Assembly: GCA_021767705.1 (NCBI GenBank)
Contig: JAASSU010000002.1
Coordinates: 1-63,107 of the forward strand
Length of the DNA stretch: 63,107 nucleotides
Direction: 5' to 3'
Source: Bacteroidota bacterium
Lineage (GTDB): Bacteria > Bacteroidota > Bacteroidia > Bacteroidales > JAIPAH01
Of this stretch, positions 1 through 63,107 are shown piece after piece (position 1 is the first letter of the stretch; every line of letters starts with the position of its first letter). The position numbers and the translations under genes are program-made. The notes under the pieces were generated by a model. That model had not been told where the DNA came from. It made no database searches and saw only the letters and a list, made by a program, of their open reading frames with translations.

Positions 1-37
1 CGTACGATTTTAATTTGATTCTTATCCTCTGACTCAC
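1..37 (-). CDS. rpsJ: 30S ribosomal protein S10, 5' end only (the gene runs off the window start)
   Basis: The reverse complement of 1-37 reads GTG AGT CAG AGG ATA AGA ATC AAA TTA AAA TCG TAC, i.e. (M)SQRIRIKLKSY, the conserved S10 N-terminus. It lies 24 nt downstream of the fusA stop, matching the usual str/S10 gene order. The GTG start is inferred. It is absent from the ORF track because it is truncated. Confidence 0.55.
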   Translation of the reverse strand, partial: MSQRIRIKLKSY

Positions 38-61
38 TGTATTATCATTTTGTGTTTAAAA

Positions 62-2182
62 TCAATTTAATTCATATCCGGCGTTCTCAACTACAGCTTT
101 CTTCACACTCTCGGGTGCTTGCTTAAACGAGTCGAACTCCATTGTAGATGTTGCCCTGCCTGAAGTAACCGTACGTAACGCTGTTACATATCCGAACATT
201 TCAGACAATGGCACTTTTGCTTTTATTGTTTGTACTCCACCCGGGCGCGACCCTACATCTTCGATAAGCGCTCTGCGTTTATTGAGGTCACCTGTAACGT
301 CACCGAGGTATTCTTCCGGAGTAACTACTTCTACTTTCATGATAGGCTCAAGCAGTTCTTTCTTCATTTTCTTGCTGGCTTCTCTGAAAGCCAGCTTAGC
401 TACCAGTTCAAAAGAAAGCTGATCGGAGTCTACATCGTGGTAAGAACCATCTTTAAGAACAACTTTAAGATTCTTCACCTCGTATCCTGCCAGCGGGCCA
501 TTTACCATGGCATTCTTAAAGCCTTGTTCCACAGAAGGAATAAATTCCTTAGGGATATTACCACCTTTGATTTCATTAACGAATTGAAGCCCTTCAAAAT
601 CCGGATCGTCAGCAGGGCCTATTTCAATCTGGATATCAGCAAATTTACCACGTCCACCAGTCTGCTTCTTATACACTTCACGGTGTTCGATAGTAGAATT
701 CACTGCTTCGCGATAATTCACCTGCGGAGCTCCCTGGTTGCATTCCACTTTAAACTCACGCTTCAGGCGATCGATAAGCACATCGAGGTGCAATTCGCCC
801 ATTCCTCTGATAATGGTTTGCCCGGAGTGTTCGTCGGTATGTACTTTGAAAGTCGGGTCTTCTTCGGCGAGTCTTACAAGGGCGTTAGACAGCTTATCCA
901 CATCTGCTTTAGTTTTTGGCTCCACAGCCACACTAATTACCGGCTCGGGGAACGACATTGATTCGAGCAATACGTTGTTGTCGAGATCGCAAAGTGTATC
1001 CCCGGTGTGAATTGTTTTAAAGCCAACTACGGCACCAATATCTCCTGCTTCAAGCCGATCAAGAGGCTTACGCTTGTTGGCATGCATCTGCATGATGCGG
1101 CTGATACGTTCCTTCTTACCGGTACTGGCATTGTAAATATAAGAGCCTGCTTCCACTTTTCCGGAATAAACTCTTACAAAGGCCAATCTTCCAACATATG
1201 GGTCGGTGGCAATTTTAAATGCCAATGCGGTAAACTTACCTGATGGGTCAGCTTCATAATGAACAGGCTCTTCTGTTTTAGCATCGATCCCTTCGATAGC
1301 TTCCACATCCAATGGGCTGGGAAGATAGCGAACCACAGAGTCGAGTAACATCTGAACACCTTTGTTTTTGAATGCAGAACCACACATCATAGGTGTAATT
1401 CTTTGCTCCAAAGTAGCTTTTCTGATAGCTTCATACATTTCCTCTTCAGAAATAGAATCCGGATCATCCATAAACTTCTCGAAAAGGTCTTCGCTTTCTT
1501 CAGCTACTCCTTCAACGAGTTCGTTACGGTATTCCTCTACCATTTCCTTCATATCCTCAGGGATGGGGATCTCAATGATCTTCATTCCCTGTGTAGATTC
1601 ATCCCACTCAAAAGCTTTGTTTTTGATCAGGTCTACAATGCCCCTGAAGTCCTCTTCTGCTCCGATAGGAAGCTGAATGGGTACCGGGTTGGCATGAAGC
1701 TTATCTTTTATTTGTTCCAGGACACCGAAAAAGTCGGCCCCGGTTCTATCCATTTTATTTACAAATCCAAGACGTGGCACTTTGTACTTGTCGGCCTGGC
1801 GCCATACTGTTTCTGATTGCGGCTCAACGCCTCCAACAGCACAGAAAACGGCAACAGAACCATCGAGCACCCTCAGCGAACGTTCTACCTCTACGGTAAA
1901 ATCGACGTGGCCCGGAGTATCAATAATGTTAATCTTATACTCCTGCCCTTTGTGGTTGAGGTCCATTAAACTCCAAAAGACTGTGGTGGCAGCCGAAGTA
2001 ATGGTGATACCCCGTTCTTGTTCTTGTTCCATCCAGTCCATAGTTGCGCCTCCATCGTGTACTTCCCCGATACGGTGATTGATTCCCGTATAATAGAGGA
2101 TACGCTCGGTAGTGGTGGTTTTACCGGCGTCGATGTGAGCCATTATCCCTATGTTTCTGGTATTTCTTAACTTTTTAGACAT
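62..2182 (-). CDS. fusA: Translation elongation factor G
   Basis: 706-aa ORF with GTPase motifs [17 protein letters not shown] and NKMDR. EF-G domains II-V are collinear throughout, and the gene follows rpsL-rpsG. Confidence 0.97.
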
Positions 2183-2202
2183 TCCTGCTATTCTCCTTTC
2201 GA

Positions 2203-2670
2203 TTAAAATCTAAAGTGTGAAAATGCTTTGTTTGCGTCGGCCATACGGTGTGTTTCTTCCTTACGCTTAAAGGCATTGCCTTCTTCTTTGTATGCTGCAA
2301 CGATTTCACCAGCCAGGCGCTCAGCCATCGTCTTTTCATGACGCTTGCGTGCAAACTTAATCATGTTCTTCATGGCTATTGACTGCTTGCGCGCAGGACG
2401 AATCTCTGAAGGAATCTGGAATGTGGCACCACCAATTCTTCTGCTTCGAACCTCAACATTTGGTGTAATGTTAGCCAATGCTTTTTTCCAAACCTCAACA
2501 CCGTCTTCGCCGGTTTTTTCAGCCGCACGTTCGATAGCCTCATAGAAAATCTTCAGAGACTTTTCTTTCTTTCCCTGAAGCATCAGATTATTCACGAACT
2601 TGGTGATCATCGCATCATTAAAATGCGGATCGGGCTGAATTATTCTCTTTTTTGGTCTTCCTTTTCTCAT
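2203..2670 (-). CDS. rpsG: 30S ribosomal protein S7
   Basis: 155-aa ORF with a typical S7 sequence (PDPHFND..., [11 protein letters not shown]), located between rpsL and fusA. Confidence 0.97.
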
Positions 2671-2699
2671 GTCAATTAAATTCCTTTAATCCGAATCAA

Positions 2700-3074
2700 T
2701 TATTTCTTAGGCCTTTTGGTTCCATACTTAGAGCGTCGCTGCTTTCTGTCGTCCACACCTGAGGTATCGAGGGCCCCACGTACGATGTGATAACGAACAC
2801 CTGGCAAGTCTTTTACCCTACCACCGCGTATAAGCACGATAGAGTGCTCCTGAAGGTTGTGCCCTTCGCCCGGGATGTAAGCGTTGACTTCTTTACCATT
2901 GGTCAGGCGCACCCTGGCTACCTTACGCATGGCAGAATTTGGTTTCTTTGGAGTGGTAGTGTAAACCCTTACACAAACACCACGACGCTGTGGACAAGAG
3001 TCTAATGCTTTTGACTTGCTTGTTTCCTCCAGCTTCTTGCGTCCTTTTCTAACTAACTGTTGTATCGTTGGCAT
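2700..3074 (-). CDS. rpsL: 30S ribosomal protein S12
   Basis: 124-aa [15 protein letters not shown]...[16 protein letters not shown]...[10 protein letters not shown], the canonical S12 sequence. Confidence 0.97.
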
Positions 3075-3116
3075 ATATAAATTGTTAATTTAAACTTGCC
3101 CCTTCTTTTGGGCTCG

Positions 3117-3124
3117 CAAAACTA
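3117..3124 (-). promoter_or_regulatory. Candidate Bacteroidota -7 promoter box for the rpsL-rpsG-fusA operon
   Basis: The plus strand reads CAAAACTA, so the minus strand reads TAGTTTTG (TAnnTTTG). It lies about 43 nt upstream of the rpsL ATG. A second match at 3324-3331 makes the assignment ambiguous. Confidence 0.3.
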
Positions 3125-3372
3125 AAACTTGTTTCTTTTGAAAAGCGTATAGAGAATATACCTGCGGCGGGAAGACGTTTGCCTTAGTGTTTAGGATGAC
3201 TTTAAAGTCAGAGCCTGAAACAATTAAGGTTGAAACCTATATCCGTCTTACCTTGTCAGGTTTCTCAATACTACTTTTGAACTGCTAATCAAGCAGTTTT
3301 ACTATGTTTTTCAATAGCGGCTGCAAAAATAAGACTTATTTTCTTAATTCCAATAACTTTCTTAAACTTTTT

Positions 3373-3380
3373 TATTTTTG
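3373..3380 (+). promoter_or_regulatory. Candidate -7 promoter box (TAttTTTG) for the helicase gene
   Basis: TATTTTTG lies 22 nt upstream of the GTG start at 3403. No clear -33 TTTG is present. Confidence 0.3.
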
Positions 3381-3402
3381 CAGCTCATAAAAGCCAAATC
3401 AC

Positions 3403-5706
3403 GTGACAAAAATCCTCGAACAGTTAAATGAAGCACAGCGTCAGGCAGTAACGGCCACCGATGGACCGGTAATGGTAGTTGCAGGAGCAGGTTCAGGTAA
3501 AACAAGGGTGCTAACCTACCGCATCGCTTATTTACTTGAGCAAGGAGTGGATCCTTTTAACATTCTTGCCCTGACATTTACTAATAAAGCTGCCCGCGAA
3601 ATGAAAGAGCGTATCGCTAACCTGGTGGGCCCCGAAGCCCGCAACGTTTGGATGGGAACGTTCCACTCCATTTTTGCGCGTATGCTGCGCTCTGACGGGC
3701 ACCTGCTGGGATACCCTTCAAACTTCACCATATACGATACGGATGACGCCAAAAGCTTGCTGAGATCCATCATCAAAGAACTTAATCTGGATAAAAAGGT
3801 ATACCCGGCAAATGTAGTTTTAGGGAGGATTTCTTCGAGCAAAAACAATTTACTTAACGCCCAGGCTTACATTAATAACGACGAAATTACCACTGCAGAC
3901 AAAGCAGCAGGAAGGCCACTAATAGGAGAAATCTACAGGATTTATGAAAAGCGGCTGTTCCAATCGAAAGCTATGGACTTTGATGATCTGTTGTTTAAAA
4001 CAAACATTCTGCTCAGGGATTTTCCGGAGGTGCTGCATAAATACCAGCATAAGTTTCGCTACATCCTTGTAGATGAATACCAGGACACTAACTACTCGCA
4101 GTACCTTATCGTAAAAAAACTTTCGGCCAACGATGAGAATATTTGTGTGGTGGGCGACGACGCGCAGAGTATCTACGCTTTCAGGGGTGCCAATATTGCC
4201 AACATCCTGAATTTCCGGAAGGATTATCCCGAAGTGAAAGTCTTTAAGCTGGAACAAAACTATCGCTCCACCCAAACCATCGTGAATGCCGCCAATGGTG
4301 TGATTGCTCACAACAAAGACCAGATTCAAAAGGTGGTCTGGACAGAAAATGTATCGGGAGACAGAATTTCACTTTTCAGGGCCGCTACCGATTCAGAAGA
4401 GGGCCGCAAGGTAGCCGGAAGTATCTTCGAGACTAAAATGAACGAGCATTGCTCTAACCAGGACTTTGCCATCCTCTACCGTACCAATGCACAGTCGCGC
4501 TCATTAGAAGAGGCGCTGAGAAAACAAAACATTCCCTACAAAATATACGGTGGGCTCTCATTTTATCAACGGAAAGAAATAAAAGATCTACTTGCGTATT
4601 TCAGGCTTGCTATCAATCATGAAGATGAAGAGGCCTTGCTCAGGGTCATTAATTATCCCACCCGTGGAATCGGAGCCACAAGCCAGCAAAAGCTCACCAT
4701 AAAAGCACAGGAGAATGATGTGTCGCTCTGGGAAATTCTTGACAAGCCCGGAACTTATGGCGTGGAAATAGGTGCCAGCGTGGGCAACAGGCTTCATCAG
4801 TTTAAAACCATGATTGAAAGTTTTTCGGCCAGGATTAAGAAAGACAATGCTTATGAGGTGGCCAGGCATATTGCTTCCACAACAGGTATTATTAAAACCT
4901 TAAACGAAGATAAAACCCCTGAGGGTATCAGCCGCTTCGAAAACCTCGAGGAACTCCTTAACGCTATCAACGAATTTGCGGAAAAGGAACCTGAAAGCGA
5001 GGACGAAGAAGAGGCCCCAAAAACTCTCGATGTGTTTATGCAGGATGTGGCATTGCTGACCGATCAGGATAACGACGACAAAAATGACAGCGACCGGGTT
5101 TCGCTGATGACCATACATGCTGCCAAGGGCCTCGAATTTCCATATGTATATATTGTAGGTCTTGAAGAGAACTTATTTCCAAGCATGCAATCACTCAACA
5201 CCCGTGCCGATCTGGAAGAGGAGCGGCGTTTGTTTTATGTGGCCCTGACAAGAGCGGAGAAAAAATCCACTATCTCCTATGCAGAAACACGCTATAAATG
5301 GGGGAACCTTATCATGAGTGAGCCCAGCAGGTTTATCGAAGAGATAGATCCGCAATACCTGGATATCCCCCCAAGCCATTATCATCGCGAAAGCAGTACC
5401 GCTCAAACGCGCCAACGCGCCCCGTTTAAAGACAAACCGGCTTATAAGAAACTGAAAGCCGGGCAGCCCTCGGCAAATATGACAAAGGCCTCCTCTGCCA
5501 GGCCCAAACCATCCGGAGATTTTCCGGCTTGCAATCCTGATGAAATATTTCCCGGGATTGAAGTCGCCCATCAAAAATTTGGCAACGGAAAAGTATTAAA
5601 TGTGGAAGGCAAAGGCGCCAACAAGAAGGCAACAATATACTTTAAGAATGTGGGGCAAAAGAATTTGTTACTTAAATTTGCACGTCTGAAAATCATAAAA
5701 TCATAA
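3403..5706 (+). CDS. UvrD/PcrA/Rep-family (SF1) ATP-dependent DNA helicase
   Basis: 767-aa ORF with a GTG start. Motifs: Walker A AGAGSGKTRV, motif II VDEYQDTN, LEQNYRST, and C-terminal TIHAAKGLEF and VALTRA. Confidence 0.92.
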   Translation: MTKILEQLNEAQRQAVTATDGPVMVVAGAGSGKTRVLTYRIAYLLEQGVDPFNILALTFTNKAAREMKERIANLVGPEARNVWMGTFHSIFARMLRSDGHLLGYPSNFTIYDTDDAKSLLRSIIKELNLDKKVYPANVVLGRISSSKNNLLNAQAYINNDEITTADKAAGRPLIGEIYRIYEKRLFQSKAMDFDDLLFKTNILLRDFPEVLHKYQHKFRYILVDEYQDTNYSQYLIVKKLSANDENICVVGDDAQSIYAFRGANIANILNFRKDYPEVKVFKLEQNYRSTQTIVNAANGVIAHNKDQIQKVVWTENVSGDRISLFRAATDSEEGRKVAGSIFETKMNEHCSNQDFAILYRTNAQSRSLEEALRKQNIPYKIYGGLSFYQRKEIKDLLAYFRLAINHEDEEALLRVINYPTRGIGATSQQKLTIKAQENDVSLWEILDKPGTYGVEIGASVGNRLHQFKTMIESFSARIKKDNAYEVARHIASTTGIIKTLNEDKTPEGISRFENLEELLNAINEFAEKEPESEDEEEAPKTLDVFMQDVALLTDQDNDDKNDSDRVSLMTIHAAKGLEFPYVYIVGLEENLFPSMQSLNTRADLEEERRLFYVALTRAEKKSTISYAETRYKWGNLIMSEPSRFIEEIDPQYLDIPPSHYHRESSTAQTRQRAPFKDKPAYKKLKAGQPSANMTKASSARPKPSGDFPACNPDEIFPGIEVAHQKFGNGKVLNVEGKGANKKATIYFKNVGQKNLLLKFARLKIIKS

Positions 5707-5858
5707 TAATTAGTATATTTGCAGTTGAATCATGTATCGCCTGGCTTTCAGCAGGAAATTGTTCAGAACACCGCAATCGGGTTGATTAGCCAACATCAGG
5801 ACATAAAACTTACTGTTCAGGTCATACAAATCGAAACTTACAAAAGAGGAAAAAAGAA

Positions 5859-6518
5859 ATGGTTACAGAAAATCTTGAATACAATACGGCGCGCGATCAA
5901 ATGGTGATCAGGGAATATGGCAGGAATGTCCAGAAGCTCATCAACTTTGCCAAAACCATCGAAGATCGTAACGAACGCACCCGCTTTTGCCATTTTATCG
6001 TACAGGTAATGGAGCAAATGCACCCGCATCGCGAAGGTGGCGATGTAAAAAGGAAGCTATGGGATCACCTGCATCTTATCGCCAACCTCGAGCTCGACGT
6101 TGACTCGCCATACCCACTGCCGGAGCCGGAAGCCATCTTTGCGAAACCAGAACCACTCGACTACAACAGCCGTCCGGTTCAGTTTAAGCAGTACGGGAAA
6201 AACATTGAGCGCATCATCGAAAAAACGGTAGAGCTGGAGGATGAAGAAATCAAAAAACTAATGATAAAGATTTTGGGGAATCACCTCAAGAAACTTTATC
6301 TTAACTGGAACCGCGAGTCTGTTTCTGACGAGCTCATCAACGAGCACATGAAACAACTTTCAAACGGAAAGCTGGAAATCACCGAAGACATCGAGCTCAA
6401 TTCCACCAGCGACATCCTGGCAAAGATGCGTCGCAAAAAGCCCATGACCAAGCAGGAATACAAAAACCGGAAAAACCAGCAAAACAAAGGGCATAAGCAT
6501 CATTATCAAAAAAGATAA
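5859..6518 (+). CDS. DUF4290-family protein (conserved Bacteroidota protein upstream of murA)
   Basis: 219-aa ORF. The N-terminus NLEYNTARDQMVIREYGRNVQKLI matches my recollection of DUF4290. It has a basic C-terminal tail. The function is unknown. Confidence 0.7.
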   Translation: MVTENLEYNTARDQMVIREYGRNVQKLINFAKTIEDRNERTRFCHFIVQVMEQMHPHREGGDVKRKLWDHLHLIANLELDVDSPYPLPEPEAIFAKPEPLDYNSRPVQFKQYGKNIERIIEKTVELEDEEIKKLMIKILGNHLKKLYLNWNRESVSDELINEHMKQLSNGKLEITEDIELNSTSDILAKMRRKKPMTKQEYKNRKNQQNKGHKHHYQKR

Positions 6519-6523
6519 ACACT

Positions 6524-6552
6524 AAAGACAGCTATTCACGCTGTCTTTTTTT
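6524..6552 (+). terminator. Rho-independent terminator after the DUF4290 gene
   Basis: AAAGACAGC (6524-6532) pairs with GCTGTCTTT (6540-6548) around a 7-nt loop, followed by a T-run. Confidence 0.6.
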
Positions 6553-6566
6553 ACTTACTGAAAGCT

Positions 6567-7880
6567 ATGAGTTCATTTGAAATTACAGGTGGCTATGAAT
6601 TGAGCGGGGAAATTATCCCCCAGGGTGCAAAAAATGAAGCACTGCAAATTCTCTGTGCTGTTCTTTTAACTGAAGAAGAGGTCACCATTCATAAGATCCC
6701 GGATATTCGTGATGTGAATTTCCTGATTGAGATTCTGAAAGACCTGGGTGTAAAAACAGAAAAAATTGGTGACGAGTCCTACCGCTTTTGTGCGCGCGAT
6801 ATTGACCTTGATTACTTGCTGACGCCCGAATTCAGGGCTAAAGGCAGCCGCCTCAGGGGTTCTGTTATGATTCTCGGCCCCCTGCTTTCACGTTTCGGTT
6901 TTGCCTACCTCCCCAAACCCGGAGGCGACAAGATCGGGCGCCGGCGCCTTGACACGCACCTCGAAGGGTTCCTTTCACTTGGGGCAGACTTTCAGTTTAT
7001 CGAGGAGGAAGGTGTTTATAAAATTACCGCCAAAAACCATAAGCTTCACGGAAAATACATGCTCCTGGATGAAGCTTCGGTCACGGGTACAGCGAACATT
7101 ATTATGGCTGCCACCCTCGCCGAAGGGACGACTACCATTTTCAATGCAGCCTGCGAGCCTTACATCACACAATTGTGTAAGATGCTTATGCGGATGGGCG
7201 CAAAAATTGAAGGCACAGGCTCCAACCTGCTAACTATACATGGCGTGGAGTCGCTGAGAGGCACCACACACACCATGCTCCCCGACATGATTGAAATAGG
7301 AAGTTTCATGGGAATGGCGGCGATGACACAATCGGAAATCACACTTAAAGGAGTGGATATCCATCAGCTTGGCAATATCCCACAGGTATTCAGCAAGCTG
7401 GGAGTGAAAAGCCGGCAAGTGGGCAACGATTTGCTCATTCCGAAGCAGGAAAGTTATGAGGTAGCCTCCTTTTTTGACGGCTCGATAATGACCATTGCCG
7501 ATGCCCCCTGGCCAGGGTTTACCCCTGACCTGATAAGCATTGCCCTGGTGGTGGCCACCCAAACGAAAGGCGCTGTACTTATCCACCAAAAAATGTTTGA
7601 AAGCAGGTTGTTTTTCGTTGATAAACTCATTGACATGGGAGCACAAATTATATTATGCGACCCTCACCGTGCCACCGTTATCGGGCACAATCATCAAACC
7701 CATCTTAAAGGAATTGAGATGACGTCGCCGGATATCAGGGCCGGAGTGGCTTTGCTTATTGCAGCACTATCTGCTAAAGGAAAAAGCACTATCCATAACA
7801 TCGAGCAAATCGACCGGGGATACCAAAAAATCGATGAGCGCCTGAGAAATCTTGGCGCACAAATCAAACGCATATCTTAA
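6567..7880 (+). CDS. murA: UDP-N-acetylglucosamine 1-carboxyvinyltransferase
   Basis: 437-aa ORF, collinear with E. coli MurA (GAKNEALQIL..., PGGDKIGRRRLDTH, C-terminal IDRGYQKIDERLRNLGAQI). The active-site position carries Asp121 instead of Cys. Confidence 0.95.
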   Translation: MSSFEITGGYELSGEIIPQGAKNEALQILCAVLLTEEEVTIHKIPDIRDVNFLIEILKDLGVKTEKIGDESYRFCARDIDLDYLLTPEFRAKGSRLRGSVMILGPLLSRFGFAYLPKPGGDKIGRRRLDTHLEGFLSLGADFQFIEEEGVYKITAKNHKLHGKYMLLDEASVTGTANIIMAATLAEGTTTIFNAACEPYITQLCKMLMRMGAKIEGTGSNLLTIHGVESLRGTTHTMLPDMIEIGSFMGMAAMTQSEITLKGVDIHQLGNIPQVFSKLGVKSRQVGNDLLIPKQESYEVASFFDGSIMTIADAPWPGFTPDLISIALVVATQTKGAVLIHQKMFESRLFFVDKLIDMGAQIILCDPHRATVIGHNHQTHLKGIEMTSPDIRAGVALLIAALSAKGKSTIHNIEQIDRGYQKIDERLRNLGAQIKRIS

Positions 7881-7962
7881 TACACTGACAATTTGTCTAT
7901 GAACTCTGATTGGCAGGTTATTTGTTAACAACCTGACCGATTGAACTGAAAATAATACCGTT

Positions 7963-8610
7963 ATGAATAAATCATCTGAAGAAAAAAACACTTTAGATCA
8001 GGAGCAGAAGAAGACTCAGGAAGAGCAGGATAACAAGACTAAAAAGACTGAACCTGCTGAGAAGAAAGAAGAGCAGAACGACAAAAACAAGGAAGAAAAA
8101 AAACAAACGAAGTCAAAAAAAGACAGCTCGTCATCTAAAAAGACAAAAAAGCAGGATGCTGAAAAGATCAAAGAGCTGGAAGCAAAACTTGATGAACAGA
8201 AAGATAAATTTCTGAGGCTTTATGCCGAGTTTGAAAACTACAGGCGTCGCACCAGTAAAGAAAAGCTGGCATTAAGCCAAACCGCCTCAGAAAACCTGAT
8301 CTCCAAGTTGCTACCGGTGATGGATGATTACGAGCGTGCTCAAAAGGCCTACAATGATAAAGAGGATCTTCAGGCATTTAAAGAAGGTATCGAGCTTATC
8401 GCCGATAAGTACTGGAAAATCCTTGCGCAGGAAGGTCTTGAAGTAATTGACTCGAACAACAAAGAATTTAATACCGACGAGCACGAAGCGATTACAAAAA
8501 TCCCGGCCCCTTCAGAAGATCTGAAAGGGAAAGTGGTGGATACCACTGAAAAAGGATACAAGCTTAAAGACAAAGTTATTCGCTACGCAAAAGTGGTAGT
8601 TGGAAATTAA
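7963..8610 (+). CDS. grpE: Nucleotide exchange factor GrpE
   Basis: 215-aa ORF. A K/E/Q-rich N-terminal extension is followed by the GrpE core (LRLYAEFENYRRR), directly upstream of dnaJ. Confidence 0.93.
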   Translation: MNKSSEEKNTLDQEQKKTQEEQDNKTKKTEPAEKKEEQNDKNKEEKKQTKSKKDSSSSKKTKKQDAEKIKELEAKLDEQKDKFLRLYAEFENYRRRTSKEKLALSQTASENLISKLLPVMDDYERAQKAYNDKEDLQAFKEGIELIADKYWKILAQEGLEVIDSNNKEFNTDEHEAITKIPAPSEDLKGKVVDTTEKGYKLKDKVIRYAKVVVGN

Positions 8611-8628
8611 AAAAGAAAAGCACAGGTA

Positions 8629-9792
8629 ATGGCACAAAGAGATTACTACGAAATATTAGGCGTGTCCAAAAATGCCAGTCAGGATGAGATCAAGAAAGCC
8701 TACCGCAAGATGGCTTTAAAGTATCACCCTGACCGGAATCCGGATGATAAAGATGCCGAAGCAAAGTTTAAGGAAGCTGCAGAAGCTTACGAGGTGTTGA
8801 GCAACCAGGAAAAGCGCCAGAAGTACGACCGCTTTGGCCATGAAGGCATGAAGAGCGGCTTTGGTGGCGGTGGCTTCGGTGGCGGCATGAGTATGGATGA
8901 TATTTTCGAGCACTTCGGCGATATTTTTGGCGGTGGCTTCGGAAGTGCTTTCGGCGGAGGTTTTGGCGGAGGACAATCACGCCGGCGCCGAAGGGTAAAC
9001 AGGGGCTCTGACCTGCGCATCAAAGTGAAGCTCACCCTCGAAGAAATAGCTAAAGGGGTTGAAAAGCGCATCAAGGTCAACAAGTATGTTTCGTGCAAAA
9101 CCTGCAGCGGAACAGGCGCTAAAGATGGCTCCTCGTTCAGCACATGTCATACCTGCAATGGTAGCGGACAGGTGACCCGGGTTTCAAACACTTTCCTCGG
9201 GCAAATGCAAACCACTTCCACCTGCCCTACATGCGGCGGTGAAGGGCAAACCATCCACAACAAGTGTAACGTTTGTCATGGCAATGGCATTGTTAAAGAC
9301 AACGAAGTAATTAGCATCGATATTCCGGCAGGCGTGGCGCAGGGCATGCAACTCTCGGTCAGTGGCAAAGGTAATGCAGCCGCCCGTGGTGGTGTCCCCG
9401 GCGATTTGATTGTATTGATTGAAGAAGAAAGCCATCCCCAGTTGCAACGCGACGGAAACAACCTCTTGTACGACCTGTATATCAGTATTCCTGAAGCAGC
9501 CTTGGGCACAAAAGCCGACATCCCAACCATTGAAAGCACGGCACGTATCAAAATAGACCCCGGAACACAAGGGGGAAAGGTGCTGCGGCTCAAAGGAAAA
9601 GGGCTGCCCGAAGTGAACGGCTACGCCCGTGGCGACTTGATGGTCAATGTAAATATCTGGACACCGAAGACCTTATCGGATGAAGAAAAGAAAATGTTAG
9701 AGAAGCTGGCTGAGTCAGATAATTTCAAACCCAATCCAACATCAAGGGACAAAAGTTTCTTTAACAGGATGAAGGAGTATTTCAGAAATTAA
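8629..9792 (+). CDS. dnaJ: Molecular chaperone DnaJ
   Basis: J domain with the HPD motif (KYHPDRNP), a G/F-rich linker, and four CxxCxGxG zinc-finger repeats ([32 protein letters not shown]). Confidence 0.97.
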
Positions 9793-9984
9793 CAATCAGA
9801 AAGCAACTATTTTATAAGAAAGGGTGTAATAAATGTGTAAACCACGATACTAAGTTTACAGATTTTACATCCTTTTTTTTATGTGCCTGAAAAAGGCCAT
9901 GCCTGAAATTTTCCCTGCAATTCCTTTTAACGTTGGGATTAGGGATAAACTAAATGAAAGAATATTTACAGATAAATAAAACAG

Positions 9985-10911
9985 ATGAAAAACATGGATT
10001 TTCTTGTTGCCCAAAACATCCACAAGGAGTTTATCAACCACAAAGCACTGGATGACGTAAGCATCAGCGTTCCTGAGCAAAGCATCTTCGGGCTGCTTGG
10101 CCCGAATGGTGCCGGAAAAACTACGCTCATCCGCATCATTAACCAGATTACAGCACCCGATAGTGGTAAGGTTTTTTTAAATGGTGAGCCGCTCAGCCCG
10201 CATCATATCTCTCAGATAGGCTACCTTCCTGAAGAAAGGGGCTTGTATCGAAAAATGAAGGTGGGCGAGCAAGCCCTTTACCTTGCTCAGCTAAAGAATG
10301 TTCCCAGGCGTGAAGCACAGGACCGTTTGAAAAAATGGTTTAAAAAATTTGACATTGATGCATGGTGGGATAAAAAAGTAGAAGAGCTTTCGAAAGGGAT
10401 GCAGCAGAAAATCCAGTTTATCACCACCATCCTGCACCGCCCGAAGCTTCTGATATTCGACGAGCCTTTCAGCGGGTTCGACCCGATCAATGCCAATATC
10501 CTGAAAGAAGAGATCTTAAATCTTCGGGAGGAAGGCGCAACAGTCATCTTTTCTACGCACAATATGGAGTCGGTGGAGGTGCTCTGCGACCATATCGCGC
10601 TTATCAACAAATCACATAAAATCCTCGACGGAAAAGTAAAACAGATCAAACAGGAATACAGCACCAATACCTTTACTACCCGCCTTACCAACCTGAAAGG
10701 GTCGCTGAGGGTGGAACTGCACTCTGATTTCAAAGTAGAGCACATGGAGGAAAAGGATAATTTCCTTACGGCTAAAATCACCATCACCAACAATGCCAGC
10801 CCGAATGATTTGGTTAAAAACCTGATGCAAATCGGAGAGGTACATGCTTTCAACGAGGTGATCCCATCCATGAATGAAATATTTATCAGAAAAGTACAGG
10901 AAAACAATTAA
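9985..10911 (+). CDS. ABC transporter ATP-binding protein (ABC-2 / NatA-like exporter)
   Basis: Walker A GPNGAGKTT, signature LSKGMQQK, Walker B LLIFDEP. An alternative ATG lies at 9994. Confidence 0.9.
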   Translation: MKNMDFLVAQNIHKEFINHKALDDVSISVPEQSIFGLLGPNGAGKTTLIRIINQITAPDSGKVFLNGEPLSPHHISQIGYLPEERGLYRKMKVGEQALYLAQLKNVPRREAQDRLKKWFKKFDIDAWWDKKVEELSKGMQQKIQFITTILHRPKLLIFDEPFSGFDPINANILKEEILNLREEGATVIFSTHNMESVEVLCDHIALINKSHKILDGKVKQIKQEYSTNTFTTRLTNLKGSLRVELHSDFKVEHMEEKDNFLTAKITITNNASPNDLVKNLMQIGEVHAFNEVIPSMNEIFIRKVQENN

Positions 10912-10922
10912 CAGCAACAACC

Positions 10923-12266
10923 ATGAATAAGATATTATTAATCATACAGCGCGAATACCTTATCAGGGTAAAAAAGAGATCGTTTATCATCATGACTATC
11001 CTGGGCCCGATTTTGATGGCCTCACTGATGATTGTGCCGGTTTACCTGGCTCAGATGCAAAGTGGCGACACCAAGGATATCGCAATTATTGATGAATCGG
11101 GAATTTATGATAACACGTTTAGGGACAGCGAAAACTATAAATATTCCCAGCTTGATTTACCAATCGATGAAGCGAAGGATAAGCTCCCGGAGCTGGACTA
11201 TTATGCCCTGCTCTATATTCCTGAAACCAAAGTTATCCTTCCTGAAAATGCCGTGGTATACTCTAACAATCAAATTACGCTGGAGGTAAAAAGCCACCTG
11301 AAGGGCTTGATGGAAAAACGCATTGAAGACCTCAAGCTCAAAGCCAGCGGCATCGACAAGGAAACCCTCATATCGACCCAGGCAAACATCAATTTGTCCA
11401 CCATCAAACTCGACGAGAGCGGCGACGAGGAGAAGAGCTTTGCTGAGGTGGCCATGGCCGTAGGGTTCTTTAGTGCACTGGTCATCTACTTCTTCATCTT
11501 CATTTTTGGTGCGCAGGTGATGCGTGGTGTTATCGAAGAGAAAACCAACCGCATTGTCGAAGTCATCGTTTCTTCTGTAAAGCCTTTCCAGTTGATGATG
11601 GGGAAAATCCTCGGCATTGCCATGGTGGGTTTAACACAAATTCTGCTTTGGGTGATACTTACTTTTGGAATCTACACCGTATTTACTACCATCTACGCCG
11701 ATACGCTGAACGTGAAAAACACGCAAGAATTGATGATGCAGCAGCAGGGCATATCGAGCGCAATGGGTGCCAGCCAGGAGCAGATTACCGAACAGGTATC
11801 AAACCCGCAGGTGGCCAAAGTCTTTGAAATCATCGGCTCCATCAATTTCGCACTTATCATCGGAAGTTTCCTTTTCTTCTTCCTTTTCGGATACCTGATG
11901 TACTCGGCACTCTTTGCTGCCATTGGATCGGCGGTGGATAATGAAACAGACACCCAGCAGTTTATGCTGCCGGTGACAGCACCTCTGATTCTGGCCATCA
12001 TTGTGGCGCAGTTTGTGGTGCAAAACCCCGAAGGGCCATTGGCTTTCTGGTTCAGCATCATTCCGTTCACCTCCCCCATTGTGATGATGATAAGGATTCC
12101 GTTTGGCGTGCCGGTACTCGATATGGCTCTGGCAATGTTCTTGTTGGTGGCCGGATTCATATTCACTACATGGCTGGCCGGAAAGATCTACCGCACAGGC
12201 ATTTTAATGTACGGAAAGAAAATCGATTACAAGGAACTGTGGAAATGGATACGCCACGGAAGCTGA
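10923..12266 (+). CDS. ABC-2 type transporter permease (NatB-like)
   Basis: 447-aa ORF with an N-terminal TM helix, a large extracytoplasmic loop and about five C-terminal TM helices. It starts 11 nt after the ATPase gene. Confidence 0.85.
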   Translation: MNKILLIIQREYLIRVKKRSFIIMTILGPILMASLMIVPVYLAQMQSGDTKDIAIIDESGIYDNTFRDSENYKYSQLDLPIDEAKDKLPELDYYALLYIPETKVILPENAVVYSNNQITLEVKSHLKGLMEKRIEDLKLKASGIDKETLISTQANINLSTIKLDESGDEEKSFAEVAMAVGFFSALVIYFFIFIFGAQVMRGVIEEKTNRIVEVIVSSVKPFQLMMGKILGIAMVGLTQILLWVILTFGIYTVFTTIYADTLNVKNTQELMMQQQGISSAMGASQEQITEQVSNPQVAKVFEIIGSINFALIIGSFLFFFLFGYLMYSALFAAIGSAVDNETDTQQFMLPVTAPLILAIIVAQFVVQNPEGPLAFWFSIIPFTSPIVMMIRIPFGVPVLDMALAMFLLVAGFIFTTWLAGKIYRTGILMYGKKIDYKELWKWIRHGS

Positions 12267-12315
12267 TTCAAAGGAAAACAGATAAATTTGCACCAAGACA
12301 AGAAGGTCAAACGCT

Positions 12316-13470
12316 ATGAAAATATTAATCGTTGACGACGAACGAAGTATAAGGAACTCCTTAAGGGAAATCCTTGAATTTGAGAAGTACAAGGTGGAAG
12401 AGGCCGTAGACGGTGAAGAAGCCCTGGAGAAGATCAAAAACACCCTTTACGATCTAATCCTCTGCGACATCAAGATGCCTAAAAAGGATGGGATTGAGGT
12501 ATTGGAGCAGGGACTGATGGTTACCGAAGCTCCCTTTATTATGATTTCCGGACACGGAAATATTGAAACCGCCGTGGACGCCCTCAAGAAAGGGGCTTAT
12601 GACTACATCGAGAAACCACTCGACCTCAACCGCTTGCTGGTGACCGTGCGCAATGCCATGGAGAAAAAGGATTTGGTTAATGAGACGAAAATTCTGAAAA
12701 AGCGGGTCAGCAACAAGTACCAGATGGTGGGCGAGTCGGAGATGATTAACCAGGTGAGGGATATGATTAACAAGGTGGCTCCCACCGACGCCCGCGTCCT
12801 GATTACCGGCCCCAACGGTACGGGAAAAGAGCTGGTGGCGCGGCAGCTTCATGAAAAAAGCTCCCGCTCAAAGAGCCCGTTTATTGAAGTAAACTGCGCG
12901 GCTATTCCCGGAGAGCTGATCGAAAGTGAGCTTTTTGGTCATGAGAAAGGCTCGTTTACCAGTGCTATCAAGCAGCGCAAGGGCGATTTTGAGCAGGCCG
13001 ACGGTGGCACCCTGTTCCTCGATGAAATTGGGGACATGAGCCTTTCGGCGCAAGCCAAAGTGTTAAGGGCGCTCGAAGAGAGCAAAATCACGAGGATTGG
13101 TGGCGACAAGGAAATTAAGGTGGATGTGCGTGTTATTGCGGCCACCAACAAAGACCTCAGGCAGGAAATTGAAAAGGGCAACTTCCGCGAAGACCTTTAC
13201 CACCGGTTGTCGGTCATCCTGATAAAGGTTCCTGCACTGAAAAAACGTGCCGATGACATTCCTTTGCTGGCCAGCCATTTTATTACCGACATCAGTGCGG
13301 GAATGGGCAAGAAAACCCCGGAGTTTACCGAAGAAGCCCTTTCTGAGCTGAAGAACCTGCCCTGGACCGGAAACATCAGGGAGCTGCGAAATGTAGTGGA
13401 ACGCCTGACCATCCTTTGTGATGAAAAAATTACAGGGAAAGACGTGAAGCAACTGGCGCAACCGCTTTAA
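12316..13470 (+). CDS. Sigma-54-dependent response regulator (REC + AAA+ domains) lacking a C-terminal HTH
   Basis: REC domain (ILIVDDE..., LILCDIKMP), Walker A GPNGTGKE, Walker B TLFLDEIG, sigma-54 contact loop GSFTSA, and GNIRELRNVVER. The protein ends about 30 aa later with no Fis-type HTH. Confidence 0.9.
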   Translation: MKILIVDDERSIRNSLREILEFEKYKVEEAVDGEEALEKIKNTLYDLILCDIKMPKKDGIEVLEQGLMVTEAPFIMISGHGNIETAVDALKKGAYDYIEKPLDLNRLLVTVRNAMEKKDLVNETKILKKRVSNKYQMVGESEMINQVRDMINKVAPTDARVLITGPNGTGKELVARQLHEKSSRSKSPFIEVNCAAIPGELIESELFGHEKGSFTSAIKQRKGDFEQADGGTLFLDEIGDMSLSAQAKVLRALEESKITRIGGDKEIKVDVRVIAATNKDLRQEIEKGNFREDLYHRLSVILIKVPALKKRADDIPLLASHFITDISAGMGKKTPEFTEEALSELKNLPWTGNIRELRNVVERLTILCDEKITGKDVKQLAQPL

Positions 13471-13517
13471 ACTGCAACGAAAAAAAATAGAGGTGTAAAG
13501 TTGATTACTTATAGATT

Positions 13518-13553
13518 CCCGCCCGAACGACAAAAGTCATTCAGTCGGGCGGG
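13518..13553 (+). terminator. GC-rich hairpin downstream of the sigma-54 regulator gene (possible terminator)
   Basis: CCCGCCCGA (13518-13526) pairs with TCGGGCGGG (13545-13553), a 9-bp stem with an 18-nt loop. There is no clean U-tract. Confidence 0.4.
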
Positions 13554-13647
13554 TCTCCTTCAGGCACTTTTTCCAGGCTTTAGTTTTAAATCATAACGGT
13601 GTGGGTAAGTGCCTTCAGTCGAAAAGACGCTTGTATGGGAAAAATCA

Positions 13648-13707
13648 GCAAAAGGGATGCGCTGACGCCATTGATTACAAATTACTGTGTCAGCGCATCC
13701 CTTTTGC
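13648..13707. repeat. Perfect 19-bp inverted repeat (hairpin) in a long intergenic gap
   Basis: GCAAAAGGGATGCGCTGAC (13648-13666) is the exact reverse complement of GTCAGCGCATCCCTTTTGC (13689-13707), with a 22-nt loop. Confidence 0.85.
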
Positions 13708-13993
13708 TTCGTCTGACATATAAATCCCGTCATTTCGTACCGAGGCCTCCATTTGCTTTATGAGAAATTCTTCCTTTTGAGCTAAAAGAGAGGAATTAAG
13801 ATGTTATTGAGCGTAATAGGCCGAGGGAGAAATCTATTGACTTTGGCTTATCATTCATATTTCTGAATAACCGGGCTAAAAACCACAAAATAATCTGTGA
13901 AAATCAGTTCAATCTGTATTATCAGTGTTCTGATATTTTAATTTTGGAATAGCGGCTTGTCCGGTTTAGGGATTCTCTATCTTTGTGATTCAT

Positions 13994-15454
13994 ATGAACA
14001 CTGGCACACTTGCAGAAAGACTGGCGAAATATTTTGTTTCGGAATTGCCTCATCATCCAACCGATGATCAACGGGAGCTGATAGAGAAGCTCTCGTATTT
14101 TACCACAAGCACCAACAACGAGGAATTGTTCCTGCTCAAAGGCTATGCAGGCACAGGCAAAACCACACTGGTGAGCACCCTGATTAACATCCTGCCAAAG
14201 ATCAGGAAAAAGTCTGTGTTGCTGGCACCCACAGGCCGGGCAGCCAAAGTACTGTCGGGATATTCGGGGAAAAGTGCTTTTACTATCCACAAAAAAATCT
14301 ACCACCTCTATGCCCGTAAAGACGGGAGCATGAAGGTTACGCTTCAGAAGAACCTTCATAAAAACACCTTGTTTTTTGTTGATGAATCTTCGATGATTCC
14401 CGATGTCAATCGCGGCGAAAGCCGTTTTGGGCAGCGCAGCCTCCTCGACGACCTTCTCGAATATATCTACAGCAGTCCGGGATGCAAGGCGGTTTTGATT
14501 GGCGACACCGCCCAGCTTCCGCCGGTAGGGCTGGATATCAGTCCGGCCCTCGACCAGGAATTTTTGCGCACTTCCTACAGCCTCGACATTATTTCCGGGG
14601 AACTTACCCAGGTGGTACGCCAGGAAAAAGATTCCGGGATACTCAGCAATGCCACGCAGTTGCGCAACAAGCTCGAAGAGGAAGATTATGATTTTCCTTT
14701 CTTTAAAACGTCCTCTTTACCACAGATTTTCCGCATCGACGGCACACAGCTCGAAGAATCTCTGATGGATGCCTTTAATGGCCGGCCGGCCAACGAGTCG
14801 GTGGTCGTCACCCGCTCCAACAAAAGGGCCAACATCTATAACCAGGAAATCCGCAAGCGCATCCTGATGCGCCATGAGGAGCTGGAAGCCGGCGACTCGA
14901 TGATGGTGGTGAAAAACAACTATTTCTGGTTGCCCGAAGAATCGAAAGCCGGGTTTATTGCCAATGGCGACATCCTCGAAATCCTCCGCATCAGGGGATT
15001 TGAGGAGATGTATGGTTTTCACTTTGCGGATGCGACGGTGCAACTCATCGACTATCCCGACGAAAAGGAGCTGGATGTAAAGCTGCTGCTCGACACGGTC
15101 ACCTCCGAAAGCCCTTCGCTGACATACGACGAAAATCAGACACTTTTCCAGAATGTGATGGAAGATTATAAAGACATCAGCCAAAAGAAAAAGCGGATGG
15201 AGTTGCTGAAAGCAAACCCCTATTTCAACGCCTTGCAGGTGAAGTTTGCCTATGCCCTCACCTGCCATAAAACGCAGGGCGGACAGTGGGACCATGTTTT
15301 TGTGGAGCAAGGGTTCTTTAAAGATGACATGCTGAACAAAGATTTTCTCAGGTGGCTCTACACCGCAGTTACCCGCGCCAGCCATGAACTTTATCTTGTA
15401 AATTTCAAGAGAGAGTTTTATGAAGATGACGACAGTGTCATTTTCTATGATTAG
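13994..15454 (+). CDS. RecD-like SF1 DNA helicase (AAA_30 / UvrD_C_2 type)
   Basis: Walker A GYAGTGKTT, Walker B FFVDESSM, C-terminal ALTCHKTQGGQWDHVF and YTAVTRA. I prefer the ATG at 13994 to the track's GTG at 13985, which overlaps a TAtcTTTG box (13978-13985). Confidence 0.85.
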   Translation: MNTGTLAERLAKYFVSELPHHPTDDQRELIEKLSYFTTSTNNEELFLLKGYAGTGKTTLVSTLINILPKIRKKSVLLAPTGRAAKVLSGYSGKSAFTIHKKIYHLYARKDGSMKVTLQKNLHKNTLFFVDESSMIPDVNRGESRFGQRSLLDDLLEYIYSSPGCKAVLIGDTAQLPPVGLDISPALDQEFLRTSYSLDIISGELTQVVRQEKDSGILSNATQLRNKLEEEDYDFPFFKTSSLPQIFRIDGTQLEESLMDAFNGRPANESVVVTRSNKRANIYNQEIRKRILMRHEELEAGDSMMVVKNNYFWLPEESKAGFIANGDILEILRIRGFEEMYGFHFADATVQLIDYPDEKELDVKLLLDTVTSESPSLTYDENQTLFQNVMEDYKDISQKKKRMELLKANPYFNALQVKFAYALTCHKTQGGQWDHVFVEQGFFKDDMLNKDFLRWLYTAVTRASHELYLVNFKREFYEDDDSVIFYD

Positions 15455-15489
15455 TTTTATATCTTTATCAGGATAAAAATTACTTAGTT

Positions 15490-16974
15490 ATGAGCTCAAA
15501 TAAATCTAAAATAACCTTAATCACCTTTGTATCGATCACTCTTATTGTTGTGCTCATCGGATTTTCCGGTGTGCAATACGGCATCAGCAACATCAGAAAA
15601 AAGTATATTGAACAACACTTGGATTTAAACCAGCGCACGGCCCGCACCGTATCCAACCTACTGTCAGAGCAGATTGAAAAAGGGGCTGATATGGAAGCAG
15701 TGCTGGATATGTTTCAGAAGGCCATTGCCGGAAGCCACATTAACGAAGGTTATTTATGCATGTTTGATCAGAAAACGGCCAAACTGCTTTGCCACCCTAA
15801 CACAGAAATGATTGGGGTGAAAGTGGATCAACCATCCTATCAATTTGAGAACCTTCTGGAAAATCAGCAGCAAATCCTGGGTGAAGTGGTACAGTCGAAC
15901 AAAAATGAAGGGGGTATTCTCACACTTAAAGGTGAAAACCGTTCTGAAATCACTTATATGGTTCCGGTTAAAGGTACATCCTGGAAAGTGTCGGTACATG
16001 AAAACACCGCTAAGCTTGAAGCCAACCTCAGCAAGCTTCAAAACAGGGCACATATCGGCTTTATCATTCTGGCACTGATAACTTCGATACTTGCCACCAT
16101 TGTTGCCCGCCGGGTGAGCGCTTCTTATGAAAGAAAGATTGAATCGCAGAATGAAGAGCTGGAGGAACAAAACGAAAAAATACAAGATCAAAAAGAAACG
16201 ATAGAGGAGTATGCTTCAACGCTCGAAGACAAAGTAAAAGAAAGGACTGTTGAGTTGCAAAAAGCCAATGCTAAACTCAGGCACCTTGAAAAAGCCAAAT
16301 CGGATTTCCTGGGAATTATCAGTCATGAATTAAGAACACCTCTCAATGGTATCATCGGCTTTACCGATATTCTGGAACATGAACTTCAAGGAACGGATCA
16401 TTTCGAATCGGTACAAAACATCAAAATATCCGGGCAACGCTTAATGAATTTTTCGGAAACAGCACTCCTGATTACCGAGCTAACCTCACAAAACACAAAG
16501 CTTGATTTTGAAGAAAAATACATCCGCGATATTTTCAGGCAAACAAAAAAATCTTTTGACAAGCAACTCAAAGATAAAAACATTACGCTGCATCAAAATC
16601 ATCCCGAACAAGCTGTTTTGCTATTAGTTGTGCCCGAACTGATACAACAATGCTTTCATAACATCCTGAAGAATGCTTTAAAATATACTCCTGAAGAGGG
16701 AGAAATTTTTGTTGACTGCTACAAAAAAAATAAAGACTTTATTTGTGATATCAGGGATACGGGCCCCGGCTTTTCGGATGAAGCGTTAAGTAAGCTTTTT
16801 GATTATTTCGGCGCAGATAAAGTCATGAACCACTCAGAAGGTTTTGGCCTTGGACTTGCCGCCGCCAATCTTATCATGGAAGCACATTCAGGTAAGATTG
16901 AGGTTAAAAATTGCGAAGACGAAAAAGGAGGTGCTGAAGTGAAGCTCATTTTTGATAATATTATAGAAAAATGA
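15490..16974 (+). CDS. Sensor histidine kinase (TM, extracytoplasmic sensor domain, coiled coil, HisKA, HATPase_c)
   Basis: H-box SHELRTPLNGI, N-box NILKNALKYT, G-boxes DTGPGF and GFGLGLA. Two TM segments flank a sensor domain of about 150 aa. Confidence 0.9.
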   Translation: MSSNKSKITLITFVSITLIVVLIGFSGVQYGISNIRKKYIEQHLDLNQRTARTVSNLLSEQIEKGADMEAVLDMFQKAIAGSHINEGYLCMFDQKTAKLLCHPNTEMIGVKVDQPSYQFENLLENQQQILGEVVQSNKNEGGILTLKGENRSEITYMVPVKGTSWKVSVHENTAKLEANLSKLQNRAHIGFIILALITSILATIVARRVSASYERKIESQNEELEEQNEKIQDQKETIEEYASTLEDKVKERTVELQKANAKLRHLEKAKSDFLGIISHELRTPLNGIIGFTDILEHELQGTDHFESVQNIKISGQRLMNFSETALLITELTSQNTKLDFEEKYIRDIFRQTKKSFDKQLKDKNITLHQNHPEQAVLLLVVPELIQQCFHNILKNALKYTPEEGEIFVDCYKKNKDFICDIRDTGPGFSDEALSKLFDYFGADKVMNHSEGFGLGLAAANLIMEAHSGKIEVKNCEDEKGGAEVKLIFDNIIEK

Positions 16975-18218
16975 GTCGCCCGTATAGTTTTACTAAAGAC
17001 CTGCAATACTATCGGTTTTGCTTGTATGGATTCCTGAAAAACCTGCGCTTTTTCGAACCTTTCCTGCTGCTTTTCTTTCTCGAAAATGACCTCTCCTATC
17101 TTGAAATCGGGATTCTGTACAGCACCCTCGAAATTGTAAGAAACCTCTCTGAAATCCCGGCAGGCTTTGTTTCCGACCTGCTTGGCCGCAGAAGAACGAT
17201 GGTAGCTTCGTTTGGGCTTTACATCGTGTCGTTTATCCTTTTCTACTTCTCACATTCTTTTGCCATGTTTTTTCCGGTCATCATAGTTTTTGCCCTGGGA
17301 GATGCCTTCCGCACCGGCACGCACAAAGCCATGATTTTCTCTTACCTGAAAATAAAGGGCTGGCAAAACGAGAAAACCACGTACTATGGATTCACCCGCT
17401 CATGGTCGCAGGTAGGCTCGGCGGTGTCATCACTCTTTGCCGGAGCCATCATTTTTATGGATGGCAATTACCGGACGATATTTCTTTTCACCATTATTCC
17501 CTACATTCTGGATATGGTCAACATTGCCACCTACCCCTCAATGCTGGAAGGCGTATCGGGTAAACACAAAAACATCAAAGAATCGTTCAGATATGTGTGG
17601 CAAGGGTTCAGGCAATCGTTCAAAAGCCTGCTGATTGTAAAAACCCTGGCCAACACCTCATCGCACAGCGGATATTACAAGGCCGTCAAGGATTACCTTC
17701 AGCCACTGGTTAAAACCCTGACACTTTCTGTTCCGTTTCTTGCTGCTTACGACAAAGAACAGCGCGCAGCTATTTTTATCGGGGTCATTTACTTTGTGGT
17801 TTACATGATCACATCACAGGCTTCGAGGAATGCCGGACGGCTGAAAAACAAATTCAGCCATATCAGTCTGCCCCTGAACGTAACTATGATAGTTGGATTT
17901 GCCCTGGGAGCCGCCGGTGGTATCTTTTATGAGAGTGGAATTGTTTGGGCAGCGGTGTTGCTGTTTCTGGGAATCTTTATCATGGAAAACCTGCGCAAGC
18001 CTATTGGGATGGACTACGTTTCGGAGAAACTCGACGAAGACTCGATGGCCACTGCCCTTTCGGTCGAATCGCAAAGCAAATCGCTAATCGCTGCATTGCT
18101 CGCGCCTGCCCTGGGATATTTTGCCGACAGCTTCGGAATTGGCTATGGATTGGCCGCCACTTCCGGCATCCTGCTCCTGCTTGCTCCCTTTATCCTTGCC
18201 GGGAAAAAAGAGAATTGA
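16971..18218 (+). CDS. MFS-type transporter
   Basis: 415-aa polytopic membrane protein with about 12 predicted helices and an MFS-like loop motif (GFVSDLLGRRR). Its start overlaps the kinase stop by 4 nt (ATGA). Confidence 0.75.
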   Translation: MSRPYSFTKDLQYYRFCLYGFLKNLRFFEPFLLLFFLENDLSYLEIGILYSTLEIVRNLSEIPAGFVSDLLGRRRTMVASFGLYIVSFILFYFSHSFAMFFPVIIVFALGDAFRTGTHKAMIFSYLKIKGWQNEKTTYYGFTRSWSQVGSAVSSLFAGAIIFMDGNYRTIFLFTIIPYILDMVNIATYPSMLEGVSGKHKNIKESFRYVWQGFRQSFKSLLIVKTLANTSSHSGYYKAVKDYLQPLVKTLTLSVPFLAAYDKEQRAAIFIGVIYFVVYMITSQASRNAGRLKNKFSHISLPLNVTMIVGFALGAAGGIFYESGIVWAAVLLFLGIFIMENLRKPIGMDYVSEKLDEDSMATALSVESQSKSLIAALLAPALGYFADSFGIGYGLAATSGILLLLAPFILAGKKEN

Positions 18219-18346
18219 GTTGTAAAAAATAGTTTTGTTAATAATTTCTTTACGAAAGTATAAATAATTGTGAAATAGGGTATTAAGCCAAACATGGCAA
18301 TAGATCTTCCGTTAAATTAGGGAGTGAAATTAATTAAGGAGGATTT

Positions 18347-19405
18347 ATGAATGCTAAAGCGATTATATTAACGACAATTACCGCAATTCTGAGTTTACTG
18401 GCAACGGCCCAGAACGGTTTGGTGGCGCATTGGAGTTTTGACAACATGAGTGGGGATACCATTTTTGATTTTTCGGGGAATGATTACCACGGCAACAACT
18501 ACGGAGCTGTAATCATTGATGGAAAAGTGGGGGAGGCACTGGCATTTGATGGATTAAATGATTATGCCCGCATCACTGAGAATGGGTCGGCACCACCTGA
18601 AGTTCTGAGAAGTTTGGGTAAAGGTTCTATTTCACTCTGGTTTAAGGTGGATGTTATTCCAACGGATTATGGCATTGCACCGATGTTCTTTTATGGTGCA
18701 GAAGAAATGTGTGATTTTTTTGATGCAGCAAACCAGGGAATGATCATAGAACTCGGTCACAGCCCGATATTTCCGGGTTCAGAAGAGTTGTTCTTTACGA
18801 TGTGGAAGAACGGTTGCACTTATCCTTCATTCTGTTTCGATTCTAATTTCCCGATTCCCGAAGGAGAATGGGTTCACTTTGTAGCCGTAGTGGGCGAAGA
18901 TTTTAATACCGGATACCTGAATGGCTATGAAATGACCAACCGGTTTTACAACTTTGGTAATTCTGAGGAATCTCAGTTTTTTGAAGATGCTGTGGTTCAC
19001 GAGGCACTGTGGTTTGGGAAAGGGCACTGGGACGAAACCGTACAATATTTTGACGGGGCTATCGACGAGGTAAGGATTTACGATCGGCCTCTTACCAGCC
19101 AGGAAGTGGAAGAGCTCTACAGTGATACGGCTATGATTACATCAGTGAATTCTTTGCCAAAGCCTTCCAGTATCAAAGTCCACCCAAATCCGGCAAGCAA
19201 TACTATTTATTTTGATGTATCCGGTTCGCAAGAGCAGCCCGAATCAATTGAATTAATAGGCCCGGGTGGGCAAATGGTATTGAAACAGCAAGTTTCGGGG
19301 AGTTCAGGGAAAATTTCATTGGCCGGAATGACCAATGGACTCTATATTCTCAAAATCTACTTCGACAAGGGCGTTATACGTAAAAAAGTATTGATAAACA
19401 ATTAG
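18347..19405 (+). CDS. Secreted LamG-domain protein with a T9SS type-A C-terminal sorting domain
   Basis: Signal peptide; concanavalin/LamG signature (LVAHWSFDN..., IDEVRIYDRPLT); C-terminal KVHPNPASNTIYFD...GLYILKIYFDKG, typical of Por secretion tails. Confidence 0.8.
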   Translation: MNAKAIILTTITAILSLLATAQNGLVAHWSFDNMSGDTIFDFSGNDYHGNNYGAVIIDGKVGEALAFDGLNDYARITENGSAPPEVLRSLGKGSISLWFKVDVIPTDYGIAPMFFYGAEEMCDFFDAANQGMIIELGHSPIFPGSEELFFTMWKNGCTYPSFCFDSNFPIPEGEWVHFVAVVGEDFNTGYLNGYEMTNRFYNFGNSEESQFFEDAVVHEALWFGKGHWDETVQYFDGAIDEVRIYDRPLTSQEVEELYSDTAMITSVNSLPKPSSIKVHPNPASNTIYFDVSGSQEQPESIELIGPGGQMVLKQQVSGSSGKISLAGMTNGLYILKIYFDKGVIRKKVLINN

Positions 19406-19520
19406 TGACGTACTGAAAAGTCCGCTTTTCTTAACCATTTACCAGTTTTGAGTTTGTCATATTGTGAATTGAGATTTATTGTTTAGATTGTGCTTGTCCA
19501 CGTTAGGTATTAACCTATGA

Positions 19521-20672
19521 TTATTCTGTTTGATAGCGTGGTATTCTTGAAGGCAGCCTGGTCAGCAGTTCGTAGTTCATACTGTTGTTCATATCGCTGA
19601 ACGAACTGACTGTGATGGTCTTTTCTCCCTGTTCGCCTATTAATACCACTTCATCGTGTACTTTCACTTCCGGTAAATCTGTTACATCTACAACCATCAT
19701 GTTCATGTTAACGGCCCCTACCACCGGAACACGTTTTCCGTTGATGAGCACATGCCCCATATTGCTCAGGTTTCTGCTAAACCCATAACCGTAACCAACG
19801 GGAACAGTGGCTATTTTGCTGTCGCGGTTGGTAATATAACTGGCACCATAGCTAACATACTCATTTTCTTTTACCCGGTTAACGCTCATTACTTTGCTTT
19901 TCCACGATAAGACCCTTTTTAGTGGATCTTTTAGTGACTTCCCGTTTTCAAGGTGCAGCATCTTTGTTTCGTTATCGGGCCAAAATCCATAATTCGATAT
20001 GCCCACACGTACCAGATCCATCGAGGACTCAGGAAAGTTTAGCACCCCTGCAGAGCATGCAAGATGGCGGTATCCCGGTTTCAAACCTGATTGCATAAAG
20101 TTACCGCATAGTTTTTTGAATGTGCTGATTTGTTGCCTGATACGGGGAAAGTTGCCCAGGTTTTCTGCTCCTGCAAGGTGCGAGCACAAGCCTTCCAAAA
20201 CAAGGTTTTCAGAATTGGACTTTAGTGTTTCCATTACCCAGGGCAACTGGTCGTTACAAAAACCAGTGCGGTGCATCCCGGTTTCCAGCTCCACATGTAT
20301 CCTTGCAGGCTTGGAGGTCTTTTTGCTTATCTCAACCACCTTTTCAAGCCTTTCGGGGGTGAAAACAAAAAACGAAATGTCGTTCTCAATAGCCCATTCA
20401 AGATAATCATCATCAACAAAACCCATGATCATGATGTGGCACGTTTCCTCTTTGACTTTGATGGCCCGCCGGGCTTCTTCCACACTGAAGACGGAAAAAT
20501 GATCCACGCCGCATTCTTCGATCATTGGCAACAGGTCTTCAATACCATGGCCGTAGGCATTAGCCTTGATGACCATAGAGAATTTAGCTCCCGGGCCAGC
20601 CTTTTCTTTCATAAACCTGATGTTGTTGTTTAACGCACTTTTGTTTAATTCGATGTAGGATGTAAAAAGCAT
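19521..20672 (-). CDS. alr: Alanine racemase
   Basis: PLP-lysine motif VIKANAYGHG, collinear with Alr throughout. I chose the start at MLFTSYIELN (20672). The track's longer ORF (to 20747) adds 25 non-conserved residues. Confidence 0.88.
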   Translation of the reverse strand: MLFTSYIELNKSALNNNIRFMKEKAGPGAKFSMVIKANAYGHGIEDLLPMIEECGVDHFSVFSVEEARRAIKVKEETCHIMIMGFVDDDYLEWAIENDISFFVFTPERLEKVVEISKKTSKPARIHVELETGMHRTGFCNDQLPWVMETLKSNSENLVLEGLCSHLAGAENLGNFPRIRQQISTFKKLCGNFMQSGLKPGYRHLACSAGVLNFPESSMDLVRVGISNYGFWPDNETKMLHLENGKSLKDPLKRVLSWKSKVMSVNRVKENEYVSYGASYITNRDSKIATVPVGYGYGFSRNLSNMGHVLINGKRVPVVGAVNMNMMVVDVTDLPEVKVHDEVVLIGEQGEKTITVSSFSDMNNSMNYELLTRLPSRIPRYQTE

Positions 20673-20791
20673 TTTCTGTAAAAGTTTTATAATGTTAAAG
20701 TTCTCATGACTCTTTCGGAAAAAACCATGCTTCAAAAGTGGCAGCACACTTTTTTCAGGCTCTGCTCAATCCTGTTAAAGAAAAAGGCAGC

Positions 20792-22732
20792 TCAAACCAG
20801 CGCCACATCGGTATGGATTTCGAGCAAGGCTGTTCCGTTATGCGACAGTACTTTTCTCATAGCTTCGCTCAGCTCTTTCTTATCGGTGACTTTAACACCC
20901 AGGGCCCCGCAACTGTTGGCGTATCCTGAAAAATCAGGATTGCCCAGGCCGGTGGCAAACACATCCAGCTCACCTGAACGCTGCTCTTTCGATATCTTGC
21001 CAAGCTCATTGTTGTTGAGCAGGATGAGCTTGATGTTCATCCCGTATTTTACGGAGGTGGTAAGCTCGGCCATATACTGGGCAAAGCCCCCGTCGCCGGC
21101 CACTGCCACTATCTGCTTGTTCCCTTTGGTTGCGGCCCAGGCGCCCATGGCCGCCGGAAAAGCAAAGCCAATAGAGCCCAGGTAACCCGACATCAAAAAC
21201 TGCTGGTCTTTACTCTCGAAATAACGCCCCAACGAATAGGCATTATTCCCCACATCCACGCATACAACCGCATTAGCATCAATCAGATCCGACAAATGGC
21301 TAAATACCGTCACGGAATTGATGCCTTTACCGCGGTCTTCGGCCAGCCTCTTATCTTTTTCTTGATGCCAGATTTCCCAGCGCTGTTTTATTTCAGGCCG
21401 CTGGTCTGTAGTGGTCACCTGATCCTTGAGTGCTTCTCTGAAAAGTTTCATGGTGGCAGACAACTCCCCCCACACCGGGGCATCAATTTTATGAAACTTA
21501 CTCAATGCCAAGGGATCCATATCGACCTGGATAGTGGGCTTTTTGGGTGTGATGCCGGTATGGTTGCTGAAAGACGCCCCCAACACAATGAGCAGGTCGC
21601 TTTCGTTCATAAACCACGAAGCGATAGGCGTGCCGCTGCGCCCGAGGACCCCACCGGCCAGCGGATGGTGATCGGAGATAAGGCCTTTGCCTTTGAAAGT
21701 GGTAAGCACCGGAGCGTTCAGTGTTTCAGCAAAAGCGATAATATCTTTCATATGGAATCGTGCCCCGTGGCCTACGATCACCACCGGCCTTTTTGCTTCT
21801 TTGATTAGCCCCAGCGCTTTGTTAAAGCTTCCTTCGGATGGGGAAATGGCATGAGCGCCCAGCCTGCCTTCAGGGGTCTGGGCTTGCTCATTGCCGGCAG
21901 GCAGCTCCTGTATCTCGTCAGGGAAAGTCAGGTGTGAAACATCGCGGTTAATAAGGGCATGTTTAATGGCGAGGGTCGCAAGTTCGGCATGCTGGCTGTC
22001 GCGCTGGATACGGTGATTGAATCCGGCTACCGTATTAAAAGCCCTCACCAGGTCCACTTCCTGGAAATTTCCTGTGCCCACGACCTGTGTAGCCACTTGT
22101 CCGGTCAGAGCCAGCAAGGGAGCCCGGTCGACTTTCGCATCCCACATGCCGGTAAACATGTTGGTAGCCCCGGGGCCGGCAATGGAAAAACAGGCTGCCG
22201 GTTTACCCGTAAGTTTCCCATAAGCGCTGGCGGCAAAAGCACCCGCGCCCTCATGACGGATGCCGATATACTTCAGCTTATCTTCTTTCTGTGCCCTCCT
22301 GAGGGCATCGGCCATTCCGAGGTTCGAGTGTCCCACCATTCCGAAAACAGTATCCACACCCCAATTAGCCATCGTTTTCACCATGACATCTGAAAGTGTT
22401 GTCTCATGTGGTTTCTCTTCTTCTATCCCAATGTAAACGCCATCTTCTCTTTCTTCCACAGGGTAAGTATCCACACCATCATCAAAACCCGGTGCTTTCC
22501 CGGTACAGGGGTGGTAATCCCAGCCGTGCCACGGGCAGCGCAGGATGCCGTTCTCAATGCTTCCCTCGCCAAGCGGGCCTCCCTGGTGCGGGCAATGGTT
22601 GTCGAGGGCGCATATCTTCCCTTCGTAATGTGACAGGGCTATTTGCTTTTTGCCGGCTGTTACGGTCATTACACGGCCGGCGGCCAATTCAGATTTGTTT
22701 TCGAGTACTTTTATCCAGTTCATAGGCTTCAT
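20792..22732 (-). CDS. Rieske [2Fe-2S] domain fused to a thiamine-diphosphate enzyme (PoxB/ALS/Xsc superfamily)
   Basis: Residues 47-69 read CPH-x16-CPWH (Rieske ligands). The TPP N-terminal domain follows (GVDTVFGMVGHSN..., GPGATNM), then the central domain, then the C-terminal ThDP-binding motif GDGGFAQY...LNNN. Confidence 0.85.
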   Translation of the reverse strand: MKPMNWIKVLENKSELAAGRVMTVTAGKKQIALSHYEGKICALDNHCPHQGGPLGEGSIENGILRCPWHGWDYHPCTGKAPGFDDGVDTYPVEEREDGVYIGIEEEKPHETTLSDVMVKTMANWGVDTVFGMVGHSNLGMADALRRAQKEDKLKYIGIRHEGAGAFAASAYGKLTGKPAACFSIAGPGATNMFTGMWDAKVDRAPLLALTGQVATQVVGTGNFQEVDLVRAFNTVAGFNHRIQRDSQHAELATLAIKHALINRDVSHLTFPDEIQELPAGNEQAQTPEGRLGAHAISPSEGSFNKALGLIKEAKRPVVIVGHGARFHMKDIIAFAETLNAPVLTTFKGKGLISDHHPLAGGVLGRSGTPIASWFMNESDLLIVLGASFSNHTGITPKKPTIQVDMDPLALSKFHKIDAPVWGELSATMKLFREALKDQVTTTDQRPEIKQRWEIWHQEKDKRLAEDRGKGINSVTVFSHLSDLIDANAVVCVDVGNNAYSLGRYFESKDQQFLMSGYLGSIGFAFPAAMGAWAATKGNKQIVAVAGDGGFAQYMAELTTSVKYGMNIKLILLNNNELGKISKEQRSGELDVFATGLGNPDFSGYANSCGALGVKVTDKKELSEAMRKVLSHNGTALLEIHTDVALV

Positions 22733-22755
22733 ATTACAAATATTTTGAAAATTAA

Positions 22756-23616
22756 TTAAATAGCCAGTGTGTAAAGCATAAACAGACCCAAAATGGCGAA
22801 CAGCACCGAAATGCTGACCTTCATTTTGTCTTCGGGCACCTTGCTTTGCAGTTTAGCACCAATCTGACCGCCAATGATCACGCCGGGCCCTGTAAAAATA
22901 ATAAGGTTCAATACTTGCTCAAATGTTTCGGGCCCCTGATTGAGGAAAGCTACAAAATGTCCGGCAGATGCTATAAACACGGTAATGACCACTACAAAAA
23001 TGGAAGTCCCCACTGCTACCGGTGGCGGCACTTTACAACGGGCCACCAGGTGGTATTCCTGCAACTCGGCCAGCCCTACTGATATCATGCCCAAAAAGCC
23101 TCCTCCGATGGCTGCAAACGATCGGCCCATATTTTTGTTGCACACCGTGTAGTGGTACACATTGCCCTTGCCATCGGTAAGCTCGCTTTCGTAGGTTTTA
23201 TAAAATTCATGCTGCCTTTCTTTTTCCTTTTTCTCGCGTTCTTCCTTGCGCCATGAATTGTAAAGCTGAAAGCCGATAAAAACCAATCCCACCGCAAAAA
23301 CAGCTTTAAGGATAACCGGAGGGACTGCTTCGCTGTAGACAGCCCCCAGTATGGCAAAGGGAACGGAAAAAATCAACAGGTTGATGGCCAGCTTATAATC
23401 GACCAGCCGGGATCGCATGTAGGCGATGGCCCCTGATGTAAACCCAAAAAATTCGGTGGCCAGGGCCGTTCCTATTGCAACCGTGGGGTCGAGCCGCAAA
23501 GCCAGGATAAACAGTGGCGAAAAAAATACCGCCCCGCCCACACCGCTCGACATGGCGATTGTGGCTATCAGAATCGACAAGGGAAACAAGTACCAGAATT
23601 CAAGCGCGAGTTCCAT
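22756..23616 (-). CDS. TauE/SafE-family anion (sulfite/organosulfonate) exporter
   Basis: 286-aa protein with 4+4 TM helices, glycine-rich helices (SSGVGGAVFFSP, GGGFLGMISVG) and a charged central loop of about 45 aa. Confidence 0.8.
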   Translation of the reverse strand: MELALEFWYLFPLSILIATIAMSSGVGGAVFFSPLFILALRLDPTVAIGTALATEFFGFTSGAIAYMRSRLVDYKLAINLLIFSVPFAILGAVYSEAVPPVILKAVFAVGLVFIGFQLYNSWRKEEREKKEKERQHEFYKTYESELTDGKGNVYHYTVCNKNMGRSFAAIGGGFLGMISVGLAELQEYHLVARCKVPPPVAVGTSIFVVVITVFIASAGHFVAFLNQGPETFEQVLNLIIFTGPGVIIGGQIGAKLQSKVPEDKMKVSISVLFAILGLFMLYTLAI

Positions 23617-23619
23617 AAC

Positions 23620-24426
23620 CTATAATTTTTGATGTAGATATCCGTTAGCGGCTTCCTGGATAAAACTTTGAATCATTTGATTGTCAGTTTTCAGATTTTG
23701 CCCAGTGAGGCGGTTGAGGGTTAAAACAGATCCTTTCCATGCCCCGTTGGTTATCCACTGTCCATCAGAAAGCCCTGCTAATTTTTTATAGTCTATCTCT
23801 GTTCCGGAAGCATATCCGGCAAGGTAGAAATAGGATTGTCCAGCCATGCTGTCTTCCATAGCCAGGCCAAAACCAATACCGAAGCCAGGGCTTACCTGCG
23901 CATACACTCCCGTGTCGAAGTGGTGGGGCCAGATACGTATCTCACTTTCAGCCTGTAAAAACCCCAGGAAATGGAGGCAGGCTTCATTGGCAAGCTGACG
24001 GAAATAGCTCCATTTTTGGATACCACTCTCATTGATGTCGTTTGAAGCTATGCGCCCTATTTTGTAATCGGGGATTTCAAAATGCAGTTCCCGGAATATT
24101 TTTTCCGCCGGAAGCCCTACCGACTGTGGATAAACTGAAACGTCCTGTTCGATTTCCTGCATGGTTTTGTTGAAAACCGAAATAGTGTCCTTTATGCCGA
24201 GATGCTGATCCATCCATTCAAAATGCATGGCTCTGACATTCAACGCAAGAAAGATTTTTTGCTGCTTGTGTTCCACCCAGCGGCCCGTAAGTTTGCCCGA
24301 TACCGGATCGAAATAAAGATTGGTGTGGCTGTCGTCTTCTTTTTCGGGCAGAAAAGCCCTGTTGGTCTTGGCAAGCACCTGGCTGAGCCAGTGTACCTGC
24401 CGGTCTGTCTTATTGTATTCCTGCAT
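23620..24426 (-). CDS. Hypothetical protein (no family recognised), embedded in the operon
   Basis: 268-aa ORF, soluble-looking. Its start overlaps the upstream gene's 3' end by 17 nt, and its stop lies 3 nt before the tauE-like start. Confidence 0.65.
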   Translation of the reverse strand: MQEYNKTDRQVHWLSQVLAKTNRAFLPEKEDDSHTNLYFDPVSGKLTGRWVEHKQQKIFLALNVRAMHFEWMDQHLGIKDTISVFNKTMQEIEQDVSVYPQSVGLPAEKIFRELHFEIPDYKIGRIASNDINESGIQKWSYFRQLANEACLHFLGFLQAESEIRIWPHHFDTGVYAQVSPGFGIGFGLAMEDSMAGQSYFYLAGYASGTEIDYKKLAGLSDGQWITNGAWKGSVLTLNRLTGQNLKTDNQMIQSFIQEAANGYLHQKL

Positions 24427-26017
24427 AGTTAATTCCTGTTAATTGGTGTATTGAATAATCGATAGTTGAAAGATCGTCTGCGTTAAACTGCGTAACGGAT
24501 GAATAACCACAGGCTCTTGCAATGACCTTCATAAGCTCGTTGCTGGCATCAAAAAAGTTGTGCAGTTGCTTTGCCGAATTTTGTACGATGATGCGGTTCC
24601 TGAGGTTTTCTTTTTGTGTGGCAATCCCCACCGGGCAATTGTTGGTGTGGCAGGCCCTCATGCCGAGGCAGCCGATAGCCTGCAGGGCCGCGTTAGATAC
24701 TGCGATGGCATCGGCCCCCAACATCAGTGCTTTAGCAAAGTCATCAGCCACACGGAGGCCACCGGTAACAATGAGTGTGACATCACCGGCCTCTTTCTTA
24801 TCGAGATGTTTCCGTGCCCTGGCAAGTGCCGGGATCGTGGGCACGTTGATGTTGTTACGCAGGATGGAGGGCGCGGCTCCTGTTCCGCCGCCACGGCCAT
24901 CGAGTATAATGTAATCGGCAGAAGCTTCGAGGGCAAAATCAATATCGGCTTCTAGGTGGCTTGCCGCGATTTTAAACCCCACGGGAATCCCTCCGGTTTC
25001 TTCCCTGACCCGGTCGGCCAGCTCTTTGAAATCGGCAGGGGTATTCAAGTCGGGGAAAGCAGCCGGCGAAATGGCGGCCTGTCCTTCTTCCAATCCCCTG
25101 ACAGAAGCTATCTCGCCGGTGACCTTGTGCCCGGGAAGGTGCCCGCCGGTGCCGGTTTTTGCTCCCTGACCTCCCTTGAAGTGGAAGGCCTGTACTTTTC
25201 TGACCTTGTCCCACGAAAAACCAAACTTCCCGGACGCCAACTCATAAAAGTAACGTGAATTGCTTTGCTGTTCTTCAGGCAACATACCCCCTTCGCCACT
25301 GGCAATGCCGGTACCGGCCATTTCAGCGCCTTTAGCAAGGGCTATCTTGGCTTCGCGCGATAAGGCCCCGAAGCTCATGTCCGACACAAAAACAGGCATG
25401 TCGAGCACTAAAGGTTTTTGGGCGCGAGGGCCGATCACCACCTTAGTATCCACCTTGTCGTTGTCCATCAAAGGTTTCCGCGACAGTTGCGCCGGCAGAA
25501 ACTGAATCTGCTCCCACTTCGGAAGGGTGTTTCTGTCCACTCCCATTGCCTCGGTAGAGCCGTGGTGGCCGACATTCTTCAGCCCGTTACGGGCCAACTC
25601 CTGGATATATCCGGTAAAAGGCTCGGTATCCTCGGGGTGCGTATCGGCATACTGACCCATATACGCATCGCGATCGAAGGGCTGCGGGTGCTCCTCGGCA
25701 AATGCCTCCACTTCATCGGCATCTACCAGCACCTGGTCGTTCTCCACTTTAGCATAAAACTTTTGCAGGGCCTCCTCGTTGTTGTATTCCGAAACGCCGC
25801 TATCATAGCGGTAATCCCAGAAATGCACCCCGCAGATGAGGTTATCACCTTCGATGTGGCCATCGGCAAGCAGGGCGCCGCGGTGCAGGCAACGGCCATA
25901 CAGCACCGAAATGTTCTCATCGTAGCGTATCACCACTAAATCAACATCTTTGCAGATAGCATGGGCCGGGGCACGGTCTTGCAGTTCCGAAAACTTTAGA
26001 ATGGGTATTAAATTCAT
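24410..26017 (-). CDS. Rieske [2Fe-2S] domain fused to a glutamate-synthase-type FMN domain (GltB domain 2-like)
   Basis: Residues 43-65 read CLH-x16-CGVH. The GltS FMN-domain motifs follow: DMSFGALSREAKIALAKGA, SGEGG, and KGGQGAKTGTGGHLPGHKV. Confidence 0.85.
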   Translation of the reverse strand: MNLIPILKFSELQDRAPAHAICKDVDLVVIRYDENISVLYGRCLHRGALLADGHIEGDNLICGVHFWDYRYDSGVSEYNNEEALQKFYAKVENDQVLVDADEVEAFAEEHPQPFDRDAYMGQYADTHPEDTEPFTGYIQELARNGLKNVGHHGSTEAMGVDRNTLPKWEQIQFLPAQLSRKPLMDNDKVDTKVVIGPRAQKPLVLDMPVFVSDMSFGALSREAKIALAKGAEMAGTGIASGEGGMLPEEQQSNSRYFYELASGKFGFSWDKVRKVQAFHFKGGQGAKTGTGGHLPGHKVTGEIASVRGLEEGQAAISPAAFPDLNTPADFKELADRVREETGGIPVGFKIAASHLEADIDFALEASADYIILDGRGGGTGAAPSILRNNINVPTIPALARARKHLDKKEAGDVTLIVTGGLRVADDFAKALMLGADAIAVSNAALQAIGCLGMRACHTNNCPVGIATQKENLRNRIIVQNSAKQLHNFFDASNELMKVIARACGYSSVTQFNADDLSTIDYSIHQLTGINYAGIQ

Positions 26018-27237
26018 GGTTCCAATTTTAGATTTGTTTTTATTTCAATTTCGGACAAAAGGGTTTTGTGCACCGGGCATTTGTTCGCTATTTCGAGCAG
26101 TTTTTGGCGTTGTTTGTCATCCAACTCCCCAATCAACTCTATTTCCCTTGAAAACTGATCGATACGGCTGCTTTCGTCGTTTTCGCATTTAGCGCAATCT
26201 TCTCCATGCACTTTGTTATGGTCGATGTGCACATTGACCTCATCAAGTTTCCATTTCTTACGGTCGGCATAAATCCTGATGGTCATGGCTGTGCAGGTAG
26301 CCAGGCCTGATGAGACGAGATCGTAAGGGGTTGGGCCAAAATTGTTTCCTCCGTATTTTTCGGGTTCATCCCCGGTCAAAAAATGATCGCCGGCCTTAAT
26401 GGCGGTGGTAAACTTGTTTTCTTCAGTGAGGCTGGCCACCACCTGCCTCTTAGTCTGCGGCCTGGCAGGCTCCTTAAAGTCGATATACCTTTTGGCCCAG
26501 TGGGCAATCACATTACCAATGTAGCGCGAATCACCGCCATCAGAAAGCAGGTGGTCGGCCCCATCAAGAGAAACAAAGCTTTTGGGGTGGCGCGCCGCCT
26601 GGAATATTTTTGCAGCATTCTCTATTTCCACCACCCTGTCTTGTGGCGAGTGGGACACAAGAATGGCTTTGCGGAGGTTTTTCAGCACATCATCCATGTT
26701 GACCGCTTTCAGGTCATCAAGAAATTGTTTTTTGATTTTGAAAGGCCTTCCACCGATGTTTACTTCTGCCATGCCCTTTTCTTCAATATCTTCAAGGCTT
26801 GAAGAAAGTAGTTTGGAAACATGCATCGGGTCGGAGGGGGCACCGATAGTGGCTACGGCATCTACCGTTTTCATGGAGTGGGCCGCATATAAAACCGCAG
26901 CACCGCCCAGCGAATGGCCGATAAGTAGTGAGGGTGCCATGAAATTTTCTTCGAGAAAGCTGGCTGCGGATTTCAGGTCATCGATATTGCTTGAAAAATT
27001 GGTGTCGGAAAAGTCCCCTTCACTGTCGCCCAAGCCCGTAAAATCAAAGCGCATGATACCAAACCCTGCTCCGGTAATGGCCCTGCTTATATTACGTACC
27101 GCCGAAAGGTTTTTTGTGCAGGTAAAGCAGTGTGCAAACAGTGCAAAACCGCCCGGTTTTCGGTCGGCAGGCAGCTCTATCCGGGCATTCAGTTCAATGC
27201 CTTCTTTGTTGGTAAATGTAACTTTCTGACTTTTCAT
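26014..27237 (-). CDS. Bifunctional alpha/beta-hydrolase / OsmC-family protein
   Basis: Nucleophile elbow GHSLGG in the N-terminal half. The C-terminal OsmC-like region includes GLATCTAMTIRIYA and ANKCPVHKTL. I chose the start at MKSQKVTF (27237); the track ORF extends to 27288. Confidence 0.85.
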   Translation of the reverse strand: MKSQKVTFTNKEGIELNARIELPADRKPGGFALFAHCFTCTKNLSAVRNISRAITGAGFGIMRFDFTGLGDSEGDFSDTNFSSNIDDLKSAASFLEENFMAPSLLIGHSLGGAAVLYAAHSMKTVDAVATIGAPSDPMHVSKLLSSSLEDIEEKGMAEVNIGGRPFKIKKQFLDDLKAVNMDDVLKNLRKAILVSHSPQDRVVEIENAAKIFQAARHPKSFVSLDGADHLLSDGGDSRYIGNVIAHWAKRYIDFKEPARPQTKRQVVASLTEENKFTTAIKAGDHFLTGDEPEKYGGNNFGPTPYDLVSSGLATCTAMTIRIYADRKKWKLDEVNVHIDHNKVHGEDCAKCENDESSRIDQFSREIELIGELDDKQRQKLLEIANKCPVHKTLLSEIEIKTNLKLEP

Positions 27238-27291
27238 TGGGTTCTTATTTTTGATAATTCCACATCGTGTTAAACTTATTTTCAGCACATT

Positions 27292-28653
27292 TCAGGCATG
27301 AACCGGCAAACGTCCTTCGGCTACCTGCGAAAAATACCTTTCAATATTTTGTATTCCCTGGTTAATGAGTGGACAGTAAGCCTTGAAAAAAGCCGTTTGT
27401 TCCTGTTCTGAGGATGGGTTTTCACGTTTCCAGTTTTCAAGAACTGCATCGCCGTCATAATCAACAAAACTGAACCTTACCGAAAAATCATCCTCAGGCA
27501 AGAGTAAACTGTTGCCCGGTAACAGGGCCGTATGTTCAACCTCTATCAAATGTTCGCATAAATTAGCGCAGTTGGTTAAACCTATTGTTTTCAGTTCCTC
27601 AGCATACTCGTTAAAATCAACATAAAGATAAAAACCCCCATAAGGCACTGTGGCTTTCACACCGTGTATATTGTTTAATAAACCAGCAGCAATTCGTCCG
27701 ATTGTTGCATGAATGCGTGCCGTATCCGTCATATATTTTTCAACCGCCTCAATCCTGCTGAATCCTGCCAAAGCTGCATATTGAATGGGGGCGGCCACAC
27801 ATGAGTAGGTAGAGCCAGCCACAATCAACACATCCTTGATCAGCTTCTCATTATCCGGGAAAACACCTATCCCGAGCCGATACCCCCCGGCAGAGCGGTC
27901 TTTCGACAGCCCCCCGGTTACGATAGTGCCTTCGGGAAAGATTTTTCCCATGCTGATGAATTTGCTGAAATCGAAAGAAGTCCGCGCATAGATTTCATCG
28001 GCTATTACTATGATGTTGTGTTTCCGGCAAATGGTGGCCAGGGCTTTTAGCTCATCTTCTGTGTAAACGGCACCTGTGGGATTGTTGGGGTTGTTCAGGA
28101 TGAGAATATGCTGATCGTGGCTCGAATTGTTTGCTGCTTTTTCGAGAAGGGCCGGGGTCAGTTTAAAATGGCTGTCTTCGTGCAACCTGATGGGCTGTAC
28201 CTGCTTTTTCAGGATAAGAGCCTGTGGAAGATAGCTGACCCACGATGGGGTGGGTATCAATACGTCCCCTTCCGTAACACTCAAAATAATACTGATTATT
28301 TCTTTGCTTCCCGGGCTGATGATTACCTGGCGGGCCTGGCTCTGCAGCTTGAAAACATCATTGTAGTAATCTGAAACAGCCTTCCTTAATTCGGCAATGC
28401 CCGCCGTGGGCAGGTAGCTGTGCTTATTCGCATTATCTCTGAGCGCATTGATGATTTCAGCAGGAGGCGAAAATGGCGACTGTCCGAAAGCAAAATGATG
28501 ATAAGGTCGGTGGCAGCCTATCTTCGAGCATTTTTCACGATATTTTTTTATCTGGTCGTTGATACGCAGGTTGGCCGGAATGGCGATGCTATCGAGATGA
28601 TGCTCGAGTTTTATTTCCATTTTTTTTCTCTTGTTGAATAAATTAAAAATCAT
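27292..28653 (-). CDS. PLP-dependent aminotransferase, class I/II fold (a C-S lyase cannot be excluded)
   Basis: Motifs NNPNNPTG, ADEIY and the PLP-lysine motif LSKDRSAGGYRLG. The ATG at 28653 overlaps the upstream stop (ATGA). An alternative ATG lies at 28620. Confidence 0.85.
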   Translation of the reverse strand: MIFNLFNKRKKMEIKLEHHLDSIAIPANLRINDQIKKYREKCSKIGCHRPYHHFAFGQSPFSPPAEIINALRDNANKHSYLPTAGIAELRKAVSDYYNDVFKLQSQARQVIISPGSKEIISIILSVTEGDVLIPTPSWVSYLPQALILKKQVQPIRLHEDSHFKLTPALLEKAANNSSHDQHILILNNPNNPTGAVYTEDELKALATICRKHNIIVIADEIYARTSFDFSKFISMGKIFPEGTIVTGGLSKDRSAGGYRLGIGVFPDNEKLIKDVLIVAGSTYSCVAAPIQYAALAGFSRIEAVEKYMTDTARIHATIGRIAAGLLNNIHGVKATVPYGGFYLYVDFNEYAEELKTIGLTNCANLCEHLIEVEHTALLPGNSLLLPEDDFSVRFSFVDYDGDAVLENWKRENPSSEQEQTAFFKAYCPLINQGIQNIERYFSQVAEGRLPVHA

Positions 28654-29606
28654 AAGCCCCAGAGTGAATTAACAAACCATTTACGGTGGTCGTAATAATT
28701 TTTGATTATCCTGAAACCTGCTTCAGTTGCATGTTCCGATATCATCTGTTCATCATATTTCTGTGAAATTTCCACGAAAATGGTTTCATTTTCGGCAAAC
28801 GAAATAGACATATCGAGTTTTTCTAAACGAACAGCCTGTTCTTTTTTACTTACTAAAAAACTTTTTGCGGCCCCGCTGTTTTGGTCATATTTTTCTTTGT
28901 GAACGAAATTGGCAGTGTTAAAATCAGCCTCCAATTCTTCATTGATGCGTGTAAGCAGGTTGAGGTTAAAGGCTGCAGTAAGGCCCTGAGGGTCGTTGTA
29001 GGCTTTTAGTATTATTTCCGGATCTTTTTTTAAATCAAAGCCAATGAGTAGTTTATCCCCTTCATTTAATACTTTACGCACTTGTTGTAAAAAGTTTACG
29101 GACTGCCCATAAGTAAAATTCCCAATGTTTGATCCGAGGAAAAGGGCAATCTTAGGTTTTGATCCGTTTAACCCTGATATTAAGTGAAAATAATCGCCCG
29201 TAAGCCCCTCAATCTTTAATTGTGGCAACTCCGATGCCAGTTGCTGTTGAAGTTGCATAATTGCCTGATGCGAAATATCAATGGGGATGTACCTGAAATC
29301 CATTCCCTGGTGAAGCAATGCTTTTAATAGTATTTTTGTTTTCAAACCATCACCGGCCCCCAGTTCAATGATTTCAAATTCACCGGCATCCGAAATGAAA
29401 TCCCGGCAGATAGTATTTTTTTGTTCAGAAAATATTTCAAGCTCACAGTCGGTGAGGTAATATTCATCCATTCGCATGATCGCCTCAAAAATTTCGCTGC
29501 CTTTTTGATCATACAGGTACTTTGACTGAAGATATTTTGGGGAAGACGAAAGCCCCCTCCGGACCTCTTCAGCAAATTCTGTTGTGGTTAATGTAGCATT
29601 TTCCAT
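28650..29606 (-). CDS. EgtD-like SAM-dependent amino-acid N(alpha)-methyltransferase (Methyltransf_33 family)
   Basis: 318 aa. Motifs PKYLQSKYLYDQKGSEIFEAI...EYYLTDCELEI and ELGAGDGLKT...YIPIDIS are collinear with histidine N-alpha-methyltransferase EgtD. The substrate is not inferable. Confidence 0.82.
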   Translation of the reverse strand: MENATLTTTEFAEEVRRGLSSSPKYLQSKYLYDQKGSEIFEAIMRMDEYYLTDCELEIFSEQKNTICRDFISDAGEFEIIELGAGDGLKTKILLKALLHQGMDFRYIPIDISHQAIMQLQQQLASELPQLKIEGLTGDYFHLISGLNGSKPKIALFLGSNIGNFTYGQSVNFLQQVRKVLNEGDKLLIGFDLKKDPEIILKAYNDPQGLTAAFNLNLLTRINEELEADFNTANFVHKEKYDQNSGAAKSFLVSKKEQAVRLEKLDMSISFAENETIFVEISQKYDEQMISEHATEAGFRIIKNYYDHRKWFVNSLWGL

Positions 29607-29763
29607 TTGTATTGAGTTCGTTTTTGAACCGCTGTTTTTATTGAGAAAAAGTGTTCTATTTATGAATAGTTTATAAAACTAATTAATTTTTTCTGTTTAA
29701 CACATTCTACCCGGATAATTCATGAAGTATCGCTGTCTTCTCCTGTTAAGCTTAACCCAAAGG

Positions 29764-31101
29764 CTAACTATCTGCAAGTTCTTTTTTGACTTCCGGTAAC
29801 TTGCTTTCATTTGACAAATGTTTTGGCTTTAGCAGGATGCGCAAGGATTGGTCGTAGGTAAAATAATTCCAAGTCCAGTTCAGGAAAATGAGCATCCGGT
29901 TTTTCACGCCCATGATGGTGAATAAATGAACCAGCGACCACAGCACCCAAGCTGCAAAGCCTTTGATTTTTCCTACAGGCAAATCAGCCACGGCGAGGTT
30001 ACGGCCTATGGTAGCCAGCGAACCCTTATCCCTATATTCAAAGTCTTCCTCTTTTTCGCCACTATTGGCTTTTACCAGGTTTTTTGCCAATTGCTTCGCT
30101 TGCTGTAATGCCGCTTGAGCAACCTGCGGGTGGCCATTGGGATATTTGGGGGTTTCCATCAGGCTGATATCGCCGATAGCAAAAATGTTCGTGTGGCTTC
30201 TGATCCTGTTTTGTCGATCCACCAGGATGCGTCCGCCCCGGCCATATGCTTCCTGTGGCAGGCCCAGCACTGCATTTGCTGTAACGCCCGCCGACCAGAT
30301 CAGGGTTTTTGACGAAACTGAGCTGCCATCAGACAACCTCACACAAGAACCATCGTGGTGTTCTACCCGGGTTTTCAGGTGAACTTCAACGCCCAATTTC
30401 TGGAGGTACTTCAGTGCGCTTGCCGATGCTCGTTCCGATAAGGCTGCCAGCACCCTTGGAGCAGCTTCATAAATGGCAATGCGCATTTTCGAAAGATCCA
30501 GTTCCGGGTATTCTTTCGGGAAGATGTATTTGCGCATTTCAGCCAAAGCCCCGGCGAGCTCCACACCCGTTGGGCCTCCACCAACAATGGCAATGTTCAT
30601 GTATTGTTCTGCTTTTTTCGGATCTGTTTCCAGCAGAGCCTGCTCGAAATGTTCGAGAATGCTGTTGCGGATAAGGATGGCATCGGAAGCGGACTTCATC
30701 GACAAGGCATTGTTTTCCATTTCTTTCTGGCCGAAAAAGTTGGTTTTTGCGCCCATAGCCAGCACAAAGTAATCATATTTCAGCCGCCCTATGCTGGTAA
30801 CAACCTCATTGGCCCCTGCATCCACACGCTCTATTTCTGCAATGCGGAAATGTACATCGCCGGCATTTTGCAGCACTTTCCTTAACGGGAAGGAGATAGC
30901 ACTGGGCTCAAGCCCGGCAGTGGCCACCTGGTAGAGCAGTGGCTGAAACTGGTGAAAGTTGTTCTTGTCCAGTAAAATAATCTGAAACCCTTTCCCCAGT
31001 AATTTCCGGGTCAGTTTCAACCCGGCAAAACCTGCGCCGGCAATTACTACCCTTTTCTTATTTGTGCCTGGTATATTTGGTATTGCATTCATATTCTCCA
31101 T
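29764..31101 (-). CDS. Type II NADH dehydrogenase (NDH-2)
   Basis: Two dinucleotide folds (VVIAGAGFAGL and IAIVGGGPTGVELAG), FAIGD, and a C-terminal membrane-anchor region. Confidence 0.88.
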   Translation of the reverse strand: MENMNAIPNIPGTNKKRVVIAGAGFAGLKLTRKLLGKGFQIILLDKNNFHQFQPLLYQVATAGLEPSAISFPLRKVLQNAGDVHFRIAEIERVDAGANEVVTSIGRLKYDYFVLAMGAKTNFFGQKEMENNALSMKSASDAILIRNSILEHFEQALLETDPKKAEQYMNIAIVGGGPTGVELAGALAEMRKYIFPKEYPELDLSKMRIAIYEAAPRVLAALSERASASALKYLQKLGVEVHLKTRVEHHDGSCVRLSDGSSVSSKTLIWSAGVTANAVLGLPQEAYGRGGRILVDRQNRIRSHTNIFAIGDISLMETPKYPNGHPQVAQAALQQAKQLAKNLVKANSGEKEEDFEYRDKGSLATIGRNLAVADLPVGKIKGFAAWVLWSLVHLFTIMGVKNRMLIFLNWTWNYFTYDQSLRILLKPKHLSNESKLPEVKKELADS

Positions 31102-31205
31102 AAAACATTCTGATTGTTATTACGAATCAATTTTTTTATTTGAGGAATTTCTTCCTGTAACCCATTTGGATTGTATAAACTCTTCCCGCATAAACAAGAC
31201 TATGT

Positions 31206-31850
31206 TTAGTCTTCACTTTCTAATGCTTCCAGGATATCCGCCACATTCGACCGCTTTTTGTAATCGGGGTTAAACTGACGCCAGGTAATGGTCCCGCTTT
31301 GGTCTATCACATAAGTGGCCGGTATGGGCAGTCGCTGGCTCTCATCAGAATGTGTTTTTTTCAGTTTTGCCCCCAAGAGGGTGTTGTAAGTTATTAAGGT
31401 AGCTTTAGAGGGCTTAAAAGTGACATCATAGGCGTCTGAAATTTTGTAGCCTTCATCGTACAGCAAGGTAAATTCCGCGCCCGTTTTCTTCTCCATCTTG
31501 CCCAGGTATTCCGGCTTTTCGGGGGATATTGCAATGACTTTGGCCCCTTTTTCCTCTATAAGCTTCAGGCTGTCTTGTATTTTGCTCAGGTGCTTGTTAC
31601 AAACCGGGCACCAAAACCCGCGGTAAAAAATTAATACCACCGGCCCTTGTTTTAGGGCTGCTTCAAGTGAAAATGTATTGTTGTTGGCATCGAGGGCGCT
31701 AAAAACAGGGGCTCTTGTGCCCACGGAAAGGCCCTCGGCTTCTTTGGCCGAACGGTAGTCTTGTGCTTTCATATCTGATATATTTAAGGTGAAAATAATG
31801 GCAAGGATGAGCCCTTGGATGGCTTTGCTTTTTCTGCTGTTTCTATTCAT
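31206..31850 (-). CDS. Secreted thioredoxin-fold peroxiredoxin/redoxin (AhpC/TSA family)
   Basis: Signal peptide, then FYRGFWCPVCNKHL (CxxC). I chose the start at MNRNSRK (31850); the track ORF extends to 31883. Confidence 0.82.
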   Translation of the reverse strand: MNRNSRKSKAIQGLILAIIFTLNISDMKAQDYRSAKEAEGLSVGTRAPVFSALDANNNTFSLEAALKQGPVVLIFYRGFWCPVCNKHLSKIQDSLKLIEEKGAKVIAISPEKPEYLGKMEKKTGAEFTLLYDEGYKISDAYDVTFKPSKATLITYNTLLGAKLKKTHSDESQRLPIPATYVIDQSGTITWRQFNPDYKKRSNVADILEALESED

Positions 31851-32042
31851 GCTTGTTGTTTTTTGTCGTTTCAAAATGACCAATCACCCTATTAGTGTTT
31901 GTTTTTCGAAAACCTGACAAAACGAACAGCATTTTTTTGGGACAGGCTGTTTAATGGGGCGTATGGGGGCACATATTTTGAGATCTAAACCACAAACCCA
32001 AAGGCAGGATCAAAAACATAATCATCACAAATCATTATTTAT

Positions 32043-32085
32043 TGGAATAATATGGACTTTAATTCCAAATTATTCCATATTTTTG
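32043..32085 (+). promoter_or_regulatory. Inverted repeat plus -7 box immediately upstream of the DUF4143 ATPase gene
   Basis: TGGAATAAT (32043-32051) is the reverse complement of ATTATTCCA (32069-32077). TATTTTTG (32078-32085) ends 4 nt before the ATG, which implies a very short leader or none. Confidence 0.35.
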
Positions 32086-32089
32086 AGCT

Positions 32090-33256
32090 ATGATTACAAG
32101 AAAAGCATCAGCATTACTTAAACAACTGGCAGGCTATTTCAAAGTTGTGGCCGTTATAGGGCCCCGTCAATCCGGGAAAACAACGTTGGTAAAGGCAGTC
32201 TTTGGTGATAAAGCTTATGTTAACCTGGAGACAGCCACCAATCTCAGTTTTGCATTTGATGATCCGATAGGGTTTCTGGAGCAATATCCGTCAGGGGCGG
32301 TAATTGATGAAGCACAAAAAGCACCTCATTTGTTTTCATATTTACAGGAAATTGTTGATCGGCCAGTAAAACCAGGCATGTTCATACTCACGGGATCGAA
32401 TAATTTCCCGCTCAACAAGAACATATCACAATCCTTGGCCGGACGGGTAGGCTATCTGAATTTATTGCCATTCAGTTACAACGAAATTGAAATACACCAC
32501 AAAGATTTTGACGAAACTGATTTTATGGTGAATGGGTTTTATCCGCCTATTTACGACCAAAAAATCCCTTTTCATTTGTGGTACCCAAATTATATCAAAA
32601 GTTATATTGAACGGGATGTCAGGCAGATTAAAAACATCAGCAACCTCATTTTTTTTGAAAAATTTATGCAATTGCTGGCCGGACGGACAGCACAGGAAGT
32701 CAATTACAACTCCCTTTCTGTTGAACTCGGAGTGGATGTGAAAACAGTCCAATCCTGGGTAGCCGTGCTGGAGCAGAGTTTTGTTGTTTTCTTGTTAAAG
32801 CCTTACCACAAAAATTTTAAGAAAACAATAGTAAAACGGCCTAAACTGTATTTCTATGATCCCGGAGTGGTATGCTCCTTACTTGGAATCACTTCAAAGG
32901 AAACCCTGAACATGCACCCCCTTAAAGGTGCCGTTTTTGAAACGATGGTAGTTTCGGAGTTTATTAAATTACAGCAACAAAAAATCAGTTCCCCTAAATT
33001 CTATTTTTGGCGTGATAAAACCGGAAGGGAGATTGATTTAATCATAGAAAAACAGCGATCTACATACCCCTGTGAAATAAAATCCGGTAAAACAATCCAA
33101 AAAGATTTTTTCAAGAACCTACAGTATTGGAATAAGTTAAGCGGTTCGGAAAAAGCTGTGATTATTTATCCGGGTGCCCAGGAGCAAAAAAGGAGCAACG
33201 GTATCGAAATTCTCAACTGGCAGCATATTGACAGGCTGTTTGCTGATGTGGATTAA
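32090..33256 (+). CDS. AAA-family ATPase with a DUF4143 C-terminal domain
   Basis: Walker A GPRQSGKTT, Walker B-like AVIDEAQK, and the DUF4143-type C-terminal half. It is the only plus-strand gene within a 25-kb minus-strand block and is visibly AT-rich. Confidence 0.82.
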   Translation: MITRKASALLKQLAGYFKVVAVIGPRQSGKTTLVKAVFGDKAYVNLETATNLSFAFDDPIGFLEQYPSGAVIDEAQKAPHLFSYLQEIVDRPVKPGMFILTGSNNFPLNKNISQSLAGRVGYLNLLPFSYNEIEIHHKDFDETDFMVNGFYPPIYDQKIPFHLWYPNYIKSYIERDVRQIKNISNLIFFEKFMQLLAGRTAQEVNYNSLSVELGVDVKTVQSWVAVLEQSFVVFLLKPYHKNFKKTIVKRPKLYFYDPGVVCSLLGITSKETLNMHPLKGAVFETMVVSEFIKLQQQKISSPKFYFWRDKTGREIDLIIEKQRSTYPCEIKSGKTIQKDFFKNLQYWNKLSGSEKAVIIYPGAQEQKRSNGIEILNWQHIDRLFADVD

Positions 33257-33425
33257 AAGCATAGACGAGTAAATCATTCGTCCACCACTCCAGCCCACCG
33301 GACATAGCTATACAAAATGAGATTATAATTTGTTTTTAACATGATATCTGTAGAGTTTAAAAAAGCTTTCAAACCACTGATTTTACATAGTCTATTCAGC
33401 GGGCAATTGATAAATACCAGCAAAT

Positions 33426-34103
33426 TCAGCGCAAGCGAAGCAAAGGACTGATACTGAACGGAGGTTGTTCTATCGCGAATTCCTTGTAAACGGCCACTGG
33501 AATTCCAAGGTCGGCGAGATAGACCTGAATGTTGTGGGGCAACTTTAGCAATTCGGTTTTCATGGCCGCCAATGTCATCACAATATCCGGATTGAAGATG
33601 GATGAGCCAGTGTTTTTGTCAAACCCCACCGGAATATCGAGGGAAATTTTGGTGCAATTCAAGTTGTTTGCTTTCTTTACGGAGTCAAGTAAATTATCGG
33701 CGAGGGGCAGTCTTTGCGAAAACCCCAGGTACGCATCGACAAAAATATCGGGTTGTTCGTTAGTGAATTCCTTTGCCCCAAAAGTTTCAGCCCTTTCCTT
33801 TTGTAACCCAGGTAATGGTTTCAGGTTATTATCGGGGATGTCTAAGAACAGCTTGTAGCCCCACGCAGCCAAACGGCGTGCGGCTACCAGTCCTCCGCCG
33901 CCATTGTTGCCTTTGCCAACTCCAATCACCACATTACAGGGCTTTGGTTTTATATGTGTTACGAGGACAGCCAACTGTAAACCGGCATTCTCCATCATCA
34001 GCTCAATCGGGAGCTGGTAGTTTGAAACCGCGAGGTAATCCATTTCCTGAAAACGCTGAATAGAAAGGTGGTTTTTGCCGGTTTTATAATCTGGGATAAT
34101 CAT
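33426..34103 (-). CDS. NAD(P)H-hydrate epimerase (YjeF N-terminal domain only)
   Basis: GKGNNGGGGLVAARRL and DAYLGF motifs of the YjeF_N family. 225 aa, with no fused dehydratase domain. Confidence 0.8.
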   Translation of the reverse strand: MIIPDYKTGKNHLSIQRFQEMDYLAVSNYQLPIELMMENAGLQLAVLVTHIKPKPCNVVIGVGKGNNGGGGLVAARRLAAWGYKLFLDIPDNNLKPLPGLQKERAETFGAKEFTNEQPDIFVDAYLGFSQRLPLADNLLDSVKKANNLNCTKISLDIPVGFDKNTGSSIFNPDIVMTLAAMKTELLKLPHNIQVYLADLGIPVAVYKEFAIEQPPFSISPLLRLR

Positions 34104-34106
34104 AAA

Positions 34107-34403
34107 TCAATATTTATATCCTGACACTTCCTCTTCATCCGCCTGCACATCCAGGGCCAACACCATGCGGTTGACGAAATTGAAATAGGCCACCACCAGG
34201 GTAGCATCAAGAATGGCTTTATCGCTGAGGCCAATATTTTTAAGACGGTTTGTTTCATGCGCTTCCTTAAAATCACCGGGTTTGTCAGTCAGCATTTGGG
34301 CAAAGCGGCAAAGGGCTTTTTGCCTTTTATCGATAAGCTCATTGTAAATTTCCAGCAGCCTGCCGTCAGCTTCGTTATGTTCTATAACCTGAATACGTGC
34401 CAT
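34107..34403 (-). CDS. Short CMD/AhpD-like (peroxidase-related) protein, probably an internally deleted remnant
   Basis: The N-terminus MARIQVIEHNEADGRLLEIYNELIDKR and the C-terminus ...LSDKAILDATLVVAYFNFVNRMVLALDV...SGYKY resemble the two ends of the roughly 180-aa family. The central region, which normally carries the Cys/His active site, is missing. Confidence 0.5.
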   Translation of the reverse strand: MARIQVIEHNEADGRLLEIYNELIDKRQKALCRFAQMLTDKPGDFKEAHETNRLKNIGLSDKAILDATLVVAYFNFVNRMVLALDVQADEEEVSGYKY

Positions 34404-34430
34404 ATAAATGTGGTTTGATCTGAAAGCCAA

Positions 34431-34700
34431 TTAGTTTTGCTCCAGGTTTTTAATTTTTGCTAAGGTTTCTTTTTTAAGTTCAGATAAGTCTGCAGAACTT
34501 TCATTCGGTTTATTGGAATGTCTTAATGCCTGGTCCATGAACCTGGATTGTTTTTCATAGTTAGAACACGCACTGCACATAGCCTTGTGTGCCTTCAACT
34601 GTATTTTTTGCTTCAATGTAAGCCTGAAATAAATTTTCTTCTCTATCAGCTCAGTGGCTTTCAGGCATGAAAGAAATAATAGATGCATTAATTTTTTCAT
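34431..34700 (-). CDS. Small soluble ZAS-type anti-sigma factor (HxxxCxxC)
   Basis: 89-aa ORF 6 nt downstream of the ECF sigma gene. It contains HKAMCSAC (H-x3-C-x2-C) and has no TM helix after the motif. Confidence 0.6.
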   Translation of the reverse strand: MKKLMHLLFLSCLKATELIEKKIYFRLTLKQKIQLKAHKAMCSACSNYEKQSRFMDQALRHSNKPNESSADLSELKKETLAKIKNLEQN

Positions 34701-34706
34701 CGCAAC

Positions 34707-35264
34707 TTAGTTTTGGAACCAGTTTTTTTCAAGACAATCCCTCAGGTTTAACTTTGCCCTGTGCATAATCTGCCAAAAGTTAGTAGGGCTGATATCCAAT
34801 TCCTGACAAATTTCCTCTCCTTTTTTGTTCATCAGGTATTTAAATTTTACGCACGAGGACCATTTCACGGGCAGCGCATCCAAACATTTTTTAAGGACAT
34901 TTTGAAAACCGGCATCATCCAGCAAATTTGGATCTTCATTGCCCCAGGGCATGGGCTTTTGATTTTGGAGCCAACTATTACTGCCATCAAAAAAATCAGC
35001 TAATGTTGAAGTGTCGGCAGGTAGGGGTGTTTTGGCTTTTTTCCGGTAAACCTCAATGATTTTATATTTAAGTATGGAAAATAGCCATGTTTTAGGAGTG
35101 CTCTCGCCCCTGAAAGCCTGTATTTTTTCGGCTGCTGTAACAAAGGTATCCTGAACGATATCCCTGGCAAGTTCCTCATCAGAAAGTCTGTGGAAAGCAA
35201 ACCTGAACATGTCAGAAGTGTAGCTTTCAACCCATTCAGAAATATTGTGTTTTTGTTTACCCAT
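34707..35264 (-). CDS. ECF-type RNA polymerase sigma-70 family factor
   Basis: 185 aa. Region 2 (DIVQDTFVTAAEKI) and region 4 (EICQELDISPTNFWQIMHRAKLNLR). Confidence 0.9.
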   Translation of the reverse strand: MGKQKHNISEWVESYTSDMFRFAFHRLSDEELARDIVQDTFVTAAEKIQAFRGESTPKTWLFSILKYKIIEVYRKKAKTPLPADTSTLADFFDGSNSWLQNQKPMPWGNEDPNLLDDAGFQNVLKKCLDALPVKWSSCVKFKYLMNKKGEEICQELDISPTNFWQIMHRAKLNLRDCLEKNWFQN

Positions 35265-35432
35265 AAAAGTTTGACAAGGTTTTAGATTCCGGCAGATTGT
35301 GAGTCCAAAATTAAAATTATTTCAGAACAAGTTAAAAAGTTGCTGAGCACAAACATCTTTGGTTTTTCTGACATTCTTTTCAGAGAGGTGAAGCAGAAGA
35401 ATACGGCTTTATAAACAAACAAAAAAAGAGGG

Positions 35433-35915
35433 TTAATCCTTTTTCCTGATAAGCACCACGGCGTAAGCCGAAACGCCTTCACCACGACCTTCGAAGCCCA
35501 TCTTTTCGGTGGTGGTGGCTTTTATGGATATCTGCGAAGCCTCGCACATCATTTTCCCTGCCAGCACATTCTGCATTTTCCTGATATGCGGAGCAATCTT
35601 TGGTTGCTGAATAGCCAGGGTCGCATCCACATTTCCAATCTCCCACTTTTCTTCCTGCAGCATCCTGATAACGCGCGTTAATAAACGCGTGCTGTCAATG
35701 CCTTTAAAAAGCGGATCTGAATCCGGGAAATGCTTGCCAATATCCCCCATATTAGCAGCTCCCAACAAGGCATCGCAAATGGCATGAATCAAGACATCTG
35801 CATCTGAGTGCCCCTGGCATCCTTTCTCAAAATCAATTTCTACACCTCCTAATATGAGGGGGCGGCCTTCTGCTAAAGCATGCACATCGTAGCCCATTCC
35901 AACTCTGAAATCCAT
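35433..35915 (-). CDS. ispF: 2-C-methyl-D-erythritol 2,4-cyclodiphosphate synthase
   Basis: GMGYDVHAL and GHSDADVLIHAICDALLGA motifs; 160 aa. Confidence 0.95.
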   Translation of the reverse strand: MDFRVGMGYDVHALAEGRPLILGGVEIDFEKGCQGHSDADVLIHAICDALLGAANMGDIGKHFPDSDPLFKGIDSTRLLTRVIRMLQEEKWEIGNVDATLAIQQPKIAPHIRKMQNVLAGKMMCEASQISIKATTTEKMGFEGRGEGVSAYAVVLIRKKD

Positions 35916-35930
35916 AGTTTTTTATTTTGG

Positions 35931-35977
35931 ATAAAAATACAAAAACCACGAAAAGGCACTTCAACCCTTTCGTGGTT
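35931..35977 (-). terminator. Rho-independent terminator after porV
   Basis: AACCACGAAA (35944-35953) pairs with TTTCGTGGTT (35968-35977), a 10-bp stem. On the minus strand it is followed by TTTGTATTTTTAT. Confidence 0.65.
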
Positions 35978-36002
35978 CATAAAATTTTAGAGAATATCGT
36001 TC

Positions 36003-37172
36003 CTACATTCCTGTAAAAGCATCAAAATCGAAATACAGGCTAAACCTCAAAGTGTTGTCTAACGGGCTCTGAACTCCTGTTGGGATAAGATAGGAGAAAT
36101 CAAGGGCAAAAACATTGTACTTCAGCCCGGCACCCATGGTTACGTAGTTTCTGTTTCCTTTGGTTTCATCTTCATAGAAATATCCGGCGCGCAGCGCAAA
36201 GGTTTCATCATACCAGTATTCCGTACCGAAAGCAAAGTTAATCTCCCTGAGCTCCTCGTTAAATCCACCCGGAGCGTCGTAAAACGACTGGAAAATCCCA
36301 GTGATAACAGAAACATCGTTGTCCATACCACTTTGTATTTCGCCCGGGTTATCCGGGTCCATGATTGGTGGTGTTGGTACCAGCAGCTTGTTCACATCGA
36401 GTGCAAAGGTAATTTCGTTATAGCCGTCCAGTTCCATTTTCAAAGCCGGGCCCAAACGAAGGTTGGTTGGTATAAAATCCTGCTGCACATCGGTGGTATA
36501 AGATATTTTAGCACCGATATTTGAAATATTTGCTCCGAAAGAGAAAACACCATCGGTAGACCCTAAATCAACTTCATTCTGGTAATACATTCCGATATCG
36601 GCGGCGATCGATGTTCCCGCACGAGTTTCCGCACCACCAGCGTTTTGCCCCAGTGTAAGGTTAGAGTAGATAAACCTTCCGGCTACAGCCAAAGAAAGAT
36701 TGTCAGAAAGTTTTCTGGAATAGGTCGCATCCAAAGCAAACTCATTAGGCTGATATTCTCCAAGAGAGTTTCCGCTTTGGTCGGTAAATTCTATATTACC
36801 CAGCGAGAAATATCTTAAAGAAGCTGCGATGGTTTGGATATCATCCAGTTTCCTGTAAAACACAGCGTTTGAAAGTCCGATGTCGTCGACCAGCTCACGC
36901 AGCCATGGACTATAACCGATAGATACACCCATCTCATCATCAATAAAAGCGTACTTTGCAGGATTCCAGAACATAGAGTTCGCATCAGGAGATGTGGCCA
37001 CGCCAACGTCGCCCATCGCCCCTCCCCTGGCATCAGGAGAAATCATAAGAAACGGCACTCCGGTTGTAATGGTATTGATATCATTGTTGTTGTCTTGTGC
37101 AAAACCCTGCATTGCACCTAAGGATAAGATGCTCAGAAATAAAGCTTTTACGACTTCTTTTGTCTTCCTCAT
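36003..37172 (-). CDS. porV: T9SS outer-membrane channel/shuttle protein PorV (LptO)
   Basis: Signal peptide, then TGVPFLMISPDARGGAMGDVGVATSPDANSMFWNPAK, a beta-barrel pattern, and a position next to porU. Confidence 0.9.
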   Translation of the reverse strand: MRKTKEVVKALFLSILSLGAMQGFAQDNNNDINTITTGVPFLMISPDARGGAMGDVGVATSPDANSMFWNPAKYAFIDDEMGVSIGYSPWLRELVDDIGLSNAVFYRKLDDIQTIAASLRYFSLGNIEFTDQSGNSLGEYQPNEFALDATYSRKLSDNLSLAVAGRFIYSNLTLGQNAGGAETRAGTSIAADIGMYYQNEVDLGSTDGVFSFGANISNIGAKISYTTDVQQDFIPTNLRLGPALKMELDGYNEITFALDVNKLLVPTPPIMDPDNPGEIQSGMDNDVSVITGIFQSFYDAPGGFNEELREINFAFGTEYWYDETFALRAGYFYEDETKGNRNYVTMGAGLKYNVFALDFSYLIPTGVQSPLDNTLRFSLYFDFDAFTGM

Positions 37173-37305
37173 TGATATTTTCTTTTGTGATTGTTTTAAA
37201 ACTCGCGCAAAACTAATGATTTGTTACGATAGAAAAACTAACGCAACTGTTTTTCTATTATTGTTTGTCTCTTCTGATTGTTGAAATTTTATTACGCCAC
37301 AGCAT

Positions 37306-40300
37306 CTAATCGAGCTTAATCAACTTGCCTCCGGTGCGGTTAACCAGGTCGTTTTTCCCTATTATCAGGATGTTGTAGATGTACACTCCTTTATCTGCCC
37401 GGTTTCCTGAATTGTCATTTCCATCCCAGTAAATGGGTGGCAGCAGGTACCCATCCGACTGTAAGTCGAAAGGCCCTAAGCGCCGGATAAGCCTTCCACT
37501 GATATCATGAATCTGGATACTGACCGTCACCCGTTCATTAAACAGGTTGTGCTCCAGATAAATCTCTGTGGATTCGGAAAACGGATTAGGCACACCTCTC
37601 ATGCTTGTAATTGCAGGCGTGATATCATCCGACACATAGAATTCGATGGATTTCTGAGAGCTGTTGTTGTGCACATCCCAGGCTGTGACCGTGAGCTTGT
37701 GTAAACCGACTTCCAGGTTATTGAACGGGTAGTTGACCGTACCGCTCTTGTAACTGTCGAGGCCGGCAGAATAAAAATCGTTCAGCACAAAAAGCTTGTT
37801 GATGTCATCGTCGATCATCGCCAGCAAGTCGTGGCCAATCCCGTTTCCAACGGTATTTAATCCGCTTTCATCATATAAATCGGCGATCAGCATCGGCGAT
37901 TGGTTAACCACATCCCCGTTCTCAAACTCCCTATCGTTCATAAACAAGGTGATTTCCGGCCCCGCCTCATCATTACCTGTGCTTTCAGAAGTTCCGCCAA
38001 CAATTACTTCATTGTAGTAGCCAGTAGCATCTGTCGATTCTGAAGCGGCATAATAAGAAAGCTTTCCGTTCGCATAATCATAATCGATATCCTTCGGGAC
38101 AACGAAGGTAAAACTGAATTCCCCATTAGAGACGGTAGCCTTCCCTTTGTACAGAATATTGTTTTGGAGTTCGAAGGAGGTCTCATACGAGCCCGGATCA
38201 TTACCAAGGGTTTGGGCAGTGTATTCCTTATCGTAAACCACCGGGAAAATTTCTCCGTTAAACTGACTCAGCTTCGCTCCGCTGGTGCTTTGAATCTGCC
38301 CCTCGATAGTAACTTGCTTCAGTGCTTTTAAAGTATCGACGTTACTACTATTGATATCTACCCCATTAATCGTATTGGTCACCACCTTGTTTCCAGGATA
38401 AGCCAGCTTGAGGGCCGGGTCGCCAAGGAGGACGAACTGATATAGTTTCCCGTTGTTAGGCGTTTTGGAGGCAATCACTAAATCGCCAAGTCGCGGATAA
38501 TCTCCGTTTTCATCCCTTTCGAAAGCCTTTTTAAAAACCCTGACATTCAGAATGCTGTTGGTATGCGAAAATGCCAGTCTTGTAGTGGTAAGCATCGCGA
38601 TGCTGCCCCCACCGGGGTTTCGTAGCACTTTCTCTCCGGCTGAAACGATATGCGGATTATCGAAACGGCTAAACTCACAGGTGGCTGTAATAAACAAAGG
38701 CAAGGCATCGTAATTCGACCATCCCTCAATATCGGAGACACCAATAATCCGTTCATGAGCCAGCGACACCTCCCCGCCATGACCAGTGTAATTCATGATG
38801 AAAACCCCATTTTCCATCCGTGCCTTTATCGCATCGTTAACCGCCGGGTAGCGTTGCCCGCCGGGAGTGGACTCCTGGCGGTAGGCATCCAGAAAAATCT
38901 TATGAAGATTGTACTGATGATATCCGGTATCGACGATAGCGGCCAGCCGCTCAGCCTGCTGGAGATGCACGTTGTTGTCTTCATCATCAGCAATAATACA
39001 TATTTCGTTACGCCATGAGCCAAACGACTCGGGGTTGGAAGCGTAGTGAATAATTTTGTCTACGAGGTTTTCAGCCTGCTGAAGGTTCTCAACAGGGAAG
39101 CGCCCCACACCGATATCGAGAAACCCGATAAGGTTATCCCCTTCAGGCGACTGGAGCCCTTCAGCCTCATCCATTAAAGCAAAATAATCGTCGGTAACAT
39201 ACGTATTGGAGATATTCAATGACTCGTAAGATGGGAATGAGGGCACAAAGTTGGTGTTATTCTCCACCCGGTCGTGAAAATCATAGGAGCTGTTCCCGAA
39301 CATCAACAGGTATTTCGGACGCTTCCCCTCATCGGAAGTGTGATATACATTTCGCACAAAGTCACGTATCCCTGTGATATCCTGACCTCCTGAAGAAAAT
39401 TCATTGTAGATAAGCTCCGGATAAGCGATATAATATGACATGTTATCCTGTTGCTGGTGAAACTCAGCAATCCGTTGTGCCTGCTCAGTAAAATCAGGAT
39501 GGGCAATAATCAGGTAATCAACATTCTTCACGGCGTGCAGGTTCTGGTTTTCAACCTTTGAAACAAATTCAGGCTGCTTCAGGTCGCTGCGATCAAAAGC
39601 GATATACTGATAAATCTGATCGGCCGGTCTCACAAATTCAGCGGCACTGCCCTGAACGGAATAATCCACCACTGCCGGAGCTATCGGATTGCTCACATCC
39701 CAAATCTGCATATCCTGGTTATGACCCTCAATACGATACTTTACGATTTTATCTGCTCCCCTGGATTCAGCATCGCGAAAAGCCAATTGATTTCCGTTGA
39801 AAACAAGGTTGCACCTGGCCGATAACTCCACGTAGTTTAACCAGGCAAGTGAAGAACTGGAGGGAACATCATATTCCAACCTGATTTCGTAATCGTTGCC
39901 CTGTTCATCAAACTTATCGCGATGGTTATTTTGAAAAGCATACTGGTAATCTTCAGGATCCAGCCCAAGCACCCGGTGGTGATAGACTTTCTCACCATTG
40001 ACATAAACATTAACATCAGAGGTGATGGTGGATTTTAAGGCAATGTCTGTTTGCAGATATAGCCTGGAGCCTTCAACAATACTCTCGAAGGTAAATTCCG
40101 GAACAGTAAACGAAGGCCGACCCAAATCGAGCCGCTCGCCAAACCATTCGCGTCCCGACTCTATGAGGCTGTGTTTGTTATTTTCGTAGAGCTGGTAGTT
40201 ATCATAAGTGGTTACTACCTCATCTGGCTGCTGCGATGACTGCTGCAAGGTACCGGGCTCCAGTGCTGTCCCCTGGTCGGGAGTAAAGAAATAGTAAGAG

Positions 40301-41121
40301 TAATCGGAAAAATAATTGTATTTGTGATTAAACTTAAACTGCAAAGAGCTATACTCCCACTCCACTGTTCCTTTTCCGTAAAACAGAATGTAATCGCCGT
40401 TATCGAAACTGCCATCGTCGTTATCGTAAATAATAACCGGGTTTTCGGTCAGATCGCGCGGCCTTTCAGTGCTGTTCATCTCAGGAAGGAGAAGCCCGGT
40501 ATTTCCAAAAACACCCACTTTGTTTAAATCAAGGTTATCGACATCCACACCCCAGTTTTTGAGCCTGGAGTAGGTGAGTTTATACATCCCATCCTCATTG
40601 AGTTTGAATTTATACCAATTGCCCTGGCGCAAAACGCTGTTTTCCTTAAAGGGAGCCTCTTCTGCACTCTTCCCGGAAACAGCATACTCAAAATTGAGGC
40701 TAAAAGAGGTAAGCTTTTGCAGGCCGGATGCTGATTTCTGCAAAGGCTTGAAGCGCAAAACCAATTTTTTGTTTCCGCGCTGTGTAACATGATGATAAGA
40801 AAAATCCACCTTGGCGGGAATGTCGAGCGGATCGAGTAAGGTTTTAGCCTCAGTTTCCAGTGGTTTGAAAGTTTGATTCTCAAGGATGACCTGGCTGACC
40901 TCAAGGTTATCAGGAATATCAATCACCTTCTCATAGTAAGGAACAACTGCAAAGGCTTCATGATAAACGGCATCATCAAAACTCAGCCTTTCGAAACTGA
41001 CGGAATCTCCGATATTGACTGTTTCAACAGGATTCCATTGTATTTCGTGATGAACCTGTTGGGCTTTTACCGCAGAAAATATCCAAACTAAAGCTATTAC
41101 TAATCCTAATCTTTTTATCAT
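37306..41121 (-). CDS. porU: T9SS C-terminal signal peptidase/sortase PorU (peptidase C25 family)
   Basis: 1271 aa with a signal peptide. C25 catalytic motifs NYTGHGGE (His) and ITATCEFSRFD (Cys). C-terminal beta-sandwich tail. Confidence 0.9.
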   Translation of the reverse strand: MIKRLGLVIALVWIFSAVKAQQVHHEIQWNPVETVNIGDSVSFERLSFDDAVYHEAFAVVPYYEKVIDIPDNLEVSQVILENQTFKPLETEAKTLLDPLDIPAKVDFSYHHVTQRGNKKLVLRFKPLQKSASGLQKLTSFSLNFEYAVSGKSAEEAPFKENSVLRQGNWYKFKLNEDGMYKLTYSRLKNWGVDVDNLDLNKVGVFGNTGLLLPEMNSTERPRDLTENPVIIYDNDDGSFDNGDYILFYGKGTVEWEYSSLQFKFNHKYNYFSDYSYYFFTPDQGTALEPGTLQQSSQQPDEVVTTYDNYQLYENNKHSLIESGREWFGERLDLGRPSFTVPEFTFESIVEGSRLYLQTDIALKSTITSDVNVYVNGEKVYHHRVLGLDPEDYQYAFQNNHRDKFDEQGNDYEIRLEYDVPSSSSLAWLNYVELSARCNLVFNGNQLAFRDAESRGADKIVKYRIEGHNQDMQIWDVSNPIAPAVVDYSVQGSAAEFVRPADQIYQYIAFDRSDLKQPEFVSKVENQNLHAVKNVDYLIIAHPDFTEQAQRIAEFHQQQDNMSYYIAYPELIYNEFSSGGQDITGIRDFVRNVYHTSDEGKRPKYLLMFGNSSYDFHDRVENNTNFVPSFPSYESLNISNTYVTDDYFALMDEAEGLQSPEGDNLIGFLDIGVGRFPVENLQQAENLVDKIIHYASNPESFGSWRNEICIIADDEDNNVHLQQAERLAAIVDTGYHQYNLHKIFLDAYRQESTPGGQRYPAVNDAIKARMENGVFIMNYTGHGGEVSLAHERIIGVSDIEGWSNYDALPLFITATCEFSRFDNPHIVSAGEKVLRNPGGGSIAMLTTTRLAFSHTNSILNVRVFKKAFERDENGDYPRLGDLVIASKTPNNGKLYQFVLLGDPALKLAYPGNKVVTNTINGVDINSSNVDTLKALKQVTIEGQIQSTSGAKLSQFNGEIFPVVYDKEYTAQTLGNDPGSYETSFELQNNILYKGKATVSNGEFSFTFVVPKDIDYDYANGKLSYYAASESTDATGYYNEVIVGGTSESTGNDEAGPEITLFMNDREFENGDVVNQSPMLIADLYDESGLNTVGNGIGHDLLAMIDDDINKLFVLNDFYSAGLDSYKSGTVNYPFNNLEVGLHKLTVTAWDVHNNSSQKSIEFYVSDDITPAITSMRGVPNPFSESTEIYLEHNLFNERVTVSIQIHDISGRLIRRLGPFDLQSDGYLLPPIYWDGNDNSGNRADKGVYIYNILIIGKNDLVNRTGGKLIKLD

Positions 41122-41173
41122 CTCAATTCTCTTCCCTGTGTTAATACTTCTCTAAGCAATCATCTGTTTTTTA

Positions 41174-44100
41174 CTAACGAATCAGAAGCAGTTTCCGTGT
41201 ATCTTCAGCAACTAAACCTTCGGGAGTGCTCACTTTAATGGTATAAATGTAAACACCCTTTTTCAGGAAGGTTCCTGTTGAAGTGCTGCCATCCCAGTAA
41301 ATGGGGTCGATCTTATTGGCATTTCCCGAATACTGCTGATGTGCTTCATAGTGCACCCGCTGTCCGTAAACATCAAACAACTCGAGCTCGACGGTGAGAT
41401 CGGTGTTTTTCTGATTGTGCTCAAATGTAAAATAAGTCCCTTCCACCACCGGATTTGGATGGTTGCCGGCTCGTTGAATTTCAAGTTTATCTTTGGAAAC
41501 CACCTTGAAATCAAGCTCTGCTGTGGCACTGTTGTTGTATACGTCCCACGCCTTGATGTAAAGGGTATGGTCACCCTCTTCCACATTAAAAAAAGGAAAC
41601 TGCACGGTTCCGCTTTTATAGGTGTTCAGATCTGCCTCATAATAATCGTTCAGTACTTTTACGTCCTCGGTATTATCGATATAAGCTACCAGGTCGTGCC
41701 CGATTCCATTTCCAACGGTGTTCACTCCGCTCTCATCGGTTATCCTGGCAAAGAGCACCGGGTTAGGGCCCGTCAGGCCTCCTTCCCTGAAATCAGGGGC
41801 ATTGATAAAAAGTTCGATCTCCGGACCATTATCATCTGAGGCTACCGCCTCATCAAAGCCCCCCACCATCACCTGGTTGTTGAGTCCGTGGGCATCGGTG
41901 CCGTCACCGGCAGCATAAAGCGACACTTTTCCGCGGCCAAAATGGTAATCAATATCTTTGGGCACCACAAAACTGAACTCAAAGGCACCGTTTATCACAT
42001 CAGCTTTCCCTTTGTATAAAATACTGTTGAGCACCTCAAAGTCGGTTGGGTATGACGACGGATCGTTTCCGAGGGTCGTCACCACTTCCTTTTTATCGTA
42101 AATAGTAGGATATACAATTCCGTTAAAATCGGGGAGGATATTTCCTGCTGCGTCGCTAACTACTCCCTTCATGGTCACTTCCGAGAGTGCCTTCAGCGTA
42201 TCGGAATGGTCAGCAACCAGCTCCCCGTTAATGTGCGTGATGCTTGCATTTTTCTCGGGGTAAGCCATCTGCAGGGCCGGGTCGCCGAGCAGAATAAATT
42301 TTCTTCCGTTGTCTCCTCCGCCGTTGTCTCTCTTTGCCAGGCGAATCAAGTCGCCCATTCTTGGTGTTTTACCGTCTACCTGACGTAGCGCATAGTTGTA
42401 AAAGCTCCTGTTCAGGTTATAATTTGGGTTTCCGTAGGTTGCCCTGGTTGTTGTAAACAGTGCAATACCACCACCGTTCGGGTGAGTAAATACCCGCTCG
42501 CCTGCCGACACACGCTCAGGATCGTCGAAGCGCGAAAACTCGCAGGTGGCCGTAACAAATACCGGCAGCCGGTCGTAGTTCGACCAGTTTTCGATGTCTG
42601 CAATGCCCAGCACGCGTTCAAGCGCCCAGCCCACCTCGCCACCGTGACCCGTGTAGTTCACAATCAACGCTCCTTCCTGAACCCGGGTGTTGATGCTTTC
42701 GTTGACTGACGGATATCGTTGACCTCCCGGGGTACTTTCCTGCTGATAGGCATCAAACATGATTTTCACGAGGTTGTATTCCGGGTGATTCCTGTTGACG
42801 TATTCCGACAGGTTCAGCGCATCATTCAGGTGAGCATTCCCGTCTTCATCATCACCAATAAAAGTGATAATATTCCTCCAGGGGCCAAGAACGACATCGG
42901 AATTGCTTCCGTAATGGATTATTTTTTCCACAGCATTTGTAGCTTGTTCAGGAGTAGATACCGGCAAACGGCCCAGACCAATATCGACCATATCGTTCAC
43001 AAAATTACCTTCACCATCATCGAGGTAACCAAAAAAATCATCAGTAGCATAAGACGTTACAGGATGGAGGGAGTTGGGCGTTTCATAGGTCGGGATAATA
43101 TTTGAATTTTTATTGATGATATCCTTGTAATCAAAAGAACCATCACCAAAAAACAGCGCATACTGAAGTCCGTTTTCGGGCTCCGAGCGGTCGTAAAGCA
43201 TTTTCAGAAAATCCCTTATTGCTGATATGTCCTGCATTCCGGATGAAAACTCGTTATATATTTCTTGCTGATTAACCACCTTCACTTTCAAGCTGCTGTT
43301 TTCGCGGTGGAAGTCTGCCAACCTGTGCGCCTGTTCAAGAAACATTTCTGGTGTAATAATCACATAATTGATATCGCTGTCAAGCCCGTGCAAATCCTGA
43401 TTGTTTACTCTGCCAACAGGAATGGGTTCTAAAAACGATGATCCATCGAAGGCTGCAAATGTCTTAAGCTCTTGCCCTTCGGCTTTGAAAGCTTTGTATC
43501 CATTATCCGTGGTGACGGGGTACTGCCGGATATTGAAAATATCGCTCACATCCCATACCGTAAGGTTTCCCTGATGTTGCACCCTGTATTCCACAATATT
43601 ATCGTCCAGTGATTGCTTACTCCTGAAAATCGCCTGTCCGTTCAGCAGTTTCAGCCGTCGTTTAAGATTGAGCGTAAAATAATCGAGCCACCCAATGGAT
43701 GAGGAATTCACCTGGTTGTAGGCAAAATTCACAGAAAAAGAAGATCCATTAAGCCCGAATGTAAAATCTTTATACTGTTCTTGTGCGTACTTGCTGTTGG
43801 TAGAGGTACTTATGCTTGGAACAGTTACGGTTTCAAAATGCGAACCGATGTTGACCGAAAATGTAGAGGTCTGCGTAGATCGCGCCACCACGCGACTATA
43901 CATAAACCCCTCACTACCGGCAATCAAATCCGGAATATCATATTCAAATGAATGCTCTGCTTCTAAATCGAACTTCTCTCCCACGAACCTTCTTCCTGAG
44001 TTGATAATGCTGTGCAAATCATTTTCATGATGTATCAGATAGTCGTAACTTTCGATTACCTGTGTGGCATTCCCGGCTGGCGGCTGTAATGTTTCAATCC

Positions 44101-44950
44101 GTTTTCCTGCCTGGCTGCCTGTGGTGATAAAGTAGTAATTGGTGTCGGCATAGGTGTGCACTGTGTGGTAATATTGTCCCGTACCATCTTCATAGTGCCA
44201 TTCATCAGGTGATTCAGCATAAAAAAGAATGTAATCATCATTATTTATTGTTCCATCGCCACTATCAAAAACTTTAACAGGAATTTCAGGAAGATCACCG
44301 GGGCGTGGGGTATCCACAGGCTCAGGCAGCATGCCGCTTCCATAGCCATGCACTCTTATTTTTTGTGCATCGATATTCCCGGTAAGGCCCAAATTACGCA
44401 AGTCGTTAAAAGTCATTATAAACACTCCTGTGGTGTCCACCCCAATTTTATACCAGGCTCCATTGGCAAGCTGTGAAGAACTTACGTAAGATTTTTTTGT
44501 GTGTCCCGATTCAAGGCCTTGTGCTTCCAGAACATTAACCCGGTAATCAGATAACCTGAAGAAAGCCTCACCGTCATCACTTTTTCTGAAAGGAAGGAAC
44601 GCGAAATACCCCACAGGCTTTTTGCGCTGAAACATCACGCCATAATCAAAATGGTATTTGTATTCAAGGTCGTACTTTCTGAGTTGTGCACTAACCTCTT
44701 CTGAGCATCTTTTTTCTTTAAGAACATCAAGAGTGGCAATCAGATCGGTATTACCAACCTGCATATCAAAATTTTGGCGGACTTCAGAGAGGCCCTGATA
44801 GTTGTCGGACGGAACTCCTTCCGCGAAAGCGGGTATTTCTTCATCCGAAAAGACCCAATCCACAGATCCTCTGTATTCCTTCTGGGCAAAAACAGAGGAC
44901 ACCACAAAGGCCAGGGAAATCACAATGAAAAGTAAATGACGTTTGATCAT
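41174..44950 (-). CDS. Second full-length PorU-like C25 peptidase (tandem paralog)
   Basis: Collinear with the adjacent PorU: NYTGHGGEVGWALER and VTATCEFSRFDDP, GDPALQMAYP versus GDPALKLAYP, NGIGHDLVAYID versus NGIGHDLLAMID. I chose the start at MIKRHLLF (44950), parallel to MIKRLGLV of PorU. The track ORF extends to 45013. Confidence 0.85.
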   Translation of the reverse strand: MIKRHLLFIVISLAFVVSSVFAQKEYRGSVDWVFSDEEIPAFAEGVPSDNYQGLSEVRQNFDMQVGNTDLIATLDVLKEKRCSEEVSAQLRKYDLEYKYHFDYGVMFQRKKPVGYFAFLPFRKSDDGEAFFRLSDYRVNVLEAQGLESGHTKKSYVSSSQLANGAWYKIGVDTTGVFIMTFNDLRNLGLTGNIDAQKIRVHGYGSGMLPEPVDTPRPGDLPEIPVKVFDSGDGTINNDDYILFYAESPDEWHYEDGTGQYYHTVHTYADTNYYFITTGSQAGKRIETLQPPAGNATQVIESYDYLIHHENDLHSIINSGRRFVGEKFDLEAEHSFEYDIPDLIAGSEGFMYSRVVARSTQTSTFSVNIGSHFETVTVPSISTSTNSKYAQEQYKDFTFGLNGSSFSVNFAYNQVNSSSIGWLDYFTLNLKRRLKLLNGQAIFRSKQSLDDNIVEYRVQHQGNLTVWDVSDIFNIRQYPVTTDNGYKAFKAEGQELKTFAAFDGSSFLEPIPVGRVNNQDLHGLDSDINYVIITPEMFLEQAHRLADFHRENSSLKVKVVNQQEIYNEFSSGMQDISAIRDFLKMLYDRSEPENGLQYALFFGDGSFDYKDIINKNSNIIPTYETPNSLHPVTSYATDDFFGYLDDGEGNFVNDMVDIGLGRLPVSTPEQATNAVEKIIHYGSNSDVVLGPWRNIITFIGDDEDGNAHLNDALNLSEYVNRNHPEYNLVKIMFDAYQQESTPGGQRYPSVNESINTRVQEGALIVNYTGHGGEVGWALERVLGIADIENWSNYDRLPVFVTATCEFSRFDDPERVSAGERVFTHPNGGGIALFTTTRATYGNPNYNLNRSFYNYALRQVDGKTPRMGDLIRLAKRDNGGGDNGRKFILLGDPALQMAYPEKNASITHINGELVADHSDTLKALSEVTMKGVVSDAAGNILPDFNGIVYPTIYDKKEVVTTLGNDPSSYPTDFEVLNSILYKGKADVINGAFEFSFVVPKDIDYHFGRGKVSLYAAGDGTDAHGLNNQVMVGGFDEAVASDDNGPEIELFINAPDFREGGLTGPNPVLFARITDESGVNTVGNGIGHDLVAYIDNTEDVKVLNDYYEADLNTYKSGTVQFPFFNVEEGDHTLYIKAWDVYNNSATAELDFKVVSKDKLEIQRAGNHPNPVVEGTYFTFEHNQKNTDLTVELELFDVYGQRVHYEAHQQYSGNANKIDPIYWDGSTSTGTFLKKGVYIYTIKVSTPEGLVAEDTRKLLLIR

Positions 44951-45244
44951 AACAAGAAACCTTTGTTTCATAACAAACCGCAGCAAAAAACGTTTGTGAT
45001 ATAAACACAGCACGTTAGCTGACGATGAGAAAATAACGCAAATCCTCGGCTCTTATTGTTGAAACCAACCTGAGGCCGGACATAATAATTTGTTAATTTG
45101 CGCGTATTACACCCGGGAAACAAATGTAGTGAATCATCCAAGGGGAAGCATCCGTCAGTGTAAAAATATGTAATAAGCTTGACGGCTTCTGGTTTACTAA
45201 GAAGTGTTTTTATTGAAGGAGGACATTGTATAAATTAGTTATCA

Positions 45245-46231
45245 ATGAAAAATTTTAAACCAGGGATTTTTATTCTGAGTATCATTATGCCCTTCTTGTC
45301 AGTCGGACAAGATCATACTTTCTCTCAGTTTTACTCGAGCCCAATGTTTTTAAACCCTTCCCTTGCCGGTAATACTGAATGCGCGCGCCTTTCGCTGAAC
45401 TACAGGAACGAATGGCCATCTATTCCTGCGGCCTTTAACACTTACCAGGTTGTTTATGACCAGTCGTTACCCTCGATATCAAGCGGCTATGGAGTGATGG
45501 TCTTTAGGGACGCGCAGTCTGACAATGCTTTTAACCGCACGCATGTGGCAGCAGCATACTCTTATCAGGTCAAAGTATCCGAAAACTTTATTATGAATTG
45601 GGGATTGCAAGCCTCCTATATCGAAAACAGTATTAAGTGGAACCGTTTGATATTTCCTGATCAAATCAATACCGACGGAAGTATCAGCCCTACCACCAAC
45701 GAAATACCTCCCGAAAATAACCAGGTGCGTATGGCTGATTTCAGCTATGGCTTTTCGTTCGACTGGAAACAAAAGTATTATGGCGGCATGGCTGTTCACC
45801 ACATGAACGAACCCATGAATTCTTTTTACGAAAATGAGCTCAGTTTACTCAAAAGGAAATATACGTTTCATGCCGGGGCTGTTTTTCAAAACGACCCTGC
45901 GATATATGCGAAAAAATCGATTTTCATTTCGCCCAATTTAATGTATCAGCAGCAAGGAAACTTCAGGCAATTAAATGCCGGTGTGTACGTTACTTTGAAA
46001 CCCATTGTAGCCGGGGCATGGTTCAGGCACAATTTTGATAATCCGGATGCTGCGATAATTTTATTAGGTTTGCAGCACGAGAATTTTAAGGTAGGATACA
46101 GCTATGATTATTCACTGTCGGGGCTTGCCGGAACACTTGGCGCAGCACACGAGGTGACTTTATCCTACAATTTTTGTATTTATGTAGAAAAAAGAAGGAA
46201 AGTTCGTGCAATAAAATGCCCGGAGTTTTAG
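45245..46231 (+). CDS. PorP/SprF-family T9SS membrane protein
   Basis: Signal peptide, then QDHTFSQFYSSPMFLNPSLAGN, typical of PorP/SprF, and a beta-barrel-like remainder. It lies upstream of gldJ. Confidence 0.85.
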   Translation: MKNFKPGIFILSIIMPFLSVGQDHTFSQFYSSPMFLNPSLAGNTECARLSLNYRNEWPSIPAAFNTYQVVYDQSLPSISSGYGVMVFRDAQSDNAFNRTHVAAAYSYQVKVSENFIMNWGLQASYIENSIKWNRLIFPDQINTDGSISPTTNEIPPENNQVRMADFSYGFSFDWKQKYYGGMAVHHMNEPMNSFYENELSLLKRKYTFHAGAVFQNDPAIYAKKSIFISPNLMYQQQGNFRQLNAGVYVTLKPIVAGAWFRHNFDNPDAAIILLGLQHENFKVGYSYDYSLSGLAGTLGAAHEVTLSYNFCIYVEKRRKVRAIKCPEF

Positions 46232-46266
46232 TTATTAGTTAAATTTGAAAAAAAATTTGGAACCAG

Positions 46267-47769
46267 ATGCGAGCATATAGAAGTTTATTTTTGATTGCTG
46301 TACTTGCACTCCTTTTCGCTTCATGTAACAACAAAGACGTTTCCCGCACCACAGGGTGGGAATACAACAGTGCCGAAAACGGAGGATTTACTAAAGTTGA
46401 TTACAAGGAGCAGACCACAGGGCCCGGCCTTGTGCTGATTCAGGGAGGTACTTTTGTTATGGGTGCCACCTTGCCCGACCCCCTCAGGAGTTATGACAAC
46501 GAGCCAAGAAGGGTGACCGTACAGACTTTCTACATGGACCAGACCGAGGTTAGAAACATCGATTACGTGGAATACCTTTACTGGTTAAGCCGTGTGTTTG
46601 GCACCGATGATCCTCTTTATCAAGAAGCTCTCCCAGACACCATGGTTTGGCGCGACCGCCTTGCATATAACGAGCCGCTCTCTGACCTTTATCTTCGCCA
46701 CCCTGCATTCCAAAACTATCCTGTTGTGGGGGTTTCTTGGGTTCAGGCCAACGACTACTGCGTGTGGAGAAGCGACCGCGTAAATGAAGGGATATTGGTG
46801 GAAAAGGGATTACTGGAATGGAACCTTGAAGAGGCCGCTCCCGACCAGGGCAAGTATCCTTTCTCAACAGAAGCATATCTTTCAGGAGCATACAAAGACA
46901 TGGTAAACTCAGGCTTGCCTAACCTTAATCCGAATGCCGGTGAAGGGGAGCAAACAAGAAATGTAAGGATGGAAGACGGTATTCTTCTTCCTAACTACCG
47001 CCTGCCCACCGAAGCCGAATGGGAATACGCCGCGTTAGCTCAAATCGGAAATACGGTTGAGGAGCGCGTTTATCAACGGAAGTTTTATCCATGGAATGGA
47101 AATTTTGTAAGAAACGATGACAAAAGATATTATGGTGCGATGATGGCAAACTTCAAGCGTTCAAGAGGTGACTACGCCGGTGTGGCTAACAACCTTAACG
47201 ATGGTGCCGTCATCACTGAAGAAGTTGGATCGTACTGGCCAAATGACTTCGGATTGTACAACATGGCAGGAAACGTAGCCGAGTGGGTGCGCGATGTTTA
47301 TCGCCCGCTTTCCCACCAGGACGTGTCAGACCTGCAGCCTTTCAGGGGTAATGTATTCACTGAAACAGTCATTGATCCAAACACTAACAAGCCTGAGCTC
47401 GACAGAATGGGGCACTACAAAGAAGAGCCCATCGAGAACGTTCAGCGCAGCAATTATCAGCAAGCTGACAACATCAACTACAAAGATGGTGATGCAGGCT
47501 CGCTGAGCAGTTTCTCTTTTATCGACGAACAAGGACAACCTCAAAATGGTAAAGGTCAAGGGAACACATCTTCAACTGAGGTAATGTATAAGGATAACCG
47601 TTCGCTGATTTCTGATAAAACCAGGGTTTATAAGGGTGGATCATGGAAAGACCCCGCTTTCTACCTGAACCCCAGCGTCAGAAGATACCACAAGGAATCA
47701 ATGGCAACCGACTACATTGGTTTCCGCTGCGCTATGACGCGCGTTGGCGGTGCCGTTCCGCGTAAATAA
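46267..47769 (+). CDS. gldJ: Gliding motility lipoprotein GldJ (FGE-sulfatase/SUMF1 fold)
   Basis: Lipobox LLFASC. TGWEYNSAENGGF...GPGLVLIQGGTFVMG...ALPDTMVWRDRLAYNEP...YLRHPAFQNYPVVGVSW is collinear with F. johnsoniae GldJ. Confidence 0.9.
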   Translation: MRAYRSLFLIAVLALLFASCNNKDVSRTTGWEYNSAENGGFTKVDYKEQTTGPGLVLIQGGTFVMGATLPDPLRSYDNEPRRVTVQTFYMDQTEVRNIDYVEYLYWLSRVFGTDDPLYQEALPDTMVWRDRLAYNEPLSDLYLRHPAFQNYPVVGVSWVQANDYCVWRSDRVNEGILVEKGLLEWNLEEAAPDQGKYPFSTEAYLSGAYKDMVNSGLPNLNPNAGEGEQTRNVRMEDGILLPNYRLPTEAEWEYAALAQIGNTVEERVYQRKFYPWNGNFVRNDDKRYYGAMMANFKRSRGDYAGVANNLNDGAVITEEVGSYWPNDFGLYNMAGNVAEWVRDVYRPLSHQDVSDLQPFRGNVFTETVIDPNTNKPELDRMGHYKEEPIENVQRSNYQQADNINYKDGDAGSLSSFSFIDEQGQPQNGKGQGNTSSTEVMYKDNRSLISDKTRVYKGGSWKDPAFYLNPSVRRYHKESMATDYIGFRCAMTRVGGAVPRK

Positions 47770-47787
47770 ACCTATGAAGACATATAC

Positions 47788-47825
47788 AAAACTGCATTCC
47801 GTTTGCCGGTTTGCAGTTTTTTTTA
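47788..47825 (+). terminator. Rho-independent terminator after gldJ
   Basis: AAAACTGCA (47788-47796) pairs with TGCAGTTTT (47812-47820), followed by a T-run. Confidence 0.7.
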
Positions 47826-47929
47826 TTTTTACTAACTATTTTTCCGATAAAATAACAGGCAATACCGGCCGATGAGTTACTTCATCCGCACTGTTTTTAA
47901 TCCGGGTATTGTCAAAAATCCTGAAACCA

Positions 47930-49231
47930 ATGAAAGTTGAAGAACTGTATCAACTTTTCCTGAAGCACAGAAAAATCACCACAGACTCCCGGCATGTAGA
48001 AAAGGATTCGCTTTTCTTTGCTCTCTCGGGTGAAAACTTCGACGGAAATGCATTTGCGGATGATGCTCTGAGCAAAGGGGCTGCATACGCAGTAATTGAT
48101 AATTCAGATTACAAAAAGGATGAGCGATACATCGTGGTCAGCAACAGTCTGAAATCGCTACAGGCTTTGGCGAAATATCACCGCGAACAACTCGACATCC
48201 CGGTATTAGGTATTACGGGCAGCAACGGAAAAACCACTACCAAAGAACTTGTGATGGCTGTGCTTAAATCGAAGTACAGGATTTATGGTACGCAAGGGAA
48301 TCTGAATAACCACATCGGCGTGCCGCTTACTTTACTCAACATCTCTGACAAGGATGAAATTGCTGTGGTGGAAATGGGTGCCAATCACTTGGGTGAGATT
48401 GGTTTTCTCTGCGAAATAGCCCAACCCGGATATGGTATCATCACCAATGTAGGGAAAGCTCACCTCGAAGGGTTTGGCTCTTACGAAGGCGTGAAAAAGA
48501 CAAAGAAGCAGCTTTACGACTTTGTGGCTAAAGTAGAAGGGAAAATCATACTCAACGGCGAAGATGTAAACCTGGTGATGATGGCCGGGGATATCAGCCG
48601 CATTACCTATGGTTTTCTAAACCCAAAAGTTCATATCCAGGTGAAGGATATCAAACTGAACCCCTTTTTGCAATTGATTTGGTCTCCTGTCAATAGCGAA
48701 AAAGAATACCAGGTGAATACACACCTTCCCGGAAAATTTCACTGGTCTAATGTGATGAATGCTGTATCAGCAGGACTTCTTTTTGGAGTGGAGCCCAAAC
48801 TCATCAACCAGGCTGTAGCGTCTTACATCCCCTCAAATAACAGATCGCAATTTGTTGAAACCAGCGACAACCTTTTATTTTTGGATGCTTACAATGCCAA
48901 CCCCAGCAGCATGCAGGCAGCTATGGAATATTTTTTTGAAATAGATAAACCCAATAAAATAATGATTGTTGGCGAGATGCTTGAGCTGGGAGAATCATCC
49001 CGCGAAGAGCACCAAAGATTATTATCCTTACTCAAAGAAAACCAAAACCTGCTGGATGATGTCTTGCTGGTGGGGATGTCATTCGAGGGACTGGATCACC
49101 CGCAATTCAAGCATTTTTCAACGACGGAAAAACTTATGGAATACATCAGGCAAAACAAACCAAAAAACAAAACCATATTTTTAAAAGGCTCGCGCGGTAA
49201 TCGGCTAGAATCGTTGACAAAGTATCTTTAA
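47930..49231 (+). CDS. murF: UDP-N-acetylmuramoyl-tripeptide--D-alanyl-D-alanine ligase
   Basis: TDSRHVEKDSLFFAL, GITGSNGKTTTKE and DAYNANPSSM motifs. I prefer the ATG at 47930 to the TTG at 47909. Confidence 0.9.
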   Translation: MKVEELYQLFLKHRKITTDSRHVEKDSLFFALSGENFDGNAFADDALSKGAAYAVIDNSDYKKDERYIVVSNSLKSLQALAKYHREQLDIPVLGITGSNGKTTTKELVMAVLKSKYRIYGTQGNLNNHIGVPLTLLNISDKDEIAVVEMGANHLGEIGFLCEIAQPGYGIITNVGKAHLEGFGSYEGVKKTKKQLYDFVAKVEGKIILNGEDVNLVMMAGDISRITYGFLNPKVHIQVKDIKLNPFLQLIWSPVNSEKEYQVNTHLPGKFHWSNVMNAVSAGLLFGVEPKLINQAVASYIPSNNRSQFVETSDNLLFLDAYNANPSSMQAAMEYFFEIDKPNKIMIVGEMLELGESSREEHQRLLSLLKENQNLLDDVLLVGMSFEGLDHPQFKHFSTTEKLMEYIRQNKPKNKTIFLKGSRGNRLESLTKYL

Positions 49232-50295
49232 TGATGAAAAAGTATCGTGTCATCGGGCTGATGTCAGGAACTTCGCTTGACGGTTTGGATATTGCCTTTT
49301 GCGAATTCTCTGAAAAGAAAGGCCAATGGAAGTACAGGATTCTGCATGCTACCACTTTCAATTATCCCGCCGAATGGAAGCAAAGGTTATCCGACGCCAT
49401 GAAAGCAGATGCGCTTACCCTGGCCGAGCTCGACAAAGACCTCGGGTTATTGATCGGGGAAGTGCTTAAAATATTCATTAAAAAAATCAACCAAAGCCCT
49501 GATTTTATTGCTTCGCACGGACATACGATATTCCACAACCCCGCATCATTTTACACCACCCAAATCGGGAATGGCGAATGTATTGCTGCAAGGCTTGGCA
49601 TCCCTGTAATCAACGATTTCAGAAGTATCGACGTGGCCAAAGGCGGACAAGGGGCTCCCTTGGTGCCTATTGGCGATAAGCTGCTGTTTTCCGGTTTTGA
49701 TTTCTGCCTGAACCTCGGGGGTATCGCAAATATTTCCTTCGACACCGCTGAGTTTAGGAGAGTGGCTTTTGATATTGCCCCATGTAACATGGCGTTGAAC
49801 TATCTTGCTGCAAAGCAGGAACTGGAATTTGATGAGGAGGGAGAAATTGCGGCCTCCGGAGAAATCAACCTCGAGCTACTCGAAAAGCTTAACGGACTGG
49901 AATATTACTGGCAAACAGGAAACAAAAGCCTGGGGCGTGAGTGGTTCGAAAAACACTTTTTGCCACTCATCGAGGGCGCCGCAATCAGCAACCGCGACAA
50001 AATGGCTACAGTAACAGAGCACATCGCTCTTCAAATAGCAAAAGTTACAGCCAAAAACCCGAGGAAAAATATCCTCATAACAGGAGGTGGAGCGTATAAC
50101 ACCTACCTGATTGAACGCATCAGGGAGTCTGTTTATGAAGAGGTGATCATTCCCGGAAAACAGCTTATAGACTTCAAGGAAGCCCTCATCTTTGCTTTTC
50201 TGGGAGTATTGAGAACCCGCGGGGAAACAAACATACTTTCTTCGGTAACCGGAGCAAAATCAGACAGTTGTGCCGGAAAAATTATTCTACCTTGA
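49231..50295 (+). CDS. anmK: Anhydro-N-acetylmuramic acid kinase
   Basis: GLMSGTSLDGLDIA N-terminal motif; 354 aa. Its start overlaps the murF stop (TAATG). Confidence 0.9.
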   Translation: MMKKYRVIGLMSGTSLDGLDIAFCEFSEKKGQWKYRILHATTFNYPAEWKQRLSDAMKADALTLAELDKDLGLLIGEVLKIFIKKINQSPDFIASHGHTIFHNPASFYTTQIGNGECIAARLGIPVINDFRSIDVAKGGQGAPLVPIGDKLLFSGFDFCLNLGGIANISFDTAEFRRVAFDIAPCNMALNYLAAKQELEFDEEGEIAASGEINLELLEKLNGLEYYWQTGNKSLGREWFEKHFLPLIEGAAISNRDKMATVTEHIALQIAKVTAKNPRKNILITGGGAYNTYLIERIRESVYEEVIIPGKQLIDFKEALIFAFLGVLRTRGETNILSSVTGAKSDSCAGKIILP

Positions 50296-50453
50296 TAAAG
50301 ATGATGAATTTTCGATATTTATCGATTTTATTCCTTCATTATTATATCTTTTAGATTATTCAGGTTATTTTCGCACGTGAAATTGATTGCGTAAAATATT
50401 CAACTCATTTTTGAGTTATAGAAGGTGAAAAGAAATACATAAAAGGCTTTTAA

Positions 50454-51155
50454 ATGATAAATACAATATTGTTACAGGCCGGTCAGGCCGCCACAGATGC
50501 AGCAGCCCAAGCCGCTGAAAGTCAACAGGAAATCAGTCTATCAATATGGGAGCTAACCCTCAAAGGGGGATGGATTATGGTGCCTTTGGCACTTTTGTCA
50601 GTGATAGCAATTTACATATTTGTGGAGCGTTTTCTGATTATCACCCGGGCAACAAAAACGGAAGCCAATTTCATGAATAACATCCGTGATTTTATTCATG
50701 AAGGGAAAATCGACTCTGCTGTGGCACTGTGCAAGAGCACCCAGGGGCCGCTGGCGCGGATGATTGAGAAAGGCGTTTCGCGCATCGGCAAACCACTCAA
50801 CGATATTAATGCGGCTATTGAAAACGTTGGAAAGCTGGAGGTGTCGAAGCTCGAAAAAAATATCGCTACCCTCGCCACTGTAGCCGGAGCAGCTCCTATG
50901 ATTGGTTTCTTAGGTACTGTGATGGGGATGGTGAAAGCCTTCTACGACATGGCTATGGCCGGAAATAATATTGATATCGCACTGCTCTCCACAGGTATCT
51001 ACCAGGCGATGATAACAACCATTGCCGGGTTGATTGTGGGTATCATTGCGTACATTTGTTATAACATTCTGGTTGCGCGTATCGAAAAAGTCATCTTCCT
51101 GCTCGAAGCCCGTGCAACAGAATTTATGGATGTGTTGAACGAACCGGCAAAATAA
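50454..51155 (+). CDS. exbB: MotA/TolQ/ExbB proton-channel protein
   Basis: 233 aa with three TM helices and a conserved C-terminal region (APMIGFLGTVMGM..., TTIAGLIVGI). Confidence 0.88.
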   Translation: MINTILLQAGQAATDAAAQAAESQQEISLSIWELTLKGGWIMVPLALLSVIAIYIFVERFLIITRATKTEANFMNNIRDFIHEGKIDSAVALCKSTQGPLARMIEKGVSRIGKPLNDINAAIENVGKLEVSKLEKNIATLATVAGAAPMIGFLGTVMGMVKAFYDMAMAGNNIDIALLSTGIYQAMITTIAGLIVGIIAYICYNILVARIEKVIFLLEARATEFMDVLNEPAK

Positions 51156-51161
51156 AGCAGT

Positions 51162-51575
51162 ATGGCGATTAAAATCAGAAACCGAATAAAAGCCGACTTT
51201 AATACCTCGTCGATGTCTGACCTGGTATTTTTGCTGTTGATTTTTTTCATGCTGACCTCAACATTGGTCAGCCCGAATGCCATCAAGCTTCTTCTGCCCA
51301 GCAGCGACAGCAAAACAATGGCTAAGCAAACCGTAACAGTGTATATCGACGACCGCAATAACTTTTTCATTGGTGAAAAACAGGTGAGCGGGAGCAGCCT
51401 CGAAGAACAGCTCAGCGACAAACTGGCTATGCAAACCCAGGGGGTGGTTGTGTTAAGGTCCGATAAAAGTGTTGCAGTACAATATGTGGTAGATGTTATT
51501 GATGCCGTAAATACCATCAATGATAAAAACAAGACCAAGCACAAGGTTATTTTGGCCACCAAACCAAAAAAATAA
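51162..51575 (+). CDS. exbD: Biopolymer transporter ExbD/TolR
   Basis: 137 aa with the N-terminal motif MSDLVFLLLIFFM and a periplasmic domain. It starts 6 nt after exbB. Confidence 0.88.
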   Translation: MAIKIRNRIKADFNTSSMSDLVFLLLIFFMLTSTLVSPNAIKLLLPSSDSKTMAKQTVTVYIDDRNNFFIGEKQVSGSSLEEQLSDKLAMQTQGVVVLRSDKSVAVQYVVDVIDAVNTINDKNKTKHKVILATKPKK

Positions 51576-51580
51576 AGGAT

Positions 51581-52429
51581 TTGAAACTGGATAAAGACAG
51601 AATATCAGCACTTACCGGCACGCTCATTTTTCATGGAGTGCTTATCCTGCTGTTGTTCATCCTGGCACTGCGAACACCGCTGCCTTTGCCGGGAGAGGAA
51701 GGTGTTGTGGTTAATATAGGTTATGCCGATCAGGGCCAGGGTGAAGTTCAGAAAGAACAACCTGTTCAGAAAGAAGAAGCGGCACCGCCACCCACACAGC
51801 CTGAGCAGTCGCAGCCTCAGGCCGAGGAAGAAATGCTGACGCAGGATACGGATGAAGCACCGGCTCTCGAAGATGTGGACGAAGAAAAGTCAGAAGAAAA
51901 AAAAGAGGAGAAAGACAAGAAAGAGCCGGAACCGGATAAGCCTGAAGAAACCAAAGAAACAGAAAAGAAACCTGAAGAAACCGAACCTGACAAGCCAGAG
52001 AAGCCAAAGGTCAATCCGAAAGCCCTTTACAAGGGTAAAAAAGAATCGAAGGAAAGCCAGGATGAAGGCACAACCGGAGAACCCGGCGACGAAGGTTCGA
52101 TTTTCGGAGATCAGGAGAGCGACAACCATGAAGGAGAAGGGGGTGCGGGCAACGGCATCTCTTTCAGCCTGTCGGGAAGAAAATCAAAACACCTCCCCAA
52201 GCCTGCCTACGACTCTAAAGACCAGGGGAAAGTAGTGGTAACCATTTACGTGGACAGGATTGGTAATGTAATCAGGGCTGTTGCAGGAGCAAAAGGAACC
52301 ACGGTTACCGACAGCCGTCTTCACGAAAGGGCCAAAAATGCTGCCGAAAGAGCCAAGTTCAGTAAAAATATGGACGCTCCCGAAGTGCAAAAAGGAACCA
52401 TTACTTACAACTTTATCAGGATGAATTAA
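51581..52429 (+). CDS. tonB: TonB-family energy transducer
   Basis: TTG start, one TM helix, a long P/E/K-rich linker, and a C-terminal TonB fold (GKVVVTIYVDRIGNV...GTITYNF). Confidence 0.8.
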   Translation: MKLDKDRISALTGTLIFHGVLILLLFILALRTPLPLPGEEGVVVNIGYADQGQGEVQKEQPVQKEEAAPPPTQPEQSQPQAEEEMLTQDTDEAPALEDVDEEKSEEKKEEKDKKEPEPDKPEETKETEKKPEETEPDKPEKPKVNPKALYKGKKESKESQDEGTTGEPGDEGSIFGDQESDNHEGEGGAGNGISFSLSGRKSKHLPKPAYDSKDQGKVVVTIYVDRIGNVIRAVAGAKGTTVTDSRLHERAKNAAERAKFSKNMDAPEVQKGTITYNFIRMN

Positions 52430-52680
52430 GTTCTTGTTTTAAACCCTGATTAGTGAGGCTCCTTTCTGAACACATAAAAAACTTTCCAAAACACACATTT
52501 ACGGACTTTTACGTATGTCTGCTGATAAGTAAAGTCCTATCTTGCCAACGTTTAGATGCCTGGATGACAGATTTGCCGGAAGTATGATTCCATGTATCTC
52601 ATAATCATGCTTTTATGATAGAATCGGGGCACGCATTTATGAAAGAATGAAAAAATCAATTATTGTTAAAAAATAAACAG

Positions 52681-54696
52681 ATGAAAAACAAATTTACTCT
52701 AATCGCATTATTATTAGCTATGACAACATCATTGTATGCGCAAAATAAAGCGATCGATCCTGTAAACCTGGATCAAAAAGTCGATCCCGGAAAAAACTTC
52801 TATTTATATGCCAACGGTGGTTGGCTCGAAAACAATCCAATTCCGGATGACAAAAGCCGCTTCGGAAGTTTTGATTTGCTGGCCGACTCGGCCCGCAAAC
52901 AGGTGAGGGAACTCATCAAAAAAACAGCCGGAAAAGACCACAAGCAAGGCACGGTGGCTCAAAAAATTGGCGATTTCTATTCCAGCGGAATGGATATTGA
53001 AGCACGCAACAAAAATGGATTAAAACCACTGAAAGATGAGCTAAAAGCTATTGAAAAAGCCGGCGATAACCAGGAAATCATGAAGGTGATTACTGACATG
53101 CAGAAAAATGGCCTGTACCCGCTTTTCACACTCTATGGCACAGCCGATGCCAAAAACAGCGAGATGGTCCGCACTCACCTTTTCCAGGGAGGACTGGGGC
53201 TTCCTAACCGCGATTACTACACAGACACCGACGAAAGAACAAAAGAAATTCGCAAAAAATATGTGGAGCACATCTCTAAAATGTTCCGGCTAACCGGCGA
53301 AAAGGAGGCTGATGCCGATAAAATTGCTCAGAAGATCCTTGGGTTGGAAACCCGTTTGGCCAAAGCCTCTATGACACCGCTGGAGTTAAGGGATCCGCAT
53401 AAGCGCTATAACAAAATGGATCTGGCAAAACTCCGGGAAACTTCTCCTGAAATTGACTGGAAAGCTTATTTCGAAACCCTCGGTCTTGGAGATCCGGAGG
53501 TTATCATCGTAGGTCAGCCGGATTTCTTTGCAGAAATCAGCACAATGATGAAGGAAGTACCTGCTTCAGAATGGAAAAACTACCTGAAATGGGATTTGCT
53601 TAACAGTTGCGCCTCCTACCTTAGCGAAGATTTTGAAGAGCAAAACTTTGCTTTTTACGGCAAGACCCTTACTGGAAAGCAGAAAAACCAGCCATTATGG
53701 AAGCGTGTGCAGGGCACTACCAGCGGAGCTATGAGCGAAGCCCTCGGCAAACTTTACGTCCAGGAATATTTCCCAAAAGAAGCTAAAGAGCGCATGCTTG
53801 AGCTGGTGAACAACCTGAAAGTAGCCCTCGGCGAACGCATTGATAATGCTGATTGGATGAGTGATGAGACCAAGAAGAAAGCACACGAGAAGCTGAGCAC
53901 CATGAACGTAAAAATTGGTTATCCCGATAAATGGCGTGATTACAGCAACCTCGAAATCAAAAAACAAGCTTATGTTGAAAACGTCATGTCGGCCAGAGCA
54001 TTTAACCGCCAGTTCAACCTGCAAAAAATCAATAAACCTGTAGACAAGGCCGAATGGCACATGCCGCCGCAAATGGTGAACGCCTACTACAGCCCCAGCA
54101 TGAACGAAATCGTCTTCCCTGCGGCTATCCTGCAGCCTCCGTTTTTCTTTATGGATGCAGATGACGCCGTAAACTACGGTGCCATTGGTGTGGTGATTGG
54201 TCATGAAATGACGCATGGCTTCGACGATAAAGGCCGTCAGTATGATAAAGATGGAAACCTCCAGGACTGGTGGACGAAGGAAGATGCAGAGAAATTCGAC
54301 ACACGTGCCCAGGTGCTGGTTAAGCAGTTTAACGAGTTTATTGTGTTAGACACGATGCATGCCGATGGACAGCTCAGCCTGGGTGAAAACATCGCCGACC
54401 TTGGTGGATTGAACATTGCCCTCACTGCTTTCAATAAAACTGAGCAATCGAAAAGCAATGAAGAGATAGCCGGGTTCACTCCATTGCAGCGCTTCTTCCT
54501 GGCTTATGCCCACATCTGGGCGCAGAATATCCGCGACAAAGAGATTGTAAAACGTACACGCGAAGACGTTCACTCCTTAGGGAAATTCCGCGTAATCGGG
54601 CCTTTAAGAAATATGCCTGAATTCCACGCCGCTTTCAATATCACAGAAGAAGATTACATGTATCTTCCTGAAGATAAGCGAGCCATGATTTGGTAA
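52681..54696 (+). CDS. M13-family zinc metallopeptidase (PepO / endothelin-converting-enzyme-like)
   Basis: Signal peptide; HEMTHGFD (HExxH) and ENIADLGG motifs; NAYY; C-terminal W. I chose the start at the ATG at 52681. Confidence 0.92.
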   Translation: MKNKFTLIALLLAMTTSLYAQNKAIDPVNLDQKVDPGKNFYLYANGGWLENNPIPDDKSRFGSFDLLADSARKQVRELIKKTAGKDHKQGTVAQKIGDFYSSGMDIEARNKNGLKPLKDELKAIEKAGDNQEIMKVITDMQKNGLYPLFTLYGTADAKNSEMVRTHLFQGGLGLPNRDYYTDTDERTKEIRKKYVEHISKMFRLTGEKEADADKIAQKILGLETRLAKASMTPLELRDPHKRYNKMDLAKLRETSPEIDWKAYFETLGLGDPEVIIVGQPDFFAEISTMMKEVPASEWKNYLKWDLLNSCASYLSEDFEEQNFAFYGKTLTGKQKNQPLWKRVQGTTSGAMSEALGKLYVQEYFPKEAKERMLELVNNLKVALGERIDNADWMSDETKKKAHEKLSTMNVKIGYPDKWRDYSNLEIKKQAYVENVMSARAFNRQFNLQKINKPVDKAEWHMPPQMVNAYYSPSMNEIVFPAAILQPPFFFMDADDAVNYGAIGVVIGHEMTHGFDDKGRQYDKDGNLQDWWTKEDAEKFDTRAQVLVKQFNEFIVLDTMHADGQLSLGENIADLGGLNIALTAFNKTEQSKSNEEIAGFTPLQRFFLAYAHIWAQNIRDKEIVKRTREDVHSLGKFRVIGPLRNMPEFHAAFNITEEDYMYLPEDKRAMIW

Positions 54697-54718
54697 TTCA
54701 CTTTATCCTAAAGAGATG

Positions 54719-54752
54719 CGGGCCTTGGTTTAAAAACCGGGGCCCGTTTTTT
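54719..54752 (+). terminator. Rho-independent terminator after the M13 peptidase gene
   Basis: CGGGCC (54719-54724) pairs with GGCCCG (54741-54746), with additional inner pairs, followed by TTTTTT. Confidence 0.65.
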
Positions 54753-54833
54753 ATTCATATTTTGCCTGATTTAAAAATAGTTCAGTTAAACCTTTTCCTT
54801 TAACTTTACCTTTGCTAAGCTACCTGAAAAGTG

Positions 54834-56309
54834 ATGAAAAAACTGAAGATTGTATCCGTATTCGAGAAGCAAAAAAAAGCGATTGCTTTTTCAATCGTGC
54901 TCCTCATGGCTGTTGCTTCGCTGTTTATTCATCAAAGAAATACACACGACTGGGGAGGTGACTTCGGAATGTATTTGCAACAGGCCGAAAACATCGCCAC
55001 AGGGCAGGATATCAGCACAAGCTATTATCTTTTTAATCCAGACTATGCCGTTTTAGGGCCACGCCACTACCCCGCCGGTTTTCCCGTGTTGCTCTCTCCG
55101 CTCTTCGTTTCAGAAAATCCCGATATAGAGCAGGTTCTTTTTCTGATGGCGATATTTATGGCCTTGTACGGCTTTGCCAGCTTTCTCTTTTTCAGGAAAA
55201 AAACCTCCGAAATTGTTGCTGTTGGATTGGCTTTTGTACTACTATTCAATCATTGGCTTTTGCAGATAAAAACTCAAATACTCGCTGATCTTCCCTTTGC
55301 ACTTTTCTTCGTACTCTCCATTTATTTTTTGCAACAGAAAAAGCGACTTCTCATTCCGGCAATCCTCACAATCTCTTTCGCCATCCTGATTAAAAGTGCC
55401 GGATGGATCATTCCGGTGGCTTTGCTGATTGAAACGGCTTTGAACTTCATCAGGAAAAGGGCATTCTCATGGAAAGATGAAAAAGGAAACCTCATCATAA
55501 TAGCTTCGGTAGCAGCACTCCTCCTGACTATCAACAAGCTTATTCTTCAAATTCCCGGCGGCACTTCTCTTTATGCCAATCATTTTTCGATAAGTAACCT
55601 TTGGGGCAACATCAACACCAGTGCCGAATACCTGTTGAAGGTGACTGCACAGTTCATGAATCCCTACAATGAGAATTTTACTGCTGTAACGTTTATCCTT
55701 AAAACACTTTTTATTGCTTTCATGCTTCTTGGTATGTTCCGCAGGATACCGAACCGGGTCAAGACTTTTGATATTATCACTTTCGCTTATCTGCTCCTCT
55801 TACTGATTTACCCCTATCATGCAGCGGGCATCCGTTTTTTGTTGCCGGTACTGCCTGTTTTACTCTACTATGCTGTAGAAGGAATAAGGATGCTTTCGCT
55901 GGAAACCAAAACGAAAAAAGCCATGGGAATCGGGGTTTTCTTAGTCATCGCTTTGCTTTACCTCGGGCCGGCAATCCGCATGGAGCAGCGCGAAAGTCAG
56001 GTGAAGGACGGGCCCTACACCAAAGAATCCAAGGACCTTTTTAATTTTATTGAAAGAAATACCCTTCCGGGGGATGTTTTTGCATTTGCCAAACCACGCG
56101 TCCTCGGATATTTCACCAAGCGGCATTCTTTCGCTCCCAACCCAAAAAGTAATCCTGAGAAAGTCAGTCTTCTGATAAATAAAAACTCTACGGACTACAT
56201 TCTCATTTACAAAACCCTACAACAACCGGCTCTTGAAACCTATGTGCATCAGCAACAGCTAAAACCGGTCTATAAGAAAAACGGATTTGAACTTTATCAA
56301 ATCGAGTAG
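54834..56309 (+). CDS. Polytopic membrane protein, possible GT-C-type (ArnT/PMT-like) glycosyltransferase
   Basis: About 490 aa with at least 10 hydrophobic helices and a soluble C-terminal domain of about 110 aa. The family call is by architecture only. Confidence 0.5.
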   Translation: MKKLKIVSVFEKQKKAIAFSIVLLMAVASLFIHQRNTHDWGGDFGMYLQQAENIATGQDISTSYYLFNPDYAVLGPRHYPAGFPVLLSPLFVSENPDIEQVLFLMAIFMALYGFASFLFFRKKTSEIVAVGLAFVLLFNHWLLQIKTQILADLPFALFFVLSIYFLQQKKRLLIPAILTISFAILIKSAGWIIPVALLIETALNFIRKRAFSWKDEKGNLIIIASVAALLLTINKLILQIPGGTSLYANHFSISNLWGNINTSAEYLLKVTAQFMNPYNENFTAVTFILKTLFIAFMLLGMFRRIPNRVKTFDIITFAYLLLLLIYPYHAAGIRFLLPVLPVLLYYAVEGIRMLSLETKTKKAMGIGVFLVIALLYLGPAIRMEQRESQVKDGPYTKESKDLFNFIERNTLPGDVFAFAKPRVLGYFTKRHSFAPNPKSNPEKVSLLINKNSTDYILIYKTLQQPALETYVHQQQLKPVYKKNGFELYQIE

Positions 56310-56414
56310 ACGTTTCATGGATATTCCTGTTTTCATTATTTTATGGATGCAAAATCACTTTTCTATTCCATTTTTAATTTCAGAATTAAGACCTTTGCCG
56401 GATATTTACAAGCT

Positions 56415-57701
56415 ATGAATTACCAGGAAACTCTCGACTACATGTACAGCCAGCTGCCTATGTTTCAGCGCATCGGCCGCCCGGCATTTAAGCCTGATTT
56501 GGGAAACAGCTACAAACTGATGGAGATGTTAGGCCATCCGGAAAAGAAATTCAAGAGCATCCATATTGCCGGAACCAACGGGAAAGGCTCTACCGCACAT
56601 CTGCTCACCTCTGTCTTTATGGAAAAAGGGTTAAAAACAGGATTGTACACCAGTCCGCACCTTAAAGATTTCAGGGAGCGCATCACCGTTTCAGGAGAGA
56701 AAGTCAGCGAAGGTTTTGTCGTGGAATTCATGGAAAAACACAAAGACAAGCTGGCGGAAATTGGCTGCTCCTTTTTCGAGATGACCGTAGGGATGGCCTT
56801 CGACTGGTTTGCCTGGCAGTCGGTAGACATCGCCATCATAGAAGTGGGAATGGGCGGACGGTTGGACTCCACAAACGTCATCACTCCTGAACTCTCAATC
56901 ATCACTAACATCGGGCTCGATCACACCTTTTTTCTTGGCGATTCATTGGATAAAATCGCCGGAGAGAAAGCCGGAATCATAAAACAAAGGGTTCCGGTCA
57001 TCATCGGGAAAACCCAAAAAGAAACAAGCCCGGTGTTTGATAAGTTTGCCAATGAAAATCAATCACCAATCCTTTATGCCGATCAGGCCCTTAAACTCGA
57101 AGGAGTAAAACAGAATATTGAATCTATCACCATTGAAAAAGCTACATTGGATGGCACCATGATTTTATCTGATATAGAAACACCGCTTGCAGGCTCGTAT
57201 CAAACCGACAATATCAGAACGGCCCTGCTCGCTGCCCTCTTCCTGAAAAAGGAATGGAAAATCACCCCCCAGCACATTCAAAATGGATTGAAAAAGGTTA
57301 TCCAAAACACAAAATTGCAGGGGCGCTGGCAAAAGCTGAGCGATCGTCCTCTTGCATACTGCGATACAGCCCATAACACCGAAGGAATAGAGCTGGTGCT
57401 GAAGCAGCTGAAAGAAATCCCGAAAGAAAAGCTTCACTTTGTGTTGGGAGTGGTCAACGATAAAAACCTCGATGCCGTGATGAAGATGCTTCCGAAAGAG
57501 GCCCATTACTACTTTTGCAAGGCCGATATCCCACGTGGCAGGGATGCATATGAGCTCATGGAAAGAGCCAGTGAACACCGCCTTCATGGGGAAGTGTATG
57601 CTTCGGTGAAAGAAGCCTATGAAAGTGCAGTAAAAAATGCTTCCGAACGTGATGTAGTATTTGTTGGCGGCAGTACATTTACGGTGGCGGAAGTGCTCTA
57701 A
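56415..57701 (+). CDS. folC: Bifunctional folylpolyglutamate synthase / dihydrofolate synthase
   Basis: IHIAGTNGKGST P-loop and a Mur-ligase fold. I chose the start at MNYQETLDYMY (56415). Confidence 0.9.
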   Translation: MNYQETLDYMYSQLPMFQRIGRPAFKPDLGNSYKLMEMLGHPEKKFKSIHIAGTNGKGSTAHLLTSVFMEKGLKTGLYTSPHLKDFRERITVSGEKVSEGFVVEFMEKHKDKLAEIGCSFFEMTVGMAFDWFAWQSVDIAIIEVGMGGRLDSTNVITPELSIITNIGLDHTFFLGDSLDKIAGEKAGIIKQRVPVIIGKTQKETSPVFDKFANENQSPILYADQALKLEGVKQNIESITIEKATLDGTMILSDIETPLAGSYQTDNIRTALLAALFLKKEWKITPQHIQNGLKKVIQNTKLQGRWQKLSDRPLAYCDTAHNTEGIELVLKQLKEIPKEKLHFVLGVVNDKNLDAVMKMLPKEAHYYFCKADIPRGRDAYELMERASEHRLHGEVYASVKEAYESAVKNASERDVVFVGGSTFTVAEVL

Positions 57702-57901
57702 GCCCCCTGCAGGAGCGGGAATACGGTTATTTCATCGCCGTCTTCCAGCTTTAACTTCAGGTATTGCAGCCGGTCAACAAATTCCTCGTTTCTGAACACC
57801 ACAAACAACTGTGTATTAGACTTCAGGCTGTCGATCACATCCTGTATAACCAGCTCCTCCTGTTTAAAATCTTGTGCCTTTCCATTTATGATTATCTTCA
57901 T
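57698..57901 (-). CDS. ThiS/MoaD-like beta-grasp protein with a non-canonical C-terminus (…LLQGA)
   Basis: 67 aa with ThiS-like length and pattern (MKIIINGK...EDGDEITVFPLLQGA). Its start overlaps the thiF-like stop (ATGA). It ends Gly-Ala rather than Gly-Gly. Confidence 0.6.
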   Translation of the reverse strand: MKIIINGKAQDFKQEELVIQDVIDSLKSNTQLFVVFRNEEFVDRLQYLKLKLEDGDEITVFPLLQGA

Positions 57902-58491
57902 GATGCGCCTCCTTTATCCAAGAGAATTTCCATGGCAGTATTGGCTTGCATGGCCGCCACCAGCGCAATACGGGGAGCAAAATGCGGCAGGTCCTCAGAA
58001 ACCTGTGTTTTCAAATCACCACAGATGTATAGGTTTCCTTTTCGATGAAGTTTTATTTCTTCAGACTTTCCGTACCCGGCCAGCCCCACCCCCGAAACCA
58101 CAGGCGTTTGGGGTAAATACTTCAGGGTCGACTCAATGATCGTCTGTTTGGTCTTCGGAGCGTCCACCGCTTCAATAATCACATCGCAGGTGCGAAAAAG
58201 CTCTGCCACATCTGAAGGGCAAAGCCTTACATCAAAAGTATATACTTTCGCATCCGGATTGGCATCCTCGATATTGTCTTTCAAAGCATTGATTTTAAGC
58301 CTTCCTTCCTGACTGGTGAAAAAGCATTGCCGGTTCATGGCTTTCCTTTGTACGATATCAAAATCCACCAGGAAAAATGTTCCTACTCCGGCACGGGCCA
58401 GCGACATGGCCGCGTGCGTTCCAAGACCACCACATCCGGCAATTCCTATAACTTTTTCAGACAGTCTCTTTTCTATCTCTTTTCTTTTCAT
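57898..58491 (-). CDS. thiF: ThiF-family (short, 'family 2') adenylyltransferase / E1-like enzyme
   Basis: 197 aa with the nucleotide-binding loop IAGCGGLGTHAAMSLARAGVG and DFD. It matches my recollection of the short ThiF clade of Bacteroides and Campylobacter. Confidence 0.75.
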   Translation of the reverse strand: MKRKEIEKRLSEKVIGIAGCGGLGTHAAMSLARAGVGTFFLVDFDIVQRKAMNRQCFFTSQEGRLKINALKDNIEDANPDAKVYTFDVRLCPSDVAELFRTCDVIIEAVDAPKTKQTIIESTLKYLPQTPVVSGVGLAGYGKSEEIKLHRKGNLYICGDLKTQVSEDLPHFAPRIALVAAMQANTAMEILLDKGGAS

Positions 58492-58579
58492 TCAATTGGT
58501 TAGCGTCTTAGAAAATCAAATATAGTAAAATATTTAGATGGGTATACATATTTTTATGATTATTATTCAACTAAACAAT

Positions 58580-58610
58580 TTTGATCTTTAGAAAGAATTT
58601 CATACCTTTG
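58580..58610 (+). promoter_or_regulatory. Bacteroidota-type promoter (-33 TTTG / -7 TAccTTTG) for the Abi gene
   Basis: TTTG at 58580-58583 and TACCTTTG at 58603-58610, separated by 19 nt, which is the consensus spacing as I recall it. Confidence 0.45.
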
Positions 58611-58619
58611 TAACAACAT

Positions 58620-58671
58620 GCTTATCCCGCTTCCCATGAGAACAGCGCGCTCAGGATAAGCTTTTTTATTT
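58620..58671 (+). terminator. Intrinsic-terminator-like hairpin plus T-tract inside the Abi leader (candidate attenuator)
   Basis: GCTTATCC (58620-58627) pairs with GGATAAGC (58654-58661), with an inner CGCT/AGCG pairing, followed by TTTTTTATTT. The hairpin-plus-T-tract element ends 17 nt before the ATG at 58689. Confidence 0.5.
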
Positions 58672-58688
58672 GGGCCCACTTATTTATC

Positions 58689-59588
58689 ATGAGAAAACAG
58701 TATCAAAAACCAGCTTTAAATTATAAACAGCAACTACAAAAACTGAAGCAACGCGGCTTAATCATTGAAAATGAAAGCAAAGCCAAACATTTACTTGAAA
58801 CCATTAGTTATTATCGGCTAAGTGGTTATTGGTACCCTCTTTTAAAAGATAAAGAAAATCATCATTTTAAAGAAAATGCTTCATTCGAGTCTGCCTTTCG
58901 GCTTTACAAGTTTGATAGAGAACTTCGTTTATTAATGCTTCGAGAACTGGAAAAAATCGAAATAGGAATCAGGGCGAAACTGATCTACATTCTCTCACAT
59001 AATAAAAATACATTCTGGTATACCGAGTCTAATCATTTTATTAACCCTGTATCTTTTGGAAAGACACTAACAAAAATGCATAATGAGTATAAAAAAAATG
59101 ATGATCAGTTTATTAATGCCTTTAAGAAAAAGTATTATGATACAATACCTCCAAGCTGGATCATGCTAGAGATAACTTCCTTTGGTTCTCTCAGTTACTT
59201 ATATCAAAACCTAAAACCATGTAAATCTAAAACAGACATAGCTAATTTTTTTGGTCTAAATGAGAAAGTCTTTTCTTCTTGGTTACATAGTTTGGTCTAT
59301 CTGAGAAATGTTTGTGCTCATCACAGCCGGCTTTGGAATCGTACCATGAGTATACAACCAATGTTTCCAAAGAAACCTAAAAACCAATGGTTAACTCATT
59401 CAAACATACTAAACAACAAGGTATATTTTTTCTTTTCAATGATTCTTTATCTCTTAAACACAATCAATCCGGGAAACTCTGCCGCAAAAAGAATAGTTGA
59501 TTTACTAGAAGAATTCCCTTCCATTGATCTGAAAGCAATGGGGTTTCCGGATAGCTGGCGCAGCGAAACCCTATGGATAAATAAATAA
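58689..59588 (+). CDS. Abi_2-family abortive-infection protein (AbiD/AbiF-like)
   Basis: 299 aa with YYRLSGYWYP and LRNVCAHHSRLWNR motifs characteristic of Abi_2. It is strongly AT-rich relative to its neighbours. Confidence 0.88.
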   Translation: MRKQYQKPALNYKQQLQKLKQRGLIIENESKAKHLLETISYYRLSGYWYPLLKDKENHHFKENASFESAFRLYKFDRELRLLMLRELEKIEIGIRAKLIYILSHNKNTFWYTESNHFINPVSFGKTLTKMHNEYKKNDDQFINAFKKKYYDTIPPSWIMLEITSFGSLSYLYQNLKPCKSKTDIANFFGLNEKVFSSWLHSLVYLRNVCAHHSRLWNRTMSIQPMFPKKPKNQWLTHSNILNNKVYFFFSMILYLLNTINPGNSAAKRIVDLLEEFPSIDLKAMGFPDSWRSETLWINK

Positions 59589-59594
59589 TCTATT

Positions 59595-59629
59595 AAAAAA
59601 GGGCTGCCTCTGTGAGACAGCCCTTTTTT
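59595..59629. terminator. Bidirectional rho-independent terminator between the Abi gene and the convergent ALDH gene
   Basis: AAAAAA-GGGCTGCCTC-TGT-GAGACAGCCC-TTTTTT: the stem has one mismatch and is flanked by an A-run and a T-run. Confidence 0.75.
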
Positions 59630-59649
59630 AATAAGTACTGATTGATTTA

Positions 59650-61212
59650 TTACAAATCAAATTCAATGCCCTGTGCGAGTGGCATAGTAGTACCATAGTT
59701 AACGGTGTTGGTCTGGCGGCGCATGTAGGTTTTCCATGCGTCGCTACCTGACTCACGTCCGCCACCGGTATCCTTCTCACCACCAAAGGCGCCACCAATT
59801 TCAGCACCTGAAGTACCGATGTTTACATTGGCAATACCGCAATCTGATCCAACAGCAGAAAGGAATTTCTCTGTTTCGTGGATGTTGGATGAGAAAATAG
59901 ATGACGACAATCCCTGAGGCACATCATTATGCATCTCAATGGCTTCATCAATATCGCTGTACTTGATGAGGTAAAGCAGCGGAGCAAATGTTTCTTCCTG
60001 AACGATGTTGTATTCGTTCTTCACCTCAGCAATAGCTGGGATAACATAAGTGCCAACGCCGTTGCTGTCTTCAACAACCTCGCCACCATAAATCACTTTA
60101 CCACCTTCTTTCTTCACTTCTTCTATTGCTTTAAGGTACTCTTCCACGCCATACTTATCAATCATAGGCCCAACAATGGTATCATCGTTTAGCGGATGTC
60201 CTACTTTTTCAGGAAGTTGCGCATAAGCCCTCAGAAGCTTTTCCTTGAACTCATCATACACCTTTTCATTCAGGATGATTCGACGTGTGGAAGTACAACG
60301 CTGTCCGGTAGTACCTACAGCTCCAAAAATGGTAGCTCTAACAGCCATATCCACATCGGCGTGCTCAGAAACAATTATTGCATTGTTTCCACCTAATTCG
60401 AGGATGGTTTTACCGAGCCGCTGACCTACTTTTACGGCCACGCGACGACCCAGAGGAGTAGAACCAGTGGCCGAGATTAACGGGATGCGCTTGTCTTCGA
60501 GCATGGTATCACCTATATCTCTTGAGCTTCCGGCTACAAGGTTAATGATACCTTCAGGCATGTTGTTGTCTTTCAACACTTTTTGCATCAGATTCATAAC
60601 TGCTATAGAGCAGAACATCACCTTGGATGAAGGTTTCCAAACTACCGTGTCGCCAGCAATAAGTGCCAGCATGGTATTCCATGCCCACACAGCTACCGGA
60701 AAGTTAAACGCAGTAATTACACCTACTACTCCCAGCGGATGATACTGCTCCGACAAGCGGTGGTTTTCACGCTCTGAATGCGTATTGTTTCCGTAAAGCA
60801 TTCTTGACTGACCTAAAGCAAAATCAGCGATATCAATCATCTCCTGAACCTCGCCCATACCTTCCTGGTAAATTTTTCCCATTTCGTACGAAACGATTGT
60901 AGCCAGTGCTTCTTTGTTTTGACGCAGGGCATCCCCCATCTGCCTGACAATTTCGCCACGCTTGGGGGCAGGAACTTTACGCCATTCTTTAAACGCTTTG
61001 TGGGCAGTGCTTACCACTTTTTCGTAATCTTCACCAATGGCCAGTTTTACTGATCCGATTTTCTTTCCGTCGGCAGGTGAATAAGAAGCTTGCTCTTTAC
61101 CACCTGTTTCGTGCCATTGCTGTCCGGTGCATGCACCATAAAAAACTTCCTTATCGAGCCCCAGTTTCTTTAGGTTCTTTTCTATCGGGAAATTTGTTTT
61201 GATCTCTTTCAT
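59650..61212 (-). CDS. ALDH7 (antiquitin)-type aldehyde dehydrogenase, probable alpha-aminoadipic/piperideine-6-carboxylate semialdehyde dehydrogenase
   Basis: Long collinear identity to ALDH7A1 as I recall it: EGMGEVQE..., ITAFNFPVAVW, ELGGNNA, GQRCTS, GAEIGGAFGGEK.TGGGRESGSDAWK.YMRR. Confidence 0.88.
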   Translation of the reverse strand: MKEIKTNFPIEKNLKKLGLDKEVFYGACTGQQWHETGGKEQASYSPADGKKIGSVKLAIGEDYEKVVSTAHKAFKEWRKVPAPKRGEIVRQMGDALRQNKEALATIVSYEMGKIYQEGMGEVQEMIDIADFALGQSRMLYGNNTHSERENHRLSEQYHPLGVVGVITAFNFPVAVWAWNTMLALIAGDTVVWKPSSKVMFCSIAVMNLMQKVLKDNNMPEGIINLVAGSSRDIGDTMLEDKRIPLISATGSTPLGRRVAVKVGQRLGKTILELGGNNAIIVSEHADVDMAVRATIFGAVGTTGQRCTSTRRIILNEKVYDEFKEKLLRAYAQLPEKVGHPLNDDTIVGPMIDKYGVEEYLKAIEEVKKEGGKVIYGGEVVEDSNGVGTYVIPAIAEVKNEYNIVQEETFAPLLYLIKYSDIDEAIEMHNDVPQGLSSSIFSSNIHETEKFLSAVGSDCGIANVNIGTSGAEIGGAFGGEKDTGGGRESGSDAWKTYMRRQTNTVNYGTTMPLAQGIEFDL

Positions 61213-61319
61213 TTGTATCGATTCTTTTTGTTGTTTTCACCATCTCAAAAAAAATGAGTGGCTTCAGTTTTCCAGGTTTAACCTGGTATTTAGTTTTTGA
61301 TTTAGATTTTTAAAACCAG

Positions 61320-61341
61320 GAATCCGGCCGCAGCCGGATTC
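61320..61341 (-). terminator. Hairpin after pruA (probable terminator)
   Basis: GAATCCGGC (61320-61328) pairs with GCCGGATTC (61333-61341) around a 4-nt loop. A U-rich stretch follows on the minus strand after 5 nt. Confidence 0.5.
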
Positions 61342-61354
61342 TCATTTTAGAGTA

Positions 61355-62980
61355 TTATCCCATGTATGGGTATTTGAAATCCACCGGAGGATTCAGGTTT
61401 TCTTTTATCGCACGTTGTGTAATCCAACGCGAGAGATTCAGCACACTACCGGCCTTGTCGTTGGTTCCTGAAGAGCGTGAGCCACCAAAGGGCTGCTGAC
61501 CCACAACAGCTCCGGTAGGCTTATCGTTGATGTAGAAGTTACCGGCAGCATGGTTGAGCTTTCTTTCAGCTTCAACAACAGCATAGCGGTCGCGAGAGAA
61601 AATCGCGCCGGTCAATCCGAAGATTGATGTTTCATCCAGCAGCTCAAGCGTCTCACTATACTTCTCATCTTCATAAACATAAACCGTCAGCACAGGACCA
61701 AACAGTTCTTCTTCCATCGTGATATATTTCGGATCTTTTGCCTCAATGACAGTAGGCTCAATAAAGAACCCTTTCGATTTGTCGGCAGCACCGCCAATGA
61801 CGATTTCCGCATCAGCATCCTTTTTCGCATTCTCGAGGAATCCGGCGATGTTGTCGAAAGAAGCTTCATCAATAACAGCACCCATAAATGTTGAGAAGTC
61901 GGCCACATCTCCCATTTTGATTTCTGCTATCATTTCCTTCATGCGCTTCAGCACGTCGCTCCACATCGATTTTGGGATGTAGGCCCTTGAAGCAGCAGAA
62001 CATTTTTGTCCCTGGTATTCAAAAGCACCACGAACAAGAGCTGTTGCCACCTCGTCCACTTGCGAAGAAGGGTGAACCATCACAAAATCTTTTCCGCCGG
62101 TTTCACCCACGATGCGTGGATACTGCTTGTAATTTTCGATGTTTTTACCAATCGACTTCCACAGGTAATCGAAGGTTCCTTTTGAACCAGTAAAGTGGAG
62201 ACCACCAAGGTGCTCGCTTGAGAGGCATTCGCCACCAATTACTGAACCTTTACCAGGAACGAAGTTGATAACTCCTGCAGGCAATCCGGCCTCTTCATAA
62301 ACCTTCATCAGGTAATAGTTCGACAGCAGGGAAGTTGTTGCAGGCTTCCAAACAGACACATTACCCATAAGTGCGGGAGCCATCGGAAGGTTTGAAGCAA
62401 TGGCTGTAAAGTTGAAAGGCGTTACAGCAAAAACAAACCCTTCGAGCGGACGATATTCTGTGCGGTTGATAATCCCGTCTACTGATAAAGGCTGCTCGGC
62501 ATAGATTTTTCCCATGTAGTGTGAGTTGAAACGGTGAAAATCTGCTGCTTCAGCAACCGCTTCAATCTCAGCCTGGTGAGGGGTTTTACTCTGCCCCAGC
62601 ATCGTAGAGGCGTTCATTAAGTAACGGTACTTAGTTGTGATAAGCTCAGCCACTTTCATGGCGATAGAAGCGCGATCGATCCAGGGAGTGTTTTCCCACT
62701 CTTCTTTTGCTTTCATAGCCGCATCGATAGCCATCTGCACTTCTTTTTTTCCTGCTTTATGATACTTTGCCAGCACATGGCTGTGATCGTGAGGCTTCAC
62801 AACGTCTCCAAGGTCACCGGTTTTTATTTCTTTTCCACCGATAATCAAAGGAATTTCGATTTGCTGATTTTCCTGTCGTTTAAGTTCTTTCTGTAGTTCT
62901 TCGCGTTCTTTAGTGCCGGGAGCGTAAGAGAGAGGTGCTTCGTTCTCCGGCCTTTCGAATCTAAAAAGTGATTTATCCAT
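61355..62980 (-). CDS. pruA: L-glutamate gamma-semialdehyde (1-pyrroline-5-carboxylate) dehydrogenase
   Basis: 541 aa. ALDH fold with ETGGKDF and GQKCSAASR, and the C-terminal GGSRSSGTNDKAGS typical of PruA/RocA. Confidence 0.88.
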   Translation of the reverse strand: MDKSLFRFERPENEAPLSYAPGTKEREELQKELKRQENQQIEIPLIIGGKEIKTGDLGDVVKPHDHSHVLAKYHKAGKKEVQMAIDAAMKAKEEWENTPWIDRASIAMKVAELITTKYRYLMNASTMLGQSKTPHQAEIEAVAEAADFHRFNSHYMGKIYAEQPLSVDGIINRTEYRPLEGFVFAVTPFNFTAIASNLPMAPALMGNVSVWKPATTSLLSNYYLMKVYEEAGLPAGVINFVPGKGSVIGGECLSSEHLGGLHFTGSKGTFDYLWKSIGKNIENYKQYPRIVGETGGKDFVMVHPSSQVDEVATALVRGAFEYQGQKCSAASRAYIPKSMWSDVLKRMKEMIAEIKMGDVADFSTFMGAVIDEASFDNIAGFLENAKKDADAEIVIGGAADKSKGFFIEPTVIEAKDPKYITMEEELFGPVLTVYVYEDEKYSETLELLDETSIFGLTGAIFSRDRYAVVEAERKLNHAAGNFYINDKPTGAVVGQQPFGGSRSSGTNDKAGSVLNLSRWITQRAIKENLNPPVDFKYPYMG

Positions 62981-63107
62981 TTTGGTGTCGTTTTTTAATA
63001 ATTTTTATTGCGGTCAAAGGTACAATATTTACAATATTTTCAAAAGGTTCACAGCTTTCTGTTGGTTGGTTTTATTGCATATAGCGTATATTTATGACTT
63101 GAGAAAG

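Follow-up and report, generated by a model that had tools for sequence, protein, structure and literature searches.

A widespread pair of Rieske enzymes recurs beside ergothioneine genes in Bacteroidota

The 63,107-nucleotide stretch of Bacteroidota DNA analysed here (the window) carries seven packed open reading frames on its minus strand (29606..20792), and the question raised by this locus is whether they encode a single pathway. An ORF check of the window and a re-reading of the junctions from the sequence agree with the first-pass annotation, which had described seven same-strand genes and their overlaps. ATGA overlaps join the methyltransferase gene (MT33) to the aminotransferase gene and the esterase-OsmC gene to the Rieske-GltS-like gene; the latter overlaps the fifth gene by 17 nt, and gaps of 3 nt and 23 nt follow, between the fifth gene and the TauE gene and between the TauE gene and the Rieske-ThDP gene. 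Of the reported gaps these two stand, whereas the 3-nt gap between the aminotransferase and esterase-OsmC genes depends on a GTG start of the latter. The esterase-OsmC protein aligns to PDB 9WO1 from residue 21 onward, and its relatives have 404-410 amino acids, so the true start is probably M18 (about 27237), which would leave a gap of about 54 nt. Strong homologues exist for every one of the seven ORFs and the arrangement is not due to chance; the GltS-like/fifth gene overlap of 14-17 nt is conserved in relatives with 80-86% identity in the GltS-like protein. Promoter and terminator scans of the locus remained at chance level, and a riboswitch search of it found none. The likely start of alr (20672) lies 119 nt beyond the Rieske-ThDP gene, but the suggestion that alr belongs to the unit fails: it is absent from 45/45 well-flanked related loci and follows the ThDP gene only in a near-identical relative, L170. 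Pfam recovered all domains assigned in the first-pass annotation (accessions are given with each gene), and it was right that no described pathway or paper fits the whole set.

Comparison with close relatives shows which genes travel together. The locus L170 (90-94% nucleotide identity) lacks the NDH-2, aminotransferase, esterase-OsmC and fifth genes; only the first ~111 nt (5' end) of the aminotransferase gene remains, and another gene occupies the NDH-2 position. The locus L171 (92-97%) retains only the peroxiredoxin, esterase-OsmC and GltS-like genes. Among relatives with 90-97% DNA identity, clean losses are seen of the aminotransferase and esterase-OsmC genes together, of the fifth gene, or of the methyltransferase gene, and the seven genes are therefore not one obligate pathway. 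We read the locus as a shuffled, modular and fast-rearranging island rather than a fixed seven-step pathway; several of the comparison loci are metagenome contigs, in which mis-assembly is possible.

The recurrent module consists of the fourth, fifth and seventh genes, often accompanied by TauE. Its anchor is the Rieske-GltS-like gene (24410..26017, 535 aa; PF00355 + PF01645), for which species-representative genomes yield at least about 590 matches that are roughly 70-80% identical. The encoded protein joins a Rieske [2Fe-2S] domain to a glutamate-synthase-type FMN/[3Fe-4S] domain; the invariant residues Cys450, Cys456 and Cys461 correspond in an alignment to the Cys-x5-Cys-x4-Cys segment of A. 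brasilense GltS, a QGAK...R segment aligned to GltS is kept, and Pfam found neither an amidotransferase nor a GXGXG domain. The Rieske-ThDP gene (20792..22732, 646 aa; PF00355 + PF02776/PF00205/PF02775) encodes a second Rieske [2Fe-2S] protein fused to a pyruvate-oxidase-like ThDP enzyme. Its top NCBIfam model is the pyruvate oxidase PRK08611 (405 bits, under the cut-off of 742), and among PDB structures it matches E. coli PoxB (3EYA) best; the enzyme is nearest to PoxB/POX by these matches, with a central FAD site expected by homology. Both proteins conserve the CxH...CxxH ligands, in line with the Rieske clusters previously ascribed to both redox enzymes. In other genomes the gene that follows the ThDP gene often encodes a ferric-reductase-Rieske membrane protein, whose Rieske domain shares 43% identity with the one in the ThDP enzyme.

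The fifth gene (23620..24426) encodes a protein of 268 aa without a match in Pfam or NCBIfam, as its description as lacking a recognisable family had implied. It is remotely DUF5996-like: PF19459 is matched weakly by 8/42 of its relatives (best E 1.8e-4). The AlphaFold model has a pLDDT of 94.6, and a Foldseek search of it against the PDB returned none at E<=0.001 (best TM 0.2). A profile of the family matches 1711 representative clusters; of the 150 listed, all but one, which has an FtsJ-like N-terminal part, are short free-standing proteins. The protein carries the motif RIWPHHFD, which is invariant. Members directly adjoin the GltS-like gene in 36/75 loci, and the gene is found in 26 of the 45 well-flanked GltS-like loci. 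In 22 of these 45 the ThDP gene is no more than 10 kb away; because about half of them are without it and the GltS-like gene is without any tracked companion in 14/75 loci, the GltS-like/ThDP pair may not be obligate. We found no paper describing this module.

The remaining genes, apart from the methyltransferase gene, are optional add-ons or recurrent neighbours. The class I aminotransferase (27292..28653, 453 aa; PF00155, 168 bits), in which the previously noted motif LSKDRSAGGYRLG is present, scores under every NCBIfam equivalog cut-off and is closest to the PDB entries 5WMH (Asp/prephenate aminotransferase) and 1J32 (aspartate aminotransferase). It lies upstream of the esterase-OsmC and GltS-like genes in only two related loci, and a short contig with the same arrangement stops at the aminotransferase; homologues elsewhere (52-57% identity) adjoin acetyl-CoA synthetase. 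The fusion of an alpha/beta-hydrolase (esterase) with an OsmC-type peroxidase domain (26014..27288; PF12146 + PF02566) matches 9WO1 over its full length (E 3.7e-117), its hydrolase part (residues 20-270) matches 5CML, and it adjoins the GltS-like gene in seven related loci. The TauE/SafE-family anion permease (22756..23616, 286 aa; PF01925, 123.6 bits) is found together with all three module genes in six loci and with the GltS-like gene in four others. The neighbours are redox-themed, as had been remarked: an NDH-2-type flavoprotein (29764..31101, minus strand; PF07992 + NDH2_C), with family members in seven related loci, sits immediately upstream of the methyltransferase gene in the slot that EanB fills in relatives, and an AhpC/TSA-family peroxiredoxin/redoxin (31206..31883, minus strand; PF00578/PF08534) has, as judged by eye, an N-terminal hydrophobic leader resembling a signal peptide. 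Orthologues of the latter lie upstream of EanB/methyltransferase or GltS-like genes in 13 loci.

The first gene (28650..29606, 318 aa) ties the locus to ergothioneine. Its product matches PF10017 (341.7 bits over residues 11-316), exceeds the cut-off of the egtD equivalog TIGR03438 (305.2 vs 290.9), has M. smegmatis EgtD as its nearest PDB structure (4UY6, E 1e-50), is 54-63% identical to orthologues encoded immediately downstream of EanB, and keeps all columns invariant in a six-sequence orthologue alignment. The residues that we take to form the EgtD substrate site are conserved except for M252->S, and serine is invariant at this position in the EanB-linked orthologues. The protein is thus an EgtD/EanA-type L-histidine N-alpha-methyltransferase (hercynine synthase) by homology, predicted to make hercynine. 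Enzymes of this type trimethylate histidine to hercynine, which EanB converts to ergothioneine (PMC6282198). Among 51 orthologous methyltransferase loci with at least 1.5 kb of upstream sequence, EanB (genuine, E about 1e-212 to PDB 6H98/6KTV) is present in 38, EgtB in 5 and neither in 8, so that one or the other is co-located in 43, usually directly upstream. A search of the window and of another 18 kb of the contig (~81 kb of the 101.7-kb contig covered) found neither; the methyltransferase is an orphan here, its sulfur-inserting partner missing from the locus in this lineage, and EanB or EgtB could sit elsewhere in the genome.

Among 25 EanA-type loci with at least 5 kb of downstream sequence, 14 carry DUF427 and 10 have a GltS-like or ThDP gene within 10 kb. 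The linkage persists across differing gene orders, including EanB-MT-GltS, EanB-MT-DUF427-Unk-GltS-ThDP-TauE, GltS-Unk-TauE-ThDP-EanB and GltS-Unk-TauE-esterase/OsmC-...-EgtB-MT. It could reflect shared regulation and not shared chemistry; the majority of GltS-like loci have no methyltransferase and no ergothioneine gene within 10 kb. An earlier proposal, synthesis of an N-methylated amino-acid betaine or antioxidant, survives in part: the methyltransferase family makes such a betaine, hercynine, which feeds the antioxidant ergothioneine. The linear route attached to it, from ThDP chemistry through transamination and N-methylation to export, is disfavoured by the egtD equivalog score, the EanB or EgtB co-location, the absence of the aminotransferase from all 80 methyltransferase-anchored loci, and the lack of a methyltransferase in most GltS-like loci. 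An organosulfonate module (Tpa/Ald/Xsc/TauE) is unsupported, as the ThDP enzyme scores only 231 bits on the Xsc model (cut-off 620), compared with its 405 bits on the pyruvate oxidase model, and the aminotransferase matches only the class I/II family, Tpa being a class III enzyme.

We therefore return to the Rieske enzymes, and we hold it an evenly balanced proposition that they form an electron-transfer pair within an ergothioneine/thiol-stress island. The methyltransferase would trimethylate histidine to hercynine, and the conserved module would act as a self-contained pair, with the DUF5996-like protein as a frequent, translationally coupled, yet dispensable partner. The aminotransferase, esterase-OsmC peroxidase, TauE exporter, NDH-2 and leader-bearing peroxiredoxin would be optional parts sharing a thiol/peroxide-stress theme. 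The ThDP enzyme may oxidatively decarboxylate pyruvate, supplied in several genomes by a neighbouring malic enzyme; the malic enzyme gene occurs in 8/45 well-flanked loci, and it is co-located with the ThDP gene in five loci and immediately upstream of it in one. Electrons would pass from the flavin to the enzyme's own Rieske cluster, then to the Rieske domain of the GltS-like protein and on to its 3Fe-4S cluster and FMN. Rieske-to-Rieske transfer between two soluble enzymes is unusual, which counts against this model. The FMN would then reduce an imine or 2-oxo-acid substrate, much as in ferredoxin-dependent glutamate synthase. Where canonical GltS has the motif QGAKPGEGGQLPG, the GltS-like protein has QGAKTGTGGHLPG, and because of this difference its substrate may be other than 2-oxoglutarate.

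Seven consecutive open reading frames occupy the minus strand from position 29606 to position 20792, as the first-pass annotation had described, and Pfam searches bore out the domains it had assigned to each. The first gene (28650..29606) encodes a methyltransferase with a Methyltransf_33 domain, the second (27292..28653) an aminotransferase with an Aminotran_1_2 domain, and the third (26014..27288) an esterase-OsmC fusion of Hydrolase_4 and OsmC domains. The fourth (24410..26017) combines Rieske and Glu_synthase domains and is referred to here as GltS-like, the sixth (22756..23616) encodes a permease with a TauE domain, and the seventh (20792..22732), the ThDP enzyme, carries Rieske and TPP_enzyme N, M and C domains. 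The fifth gene (23620..24426), previously described as having no recognizable family, indeed matched no Pfam family; we call its product Unk. When the junctions were re-read, the reported ATGA overlaps at 28650-28653 (methyltransferase/aminotransferase) and 26014-26017 were both present, as were the 17-nt overlap at 24410-24426, the gaps of 3 nt ahead of the TauE gene and 23 nt ahead of the ThDP gene, and the 119 nt between the ThDP gene and the probable start of alr at 20672. Another 3-nt gap, placed ahead of the esterase-OsmC gene, exists only with a GTG start; because relatives measure 404-410 amino acids and PDB 9WO1 aligns from residue 21 onward, M18 is the likelier start, and the gap to the aminotransferase gene would therefore be about 54 nt. 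The neighbors are redox-themed, NDH-2 and an AhpC/TSA-family protein lying upstream of the operon, and an alanine racemase gene (alr) also adjoins it. The proposal that alr belongs to the unit fell away, since it occurs in none of the 45 GltS-like-anchored loci that have at least 6 kb on each side.

Start/stop coupling, however tight, is not enough to define a pathway. One closely related locus (L170) is 90-94% identical to the window in DNA sequence and collinear with it through alr, an MFS gene and a helicase gene, with another gene in the place of NDH-2. Here window position 28539 is joined to 26043, with loss of the aminotransferase and esterase-OsmC genes except for the first ~111 nt of the former, which are fused just upstream of the GltS-like start; position 24418 is joined to 23616, and Unk is absent entirely. 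The methyltransferase, GltS-like, TauE and ThDP genes are retained. In a second relative (L171, 92-97% identical to the window) the peroxiredoxin gene leads directly to the esterase-OsmC and GltS-like genes, followed by unrelated genes, and the GltS-like gene is kept without a methyltransferase. The aminotransferase, esterase-OsmC, Unk and NDH-2 genes are each dispensable on their own, and these losses speak strongly against one obligate seven-step pathway. The lesson for method is that relatives at 90-97% DNA identity have cleanly removed individual genes in spite of tight start/stop coupling.

What recurs is smaller. GltS-like homologues number in the thousands, the best 120 listed being 74-100% identical, and scanning a single genome per species gave at least ~590 confirmed matches; those listed come mostly from Bacteroidota, with others from Balneolaceae and from single Chlorobiota and Lentisphaeria MAGs. 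Across the same 45 loci, we found an Unk (DUF5996-like) gene in 26, a Rieske-ThDP gene in 22, a ferric-reductase-type membrane protein with a C-terminal Rieske domain (family f3) in 16 and its 263-residue partner (f4) in 15. DUF427 is present in 12 and malic enzyme in 8; TauE, the methyltransferase and the esterase-OsmC protein are each present in 6, the three-rhodanese enzyme EanB in 5, and an aminotransferase orthologue in 2 (two further matches at 22-27% identity are non-orthologues). An Unk-family gene directly adjoins the GltS-like gene in 36 of 75 loci, downstream in 30 and upstream in 6, and an overlap of 14-17 nt between the two is conserved in relatives. The unit that recurs is thus a GltS-like gene, frequently accompanied by Unk, the ThDP gene or both and at times by TauE, and not the seven-gene set. 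An uncharacterized conserved module stands at the center of the locus, and our literature search returned nothing on Rieske-GltS proteins, Rieske-ThDP proteins, DUF5996 or their link to ergothioneine. A Draconibacterium MAG has two GltS-like genes at one locus: besides the Rieske-fused copy, one lacking the Rieske domain lies directly 3' of the esterase-OsmC gene (L025:789-3100).

The Glu_synthase domain of the GltS-like protein (PF01645) scores 306 bits. The protein's Pfam matches are limited to Rieske, Glu_synthase, FMN_dh and IMPDH, with neither an amidotransferase nor a GXGXG domain, and against the GltS large-subunit model PRK11750 it reaches 140 bits, below the cut-off of 1047. The statement that both redox enzymes carry private Rieske clusters agrees with the CxH/CxxH ligands kept in each. 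C450, C456 and C461 of the GltS-like protein do not vary and coincide in the alignment with the Cys-x5-Cys-x4-Cys segment by which GltS binds the 3Fe-4S cluster, and most of the QGAK...R segment adjoining FMN is retained, reading QGAKTGTGGHLPG...R. Our literature search found no published residue roles for GltS. In the ThDP enzyme, domains PF02776, PF00205 and PF02775 score 112-116 bits each. The top NCBIfam match is pyruvate oxidase PRK08611 (405.5 bits, below the cut-off of 742); ubiquinone-dependent PoxB (PRK09124) gives 284.7 bits, again below its cut-off (792), the pyruvate dehydrogenase model 340 bits and the acetolactate synthase model 307 bits, and PoxB is the nearest match in the PDB. 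Both proteins belong to known superfamilies yet fall under the curated family cut-offs, and neither the best-matching curated models nor the best-matching solved structures cover their Rieske fusions. Given this homology and the malic enzyme genes in the same loci, we infer that the ThDP enzyme probably uses pyruvate as substrate and FAD as cofactor. The predicted structure of Unk (pLDDT 94.6) consists of two alpha-beta-alpha halves and found no neighbor in the PDB; the motif RIWPHHFD is invariant, and many His, Asp, Tyr and Arg residues are conserved. Unk itself does not match DUF5996 (PF19459), 8 of 42 relatives match it weakly (best E 1.8e-4), and no DUF5996 match was listed for a few distant relatives at stricter thresholds. 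One fusion, to an FtsJ-like N-terminal part, occurs among the best 150 of 1711 representative clusters.

The reading we favor, at about an even chance, is that a pyruvate-to-GltS-like electron chain operates as part of a modular ergothioneine/thiol-stress island. The architecture would be that of a reductase-ferredoxin fusion plus a ferredoxin-acceptor fusion. The ThDP enzyme would oxidize pyruvate, which malic enzyme could supply in several genomes, and its flavin would carry the electrons on to the enzyme's own Rieske cluster. The Rieske domain of the GltS-like enzyme would be the next acceptor, followed by the 3Fe-4S cluster and then FMN, which would reduce an imine or 2-oxo-acid substrate; the aminotransferase, if present, could consume the amino-acid product. 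The result would be an oxygen-tolerant equivalent of the route by which pyruvate:ferredoxin oxidoreductase supplies Fd-GltS via ferredoxin.

The tie to ergothioneine comes in part from the methyltransferase. In agreement with its EgtD-like label, it passes the TIGR03438 equivalog cut-off (305.2 against 290.9 bits, NCBIfam); Methyltransf_33 (PF10017) spans residues 11-316 of 318 with 341.7 bits, and the score against the EasF subfamily model, 173 bits, is under that model's cut-off of 205.55. Among solved structures, M. smegmatis EgtD is the nearest. When the protein is aligned with it (4UY6), eight of the nine positions assigned to histidine binding (Y39, F47, Y56, N166, Y206, T213, M252, E282 and S284) are kept, and M252 is replaced by Ser. 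This Ser is invariant in the EanB-linked orthologues, so the replacement is not evidence of a new specificity. The protein is a member of the known EgtD/EanA histidine N-alpha-methyltransferase family, with a predicted hercynine-forming activity. EanA yields trimethylhistidine (hercynine), which EanB turns into ergothioneine (PMC6282198).

The gene for a three-rhodanese protein lies directly ahead of the methyltransferase orthologue in five GltS-anchored loci (L001, L025, L081, L086 and L087) and in L082. The window's methyltransferase is 54-63% identical to these orthologues, and the L001 three-rhodanese protein matches the EanB structures 6H98 and 6KTV with E ~1e-212. Metagenome contigs were scanned with an alignment of EanB-linked methyltransferases, and among the 51 orthologue loci with at least 1.5 kb upstream, EanB is found in 38 and an EgtB-like sulfoxide synthase in 5, giving 43 with a partner; the remaining 8, to which the window belongs, have neither and occur in varied contexts. 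A tblastn search of the 63-kb window with EanB and EgtB queries found nothing, and neither gene was called in an additional 8 kb and 10 kb of the same contig (101,664 bp; ENA ERZ23499083, scaffold_40). Within the window and these 18 kb, the methyltransferase lies outside any complete EanAB or EgtBD cluster. EanB is also absent from both L170 and L171, and the orphan methyltransferase is therefore stable in the lineage. The position occupied by EanB in relatives is here a 157-nt AT-rich spacer (29607-29763, 31% GC) between NDH-2 and the methyltransferase gene, which contains a short inverted repeat, CTATT-N4-AATAG, and lacks both a Bacteroidota-type -7 motif and any match in Rfam.

Other orphan EanA-type methyltransferases occur in the order Beta_elim_lyase, MatE, methyltransferase, DUF427 (L127:6102-10383 and L169:7083-11247), with the MatE, methyltransferase and DUF427 portion of that arrangement at L155:8574-11267; in L156 a gene for a fused OpuAC-type betaine ABC transporter comes after the orphan. 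In several metagenome loci a pyridine-nucleotide-disulfide oxidoreductase gene is inserted between EanB and the methyltransferase (L094, L095, L098, L158) or placed just upstream of the methyltransferase (L156, L167). Its product is 61-68% identical to the counterpart in L016, a locus of the cultured strain Allomuricauda sp. F6463D, and is a candidate ergothioneine-disulfide reductase.

Counted from the methyltransferase side, a GltS-like or ThDP gene is present in 10 of 25 EanA-type loci with at least 5 kb downstream, and DUF427 in 14 of the 25; the literature found on DUF427 gives a fold assignment alone, a beta-tent of unknown function (PMC4287342). The linkage persists through several gene orders, including EanB-MT-GltS-Unk-ThDP, EanB-MT-DUF427-Unk-GltS-ThDP-TauE, GltS-Unk-TauE-ThDP-EanB and DUF427-EanB-MT-esterase/OsmC-GltS-Unk-TauE-malic-ThDP (MT, methyltransferase). 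In Allomuricauda (L016:10007-18658) the order is GltS-like, Unk, TauE, esterase-OsmC, a glutathione-reductase-like disulfide oxidoreductase, DUF427, an EgtB-like protein (DinB_2 plus FGE-sulfatase) and an EgtD-like methyltransferase; an ergothioneine pair of the aerobic type is accompanied here by some of the same companions. The companions co-locate with two non-homologous sulfur-inserting enzymes, EanB and EgtB, and this argues for a functional or regulatory tie between the module and ergothioneine genes. The tie is not universal: a methyltransferase or EanB gene lies within 10 kb at only about 10% of GltS-anchored loci.

These observations can also be taken further, with the GltS-like, Unk and ThDP proteins, DUF427, the esterase-OsmC protein and TauE forming a dedicated ergothioneine system, a possibility that we consider unlikely. 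Such a system could supply reducing power or sulfur for the step forming the C-S bond. Alternatively, it could salvage oxidized ergothioneine, whose breakdown frees sulfite as well: hercynine would be re-thiolated, TauE would export sulfite, and pyruvate would be the electron donor. The annotation of the TauE gene (PF01925, 123.6 against 32.6 bits) as a member of the sulfite-exporter family and the decomposition of oxidized ergothioneine to hercynine (PMC6321398) fit the salvage version, and the recurrence of the same companions with EanB in many loci and with EgtB in one favors either. However, the low frequency of ergothioneine genes at GltS-anchored loci weighs against a dedicated system, as does the retention of the GltS-like gene without EanB in the window, L170 and L171, the last also without the methyltransferase. 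Moreover, known ergothioneine chemistry needs neither a GltS-type imine reductase nor a ThDP enzyme, and the EgtB-type link consists of one locus having a GltS-like gene. We regard it as doubtful, too, that these same proteins make up an unrecognized enzyme system with a functional tie to ergothioneine in Bacteroidota and related phyla, for example a pyruvate-powered cycle in which oxidized ergothioneine is regenerated or re-thiolated and the freed sulfite is exported.

Electron transfer between the two Rieske enzymes would not be needed at all if they were independent catabolic dehydrogenases, with glutamate or a similar amine as the substrate of the GltS-like enzyme and pyruvate as that of the ThDP enzyme. 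The acceptor would be the ferric-reductase-Rieske cytochrome b of Flavobacteriia or, via NDH-2-like partners, the quinone pool. In Flavobacteriia the ThDP gene is usually followed by f6 (a small membrane protein), f3 (Ferric_reduct plus Rieske) and f4 (263 residues, Cys-rich), which together look like a transmembrane electron-transfer module; this order was observed at L010:12889-18557 and in L029, L031, L038, L049, L060, L066, L067 and L078. The occurrence of f3 with the two membrane proteins f6 and f4 in 16 of the 45 loci speaks for independent dehydrogenases, as do the 43% identity between the Rieske domains of f3 and of the window's ThDP enzyme and the frequent absence of the ThDP gene where the GltS-like gene is present. 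PoxB, the closest solved relative of the ThDP enzyme, feeds electrons into the respiratory chain. Yet no ferric-reductase-Rieske gene occurs in the window, the physiological direction of GltS-type enzymes is reductive, and the GltS-like and ThDP genes co-localize at about half of the loci. We judge independent dehydrogenases quite improbable.

The first-pass annotation had itself offered two readings of the operon. According to one, all seven genes form a single line to a new N-methylated amino-acid betaine, by ThDP carboligation or decarboxylation, then amination, N-methylation and export. The coupling of the genes, including the ATGA overlap of the methyltransferase and aminotransferase genes, would favor this, and so would the orphan state of the methyltransferase here and in the other loci with varied contexts, and the M252 replacement. 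But that Ser is shared with the EanB-linked orthologues and the EgtD equivalog score is passed; a methyltransferase is missing from most GltS-like and ThDP loci, and L170 and L171 have shed genes the route would require. The aminotransferase, finally, is missing from all 80 methyltransferase-anchored loci. A single seven-gene betaine pathway is not supported by these comparisons, and we think it very improbable. The other reading, a non-canonical taurine/organosulfonate dissimilation module (aminotransferase as Tpa, GltS-like as Ald/TauXY, ThDP enzyme as Xsc, TauE as sulfite exporter), was rejected as extremely improbable on the NCBIfam score ranking of the ThDP enzyme and the class of the aminotransferase: a TauE-family permease is present and the Xsc model PRK07525 is detectably similar (230.7 bits), but this score misses the cut-off of 620, ranks 21st among the NCBIfam matches and is well under those for pyruvate oxidase, pyruvate dehydrogenase and acetolactate synthase, the aminotransferase is of the class I, aspartate-aminotransferase type whereas Tpa is class III, the recurrent metabolic neighbor is a malic enzyme gene and not a sulfonate gene, and the companions are ergothioneine and peroxide-stress genes.

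The aminotransferase (PF00155, class I/II) has Asp and prephenate aminotransferases as its nearest structures. Homologues with 57% and 52% identity lie directly 3' of an acetyl-CoA-synthetase-type gene (L083:7986-11335 and L084:7855-11332); one of these two is from a Marinifilaceae MAG. Other homologues are named from Planctomycetota and Acidobacteriota. This pattern suggests that the family has a conserved core role of another kind. One could speculate that the enzyme is a cysteine aminotransferase giving 3-mercaptopyruvate as a sulfur donor for EanB, or an EgtE-like C-S lyase; the acetyl-CoA-synthetase neighbors of orthologues in other phyla and the lack of the gene at methyltransferase-anchored loci count against both. 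The esterase-OsmC protein aligns with 9WO1 over residues 21-413 (E 3.7e-117), and its translated OsmC part contains two Cys, in ATCTAM and KCPVHK, with presumed catalytic roles. At L085, whose GltS-like protein is 82% identical and which has neither the methyltransferase nor EanB, a rhodanese-thioredoxin fusion gene (5287-6018) lies ahead of NDH-2, aminotransferase, esterase-OsmC, GltS-like and TauE genes. DUF3179 proteins, 65-68% identical across lineages, are encoded at island edges (L087:1205-2218 and 13036-14163; L006:7843-8970; L025:12322-13437; L168), and DUF2652 is found in L087 and adjoining the aminotransferase homologue of L084.

An ECF-type sigma factor (Sigma70_r2/r4_2) is encoded on the minus strand at 34707-35264, ~3 kb upstream of the island, and is a possible regulator of it because its family (f11) recurs in 9 GltS-anchored loci. 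A YjeF_N-domain protein at 33426-34103, minus strand, belongs to a family (f24) recurring in five such loci; YjeF_N proteins are linked to NAD(P)HX repair. Between positions 19000 and 33000 no riboswitch or other RNA element matched Rfam at E<=1. Sigma-70-type promoters and intrinsic terminators were as numerous as in shuffled sequence, and the Bacteroidota -7 motif TAnnTTTG was found in none of the four intergenic regions.

The module is widely distributed and present in cultured flavobacteria; the cultured carriers listed by the genome scan include Allomuricauda sp. F6463D, Flagellimonas, Aquimarina, Polaribacter marinus and Roseivirga. Its relevance extends past the making and import of ergothioneine to the ways in which bacteria put the compound to work and keep it intact. 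Among glutamate-synthase-like FMN proteins, those that stand alone form a large family to which almost no functions have been assigned. Here, two Rieske-fused enzymes and the structurally matchless Unk travel with both anaerobic (EanB) and aerobic (EgtB) ergothioneine genes, and the locus and its relatives are concrete candidates for new ergothioneine-linked redox chemistry.

Several known systems resemble parts of the locus. The Tpa/Xsc/Pta/TauE taurine module likewise has a TauE-family permease and a ThDP enzyme, but here the ThDP enzyme resembles pyruvate oxidase more than Xsc, the aminotransferase belongs to class I, and no phosphotransacetylase or sulfonate-specific gene is among the genes annotated around the operon, which cover part of the window. 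The esterase-OsmC protein shares its domain pair (PF12146 and PF02566) with fusions represented by 9WO1 (full length) and 5CML (hydrolase part), and differs in that its gene is embedded between the aminotransferase and GltS-like genes. The methyltransferase is of the same family (PF10017 and TIGR03438) as EanA of the EanA/EanB pair (Chlorobium limicola Clim_1148/1149), whereas its gene is start/stop-coupled to that of a class I aminotransferase and is without a sulfur-inserting partner. All three ThDP-enzyme domains are common to pyruvate oxidase and E. coli PoxB (3EYA, 1POW), and a malic enzyme gene, found at several of these loci, agrees with pyruvate being the substrate; unlike PoxB, the enzyme carries an N-terminal Rieske domain, and the alignment stops at PoxB residue 525 of 572, so that the last ~47 residues have no counterpart. 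The shortfall from the pyruvate oxidase cut-off marks it as a distinct clade. Finally, the FMN synthase domain PF01645 is common to the GltS-like protein, Fd-GltS (1OFD/1LLW) and the GltS alpha subunit (1EA0, 2VDC), together with the three 3Fe-4S cysteines and much of the QGAK...R substrate/FMN segment. The GltS-like protein differs in lacking the amidotransferase and GXGXG domains and in reading GTGGH where GltS has GEGGQ. The logic of Fd-GltS, in which a one-electron Fe-S donor reduces the 3Fe-4S cluster and then FMN, would be retained, with the fused Rieske domain taking the place of ferredoxin.

Follow-up and report, generated by a model that had tools for sequence, protein, structure and literature searches.

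The window analysed here is a 63,107-nucleotide stretch of a Bacteroidota genome (contig JAASSU010000002.1). It contains a gene whose product joins a Rieske [2Fe-2S] ferredoxin-like domain to the N-terminus of a ThDP-dependent enzyme (Table 1). The same strand carries genes for a TauE/SafE-family exporter, for a conserved 268-residue protein (u268) and for a Rieske-[3Fe-4S]-FMN glutamate-synthase-like protein (Rieske-GltS), followed by three lineage-specific genes that belong to the same closely spaced operon.

Table 1. Features of the Rieske-ThDP locus (positions are those of the window; residues are those of the fusion protein)
Feature	Position	Strand	Remarks
Rieske-ThDP fusion gene, complete, 646 aa	20792..22732	(-)	Stop codon 20792-20794; ATG start
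Rieske [2Fe-2S] ferredoxin-like domain, residues 1-104	22421..22732	(-)	Pfam PF00355, E 2e-16
Cluster-ligand motif C47-P-H49-x16-C66-P-W-H69	22526..22594	(-)	Kept in 79/79 orthologs
Linker EEKPHET, residues 105-111, Rieske/PYR boundary	22400..22420	(-)	Frame continuous; aligns in orthologs
TPP_enzyme_N (PYR), residues 112-229	22046..22399	(-)	E161 (RHEG); FQE at 223-225; Pfam, alignment
TPP_enzyme_M (central, presumed FAD-binding), residues 304-429	21446..21823	(-)	Pfam; invariant glycine-rich motifs
TPP_enzyme_C (PP), residues 493-639	20816..21256	(-)	GDG-x24-NN; L577-G-K579-I-x-x-E583-Q584; Pfam, alignment
TauE/SafE-family anion exporter	22756..23616	(-)	Between u268 and fusion; 23-bp gap to fusion gene
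u268, conserved 268-aa protein	23620..24426	(-)	Co-occurs with fusion in 35/51 loci
Rieske-GltS, 535 aa	24410..26017	(-)	Commonest operon partner
Upstream operon part (three lineage-specific genes)	26014..29606	(-)	
alpha/beta-hydrolase-OsmC fusion	26014-27288	(-)	Same operon; lineage-specific
Class I/II aminotransferase	27292-28653	(-)	Same operon; lineage-specific
EgtD-type methyltransferase	28650-29606	(-)	Same operon; lineage-specific

The initial annotation, made from the sequence alone, described a complete three-domain ThDP enzyme with an N-terminal Rieske module, and all four domains were matched in Pfam. PF00355 aligned with residues 6-81 (60.1 bits, cutoff 20.3, E 2e-16), and TPP_enzyme_N (112-229), TPP_enzyme_M (304-429) and TPP_enzyme_C (493-639) each scored well above their gathering scores (E ~1e-33). 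The order PYR, central, PP is that of the POX/AHAS ('decarboxylase-like') ThDP superfamily. The enzyme, placed about 40 residues beyond the Rieske ligands, begins 43 residues after the last of them, and the motifs listed at that stage lie at residues 186 (GPGATNM), 223 (FQEVD), 546 (GDGGFAQY) and 573 (NNN). An AF2 model of the monomer had a pLDDT of 85 and a pTM of 0.84, with values of 78-93 (pLDDT) in the Rieske domain.

A mis-join of two genes near 22400-22440 (residues ~105-111) had been raised as a possible flaw. The ORF listing gives a single unbroken frame from ATG to stop, and the suspect region lies inside it and aligns without gaps in orthologs. Genomes that encode the fusion, at 59-77% identity, number at least 598 at species level and span more than 10 phyla; the best 80 of these matches, inspected for coverage, cover nearly the whole query and start at query residue 1-6. 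The combination of PF00355 with TPP_enzyme_N/M/C, for which a database search had been proposed, is present in 120 of the 120 best homologs. Since orthologs are collinear with the same uninterrupted fusion, mis-assembly and chance are excluded. That a frameshift or a faulty assembly fused two separate genes, one for a Rieske ferredoxin and one for a ThDP enzyme, can be given virtually no probability: the same single ORF recurs in the 120 best homologs and in the 80 best genome loci, which come from more than 10 phyla. The Rieske-ThDP fusion is thus a real and widespread bacterial enzyme architecture, common in marine Bacteroidota. Current annotations call the genes of the cluster only 'TPP-binding protein', 'pyruvate oxidase' or 'hypothetical'. 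In line with the initial annotation, which knew of no characterised Rieske-bearing ThDP enzyme, no published characterisation of this architecture was found in full texts, a collection that leaves most subscription journals outside its coverage.

The Rieske ligands are where they had been placed, as CPH-x16-CPWH at residues 47-69 (CPHQGGPLGEGSIENGILRCPWH). C47, H49, C66 and H69 are invariant in all 79 full-length orthologs over which residue conservation was counted. The domain therefore has both the CxH-x(15-17)-CxxH ligand pattern and a PF00355 match above the gathering score. The top PDB matches of residues 1-104 were naphthalene dioxygenase (NDO) ferredoxin (2qpz), T4moC and CarAc, and the CPH-x16-CPWH motif falls within the stretch aligned to the Rieske motif of NDO ferredoxin. 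No disulfide cysteines of the bc1/b6f type accompany the ligands, as the loops CPHQGG and CPWHGW have no extra Cys. By these comparisons the domain resembles the soluble, low-potential dioxygenase-ferredoxin type.

The nearest relatives without this Rieske domain (35-47% identity) have a rubredoxin at the N-terminus, and one sister clade has zf-CDGSH, Fer4_19, zf-CDGSH and Rieske domains there. Judged from domain content, one-electron modules have been acquired independently and repeatedly at the same N-terminal position in this ThDP clade.

None of the curated NCBIfam equivalog cutoffs was passed by the ThDP part. Its strongest match was pyruvate oxidase PRK08611 (405 bits, cutoff 742); scores were likewise below the cutoff for acetolactate synthase (AHAS, TIGR00118; 307 against 538), SpxB (TIGR02720; 286 against 638), PoxB (PRK09124; 285 against 792) and Xsc (PRK07525; 231 against 620). 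E. coli PoxB was the best PDB sequence match. The top Foldseek matches of the AF2 model were AHAS (1ybh), PQO (9ev6), LpPOX (4fee) and PoxB (3eya), with TM scores of 0.7-0.8, all from families known in the literature as FAD binders. AHAS scored nearly equal to PoxB in both the PDB sequence and the Foldseek searches. Taken together, profile and structural similarity place the ThDP part nearest the FAD-dependent pyruvate oxidase/PoxB/PQO group.

Residues of the active site were examined across the 79 orthologs. The Mg-diphosphate motif (G546-D-G-x24-N573-N574) is present, and both it and E161, which aligns with the PoxB catalytic Glu responsible for aminopyrimidine activation, are invariant or nearly so. 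E583, the counterpart of LpPOX E483 and EcPoxB E469, is invariant. In an LG[MF]xxx[WE] alignment its position is presumably equivalent to AtAHAS W574, so the fusion has the Glu of pyruvate oxidases and not the Trp of AHAS. The Glu/Phe pair that lies between ThDP and FAD in POX is only half kept, as an invariant lysine (K579) replaces the flavin-adjacent Phe (LpPOX F479, EcPoxB F465) in the fusion and all 79 orthologs. A role in electron relay between ThDP and FAD has been proposed for this Phe. Its replacement could mean that electrons take another path, or that the substrate is anionic (2-oxoglutarate or sulfopyruvate, for instance).

The absence of the relay Phe, together with the near-equal AHAS scores, would fit a module that is not a redox enzyme at all but an AHAS- or Xsc-like carboligase or lyase with a structural FAD, the FAD of AHAS being redox-inactive. 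The Rieske domain would then sense redox state or iron, or be an appendage with a regulatory or structural role. The adjoining TauE/SafE gene, which belongs to the sulfite-exporter family and recalls Xsc/TauE clusters, points the same way. However, this neighbour is lineage-specific and occurs at only five of 51 fusion loci (this window and four others), the AHAS and Xsc scores are both below that of pyruvate oxidase, and E583 is of the POX/PoxB type. Regulation also explains poorly why three different one-electron modules were fused recurrently in the clade and why the gene is linked to other Fe-S, flavin and haem redox proteins. We regard a non-redox role as quite improbable, and the Xsc-like desulfonation hinted at by the TauE neighbour was rejected on its low Xsc score and the rarity of that neighbour.

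In the central domain, G321xG323, T345..K349-G350, G364..G367, D379..G385 and D404 are invariant in the 79 orthologs, and the glycine-rich nucleotide-binding motifs are invariant even across the wider clade. The predicted central-domain site probably binds FAD. These motifs, and the fact that the closest structural relatives are all in FAD-binding families, argue against a flavin-independent, PFOR-like route in which the hydroxyalkyl-ThDP enamine would pass single electrons directly to the Rieske centre via a ThDP radical. The missing relay Phe is compatible with such a route, as is the tether of merely seven residues between the Rieske domain and the PYR domain, which forms the active site. 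We nevertheless consider it very unlikely, and know of no precedent in the POX/AHAS superfamily for a low-potential radical beside a Rieske centre of about -150 mV.

The alignment of the fusion stops at PoxB residue ~525-530 of 572. A C-terminal membrane-binding or autoinhibitory peptide of the PoxB/PQO type is absent, and no ortholog has a C-terminal tail. Without such a peptide, another outlet for electrons would be needed.

Genes around the fusion were compared at 51 well-flanked loci. Rieske-GltS is encoded at 36 of these 51 loci, mostly as the immediate upstream gene in the same orientation, a pattern that holds in different phyla; since the survey was anchored on the ThDP fusion, the fusion appears as the hub by construction. 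Rieske-GltS keeps the [3Fe-4S] motif and the residues of the FMN and 2-oxoacid sites, and judged from these it offers a ready path for electron entry. In the reverse scan, the fusion lay within 8 kb at only 14 of 31 GltS-anchored loci, and divergent members stand alone. Both results weaken the idea of an obligatory two-protein complex. No GltS-like partner was present in the neighbourhoods of the rubredoxin-ThDP relatives.

In this window Rieske-GltS lies two genes upstream of the fusion and is itself a second Rieske fusion; the initial annotation overlooked it, although it is the most informative feature of the context.

The u268 protein had no match in Pfam, NCBIfam or a PDB profile search, or in Foldseek with a high-confidence model. 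A further Rieske-tagged protein, Ferric_reduct-Rieske, is encoded together with c5_265 at 17 of the 51 fusion loci; it is a cytochrome-b membrane protein with six TM segments and a cytoplasmic Rieske domain. Neither it nor any other obvious common acceptor is encoded in this window or at many of the other loci. Malic enzyme, a producer of pyruvate, is in the cluster at eight loci. No oxygenase was found in the neighbourhood of the fusion gene. As EgtD is encoded in the operon here, and EanB with EgtD at the loci of relatives, a role in the ergothioneine pathway was considered. It was rejected because EgtD occurs at only five of the 51 ThDP-anchored loci, a lineage-specific association and not a core function.

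The initial annotation had suggested that the fusion couples an oxidative decarboxylation to a one-electron carrier. Four results strengthen this suggestion: the ThDP part scores best against the pyruvate oxidase/PoxB/PQO group and keeps E583; the Rieske domain looks like a soluble low-potential ferredoxin; in sister clades the N-terminal position is taken by rubredoxin or by CDGSH plus Rieske; and the genes commonly found nearby encode further redox proteins with Rieske tags. We consider it reasonably probable that the fusion is a PoxB/PQO-like 2-oxoacid oxidative decarboxylase that hands electrons via FAD to the Rieske centre it carries, and from there to partner proteins. What the analysis establishes is the domain architecture, the conservation of cluster ligands and catalytic residues, the family placement, the taxonomic breadth and the linkage of the genes, whereas FAD binding, the substrate, the direction of electron flow and the identity of the partner are what we infer from sequence and gene context.

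In the proposed cycle, a 2-oxoacid would add to ThDP and be decarboxylated to the hydroxyalkyl-ThDP enamine. The substrate is likely to be pyruvate, which would yield acetate or acetyl-phosphate and CO2. Two electrons would move from the enamine to the flavin of the central domain, which would give them up singly to an N-terminal Rieske centre, either in the same subunit or in its partner. The attached [2Fe-2S] domain, and not a membrane quinone or O2, would thus be the electron outlet. An external partner would then be reduced, most likely the co-operonic Rieske-GltS in this window, acting as a reductase. In many other genomes the Ferric_reduct-Rieske cytochrome b may be an additional or alternative sink.

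Alternatively, the two Rieske-tagged enzymes may be sequential dehydrogenases that both reduce a common third partner and not each other. Rieske-GltS would work oxidatively, converting glutamate or another amino acid to a 2-oxoacid and NH3, and the Rieske-ThDP enzyme would then decarboxylate that 2-oxoacid oxidatively (for example, 2-oxoglutarate to succinate). Candidates for the shared acceptor include u268, a reductase and the Ferric_reduct-Rieske cytochrome b. Neighbouring genes often encode consecutive steps, and the invariant K579, where pyruvate oxidases have a hydrophobic Phe, could serve to bind the distal carboxylate of a substrate. Residues of the GltS 2-oxoglutarate/FMN-site segment are conserved in Rieske-GltS, and three different Rieske-tagged proteins in one cluster would fit a shared docking partner. 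The potential of the 2-oxoglutarate/glutamate couple (about -140 mV) is near those of Rieske ferredoxins, so either direction is feasible. However, glutamate synthase modules are usually reductive, the linkage to malic enzyme indicates pyruvate, and no obvious acceptor of this kind is encoded at this locus and many others. For these reasons we think the sequential scheme unlikely.

The preferred reading, oxidative decarboxylation with the Rieske centre as outlet, can be taken further, although we hold the extension to be tentative and rather doubtful. Rieske domains may serve as plug-in connectors of an unrecognised electron wire that does without ferredoxin or NAD(P)H. A Rieske-FAD-ThDP dehydrogenase would feed Rieske-GltS directly, giving a pyruvate-driven reductive amination. 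In many genomes it would also supply a NOX-like Rieske-cytochrome-b, through which electrons would cross the membrane and reach a Cys-rich protein on the extracytoplasmic side. As an obligatory third component the system would include u268, the orphan in fold. We know of no characterised precedent for electron transfer directly from Rieske centre to Rieske centre between two enzymes.

Electrons that leave enzymes of the POX/AHAS superfamily, if any do, go via FAD to O2 or quinone. The fusion family, which is large and highly conserved, would add a third outlet, a protein-bound one-electron carrier, with which the rubredoxin and CDGSH sister clades agree, and would make a functional link between the superfamily and the PFOR enzymes, to which it is unrelated. 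The usual pairing of the fusion with Rieske-GltS and u268 suggests a compact multi-component redox system, which may tie the oxidation of central carbon either to the assimilation of nitrogen or to electron export across the membrane. Should the direct wire exist, it could be an oxygen-tolerant replacement for the PFOR/ferredoxin/Fd-GltS route, and among ThDP enzymes of the POX/AHAS superfamily the fusion would be the first to have its Fe-S acceptor within the molecule.

Among known systems, the pyruvate oxidases and PQO are the closest to the fusion. PoxB, C. glutamicum PQO, the S. aureus CidC type and L. plantarum POX have the same three-domain ThDP fold, and the catalytic Glu, the E583-type Glu, the ThDP-Mg motif and the central nucleotide-binding motifs are common to both. 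The chemistry, oxidative decarboxylation of a 2-oxoacid, is probably the same. In contrast, no solved or known characterised member has an N-terminal Rieske domain, and the fusion lacks their C-terminal membrane-binding or lid peptide and has Lys for the flavin-adjacent Phe. Their acceptor is quinone or O2, whereas that of the fusion is presumably a protein-bound Fe-S centre.

PFOR/OFOR enzymes follow the logic proposed for the fusion, in that an oxidative decarboxylation dependent on ThDP delivers its electrons to one-electron Fe-S carriers. However, the fusion comes from an unrelated ThDP branch with another domain organisation. PFOR/OFOR enzymes have [4Fe-4S] clusters, use CoA, have no flavin and are oxygen-sensitive, whereas the fusion has a Rieske [2Fe-2S] domain and probably FAD.

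The Rieske ferredoxins of ring-hydroxylating oxygenases (NDO ferredoxin, T4moC, CarAc and BphF), which gave the best PDB matches to residues 1-104, have the CxH-x16-CxxH spacing of the fusion and, like it, no bc1-type disulfide. By analogy, the role in the fusion is presumed to be the same, that of a one-electron shuttle. Those ferredoxins are free-standing proteins of ~105 residues that move between reductase and oxygenase, whereas in the fusion the domain is joined to the electron-generating enzyme itself.

Rieske-GltS in turn recalls ferredoxin-dependent glutamate synthase. In Rieske-GltS the FMN domain is retained, as are the C-x5-C-x4-CP [3Fe-4S] motif and the residues that align with the 2-oxoglutarate-site segments, although the counterpart of GltS Q978 is His. 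Unlike the synthase it has no glutaminase, central or C-terminal GXGXG domains. Its fused Rieske domain would stand in for ferredoxin as the electron donor.

The initial annotation had described a Rieske module and a complete three-domain thiamine diphosphate (ThDP) enzyme within one protein. Pfam confirms all four domains, and the motifs lie exactly where they had been placed, with the Rieske ligands (CPH-x16-CPWH) at residues 47-69, GPGATNM at 186, FQEVD at 223, GDGGFAQY at 546 and NNN at 573, the last two giving GDG-x24-NN. A mis-joined pair of genes near 22400-22440 had been named as a possible refutation. This region encodes the linker of the fusion (residues about 105-111); its reading frame is intact, and it aligns with orthologs free of gaps. 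The fusion architecture is genuine and an artefact is hardly conceivable.

Features of the Rieske-ThDP fusion and of its operon (gene positions are those of the window)
Feature	Position	Strand	Details
EgtD-type histidine methyltransferase	28650-29606	-	first in operon; above TIGR03438 cutoff
Class I/II aminotransferase	within 26014-29606	-	second in operon
Alpha/beta-hydrolase-OsmC fusion	within 26014-29606	-	third in operon
Rieske-Glu_synthase protein (Rieske-GltS)	24410-26017	-	fourth in operon
u268, 268-aa unknown protein	23620-24426	-	fifth in operon
TauE	22756-23616	-	sixth in operon, just before the Rieske-ThDP gene
Rieske-ThDP fusion gene	20792..22732	-	single uninterrupted ORF, 646 aa, ATG start
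Rieske [2Fe-2S] domain of fusion	residues 6-81		Pfam E 2e-16, 60 bits vs gathering score 20
TPP_enzyme_N of fusion	residues 112-229		Pfam E ~1e-33
TPP_enzyme_M of fusion	residues 304-429		Pfam E ~1e-33
TPP_enzyme_C of fusion	residues 493-639		Pfam E ~1e-33

The best 120 matches in a collection of 5.8 billion proteins all (120/120) combine Rieske with TPP_enzyme_N, M and C at ≥ 70% identity, and their public records are named solely 'thiamine pyrophosphate-binding protein', 'pyruvate oxidase' or 'Rieske 2Fe-2S domain-containing protein'. A scan with each GTDB species represented by one genome found relatives encoded in at least 598 stretches. The best 80 of these cover nearly the full query, start at residue 1-6 and show 59 to 77% identity. 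Their carriers are found in Bacteroidota (Flavobacteriales, Saprospiraceae, Cytophagales and Bacteroidales), Balneolaceae, Chlorobiota, Ignavibacteria, Nitrospirales, Planctomycetota, Acidobacteriota, Gemmatimonadota, Myxococcota, Gammaproteobacteria, Lentisphaeria and one cyanobacterium. When 1.84 billion cluster representatives were searched exhaustively with HMMER, the full-length fusion fell into just a few 50%-identity clusters. Across 79 full-length orthologs, the four cluster ligands are invariant, and the catalytic Glu and the ThDP motif are invariant or nearly so. GC content is 0.49-0.52 over the Rieske-ThDP, u268 and Rieske-GltS genes (window 20000-26000), compared with 0.41-0.47 in the flanks. 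Taken with such identity over more than 10 phyla, the difference suggests that the module is under strong constraint, has spread horizontally, or both.

The ThDP part scores best against pyruvate oxidase PRK08611 (405 bits) in NCBIfam, followed by archaeal-type pyruvate dehydrogenase (340), biosynthetic acetolactate synthase (307), PoxB (285) and Xsc (231 bits), reaching the curated cutoff of none of these models. Among PDB sequences, E. coli PoxB matches best (E 2e-61), with plant AHAS, L. plantarum POX and C. glutamicum PQO close behind. The AlphaFold2 model (pLDDT 85, pTM 0.84) retrieves AHAS, PQO, POX and PoxB, all FAD-binding families. These structural alignments run over some 555-580 columns, close to the size of the ThDP portion alone, so solved ThDP enzymes apparently offer no equivalent of the Rieske domain.

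Alignment with PoxB shows that the catalytic Glu is kept (E161). E583, the equivalent of LpPOX E483/EcPoxB E469, is invariant, as is the next residue, Q584. The Phe of POX/PoxB (F479/F465) lying between ThDP and FAD is replaced by K579, a Lys invariant in the orthologs. The C-terminal membrane-binding peptide of PoxB is absent from the fusion and all aligned orthologs, the protein stopping directly after the PP domain (TPP_enzyme_C). The central domain keeps its glycine-rich motifs without variation in the fusion family and the wider clade, which is consistent with bound FAD without proving it. A flavin-free, PFOR-like radical route is very unlikely.

Searched alone, the N-terminal 110 residues gave their best matches to soluble Rieske ferredoxins of oxygenase systems, with naphthalene dioxygenase (NDO) ferredoxin first (3e-12), then T4moC and CarAc; the ligand motif falls within the segment aligned to that of NDO ferredoxin. 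High-potential bc1-type Rieske proteins have additional disulfide cysteines, none of which occurs in the ligand loops here (CPHQGG and CPWHGW); the domain thus belongs with the low-potential electron-shuttle type.

In the closest non-Rieske relatives (35 to 47% identity) an N-terminal rubredoxin takes the place of the Rieske domain. It is Pfam-confirmed for P0128, and CxxC...CPxC motifs are seen in P0131, P0132, P0141 and P0146; loci of this type are L003-L005 and L168. One clade (P0123, 873 aa, L006:8001-10622) carries zf-CDGSH, Fer4_19 and zf-CDGSH ahead of the Rieske domain, and relatives P0134 and P0140 have no extra N-terminal domain. PRK08611 is the best-scoring model for these relatives too, again below its cutoff. 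The rubredoxin-ThDP and CDGSH-type architectures likewise appear to be uncharacterised, and no published description of a Rieske-ThDP or rubredoxin-ThDP enzyme was found in the full-text literature, whose coverage leaves out most subscription journals. The N-terminus of this POX-like clade has thus acquired one-electron metal modules repeatedly. Of the comparative evidence, this argues most strongly for a redox-active ThDP module whose electron outlet is the appended domain. A non-redox, AHAS- or Xsc-like enzyme with a sensory Rieske domain is improbable.

Within the window, the fusion gene is seventh in a tightly packed operon with several start-stop overlaps, and is followed by alr. Translational coupling joins the EgtD, aminotransferase and hydrolase-OsmC genes (26014-29606) to the Rieske genes. 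In close relatives (loci L001, L007, L029 and L104) this position is taken instead by an EanB-like rhodanese and EgtD, which are anaerobic ergothioneine genes; EanB is absent from the window. Immediately upstream of the operon (29764-31883, minus strand) are an NDH-2-type flavoprotein (NDH2_C domain) and an AhpC/TSA peroxiredoxin. The same NDH-2 occurs in Prolixibacter (L001) with several redoxin, AhpD-like and DsrE genes. Such gene content suggests that the region is part of an island of redox or oxidative-stress functions. At 33426-34103 (minus strand) is the gene for a stand-alone YjeF_N-domain protein (NAD(P)HX-epimerase-like), and its orthologs lie directly between u268 and the fusion in L102, L103, L110, L118, L022 and L029.

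ORFs were clustered from 83 ThDP-anchored loci and counted in the 51 with ≥ 5 kb on each side. In this survey, whose bias makes the ThDP gene look like a hub, Rieske-GltS was present in 36 of 51 loci (nearly always upstream on the same strand, often < 100 bp away), u268 in 35 and one or other in 44. Also present were a Na+/H+ exchanger (18/51), a Ferric_reduct protein (6 TM, Rieske domain at the C-terminus) together with an unknown 265-aa protein (17/51), and malic enzyme, EgtD and TauE (5/51 each). Rieske-GltS is the commonest neighbour of the fusion over phyla; about half of the Rieske-GltS loci have no fusion nearby. The reciprocal test was weaker, with the fusion in 14 of 31 GltS-anchored metagenome loci having ≥ 5 kb downstream, and both P0122 (a 55%-identical fusion) and the CDGSH variant are stand-alone genes. 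The linkage is thus strong, but not obligatory.

Rieske-GltS (535 aa) has N-terminal Rieske ligands (C43, H45, C62 and H65), then a glutamate-synthase FMN domain and a [3Fe-4S] motif (C450-x5-C456-x4-C461-P). The GltS signature C-x5-C-x4-CP, SGEGG, GQGAKTGTGGHLPG and a conserved Arg are retained, all invariant in 47 sequences, while the glutaminase and other GltS domains are absent. All 920 database homologs of u268 are named 'hypothetical', and it has no match in Pfam, NCBIfam or PDB sequence searches. Its AF2 model is very confident (pLDDT 95, pTM 0.91), yet the best Foldseek match in the PDB reaches just E ~0.1 and TM 0.2, so u268 may have a new fold. Its invariant residues are H12, D31, H34, W166-P-H-H-F-D171, Y199 and Y201.

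The Ferric_reduct protein (in related loci such as L002:7792-9601, L034:12538-14361 and L045:13613-14410) has a Rieske motif, CKH-x16-CPWH, that shares 43% identity with its counterpart in the ThDP enzyme. The topology is N-in/C-in and the Rieske domain is predicted to be cytoplasmic (positive-inside rule). The 265-aa protein always comes next; it has a single TM helix and, on the outside, a large Cys-containing domain. Small TM proteins (c7_145 and c8_72) often follow. This set, which is absent from the window, resembles a module for exporting electrons across the membrane and is linked to the fusion.

Most likely, a 2-oxoacid would be decarboxylated on ThDP, the enamine oxidized via a central-domain flavin, and single electrons handed to the fused Rieske centre. 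PoxB and PQO instead interact with quinone and membrane, a role that this centre would take over; the C-terminal peptide of those enzymes is missing from the fusion. Oxidative decarboxylation wired to a one-electron carrier, as initially proposed, is supported as far as sequence evidence reaches. Pyruvate would be the default substrate, judging by the family in which the enzyme falls and by the malic enzyme present in some clusters. With the invariant Lys replacing a hydrophobic Phe, an anionic substrate such as 2-oxoglutarate might also be accommodated. As the potential of the pyruvate/acetate couple lies far below that of any known Rieske ferredoxin, the ThDP enzyme would be electron donor, not acceptor. 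Since Rieske-GltS resembles the core of a ferredoxin (Fd)-dependent glutamate synthase with its own 'ferredoxin', it is the most plausible sink in this genome; in others, the Rieske-cytochrome-b protein may be an added or alternative sink. Two sequential dehydrogenases with a common third acceptor are unlikely. If true, a Rieske-to-Rieske wire would mean pyruvate-driven glutamate synthesis or transmembrane electron export.

The evidence supports a widespread, uncharacterised POX-like ThDP family with a putative intramolecular Rieske acceptor, within a conserved module of Rieske-tagged redox proteins. The fusion probably functions in the way that pyruvate:acceptor oxidoreductases of the PoxB/PQO/POX group do. 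However, it fails all equivalog cutoffs, has neither the relay Phe nor the C-terminal peptide and carries an extra cofactor domain, so it cannot be filed as a member. Its likeness to PFOR is one of logic alone (ThDP plus Fe-S), as their ancestry differs. Rieske-GltS has a core built like that of Fd-dependent glutamate synthase but with the 'ferredoxin' attached.

What the first reader, a model, noticed from the sequence alone, without database searches (positions are those of the whole stretch)
24410..26017. Second Rieske fusion in the same operon: Rieske plus glutamate-synthase FMN domain without GltD or amidotransferase partners
Residues 43-65 read CLH-x16-CGVH, the same ligand spacing as in the ThDP fusion. 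The GltB domain-2 core follows (MSFGALSREAKIALAKGA, GEGG, GQGAKTGTGGHLPG). Canonical GltS takes electrons from GltD or ferredoxin through a 3Fe-4S cluster and needs a glutaminase domain, and neither is present in this window. Two unrelated catalytic scaffolds in one operon each carry the same type of N-terminal electron-transfer module. This argues for a shared redox partner or a closed electron loop between them.
Basis: partly seen in the sequence, partly recalled or inferred. Interest (0 to 1): 0.65.

Follow-up and report, generated by a model that had tools for sequence, protein, structure and literature searches.

The report
Rieske-fused glutamate-synthase-like iron-sulfur flavoenzyme
This gene encodes a stand-alone copy of the FMN/iron-sulfur "synthase" half of glutamate synthase with a Rieske electron-transfer domain tethered to its front; the family is very large and untested, and it is conserved next to a second Rieske-fused (pyruvate-oxidase-like) enzyme and an unknown protein, which points to an undescribed electron-transfer network.

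Summary
Window 24410-26017 (minus strand) encodes a 535-aa protein with three parts. The N-terminal Rieske [2Fe-2S] domain has ligands C43/H45/C62/H65. A low-confidence linker follows. The C-terminal part is a GltB-type FMN domain that keeps the three [3Fe-4S] cysteines and the synthase-site residues E/K/Q/K/R. No GltD, amidotransferase or GXGXG domain lies in the window.

The family has thousands of members and I found no study of it. Near-orthologous catalytic domains carry CDGSH, Fer4_19, rubredoxin or rubrerythrin modules instead of Rieske, so the N-terminal cluster is an interchangeable one-electron relay.

The conserved core is Rieske-GltS, an unknown 268-aa protein ("u268") and the Rieske-ThDP enzyme. 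The window's other genes (EgtD, aminotransferase, OsmC fusion, TauE, racemase) are lineage-specific. Many genomes add a third Rieske fusion, a membrane di-haem cytochrome b. The two soluble Rieske modules are not each other's closest relatives, so a module duplication is not supported.

Best reading: a glutamate/2-oxoglutarate-type dehydrogenase that passes electrons out through its Rieske domain to an acceptor shared with the ThDP enzyme. The main rival is a closed loop, pyruvate-driven glutamate synthesis. Ergothioneine genes (eanB-eanA, egtB-egtD) and peroxidases recur beside the cluster.

The parts
24410..26017 (-). Rieske-GltS gene (535 aa): Rieske [2Fe-2S] + linker + GltB-type FMN/[3Fe-4S] domain
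25721..26008 (-). Rieske domain (residues ~4-99). The ligand motif C43-x-H45...C62-x2-H65 is encoded at 25823-25891. It lacks the extra disulfide cysteines of bc1-type Rieske proteins.
   Evidence: Pfam; motif; invariant in 80/80; nearest solved sequences are the oxygenase ferredoxins T4moC and TodB
25523..25690 (-). Linker (residues ~110-165) with low model confidence; likely a flexible tether
   Evidence: AF2 pLDDT of 49-76 in blocks 111-160, against more than 90 in both domains
24506..25465 (-). Glu_synthase (PF01645) FMN TIM-barrel domain. Synthase-site residues are E242, K281, Q284, K287 and R307; the loop K281-R307 is encoded at 25097-25177.
   Evidence: Foldseek top hits 1ofe/1ofd/7mfm/1ea0/1llw, E 1e-22 to 1e-25
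24635..24670 (-). [3Fe-4S] ligand motif C450-x5-C456-x4-C461-P
23620..24426 (-). u268: 268-aa protein of unknown function. Its start overlaps the end of the Rieske-GltS gene by 17 nt. It is the most constant neighbour of the GltS fusion.
   Evidence: Present in 44/81 loci, mostly immediately downstream. About 950 homologues, all 'hypothetical'. Invariant H12, D31, H34, W166-P-H-H-F-D171. AF2 pLDDT 94; no Foldseek match in PDB or BFVD. Weak hits to DUF5996 in 10/38 members.
22756..23616 (-). TauE/SafE-family anion exporter; lineage-specific insert that also recurs in a few related loci
20792..22732 (-). Rieske-ThDP fusion: Rieske domain plus a pyruvate-oxidase/acetolactate-synthase-type ThDP enzyme with three TPP_enzyme domains
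   Evidence: 26% identity over 539 aa to E. coli PoxB, E 3e-62; synteny
19521..20747 (-). Alanine racemase, last gene of the run
   Evidence: TIGR00492, 306 bits against a cut-off of 168
26014..27288 (-). alpha/beta-hydrolase + OsmC fusion, directly upstream with a 4-nt overlap
   Evidence: also upstream of the homologue in L002 and L068
27292..28653 (-). Class I/II aminotransferase; nearest solved structures are glutamate-dependent Asp/prephenate aminotransferases
28650..29606 (-). EgtD/EanA-type histidine N-alpha-methyltransferase, first gene of the tightly packed run
   Evidence: TIGR03438, 305 bits against a cut-off of 290.9; recurs next to the cluster in related loci
29764..31883 (-). NDH-2-like flavoprotein (29764-31101) and AhpC/TSA peroxiredoxin (31206-31883). 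They lie upstream on the same strand, separated by gaps of 157 and 104 bp.
   Evidence: the peroxiredoxin heads the equivalent clusters in L001, L090, L092, L097, L105, L110 and L128

Best explanation
The gene encodes a soluble iron-sulfur flavoenzyme: the isolated 'synthase' module of glutamate synthase (FMN plus [3Fe-4S]). It retains the glutamate / 2-oxoglutarate(+NH3) active site and is joined by a flexible linker to a low-potential-type Rieske [2Fe-2S] domain.

Proposed mechanism. The enzyme works as a dehydrogenase. L-glutamate, or a very close 2-amino-dicarboxylate, is oxidised at FMN to the 2-imino/2-oxo acid plus ammonia. The two electrons then leave one at a time along FMN -> [3Fe-4S] -> Rieske -> external acceptor. 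The co-encoded Rieske-ThDP enzyme does the same for pyruvate, as an irreversible oxidative decarboxylation (ThDP/FAD -> Rieske). Both would feed a common acceptor. In many Bacteroidota that acceptor is the neighbouring membrane di-haem cytochrome b-Rieske protein. In the window's organism the acceptor is not identified; u268 is a candidate.

Shown: domain content, cofactor ligands, conserved active-site residues, conserved synteny, and interchangeability of the N-terminal Fe-S module. Inferred: the substrate, the direction of electron flow, and the identity of the acceptor.
For: Cofactor sites and catalytic residues. Pfam, PDB-sequence and Foldseek matches place the C-terminal part with the GltS FMN domain. 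Numbering on chain 1llw_A shows E903, K966, Q969, K972 and R992 aligned with E242, K281, Q284, K287 and R307. These residues, the 3 Cys of the [3Fe-4S] cluster and the 4 Rieske ligands are each invariant in 80/80 homologues.

Relay role of the N-terminal domain. Catalytic domains 65-70% identical and carrying the same family signature (T288, H293, R375, N442; also T290 in the two closest) have CDGSH [2Fe-2S] domains instead of Rieske. By catalytic-domain identity, Rieske- and CDGSH-fused forms interleave. The linker has low pLDDT.

Direction of electron flow.
- The swapped modules (Rieske without a disulfide, CDGSH, rubredoxin) are of higher potential than the natural GltS donors (general knowledge).
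- A large, genuine family fuses the same catalytic domain (48% identity, same catalytic residues) to rubrerythrin, an electron-consuming peroxidase: all 120 best hits share the architecture.
- In L044, L050 and L062 the GltS fusion sits directly beside the membrane Ferric_reduct-Rieske gene with no ThDP gene between them. That protein has invariant His pairs H86/H98 and H168/H181, typical of two b haems.
- The window operon adds a glutamate-linked aminotransferase and an alanine racemase, which would funnel alanine to pyruvate plus glutamate, the two proposed substrates. Some related loci carry a malic enzyme, which makes pyruvate.

Coupling. Two-way synteny across Flavobacteriaceae, Saprospiraceae, Cyclobacteriaceae, Roseivirgaceae and Bacteroidales persists despite gene-order changes.
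Against: - Every characterised enzyme with this domain runs reductively in vivo. GltS cofactor potentials (FMN about -240 mV, [3Fe-4S] about -280 mV; PMC8097209) make glutamate oxidation uphill at the first step.
- No acceptor is encoded in the 63-kb window. The membrane Rieske protein is near the gene in only 22/81 loci.
- A donor (ThDP enzyme) paired with an acceptor (GltS-like enzyme) would explain the tight pairing without any third party.
- Substrate identity rests on conserved residues whose roles I recall from the GltS literature. Three positions next to the catalytic Lys differ from GltB and are fixed in the family (P973->T288, E975->T290, Q978->H293), so specificity may differ.
- No expression or biochemical data exist; only DNA metagenome runs hold the sequence.
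Confidence: 0.42

Rival explanations
1. Closed electron loop: pyruvate-driven, NAD(P)H- and ferredoxin-independent glutamate synthesis. The Rieske-ThDP enzyme oxidises pyruvate and hands electrons Rieske-to-Rieske to this enzyme. This enzyme then reductively aminates 2-oxoglutarate with free ammonia. The pair would be an oxygen-tolerant replacement for PFOR plus ferredoxin/GltD-dependent GltS.
For: Full retention of the GltS synthase site and the [3Fe-4S] cluster. The pairing with an enzyme that can only be an electron donor is tight and conserved in both directions. No acceptor gene lies in the window. The overall reaction is strongly exergonic (general thermodynamics). The cluster sits among oxidative-stress genes (peroxiredoxin, OsmC, ergothioneine genes), which fits an O2-tolerant back-up role.
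Against: About half of the GltS-anchored loci have no ThDP gene within 10 kb. Some have the membrane cytochrome b-Rieske gene adjacent instead. Relatives of the catalytic domain are fused to rubrerythrin, an electron sink. Rieske and CDGSH modules are poor reductants for a -240/-280 mV FMN/[3Fe-4S] pair. The two Rieske modules are not co-evolved duplicates.
Confidence: 0.25
2. Same cofactor chain but a different substrate: another amino/imino or 2-oxo acid, an N-methyl amino acid, or an intermediate tied to ergothioneine/hercynine metabolism. u268 would be the partner enzyme.
For: Family-fixed substitutions flank the catalytic Lys (T288, T290, H293), along with R375 and N442, all different from GltB. 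Ergothioneine biosynthesis genes recur in two versions directly beside GLTS-u268: eanB-eanA in at least 11 loci and egtB-egtD in L020, L064 and L138. u268 follows EgtD and DUF427 even in loci without the GltS gene (L112, L118, L128, L138). N-methylglutamate synthase shows that the fold can do other amine chemistry (general knowledge).
Against: E/K/Q/K/R are invariant even in distant fusions, which argues for a common, GltS-like substrate. Most loci (77/81 genome loci) have no ergothioneine gene nearby. Hercynine and ergothioneine have a quaternary amine that cannot form the imine this chemistry needs.
Confidence: 0.15
3. The Rieske domains of both enzymes deliver electrons to u268. u268 would be a new His/Asp metalloprotein acting as terminal reductase (peroxide, oxygen or an oxidised thiol). 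The logic resembles a Rieske oxygenase split over separate proteins, or the rubrerythrin fusion.
For: u268 is the most constant neighbour, lies between the two Rieske genes, and is translationally coupled to the GltS gene in the window. Its invariant residues H12, D31, H34, H168, H169 and D171 look like a metal site. It has a confident but unmatched fold. The rubrerythrin fusion of a related catalytic domain gives a precedent. The neighbourhood includes peroxiredoxin, OsmC and ergothioneine genes.
Against: There is no evidence that u268 binds a metal or any redox cofactor, and no homology to a known reductase. u268 is missing near the GltS gene in about 45% of loci.
Confidence: 0.12
4. Ordinary glutamate synthase whose amidotransferase and GltD partners are simply encoded elsewhere in the genome.
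For: The FMN domain and [3Fe-4S] ligands are GltB-like. Only 63 kb of the genome is visible.
Against: The central and GXGXG domains, which are part of the same polypeptide in GltB, are absent. More than 8000 homologues were retrieved, and the 120 best listed (533-560 aa) all have this Rieske + FMN-domain architecture. The NCBIfam GltB model scores 140 bits against a cut-off of 1047. The N-terminal Fe-S module replaces the GltD relay.
Confidence: 0.03

Closest known systems
Glutamate synthase large subunit (GltB / Fd-GltS), FMN 'synthase' domain
   Same: PF01645 TIM barrel. The [3Fe-4S] cysteine triad. Synthase-site residues corresponding to E903, K966, Q969, K972 and R992 of Synechocystis Fd-GltS. 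These are the best sequence and structural matches.
   Different: About 33% identity only. No Ntn-amidotransferase, central or GXGXG domains, and no GltD. A Rieske domain provides the electron link. Three loop residues next to the catalytic Lys differ.
Type 5 CDGSH iron-sulfur domain proteins (tandem CDGSH + glutamate-synthase FMN domain; Lin et al. 2011, PMC3174974)
   Same: Near-orthologous catalytic domain (65-70% identity) with largely the same family signature residues; the closest pair (69-70%) matches at all five positions. An N-terminal [2Fe-2S] module joined by a linker. Function unknown.
   Different: The N-terminal module is CDGSH, not Rieske. The one neighbourhood with enough flanking DNA showed no ThDP or u268 gene (L082); the other contig ends just after the gene (L085).
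Rubrerythrin-fused GltB-FMN-domain proteins of anaerobic Firmicutes (annotated 'rubrerythrin')
   Same: Same stand-alone catalytic domain with the same catalytic residues and [3Fe-4S] cysteines, fused to iron redox modules.
   Different: 48% identity. The module is C-terminal and is itself a terminal peroxidase. There is no Rieske domain.
Flavocytochrome b2 (L-lactate:cytochrome c oxidoreductase)
   Same: Design logic: an FMN TIM-barrel dehydrogenase carrying a tethered N-terminal one-electron domain that relays electrons to an external acceptor. It is the second-best group of structural matches for the barrel.
   Different: Haem b5 domain instead of Rieske. No Fe-S cluster. It is an alpha-hydroxy-acid oxidase, not an amino-acid oxidase. 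This is an analogy only.
Pyruvate oxidase / pyruvate:quinone oxidoreductase (PoxB), for the partner gene
   Same: Three TPP_enzyme domains and the GDG...NN ThDP motif. The best NCBIfam hit is pyruvate oxidase (405 bits). 26% identity to E. coli PoxB.
   Different: Below every equivalog cut-off. It has an N-terminal Rieske domain. Homology to E. coli PoxB ends at PoxB residue 525 of 572, so no counterpart of its C-terminal ~45 residues (from memory, the lipid-binding segment) is present.

Membership tests
Canonical glutamate synthase (GltBD / Fd-GltS) | FMN-binding synthase domain (PF01645) | tested here: met
   306 bits, E 5e-91; Foldseek E 6e-25 to 1ofe
Canonical glutamate synthase (GltBD / Fd-GltS) | [3Fe-4S] cluster ligands C-x5-C-x4-C | tested here: met
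   C450/C456/C461 align with the GltB cysteines and are invariant in 80/80
Canonical glutamate synthase (GltBD / Fd-GltS) | Synthase-site residues (Fd-GltS E903, Q969, K972, R992) | tested here: met
   E242, Q284, K287 and R307 are invariant. The roles of these residues are recalled from the GltS literature and were not re-checked in a paper.
Canonical glutamate synthase (GltBD / Fd-GltS) | N-terminal Ntn glutamine amidotransferase domain, central domain and C-terminal GXGXG domain in the same polypeptide | tested here: not met
   The protein is 535 aa. Pfam finds only Rieske + Glu_synthase. tblastn of E. coli GltB hits only residues 863-1126. The NCBIfam GltB model scores 140 bits against a cut-off of 1047.
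Canonical glutamate synthase (GltBD / Fd-GltS) | GltD (NADPH/FAD/2x[4Fe-4S]) partner | tested here: not met
   No GltD hit in the 63-kb window. The rest of the genome is not available.
Rieske [2Fe-2S] domain (ferredoxin type) | C-x-H ... C-x2-H ligands within a Rieske fold that passes the HMM threshold | tested here: met
   PF00355, 43.9 bits against 20.3; motif at residues 43-65; beta-rich model with pLDDT above 90; weak matches to T4moC and TodB
Rieske [2Fe-2S] domain (ferredoxin type) | Actual cluster binding and midpoint potential | not testable with these tools
   Absence of the bc1-type disulfide cysteines suggests a low-potential type; this is an inference only.
Rieske non-haem iron oxygenase | Rieske domain fused to a catalytic domain with a 2-His-1-carboxylate mononuclear iron site | tested here: not met
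   The C-terminal part is an FMN TIM barrel.
Type 5 CISD (CDGSH + GltS FMN domain) | Tandem CDGSH motifs N-terminal to the FMN domain | tested here: not met
   No CDGSH motif or Pfam hit. The catalytic domain is nevertheless 65-70% identical to CDGSH-fused proteins.
N-methylglutamate synthase (MgsABC) | FMN-domain subunit encoded with GATase-like (MgsA) and GXGXG (MgsB) subunits | tested here: not met
   No such genes in the window or in the conserved neighbourhood. One JGI label naming a homologue 'subunit C' is automatic.

The most novel reading that the evidence does not exclude
The Rieske-GltS, Rieske-ThDP and (where present) cytochrome b-Rieske proteins, together with u268, form a previously undescribed electron-supply network that is independent of NAD(P)H and ferredoxin. 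It would draw electrons from the abundant metabolites glutamate and pyruvate. It would deliver them, Rieske to Rieske, to antioxidant or periplasmic acceptors. u268 would be a new metalloenzyme. The system would be functionally tied to ergothioneine, given the eanB-eanA or egtB-egtD, peroxiredoxin and OsmC genes in the same clusters.
Probability: 0.15. Interest if true: 0.85.

Novelty: new variant of a known kind. Interest (0 to 1): 0.62.

Why it matters
Glutamate synthase is a textbook Fe-S flavoenzyme. Its catalytic half also exists as a very large, highly conserved and unstudied stand-alone family: more than 8000 homologues were retrieved, about 70-80% identical across Bacteroidota families.

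The comparative data make three things testable. First, whether the GltS synthase module can act as a respiratory or stress-linked glutamate dehydrogenase. Second, whether Rieske domains serve as protein-to-protein connectors between soluble dehydrogenases and a NOX-like membrane cytochrome. Third, what the ubiquitous partner u268 does; it has a confident, unmatched fold and a putative metal site.

The recurring link to anaerobic (EanAB) and aerobic (EgtBD) ergothioneine genes offers a lead on how bacteria supply or recycle this antioxidant. If the closed-loop alternative is right, the pair would be an oxygen-tolerant, pyridine-nucleotide-independent route to glutamate.

Tried and rejected
- Literature: ten full-text searches were run. 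Terms covered Rieske + glutamate synthase, PF01645, ThDP/pyruvate oxidase + Rieske, 'FMN-binding glutamate synthase family', ergothioneine + Rieske, and EanB + glutamate synthase. None found a paper on this architecture or cluster. Only the CDGSH papers note the sister fusion.
- Expression: only DNA metagenome runs (marine, sediment, subsurface) hold the sequence, so co-transcription could not be checked.
- Promoter and terminator scan: counts equal the shuffled expectation, and the sigma-70 consensus is not appropriate for Bacteroidota. The operon call rests on overlaps and 3-44 bp gaps.
- u268: no Pfam family for the window protein. There were no significant PDB sequence hits and no Foldseek hits in PDB or BFVD (best E 0.07 and 0.02, TM about 0.2). 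The only signal is a weak, partial DUF5996 match.
- Neighbourhoods of distant representatives (P0242, P0243, P0249, P0251): the contigs are too short to test synteny. One showed a Crp-like regulator upstream again.
- Module-shuffling idea: rejected by the Rieske comparison.
- Canonical GltS with missing partners: rejected on domain content.
- Distances between clusters in the AF2 model could not be measured because coordinates are not exposed. pTM 0.75 and the low-confidence linker mean the domain arrangement is not reliable anyway.
Full report
**1. What is there**

The finding's coordinates match an ORF on the minus strand, 24410..26017 (535 aa, ATG).
- Pfam gives a Rieske domain over residues 4-79 (43.9 bits, cut-off 20.3). 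It also gives the 'conserved region in glutamate synthase' PF01645 over residues 185-504 (306 bits).
- The Rieske ligand motif is C43-L-H45-x16-C62-G-V-H65. The ThDP fusion at 20792-22732 has C47-P-H49-x16-C66-P-W-H69, with identical spacing.
- The three cysteines that hold the [3Fe-4S] cluster in GltB are also present (C450-x5-C456-x4-C461-P). They align with those of the E. coli, Azospirillum, Bacillus and Synechocystis enzymes.
- tblastn of E. coli GltB and GltD against the whole 63-kb window finds only this FMN-domain segment. There is no GltD, amidotransferase, central or GXGXG domain.

**2. Active site**

The PDB chain 1llw_A (Synechocystis Fd-GltS) is numbered as in the literature. In the alignment, E903, K966, Q969, K972 and R992 fall on E242, K281, Q284, K287 and R307 of the window protein. 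I recall these residues as the 2-oxoglutarate/2-iminoglutarate site of GltS. The residue types at those numbers agree with that memory, but I could not re-read the primary papers.
- In 80 homologues from genomes, these five residues, the three cluster cysteines and the four Rieske ligands are all invariant.
- Family-fixed differences from GltB sit next to the catalytic Lys: P973->T288, E975->T290, Q978->H293. R375 and N442 also differ.

**3. Structure**

An AlphaFold2 model has mean pLDDT 90 and pTM 0.75. It shows a beta-rich N-terminal domain, a low-confidence linker (pLDDT 49-76 over about residues 111-160) and a TIM barrel.
- Foldseek's best matches are the FMN domains of glutamate synthases (1ofe, 1ofd, 7mfm, 2vdc, 1ea0, 1llw; E 1e-22 to 6e-25, about 400 columns).
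- The next group is the flavocytochrome b2 / alpha-hydroxy-acid oxidase family.
- The poorly defined linker suggests a mobile, tethered electron-transfer domain. This is an inference.

**4. How big and how known is the family**

A word-indexed search returned the maximum of 8000 hits.
- The best 120 all have the same Rieske + Glu_synthase architecture, are 533-560 aa long and 74-100% identical. They come from Bacteroidales, Flavobacteriales, Cytophagales, Balneolaceae and others.
- They carry only generic names: 'glutamate synthase-related protein', 'Rieske 2Fe-2S domain-containing protein', 'alpha-hydroxy-acid oxidizing protein'.
- No NCBIfam model covers the family; the GltB model scores 140 bits against a cut-off of 1047.
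- Of ten full-text literature searches, eight aimed at this architecture, the ThDP fusion or the cluster found no paper on them; one looked up GltS active-site residues and found nothing.
- The only related mention is the sister fusion, tandem CDGSH + GltS FMN domain. It is catalogued as 'type 5 CISD' without a function (PMC3174974, PMC5859297).

**5. The N-terminal module is interchangeable**

An exhaustive HMMER search of 50%-identity representatives gave 6137 proteins at E<1e-3 and 689 at E<1e-30.
- Pfam on the nearest ones shows the same catalytic domain fused to different modules:
  - Rieske;
  - two CDGSH motifs;
  - Fer4_19 + CDGSH;
  - CDGSH + Fer4_19 + Rieske;
  - C-terminal rubrerythrin + rubredoxin-like domain;
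  - CCG + rubredoxin.
- Ranked by catalytic-domain identity to the window protein, the order is Rieske forms (71-100%), CDGSH forms (65-70%), then Rieske forms again (50-60%) interleaved with CDGSH forms. The closest CDGSH proteins share the family signature T288/T290/H293/R375/N442.
- All variants keep E/K/Q/K/R and the three cysteines.
- The rubrerythrin fusion is a genuine, populous family. All 120 best hits share it, mostly about 700 aa and on many long contigs, for example Candidatus Fimenecus.

Conclusion: this is a clade of stand-alone GltS 'synthase' modules that exchange single electrons with the outside through whichever small iron centre is attached.

**6. What is conserved around it**

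I fetched 80 genome loci anchored on the GltS fusion, called ORFs crudely and clustered them.
- Neighbour counts, out of 81 loci including the window:

| Neighbour | Loci |
|---|---|
| u268, usually immediately downstream | 44 |
| Rieske-ThDP | 42 |
| NhaP-type antiporter | 34 |
| Crp-like regulator, upstream | 24 |
| 343-aa membrane protein with a Ferric_reduct domain and a C-terminal Rieske domain | 22 |
| Unknown protein u265 flanking the membrane protein | 21 |
| Unknown protein u139 flanking the membrane protein | 17 |
| DUF2721 | 16 |

- A typical flavobacterial order is Crp > GLTS > u268 > DUF2721 > THDP > u139 > cytochrome b-Rieske > u265 > (K+ channel) > NhaP.
- The pairing survives rearrangement: THDP lies upstream in L008, L058 and L069, and on the opposite strand in L066.
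- The reciprocal test used 80 metagenome loci anchored on the ThDP fusion. The GltS fusion was present in 42 of them. Among the 35 loci with at least 4.5 kb of upstream DNA, it was present in 25.
- The window's EgtD, aminotransferase, abhydrolase-OsmC, TauE and Alr are not part of the conserved core.
- In the window itself, the eight genes from EgtD (29606) to Alr (19521) are packed with overlaps of 4, 4 and 17 nt and gaps of 3-44 bp. They are very probably one transcript; the consensus scans were uninformative.

**7. The Rieske modules compared**

I aligned Rieske domains from 81 GltS fusions, 41 ThDP fusions and 21 membrane proteins, with E. coli HcaC and HcaE as references.

| Pair | Mean identity |
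|---|---|
| GltS-type vs ThDP-type | 22% |
| ThDP-type vs membrane-type | 33% |
| ThDP-type vs HcaC | 26% |
| GltS-type vs HcaC | 18% |

- In a neighbour-joining tree each class is monophyletic. ThDP + membrane types group together, with HcaC, to the exclusion of the GltS type.
- The two soluble enzymes therefore did not acquire their modules by duplication of one another. The tree is crude (about 100 columns), but the identity gap is clear.
- The membrane protein has invariant His pairs H86/H98 and H168/H181 plus further TM histidines, as expected for two b haems. Its Rieske ligands are also invariant.

**8. u268**

- About 950 homologues were found. All are 'hypothetical' and none has a Pfam domain.
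- Invariant residues include H12, D31, H34, T35, R49, W50 and the block R164-I-W-P-H-H-F-D171.
- The AF2 model is confident (pLDDT 94, pTM 0.90). It has no significant structural neighbour in PDB or BFVD and no PDB sequence relative.
- Ten of 38 members give weak hits to DUF5996.
- u268 is cytoplasmic by sequence (no signal peptide or TM segment).
- Its His/Asp pattern suggests a metal site, but this is unproven.

**9. Ergothioneine and oxidative-stress context**

- The window's first operon gene passes the EgtD equivalog cut-off (305 bits against 290.9).
- In L020 and L064 (Oceanihabitans, Winogradskyella) the order is GLTS > u268 > EgtB (525 bits, cut-off 360) > EgtD.
- In L001 and at least ten ThDP-anchored loci the order is peroxiredoxin > (DUF427) > a 431-aa rhodanese protein > EgtD > GLTS > u268 > (malic enzyme) > THDP, with variants.
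- The rhodanese protein matches PDB 6ktv/6h98 'Sulfurtransferase' at 693 bits. From memory, those entries are Chlorobium limicola EanB, the anaerobic ergothioneine synthase.
- EgtD occurs in 14/80 ThDP-anchored loci.
- The window lacks EanB, EgtB and DUF427. It does have an AhpC/TSA peroxiredoxin (31206-31883), an OsmC fusion, a YjeF_N protein and an ECF sigma factor nearby.
- This recurring association through two different ergothioneine routes is unlikely to be chance. It may reflect co-regulation rather than shared chemistry, because most loci lack these genes.

**10. Mechanism and direction**

Shown: cofactor-binding residues for Rieske [2Fe-2S], [3Fe-4S] and FMN; a GltS-type substrate site; a tethered, exchangeable one-electron module; and conserved linkage to a ThDP enzyme whose chemistry (oxidative decarboxylation) can only donate electrons. 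That enzyme is 26% identical to PoxB and its best NCBIfam hit is pyruvate oxidase.

I favour the dehydrogenase direction: glutamate -> FMN -> [3Fe-4S] -> Rieske -> acceptor. The reasons are:
- the attached modules are of higher potential than the physiological GltS donors;
- a sister family is fused to the electron sink rubrerythrin;
- the gene sometimes sits directly beside the NOX-like cytochrome b-Rieske gene without the ThDP gene;
- the window's aminotransferase (nearest solved relatives use glutamate/2-oxoglutarate) and racemase would turn D/L-alanine into exactly pyruvate + glutamate.

Arguments against this direction:
- all characterised homologues work reductively;
- GltS cofactor potentials are low (PMC8097209);
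- no acceptor is visible in the window;
- a donor-acceptor pair is the most economical reading of the tight pairing.

I put the general picture at about 0.8: a GltS-type Fe-S flavoenzyme wired through Rieske to the co-encoded partners. For direction and substrate I put the oxidative direction at about 0.42, the closed loop at about 0.25, and other substrates or acceptors at the remainder.

**11. Verdict**

Redox coupling of the two fusions is well supported by comparative genomics, and a shared partner is plausible. Module shuffling is not supported, and the window's 'operon' is not the conserved unit. This is a new variant of a known enzyme kind, in a large and unstudied family. The unexplained partner u268 and the link to ergothioneine genes raise its interest.

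Noticed in passing
L003:15457-16488 and 21 other loci (e.g. L012, L032, L035, L080); not in the window: A third Rieske fusion: a 343-aa membrane protein with a Ferric_reduct (NOX/MsrQ-like) domain and a C-terminal Rieske domain. Invariant His pairs H86/H98 and H168/H181 suggest two b haems. It is always flanked by two membrane-anchored unknowns: u139, and u265 with an invariant C170...H183-x2-C186-x3-C190 motif.
   Followed up: partly
L001:7673-9945; L090, L092, L097, L105, L110, L112, L113, L118, L128; L020:12350-14500: Ergothioneine biosynthesis genes sit directly beside GLTS-u268-THDP in several lineages: eanB-like rhodanese + egtD/eanA, or egtB + egtD. They often lie behind a peroxiredoxin and with a DUF427 gene. 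The window has only the methyltransferase (28650-29606) and no sulfur-inserting enzyme within 63 kb.
   Followed up: partly
window 26014-27288 (-): A fusion of an alpha/beta-hydrolase with an OsmC-like (peroxiredoxin-type) domain, translationally coupled to the Rieske-GltS gene. The same fusion lies upstream of the homologue in L002 and L068, and near the ThDP gene in L154.
   Followed up: no
P0260 and P0391-P0509: A large family in anaerobic Firmicutes (e.g. Candidatus Fimenecus) fuses a zinc-ribbon/rubredoxin-like N-terminus, the GltB FMN/[3Fe-4S] domain and a C-terminal rubrerythrin in one ~700-aa protein, annotated only as 'rubrerythrin'. This implies a substrate-driven peroxidase.
   Followed up: partly
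window 29764-31101 (-); L094: The NDH-2-like flavoprotein upstream of EgtD also precedes DUF427-eanB-egtD in L094. It has weak similarity to sulfide:quinone reductase and 'Nterm_to_SelD' models. It might supply sulfane sulfur rather than act as an NADH dehydrogenase.
   Followed up: no
window 33426-34103 (-); c16/YjeF_N in L022, L036, L048, L094, L111, L112, L125, L133, L135, L136, L142, L143: A stand-alone YjeF_N (NAD(P)HX-epimerase-type) gene recurs between u268 and the ThDP gene in many loci. In the window it sits 1.5 kb upstream of the peroxiredoxin.
   Followed up: no
L006, L014, L015, L023, L028, L032, L036, L048 and others: Flavobacterial versions of the cluster end with a K+ channel, an NhaP antiporter and a protein with the PycTM domain (Pycsar effector-type TM domain). 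The PycTM protein is in a non-defence context.
   Followed up: no
L083:697-1398 and 24 genome loci: A Crp/cNMP-binding regulator lies immediately upstream of the Rieske-GltS gene, even for a homologue only 45% identical. This suggests dedicated regulation; the effector is unknown.
   Followed up: no
window 32090-33256 (+): An AAA_14/DUF4143 ATPase gene on the opposite strand separates the peroxiredoxin from the YjeF_N and ECF-sigma genes. It is absent at the corresponding place in L090/L092-type loci.
   Followed up: no
window 36003-45013 (-): PorV (type IX secretion) is followed by two very large ORFs (1271 and 1279 aa). A Por_Secre_tail protein lies at 18347-19405. These confirm a Bacteroidota origin. 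The closest genome locus is a Bacteroidales MAG (L002, 95% identity).
   Followed up: no
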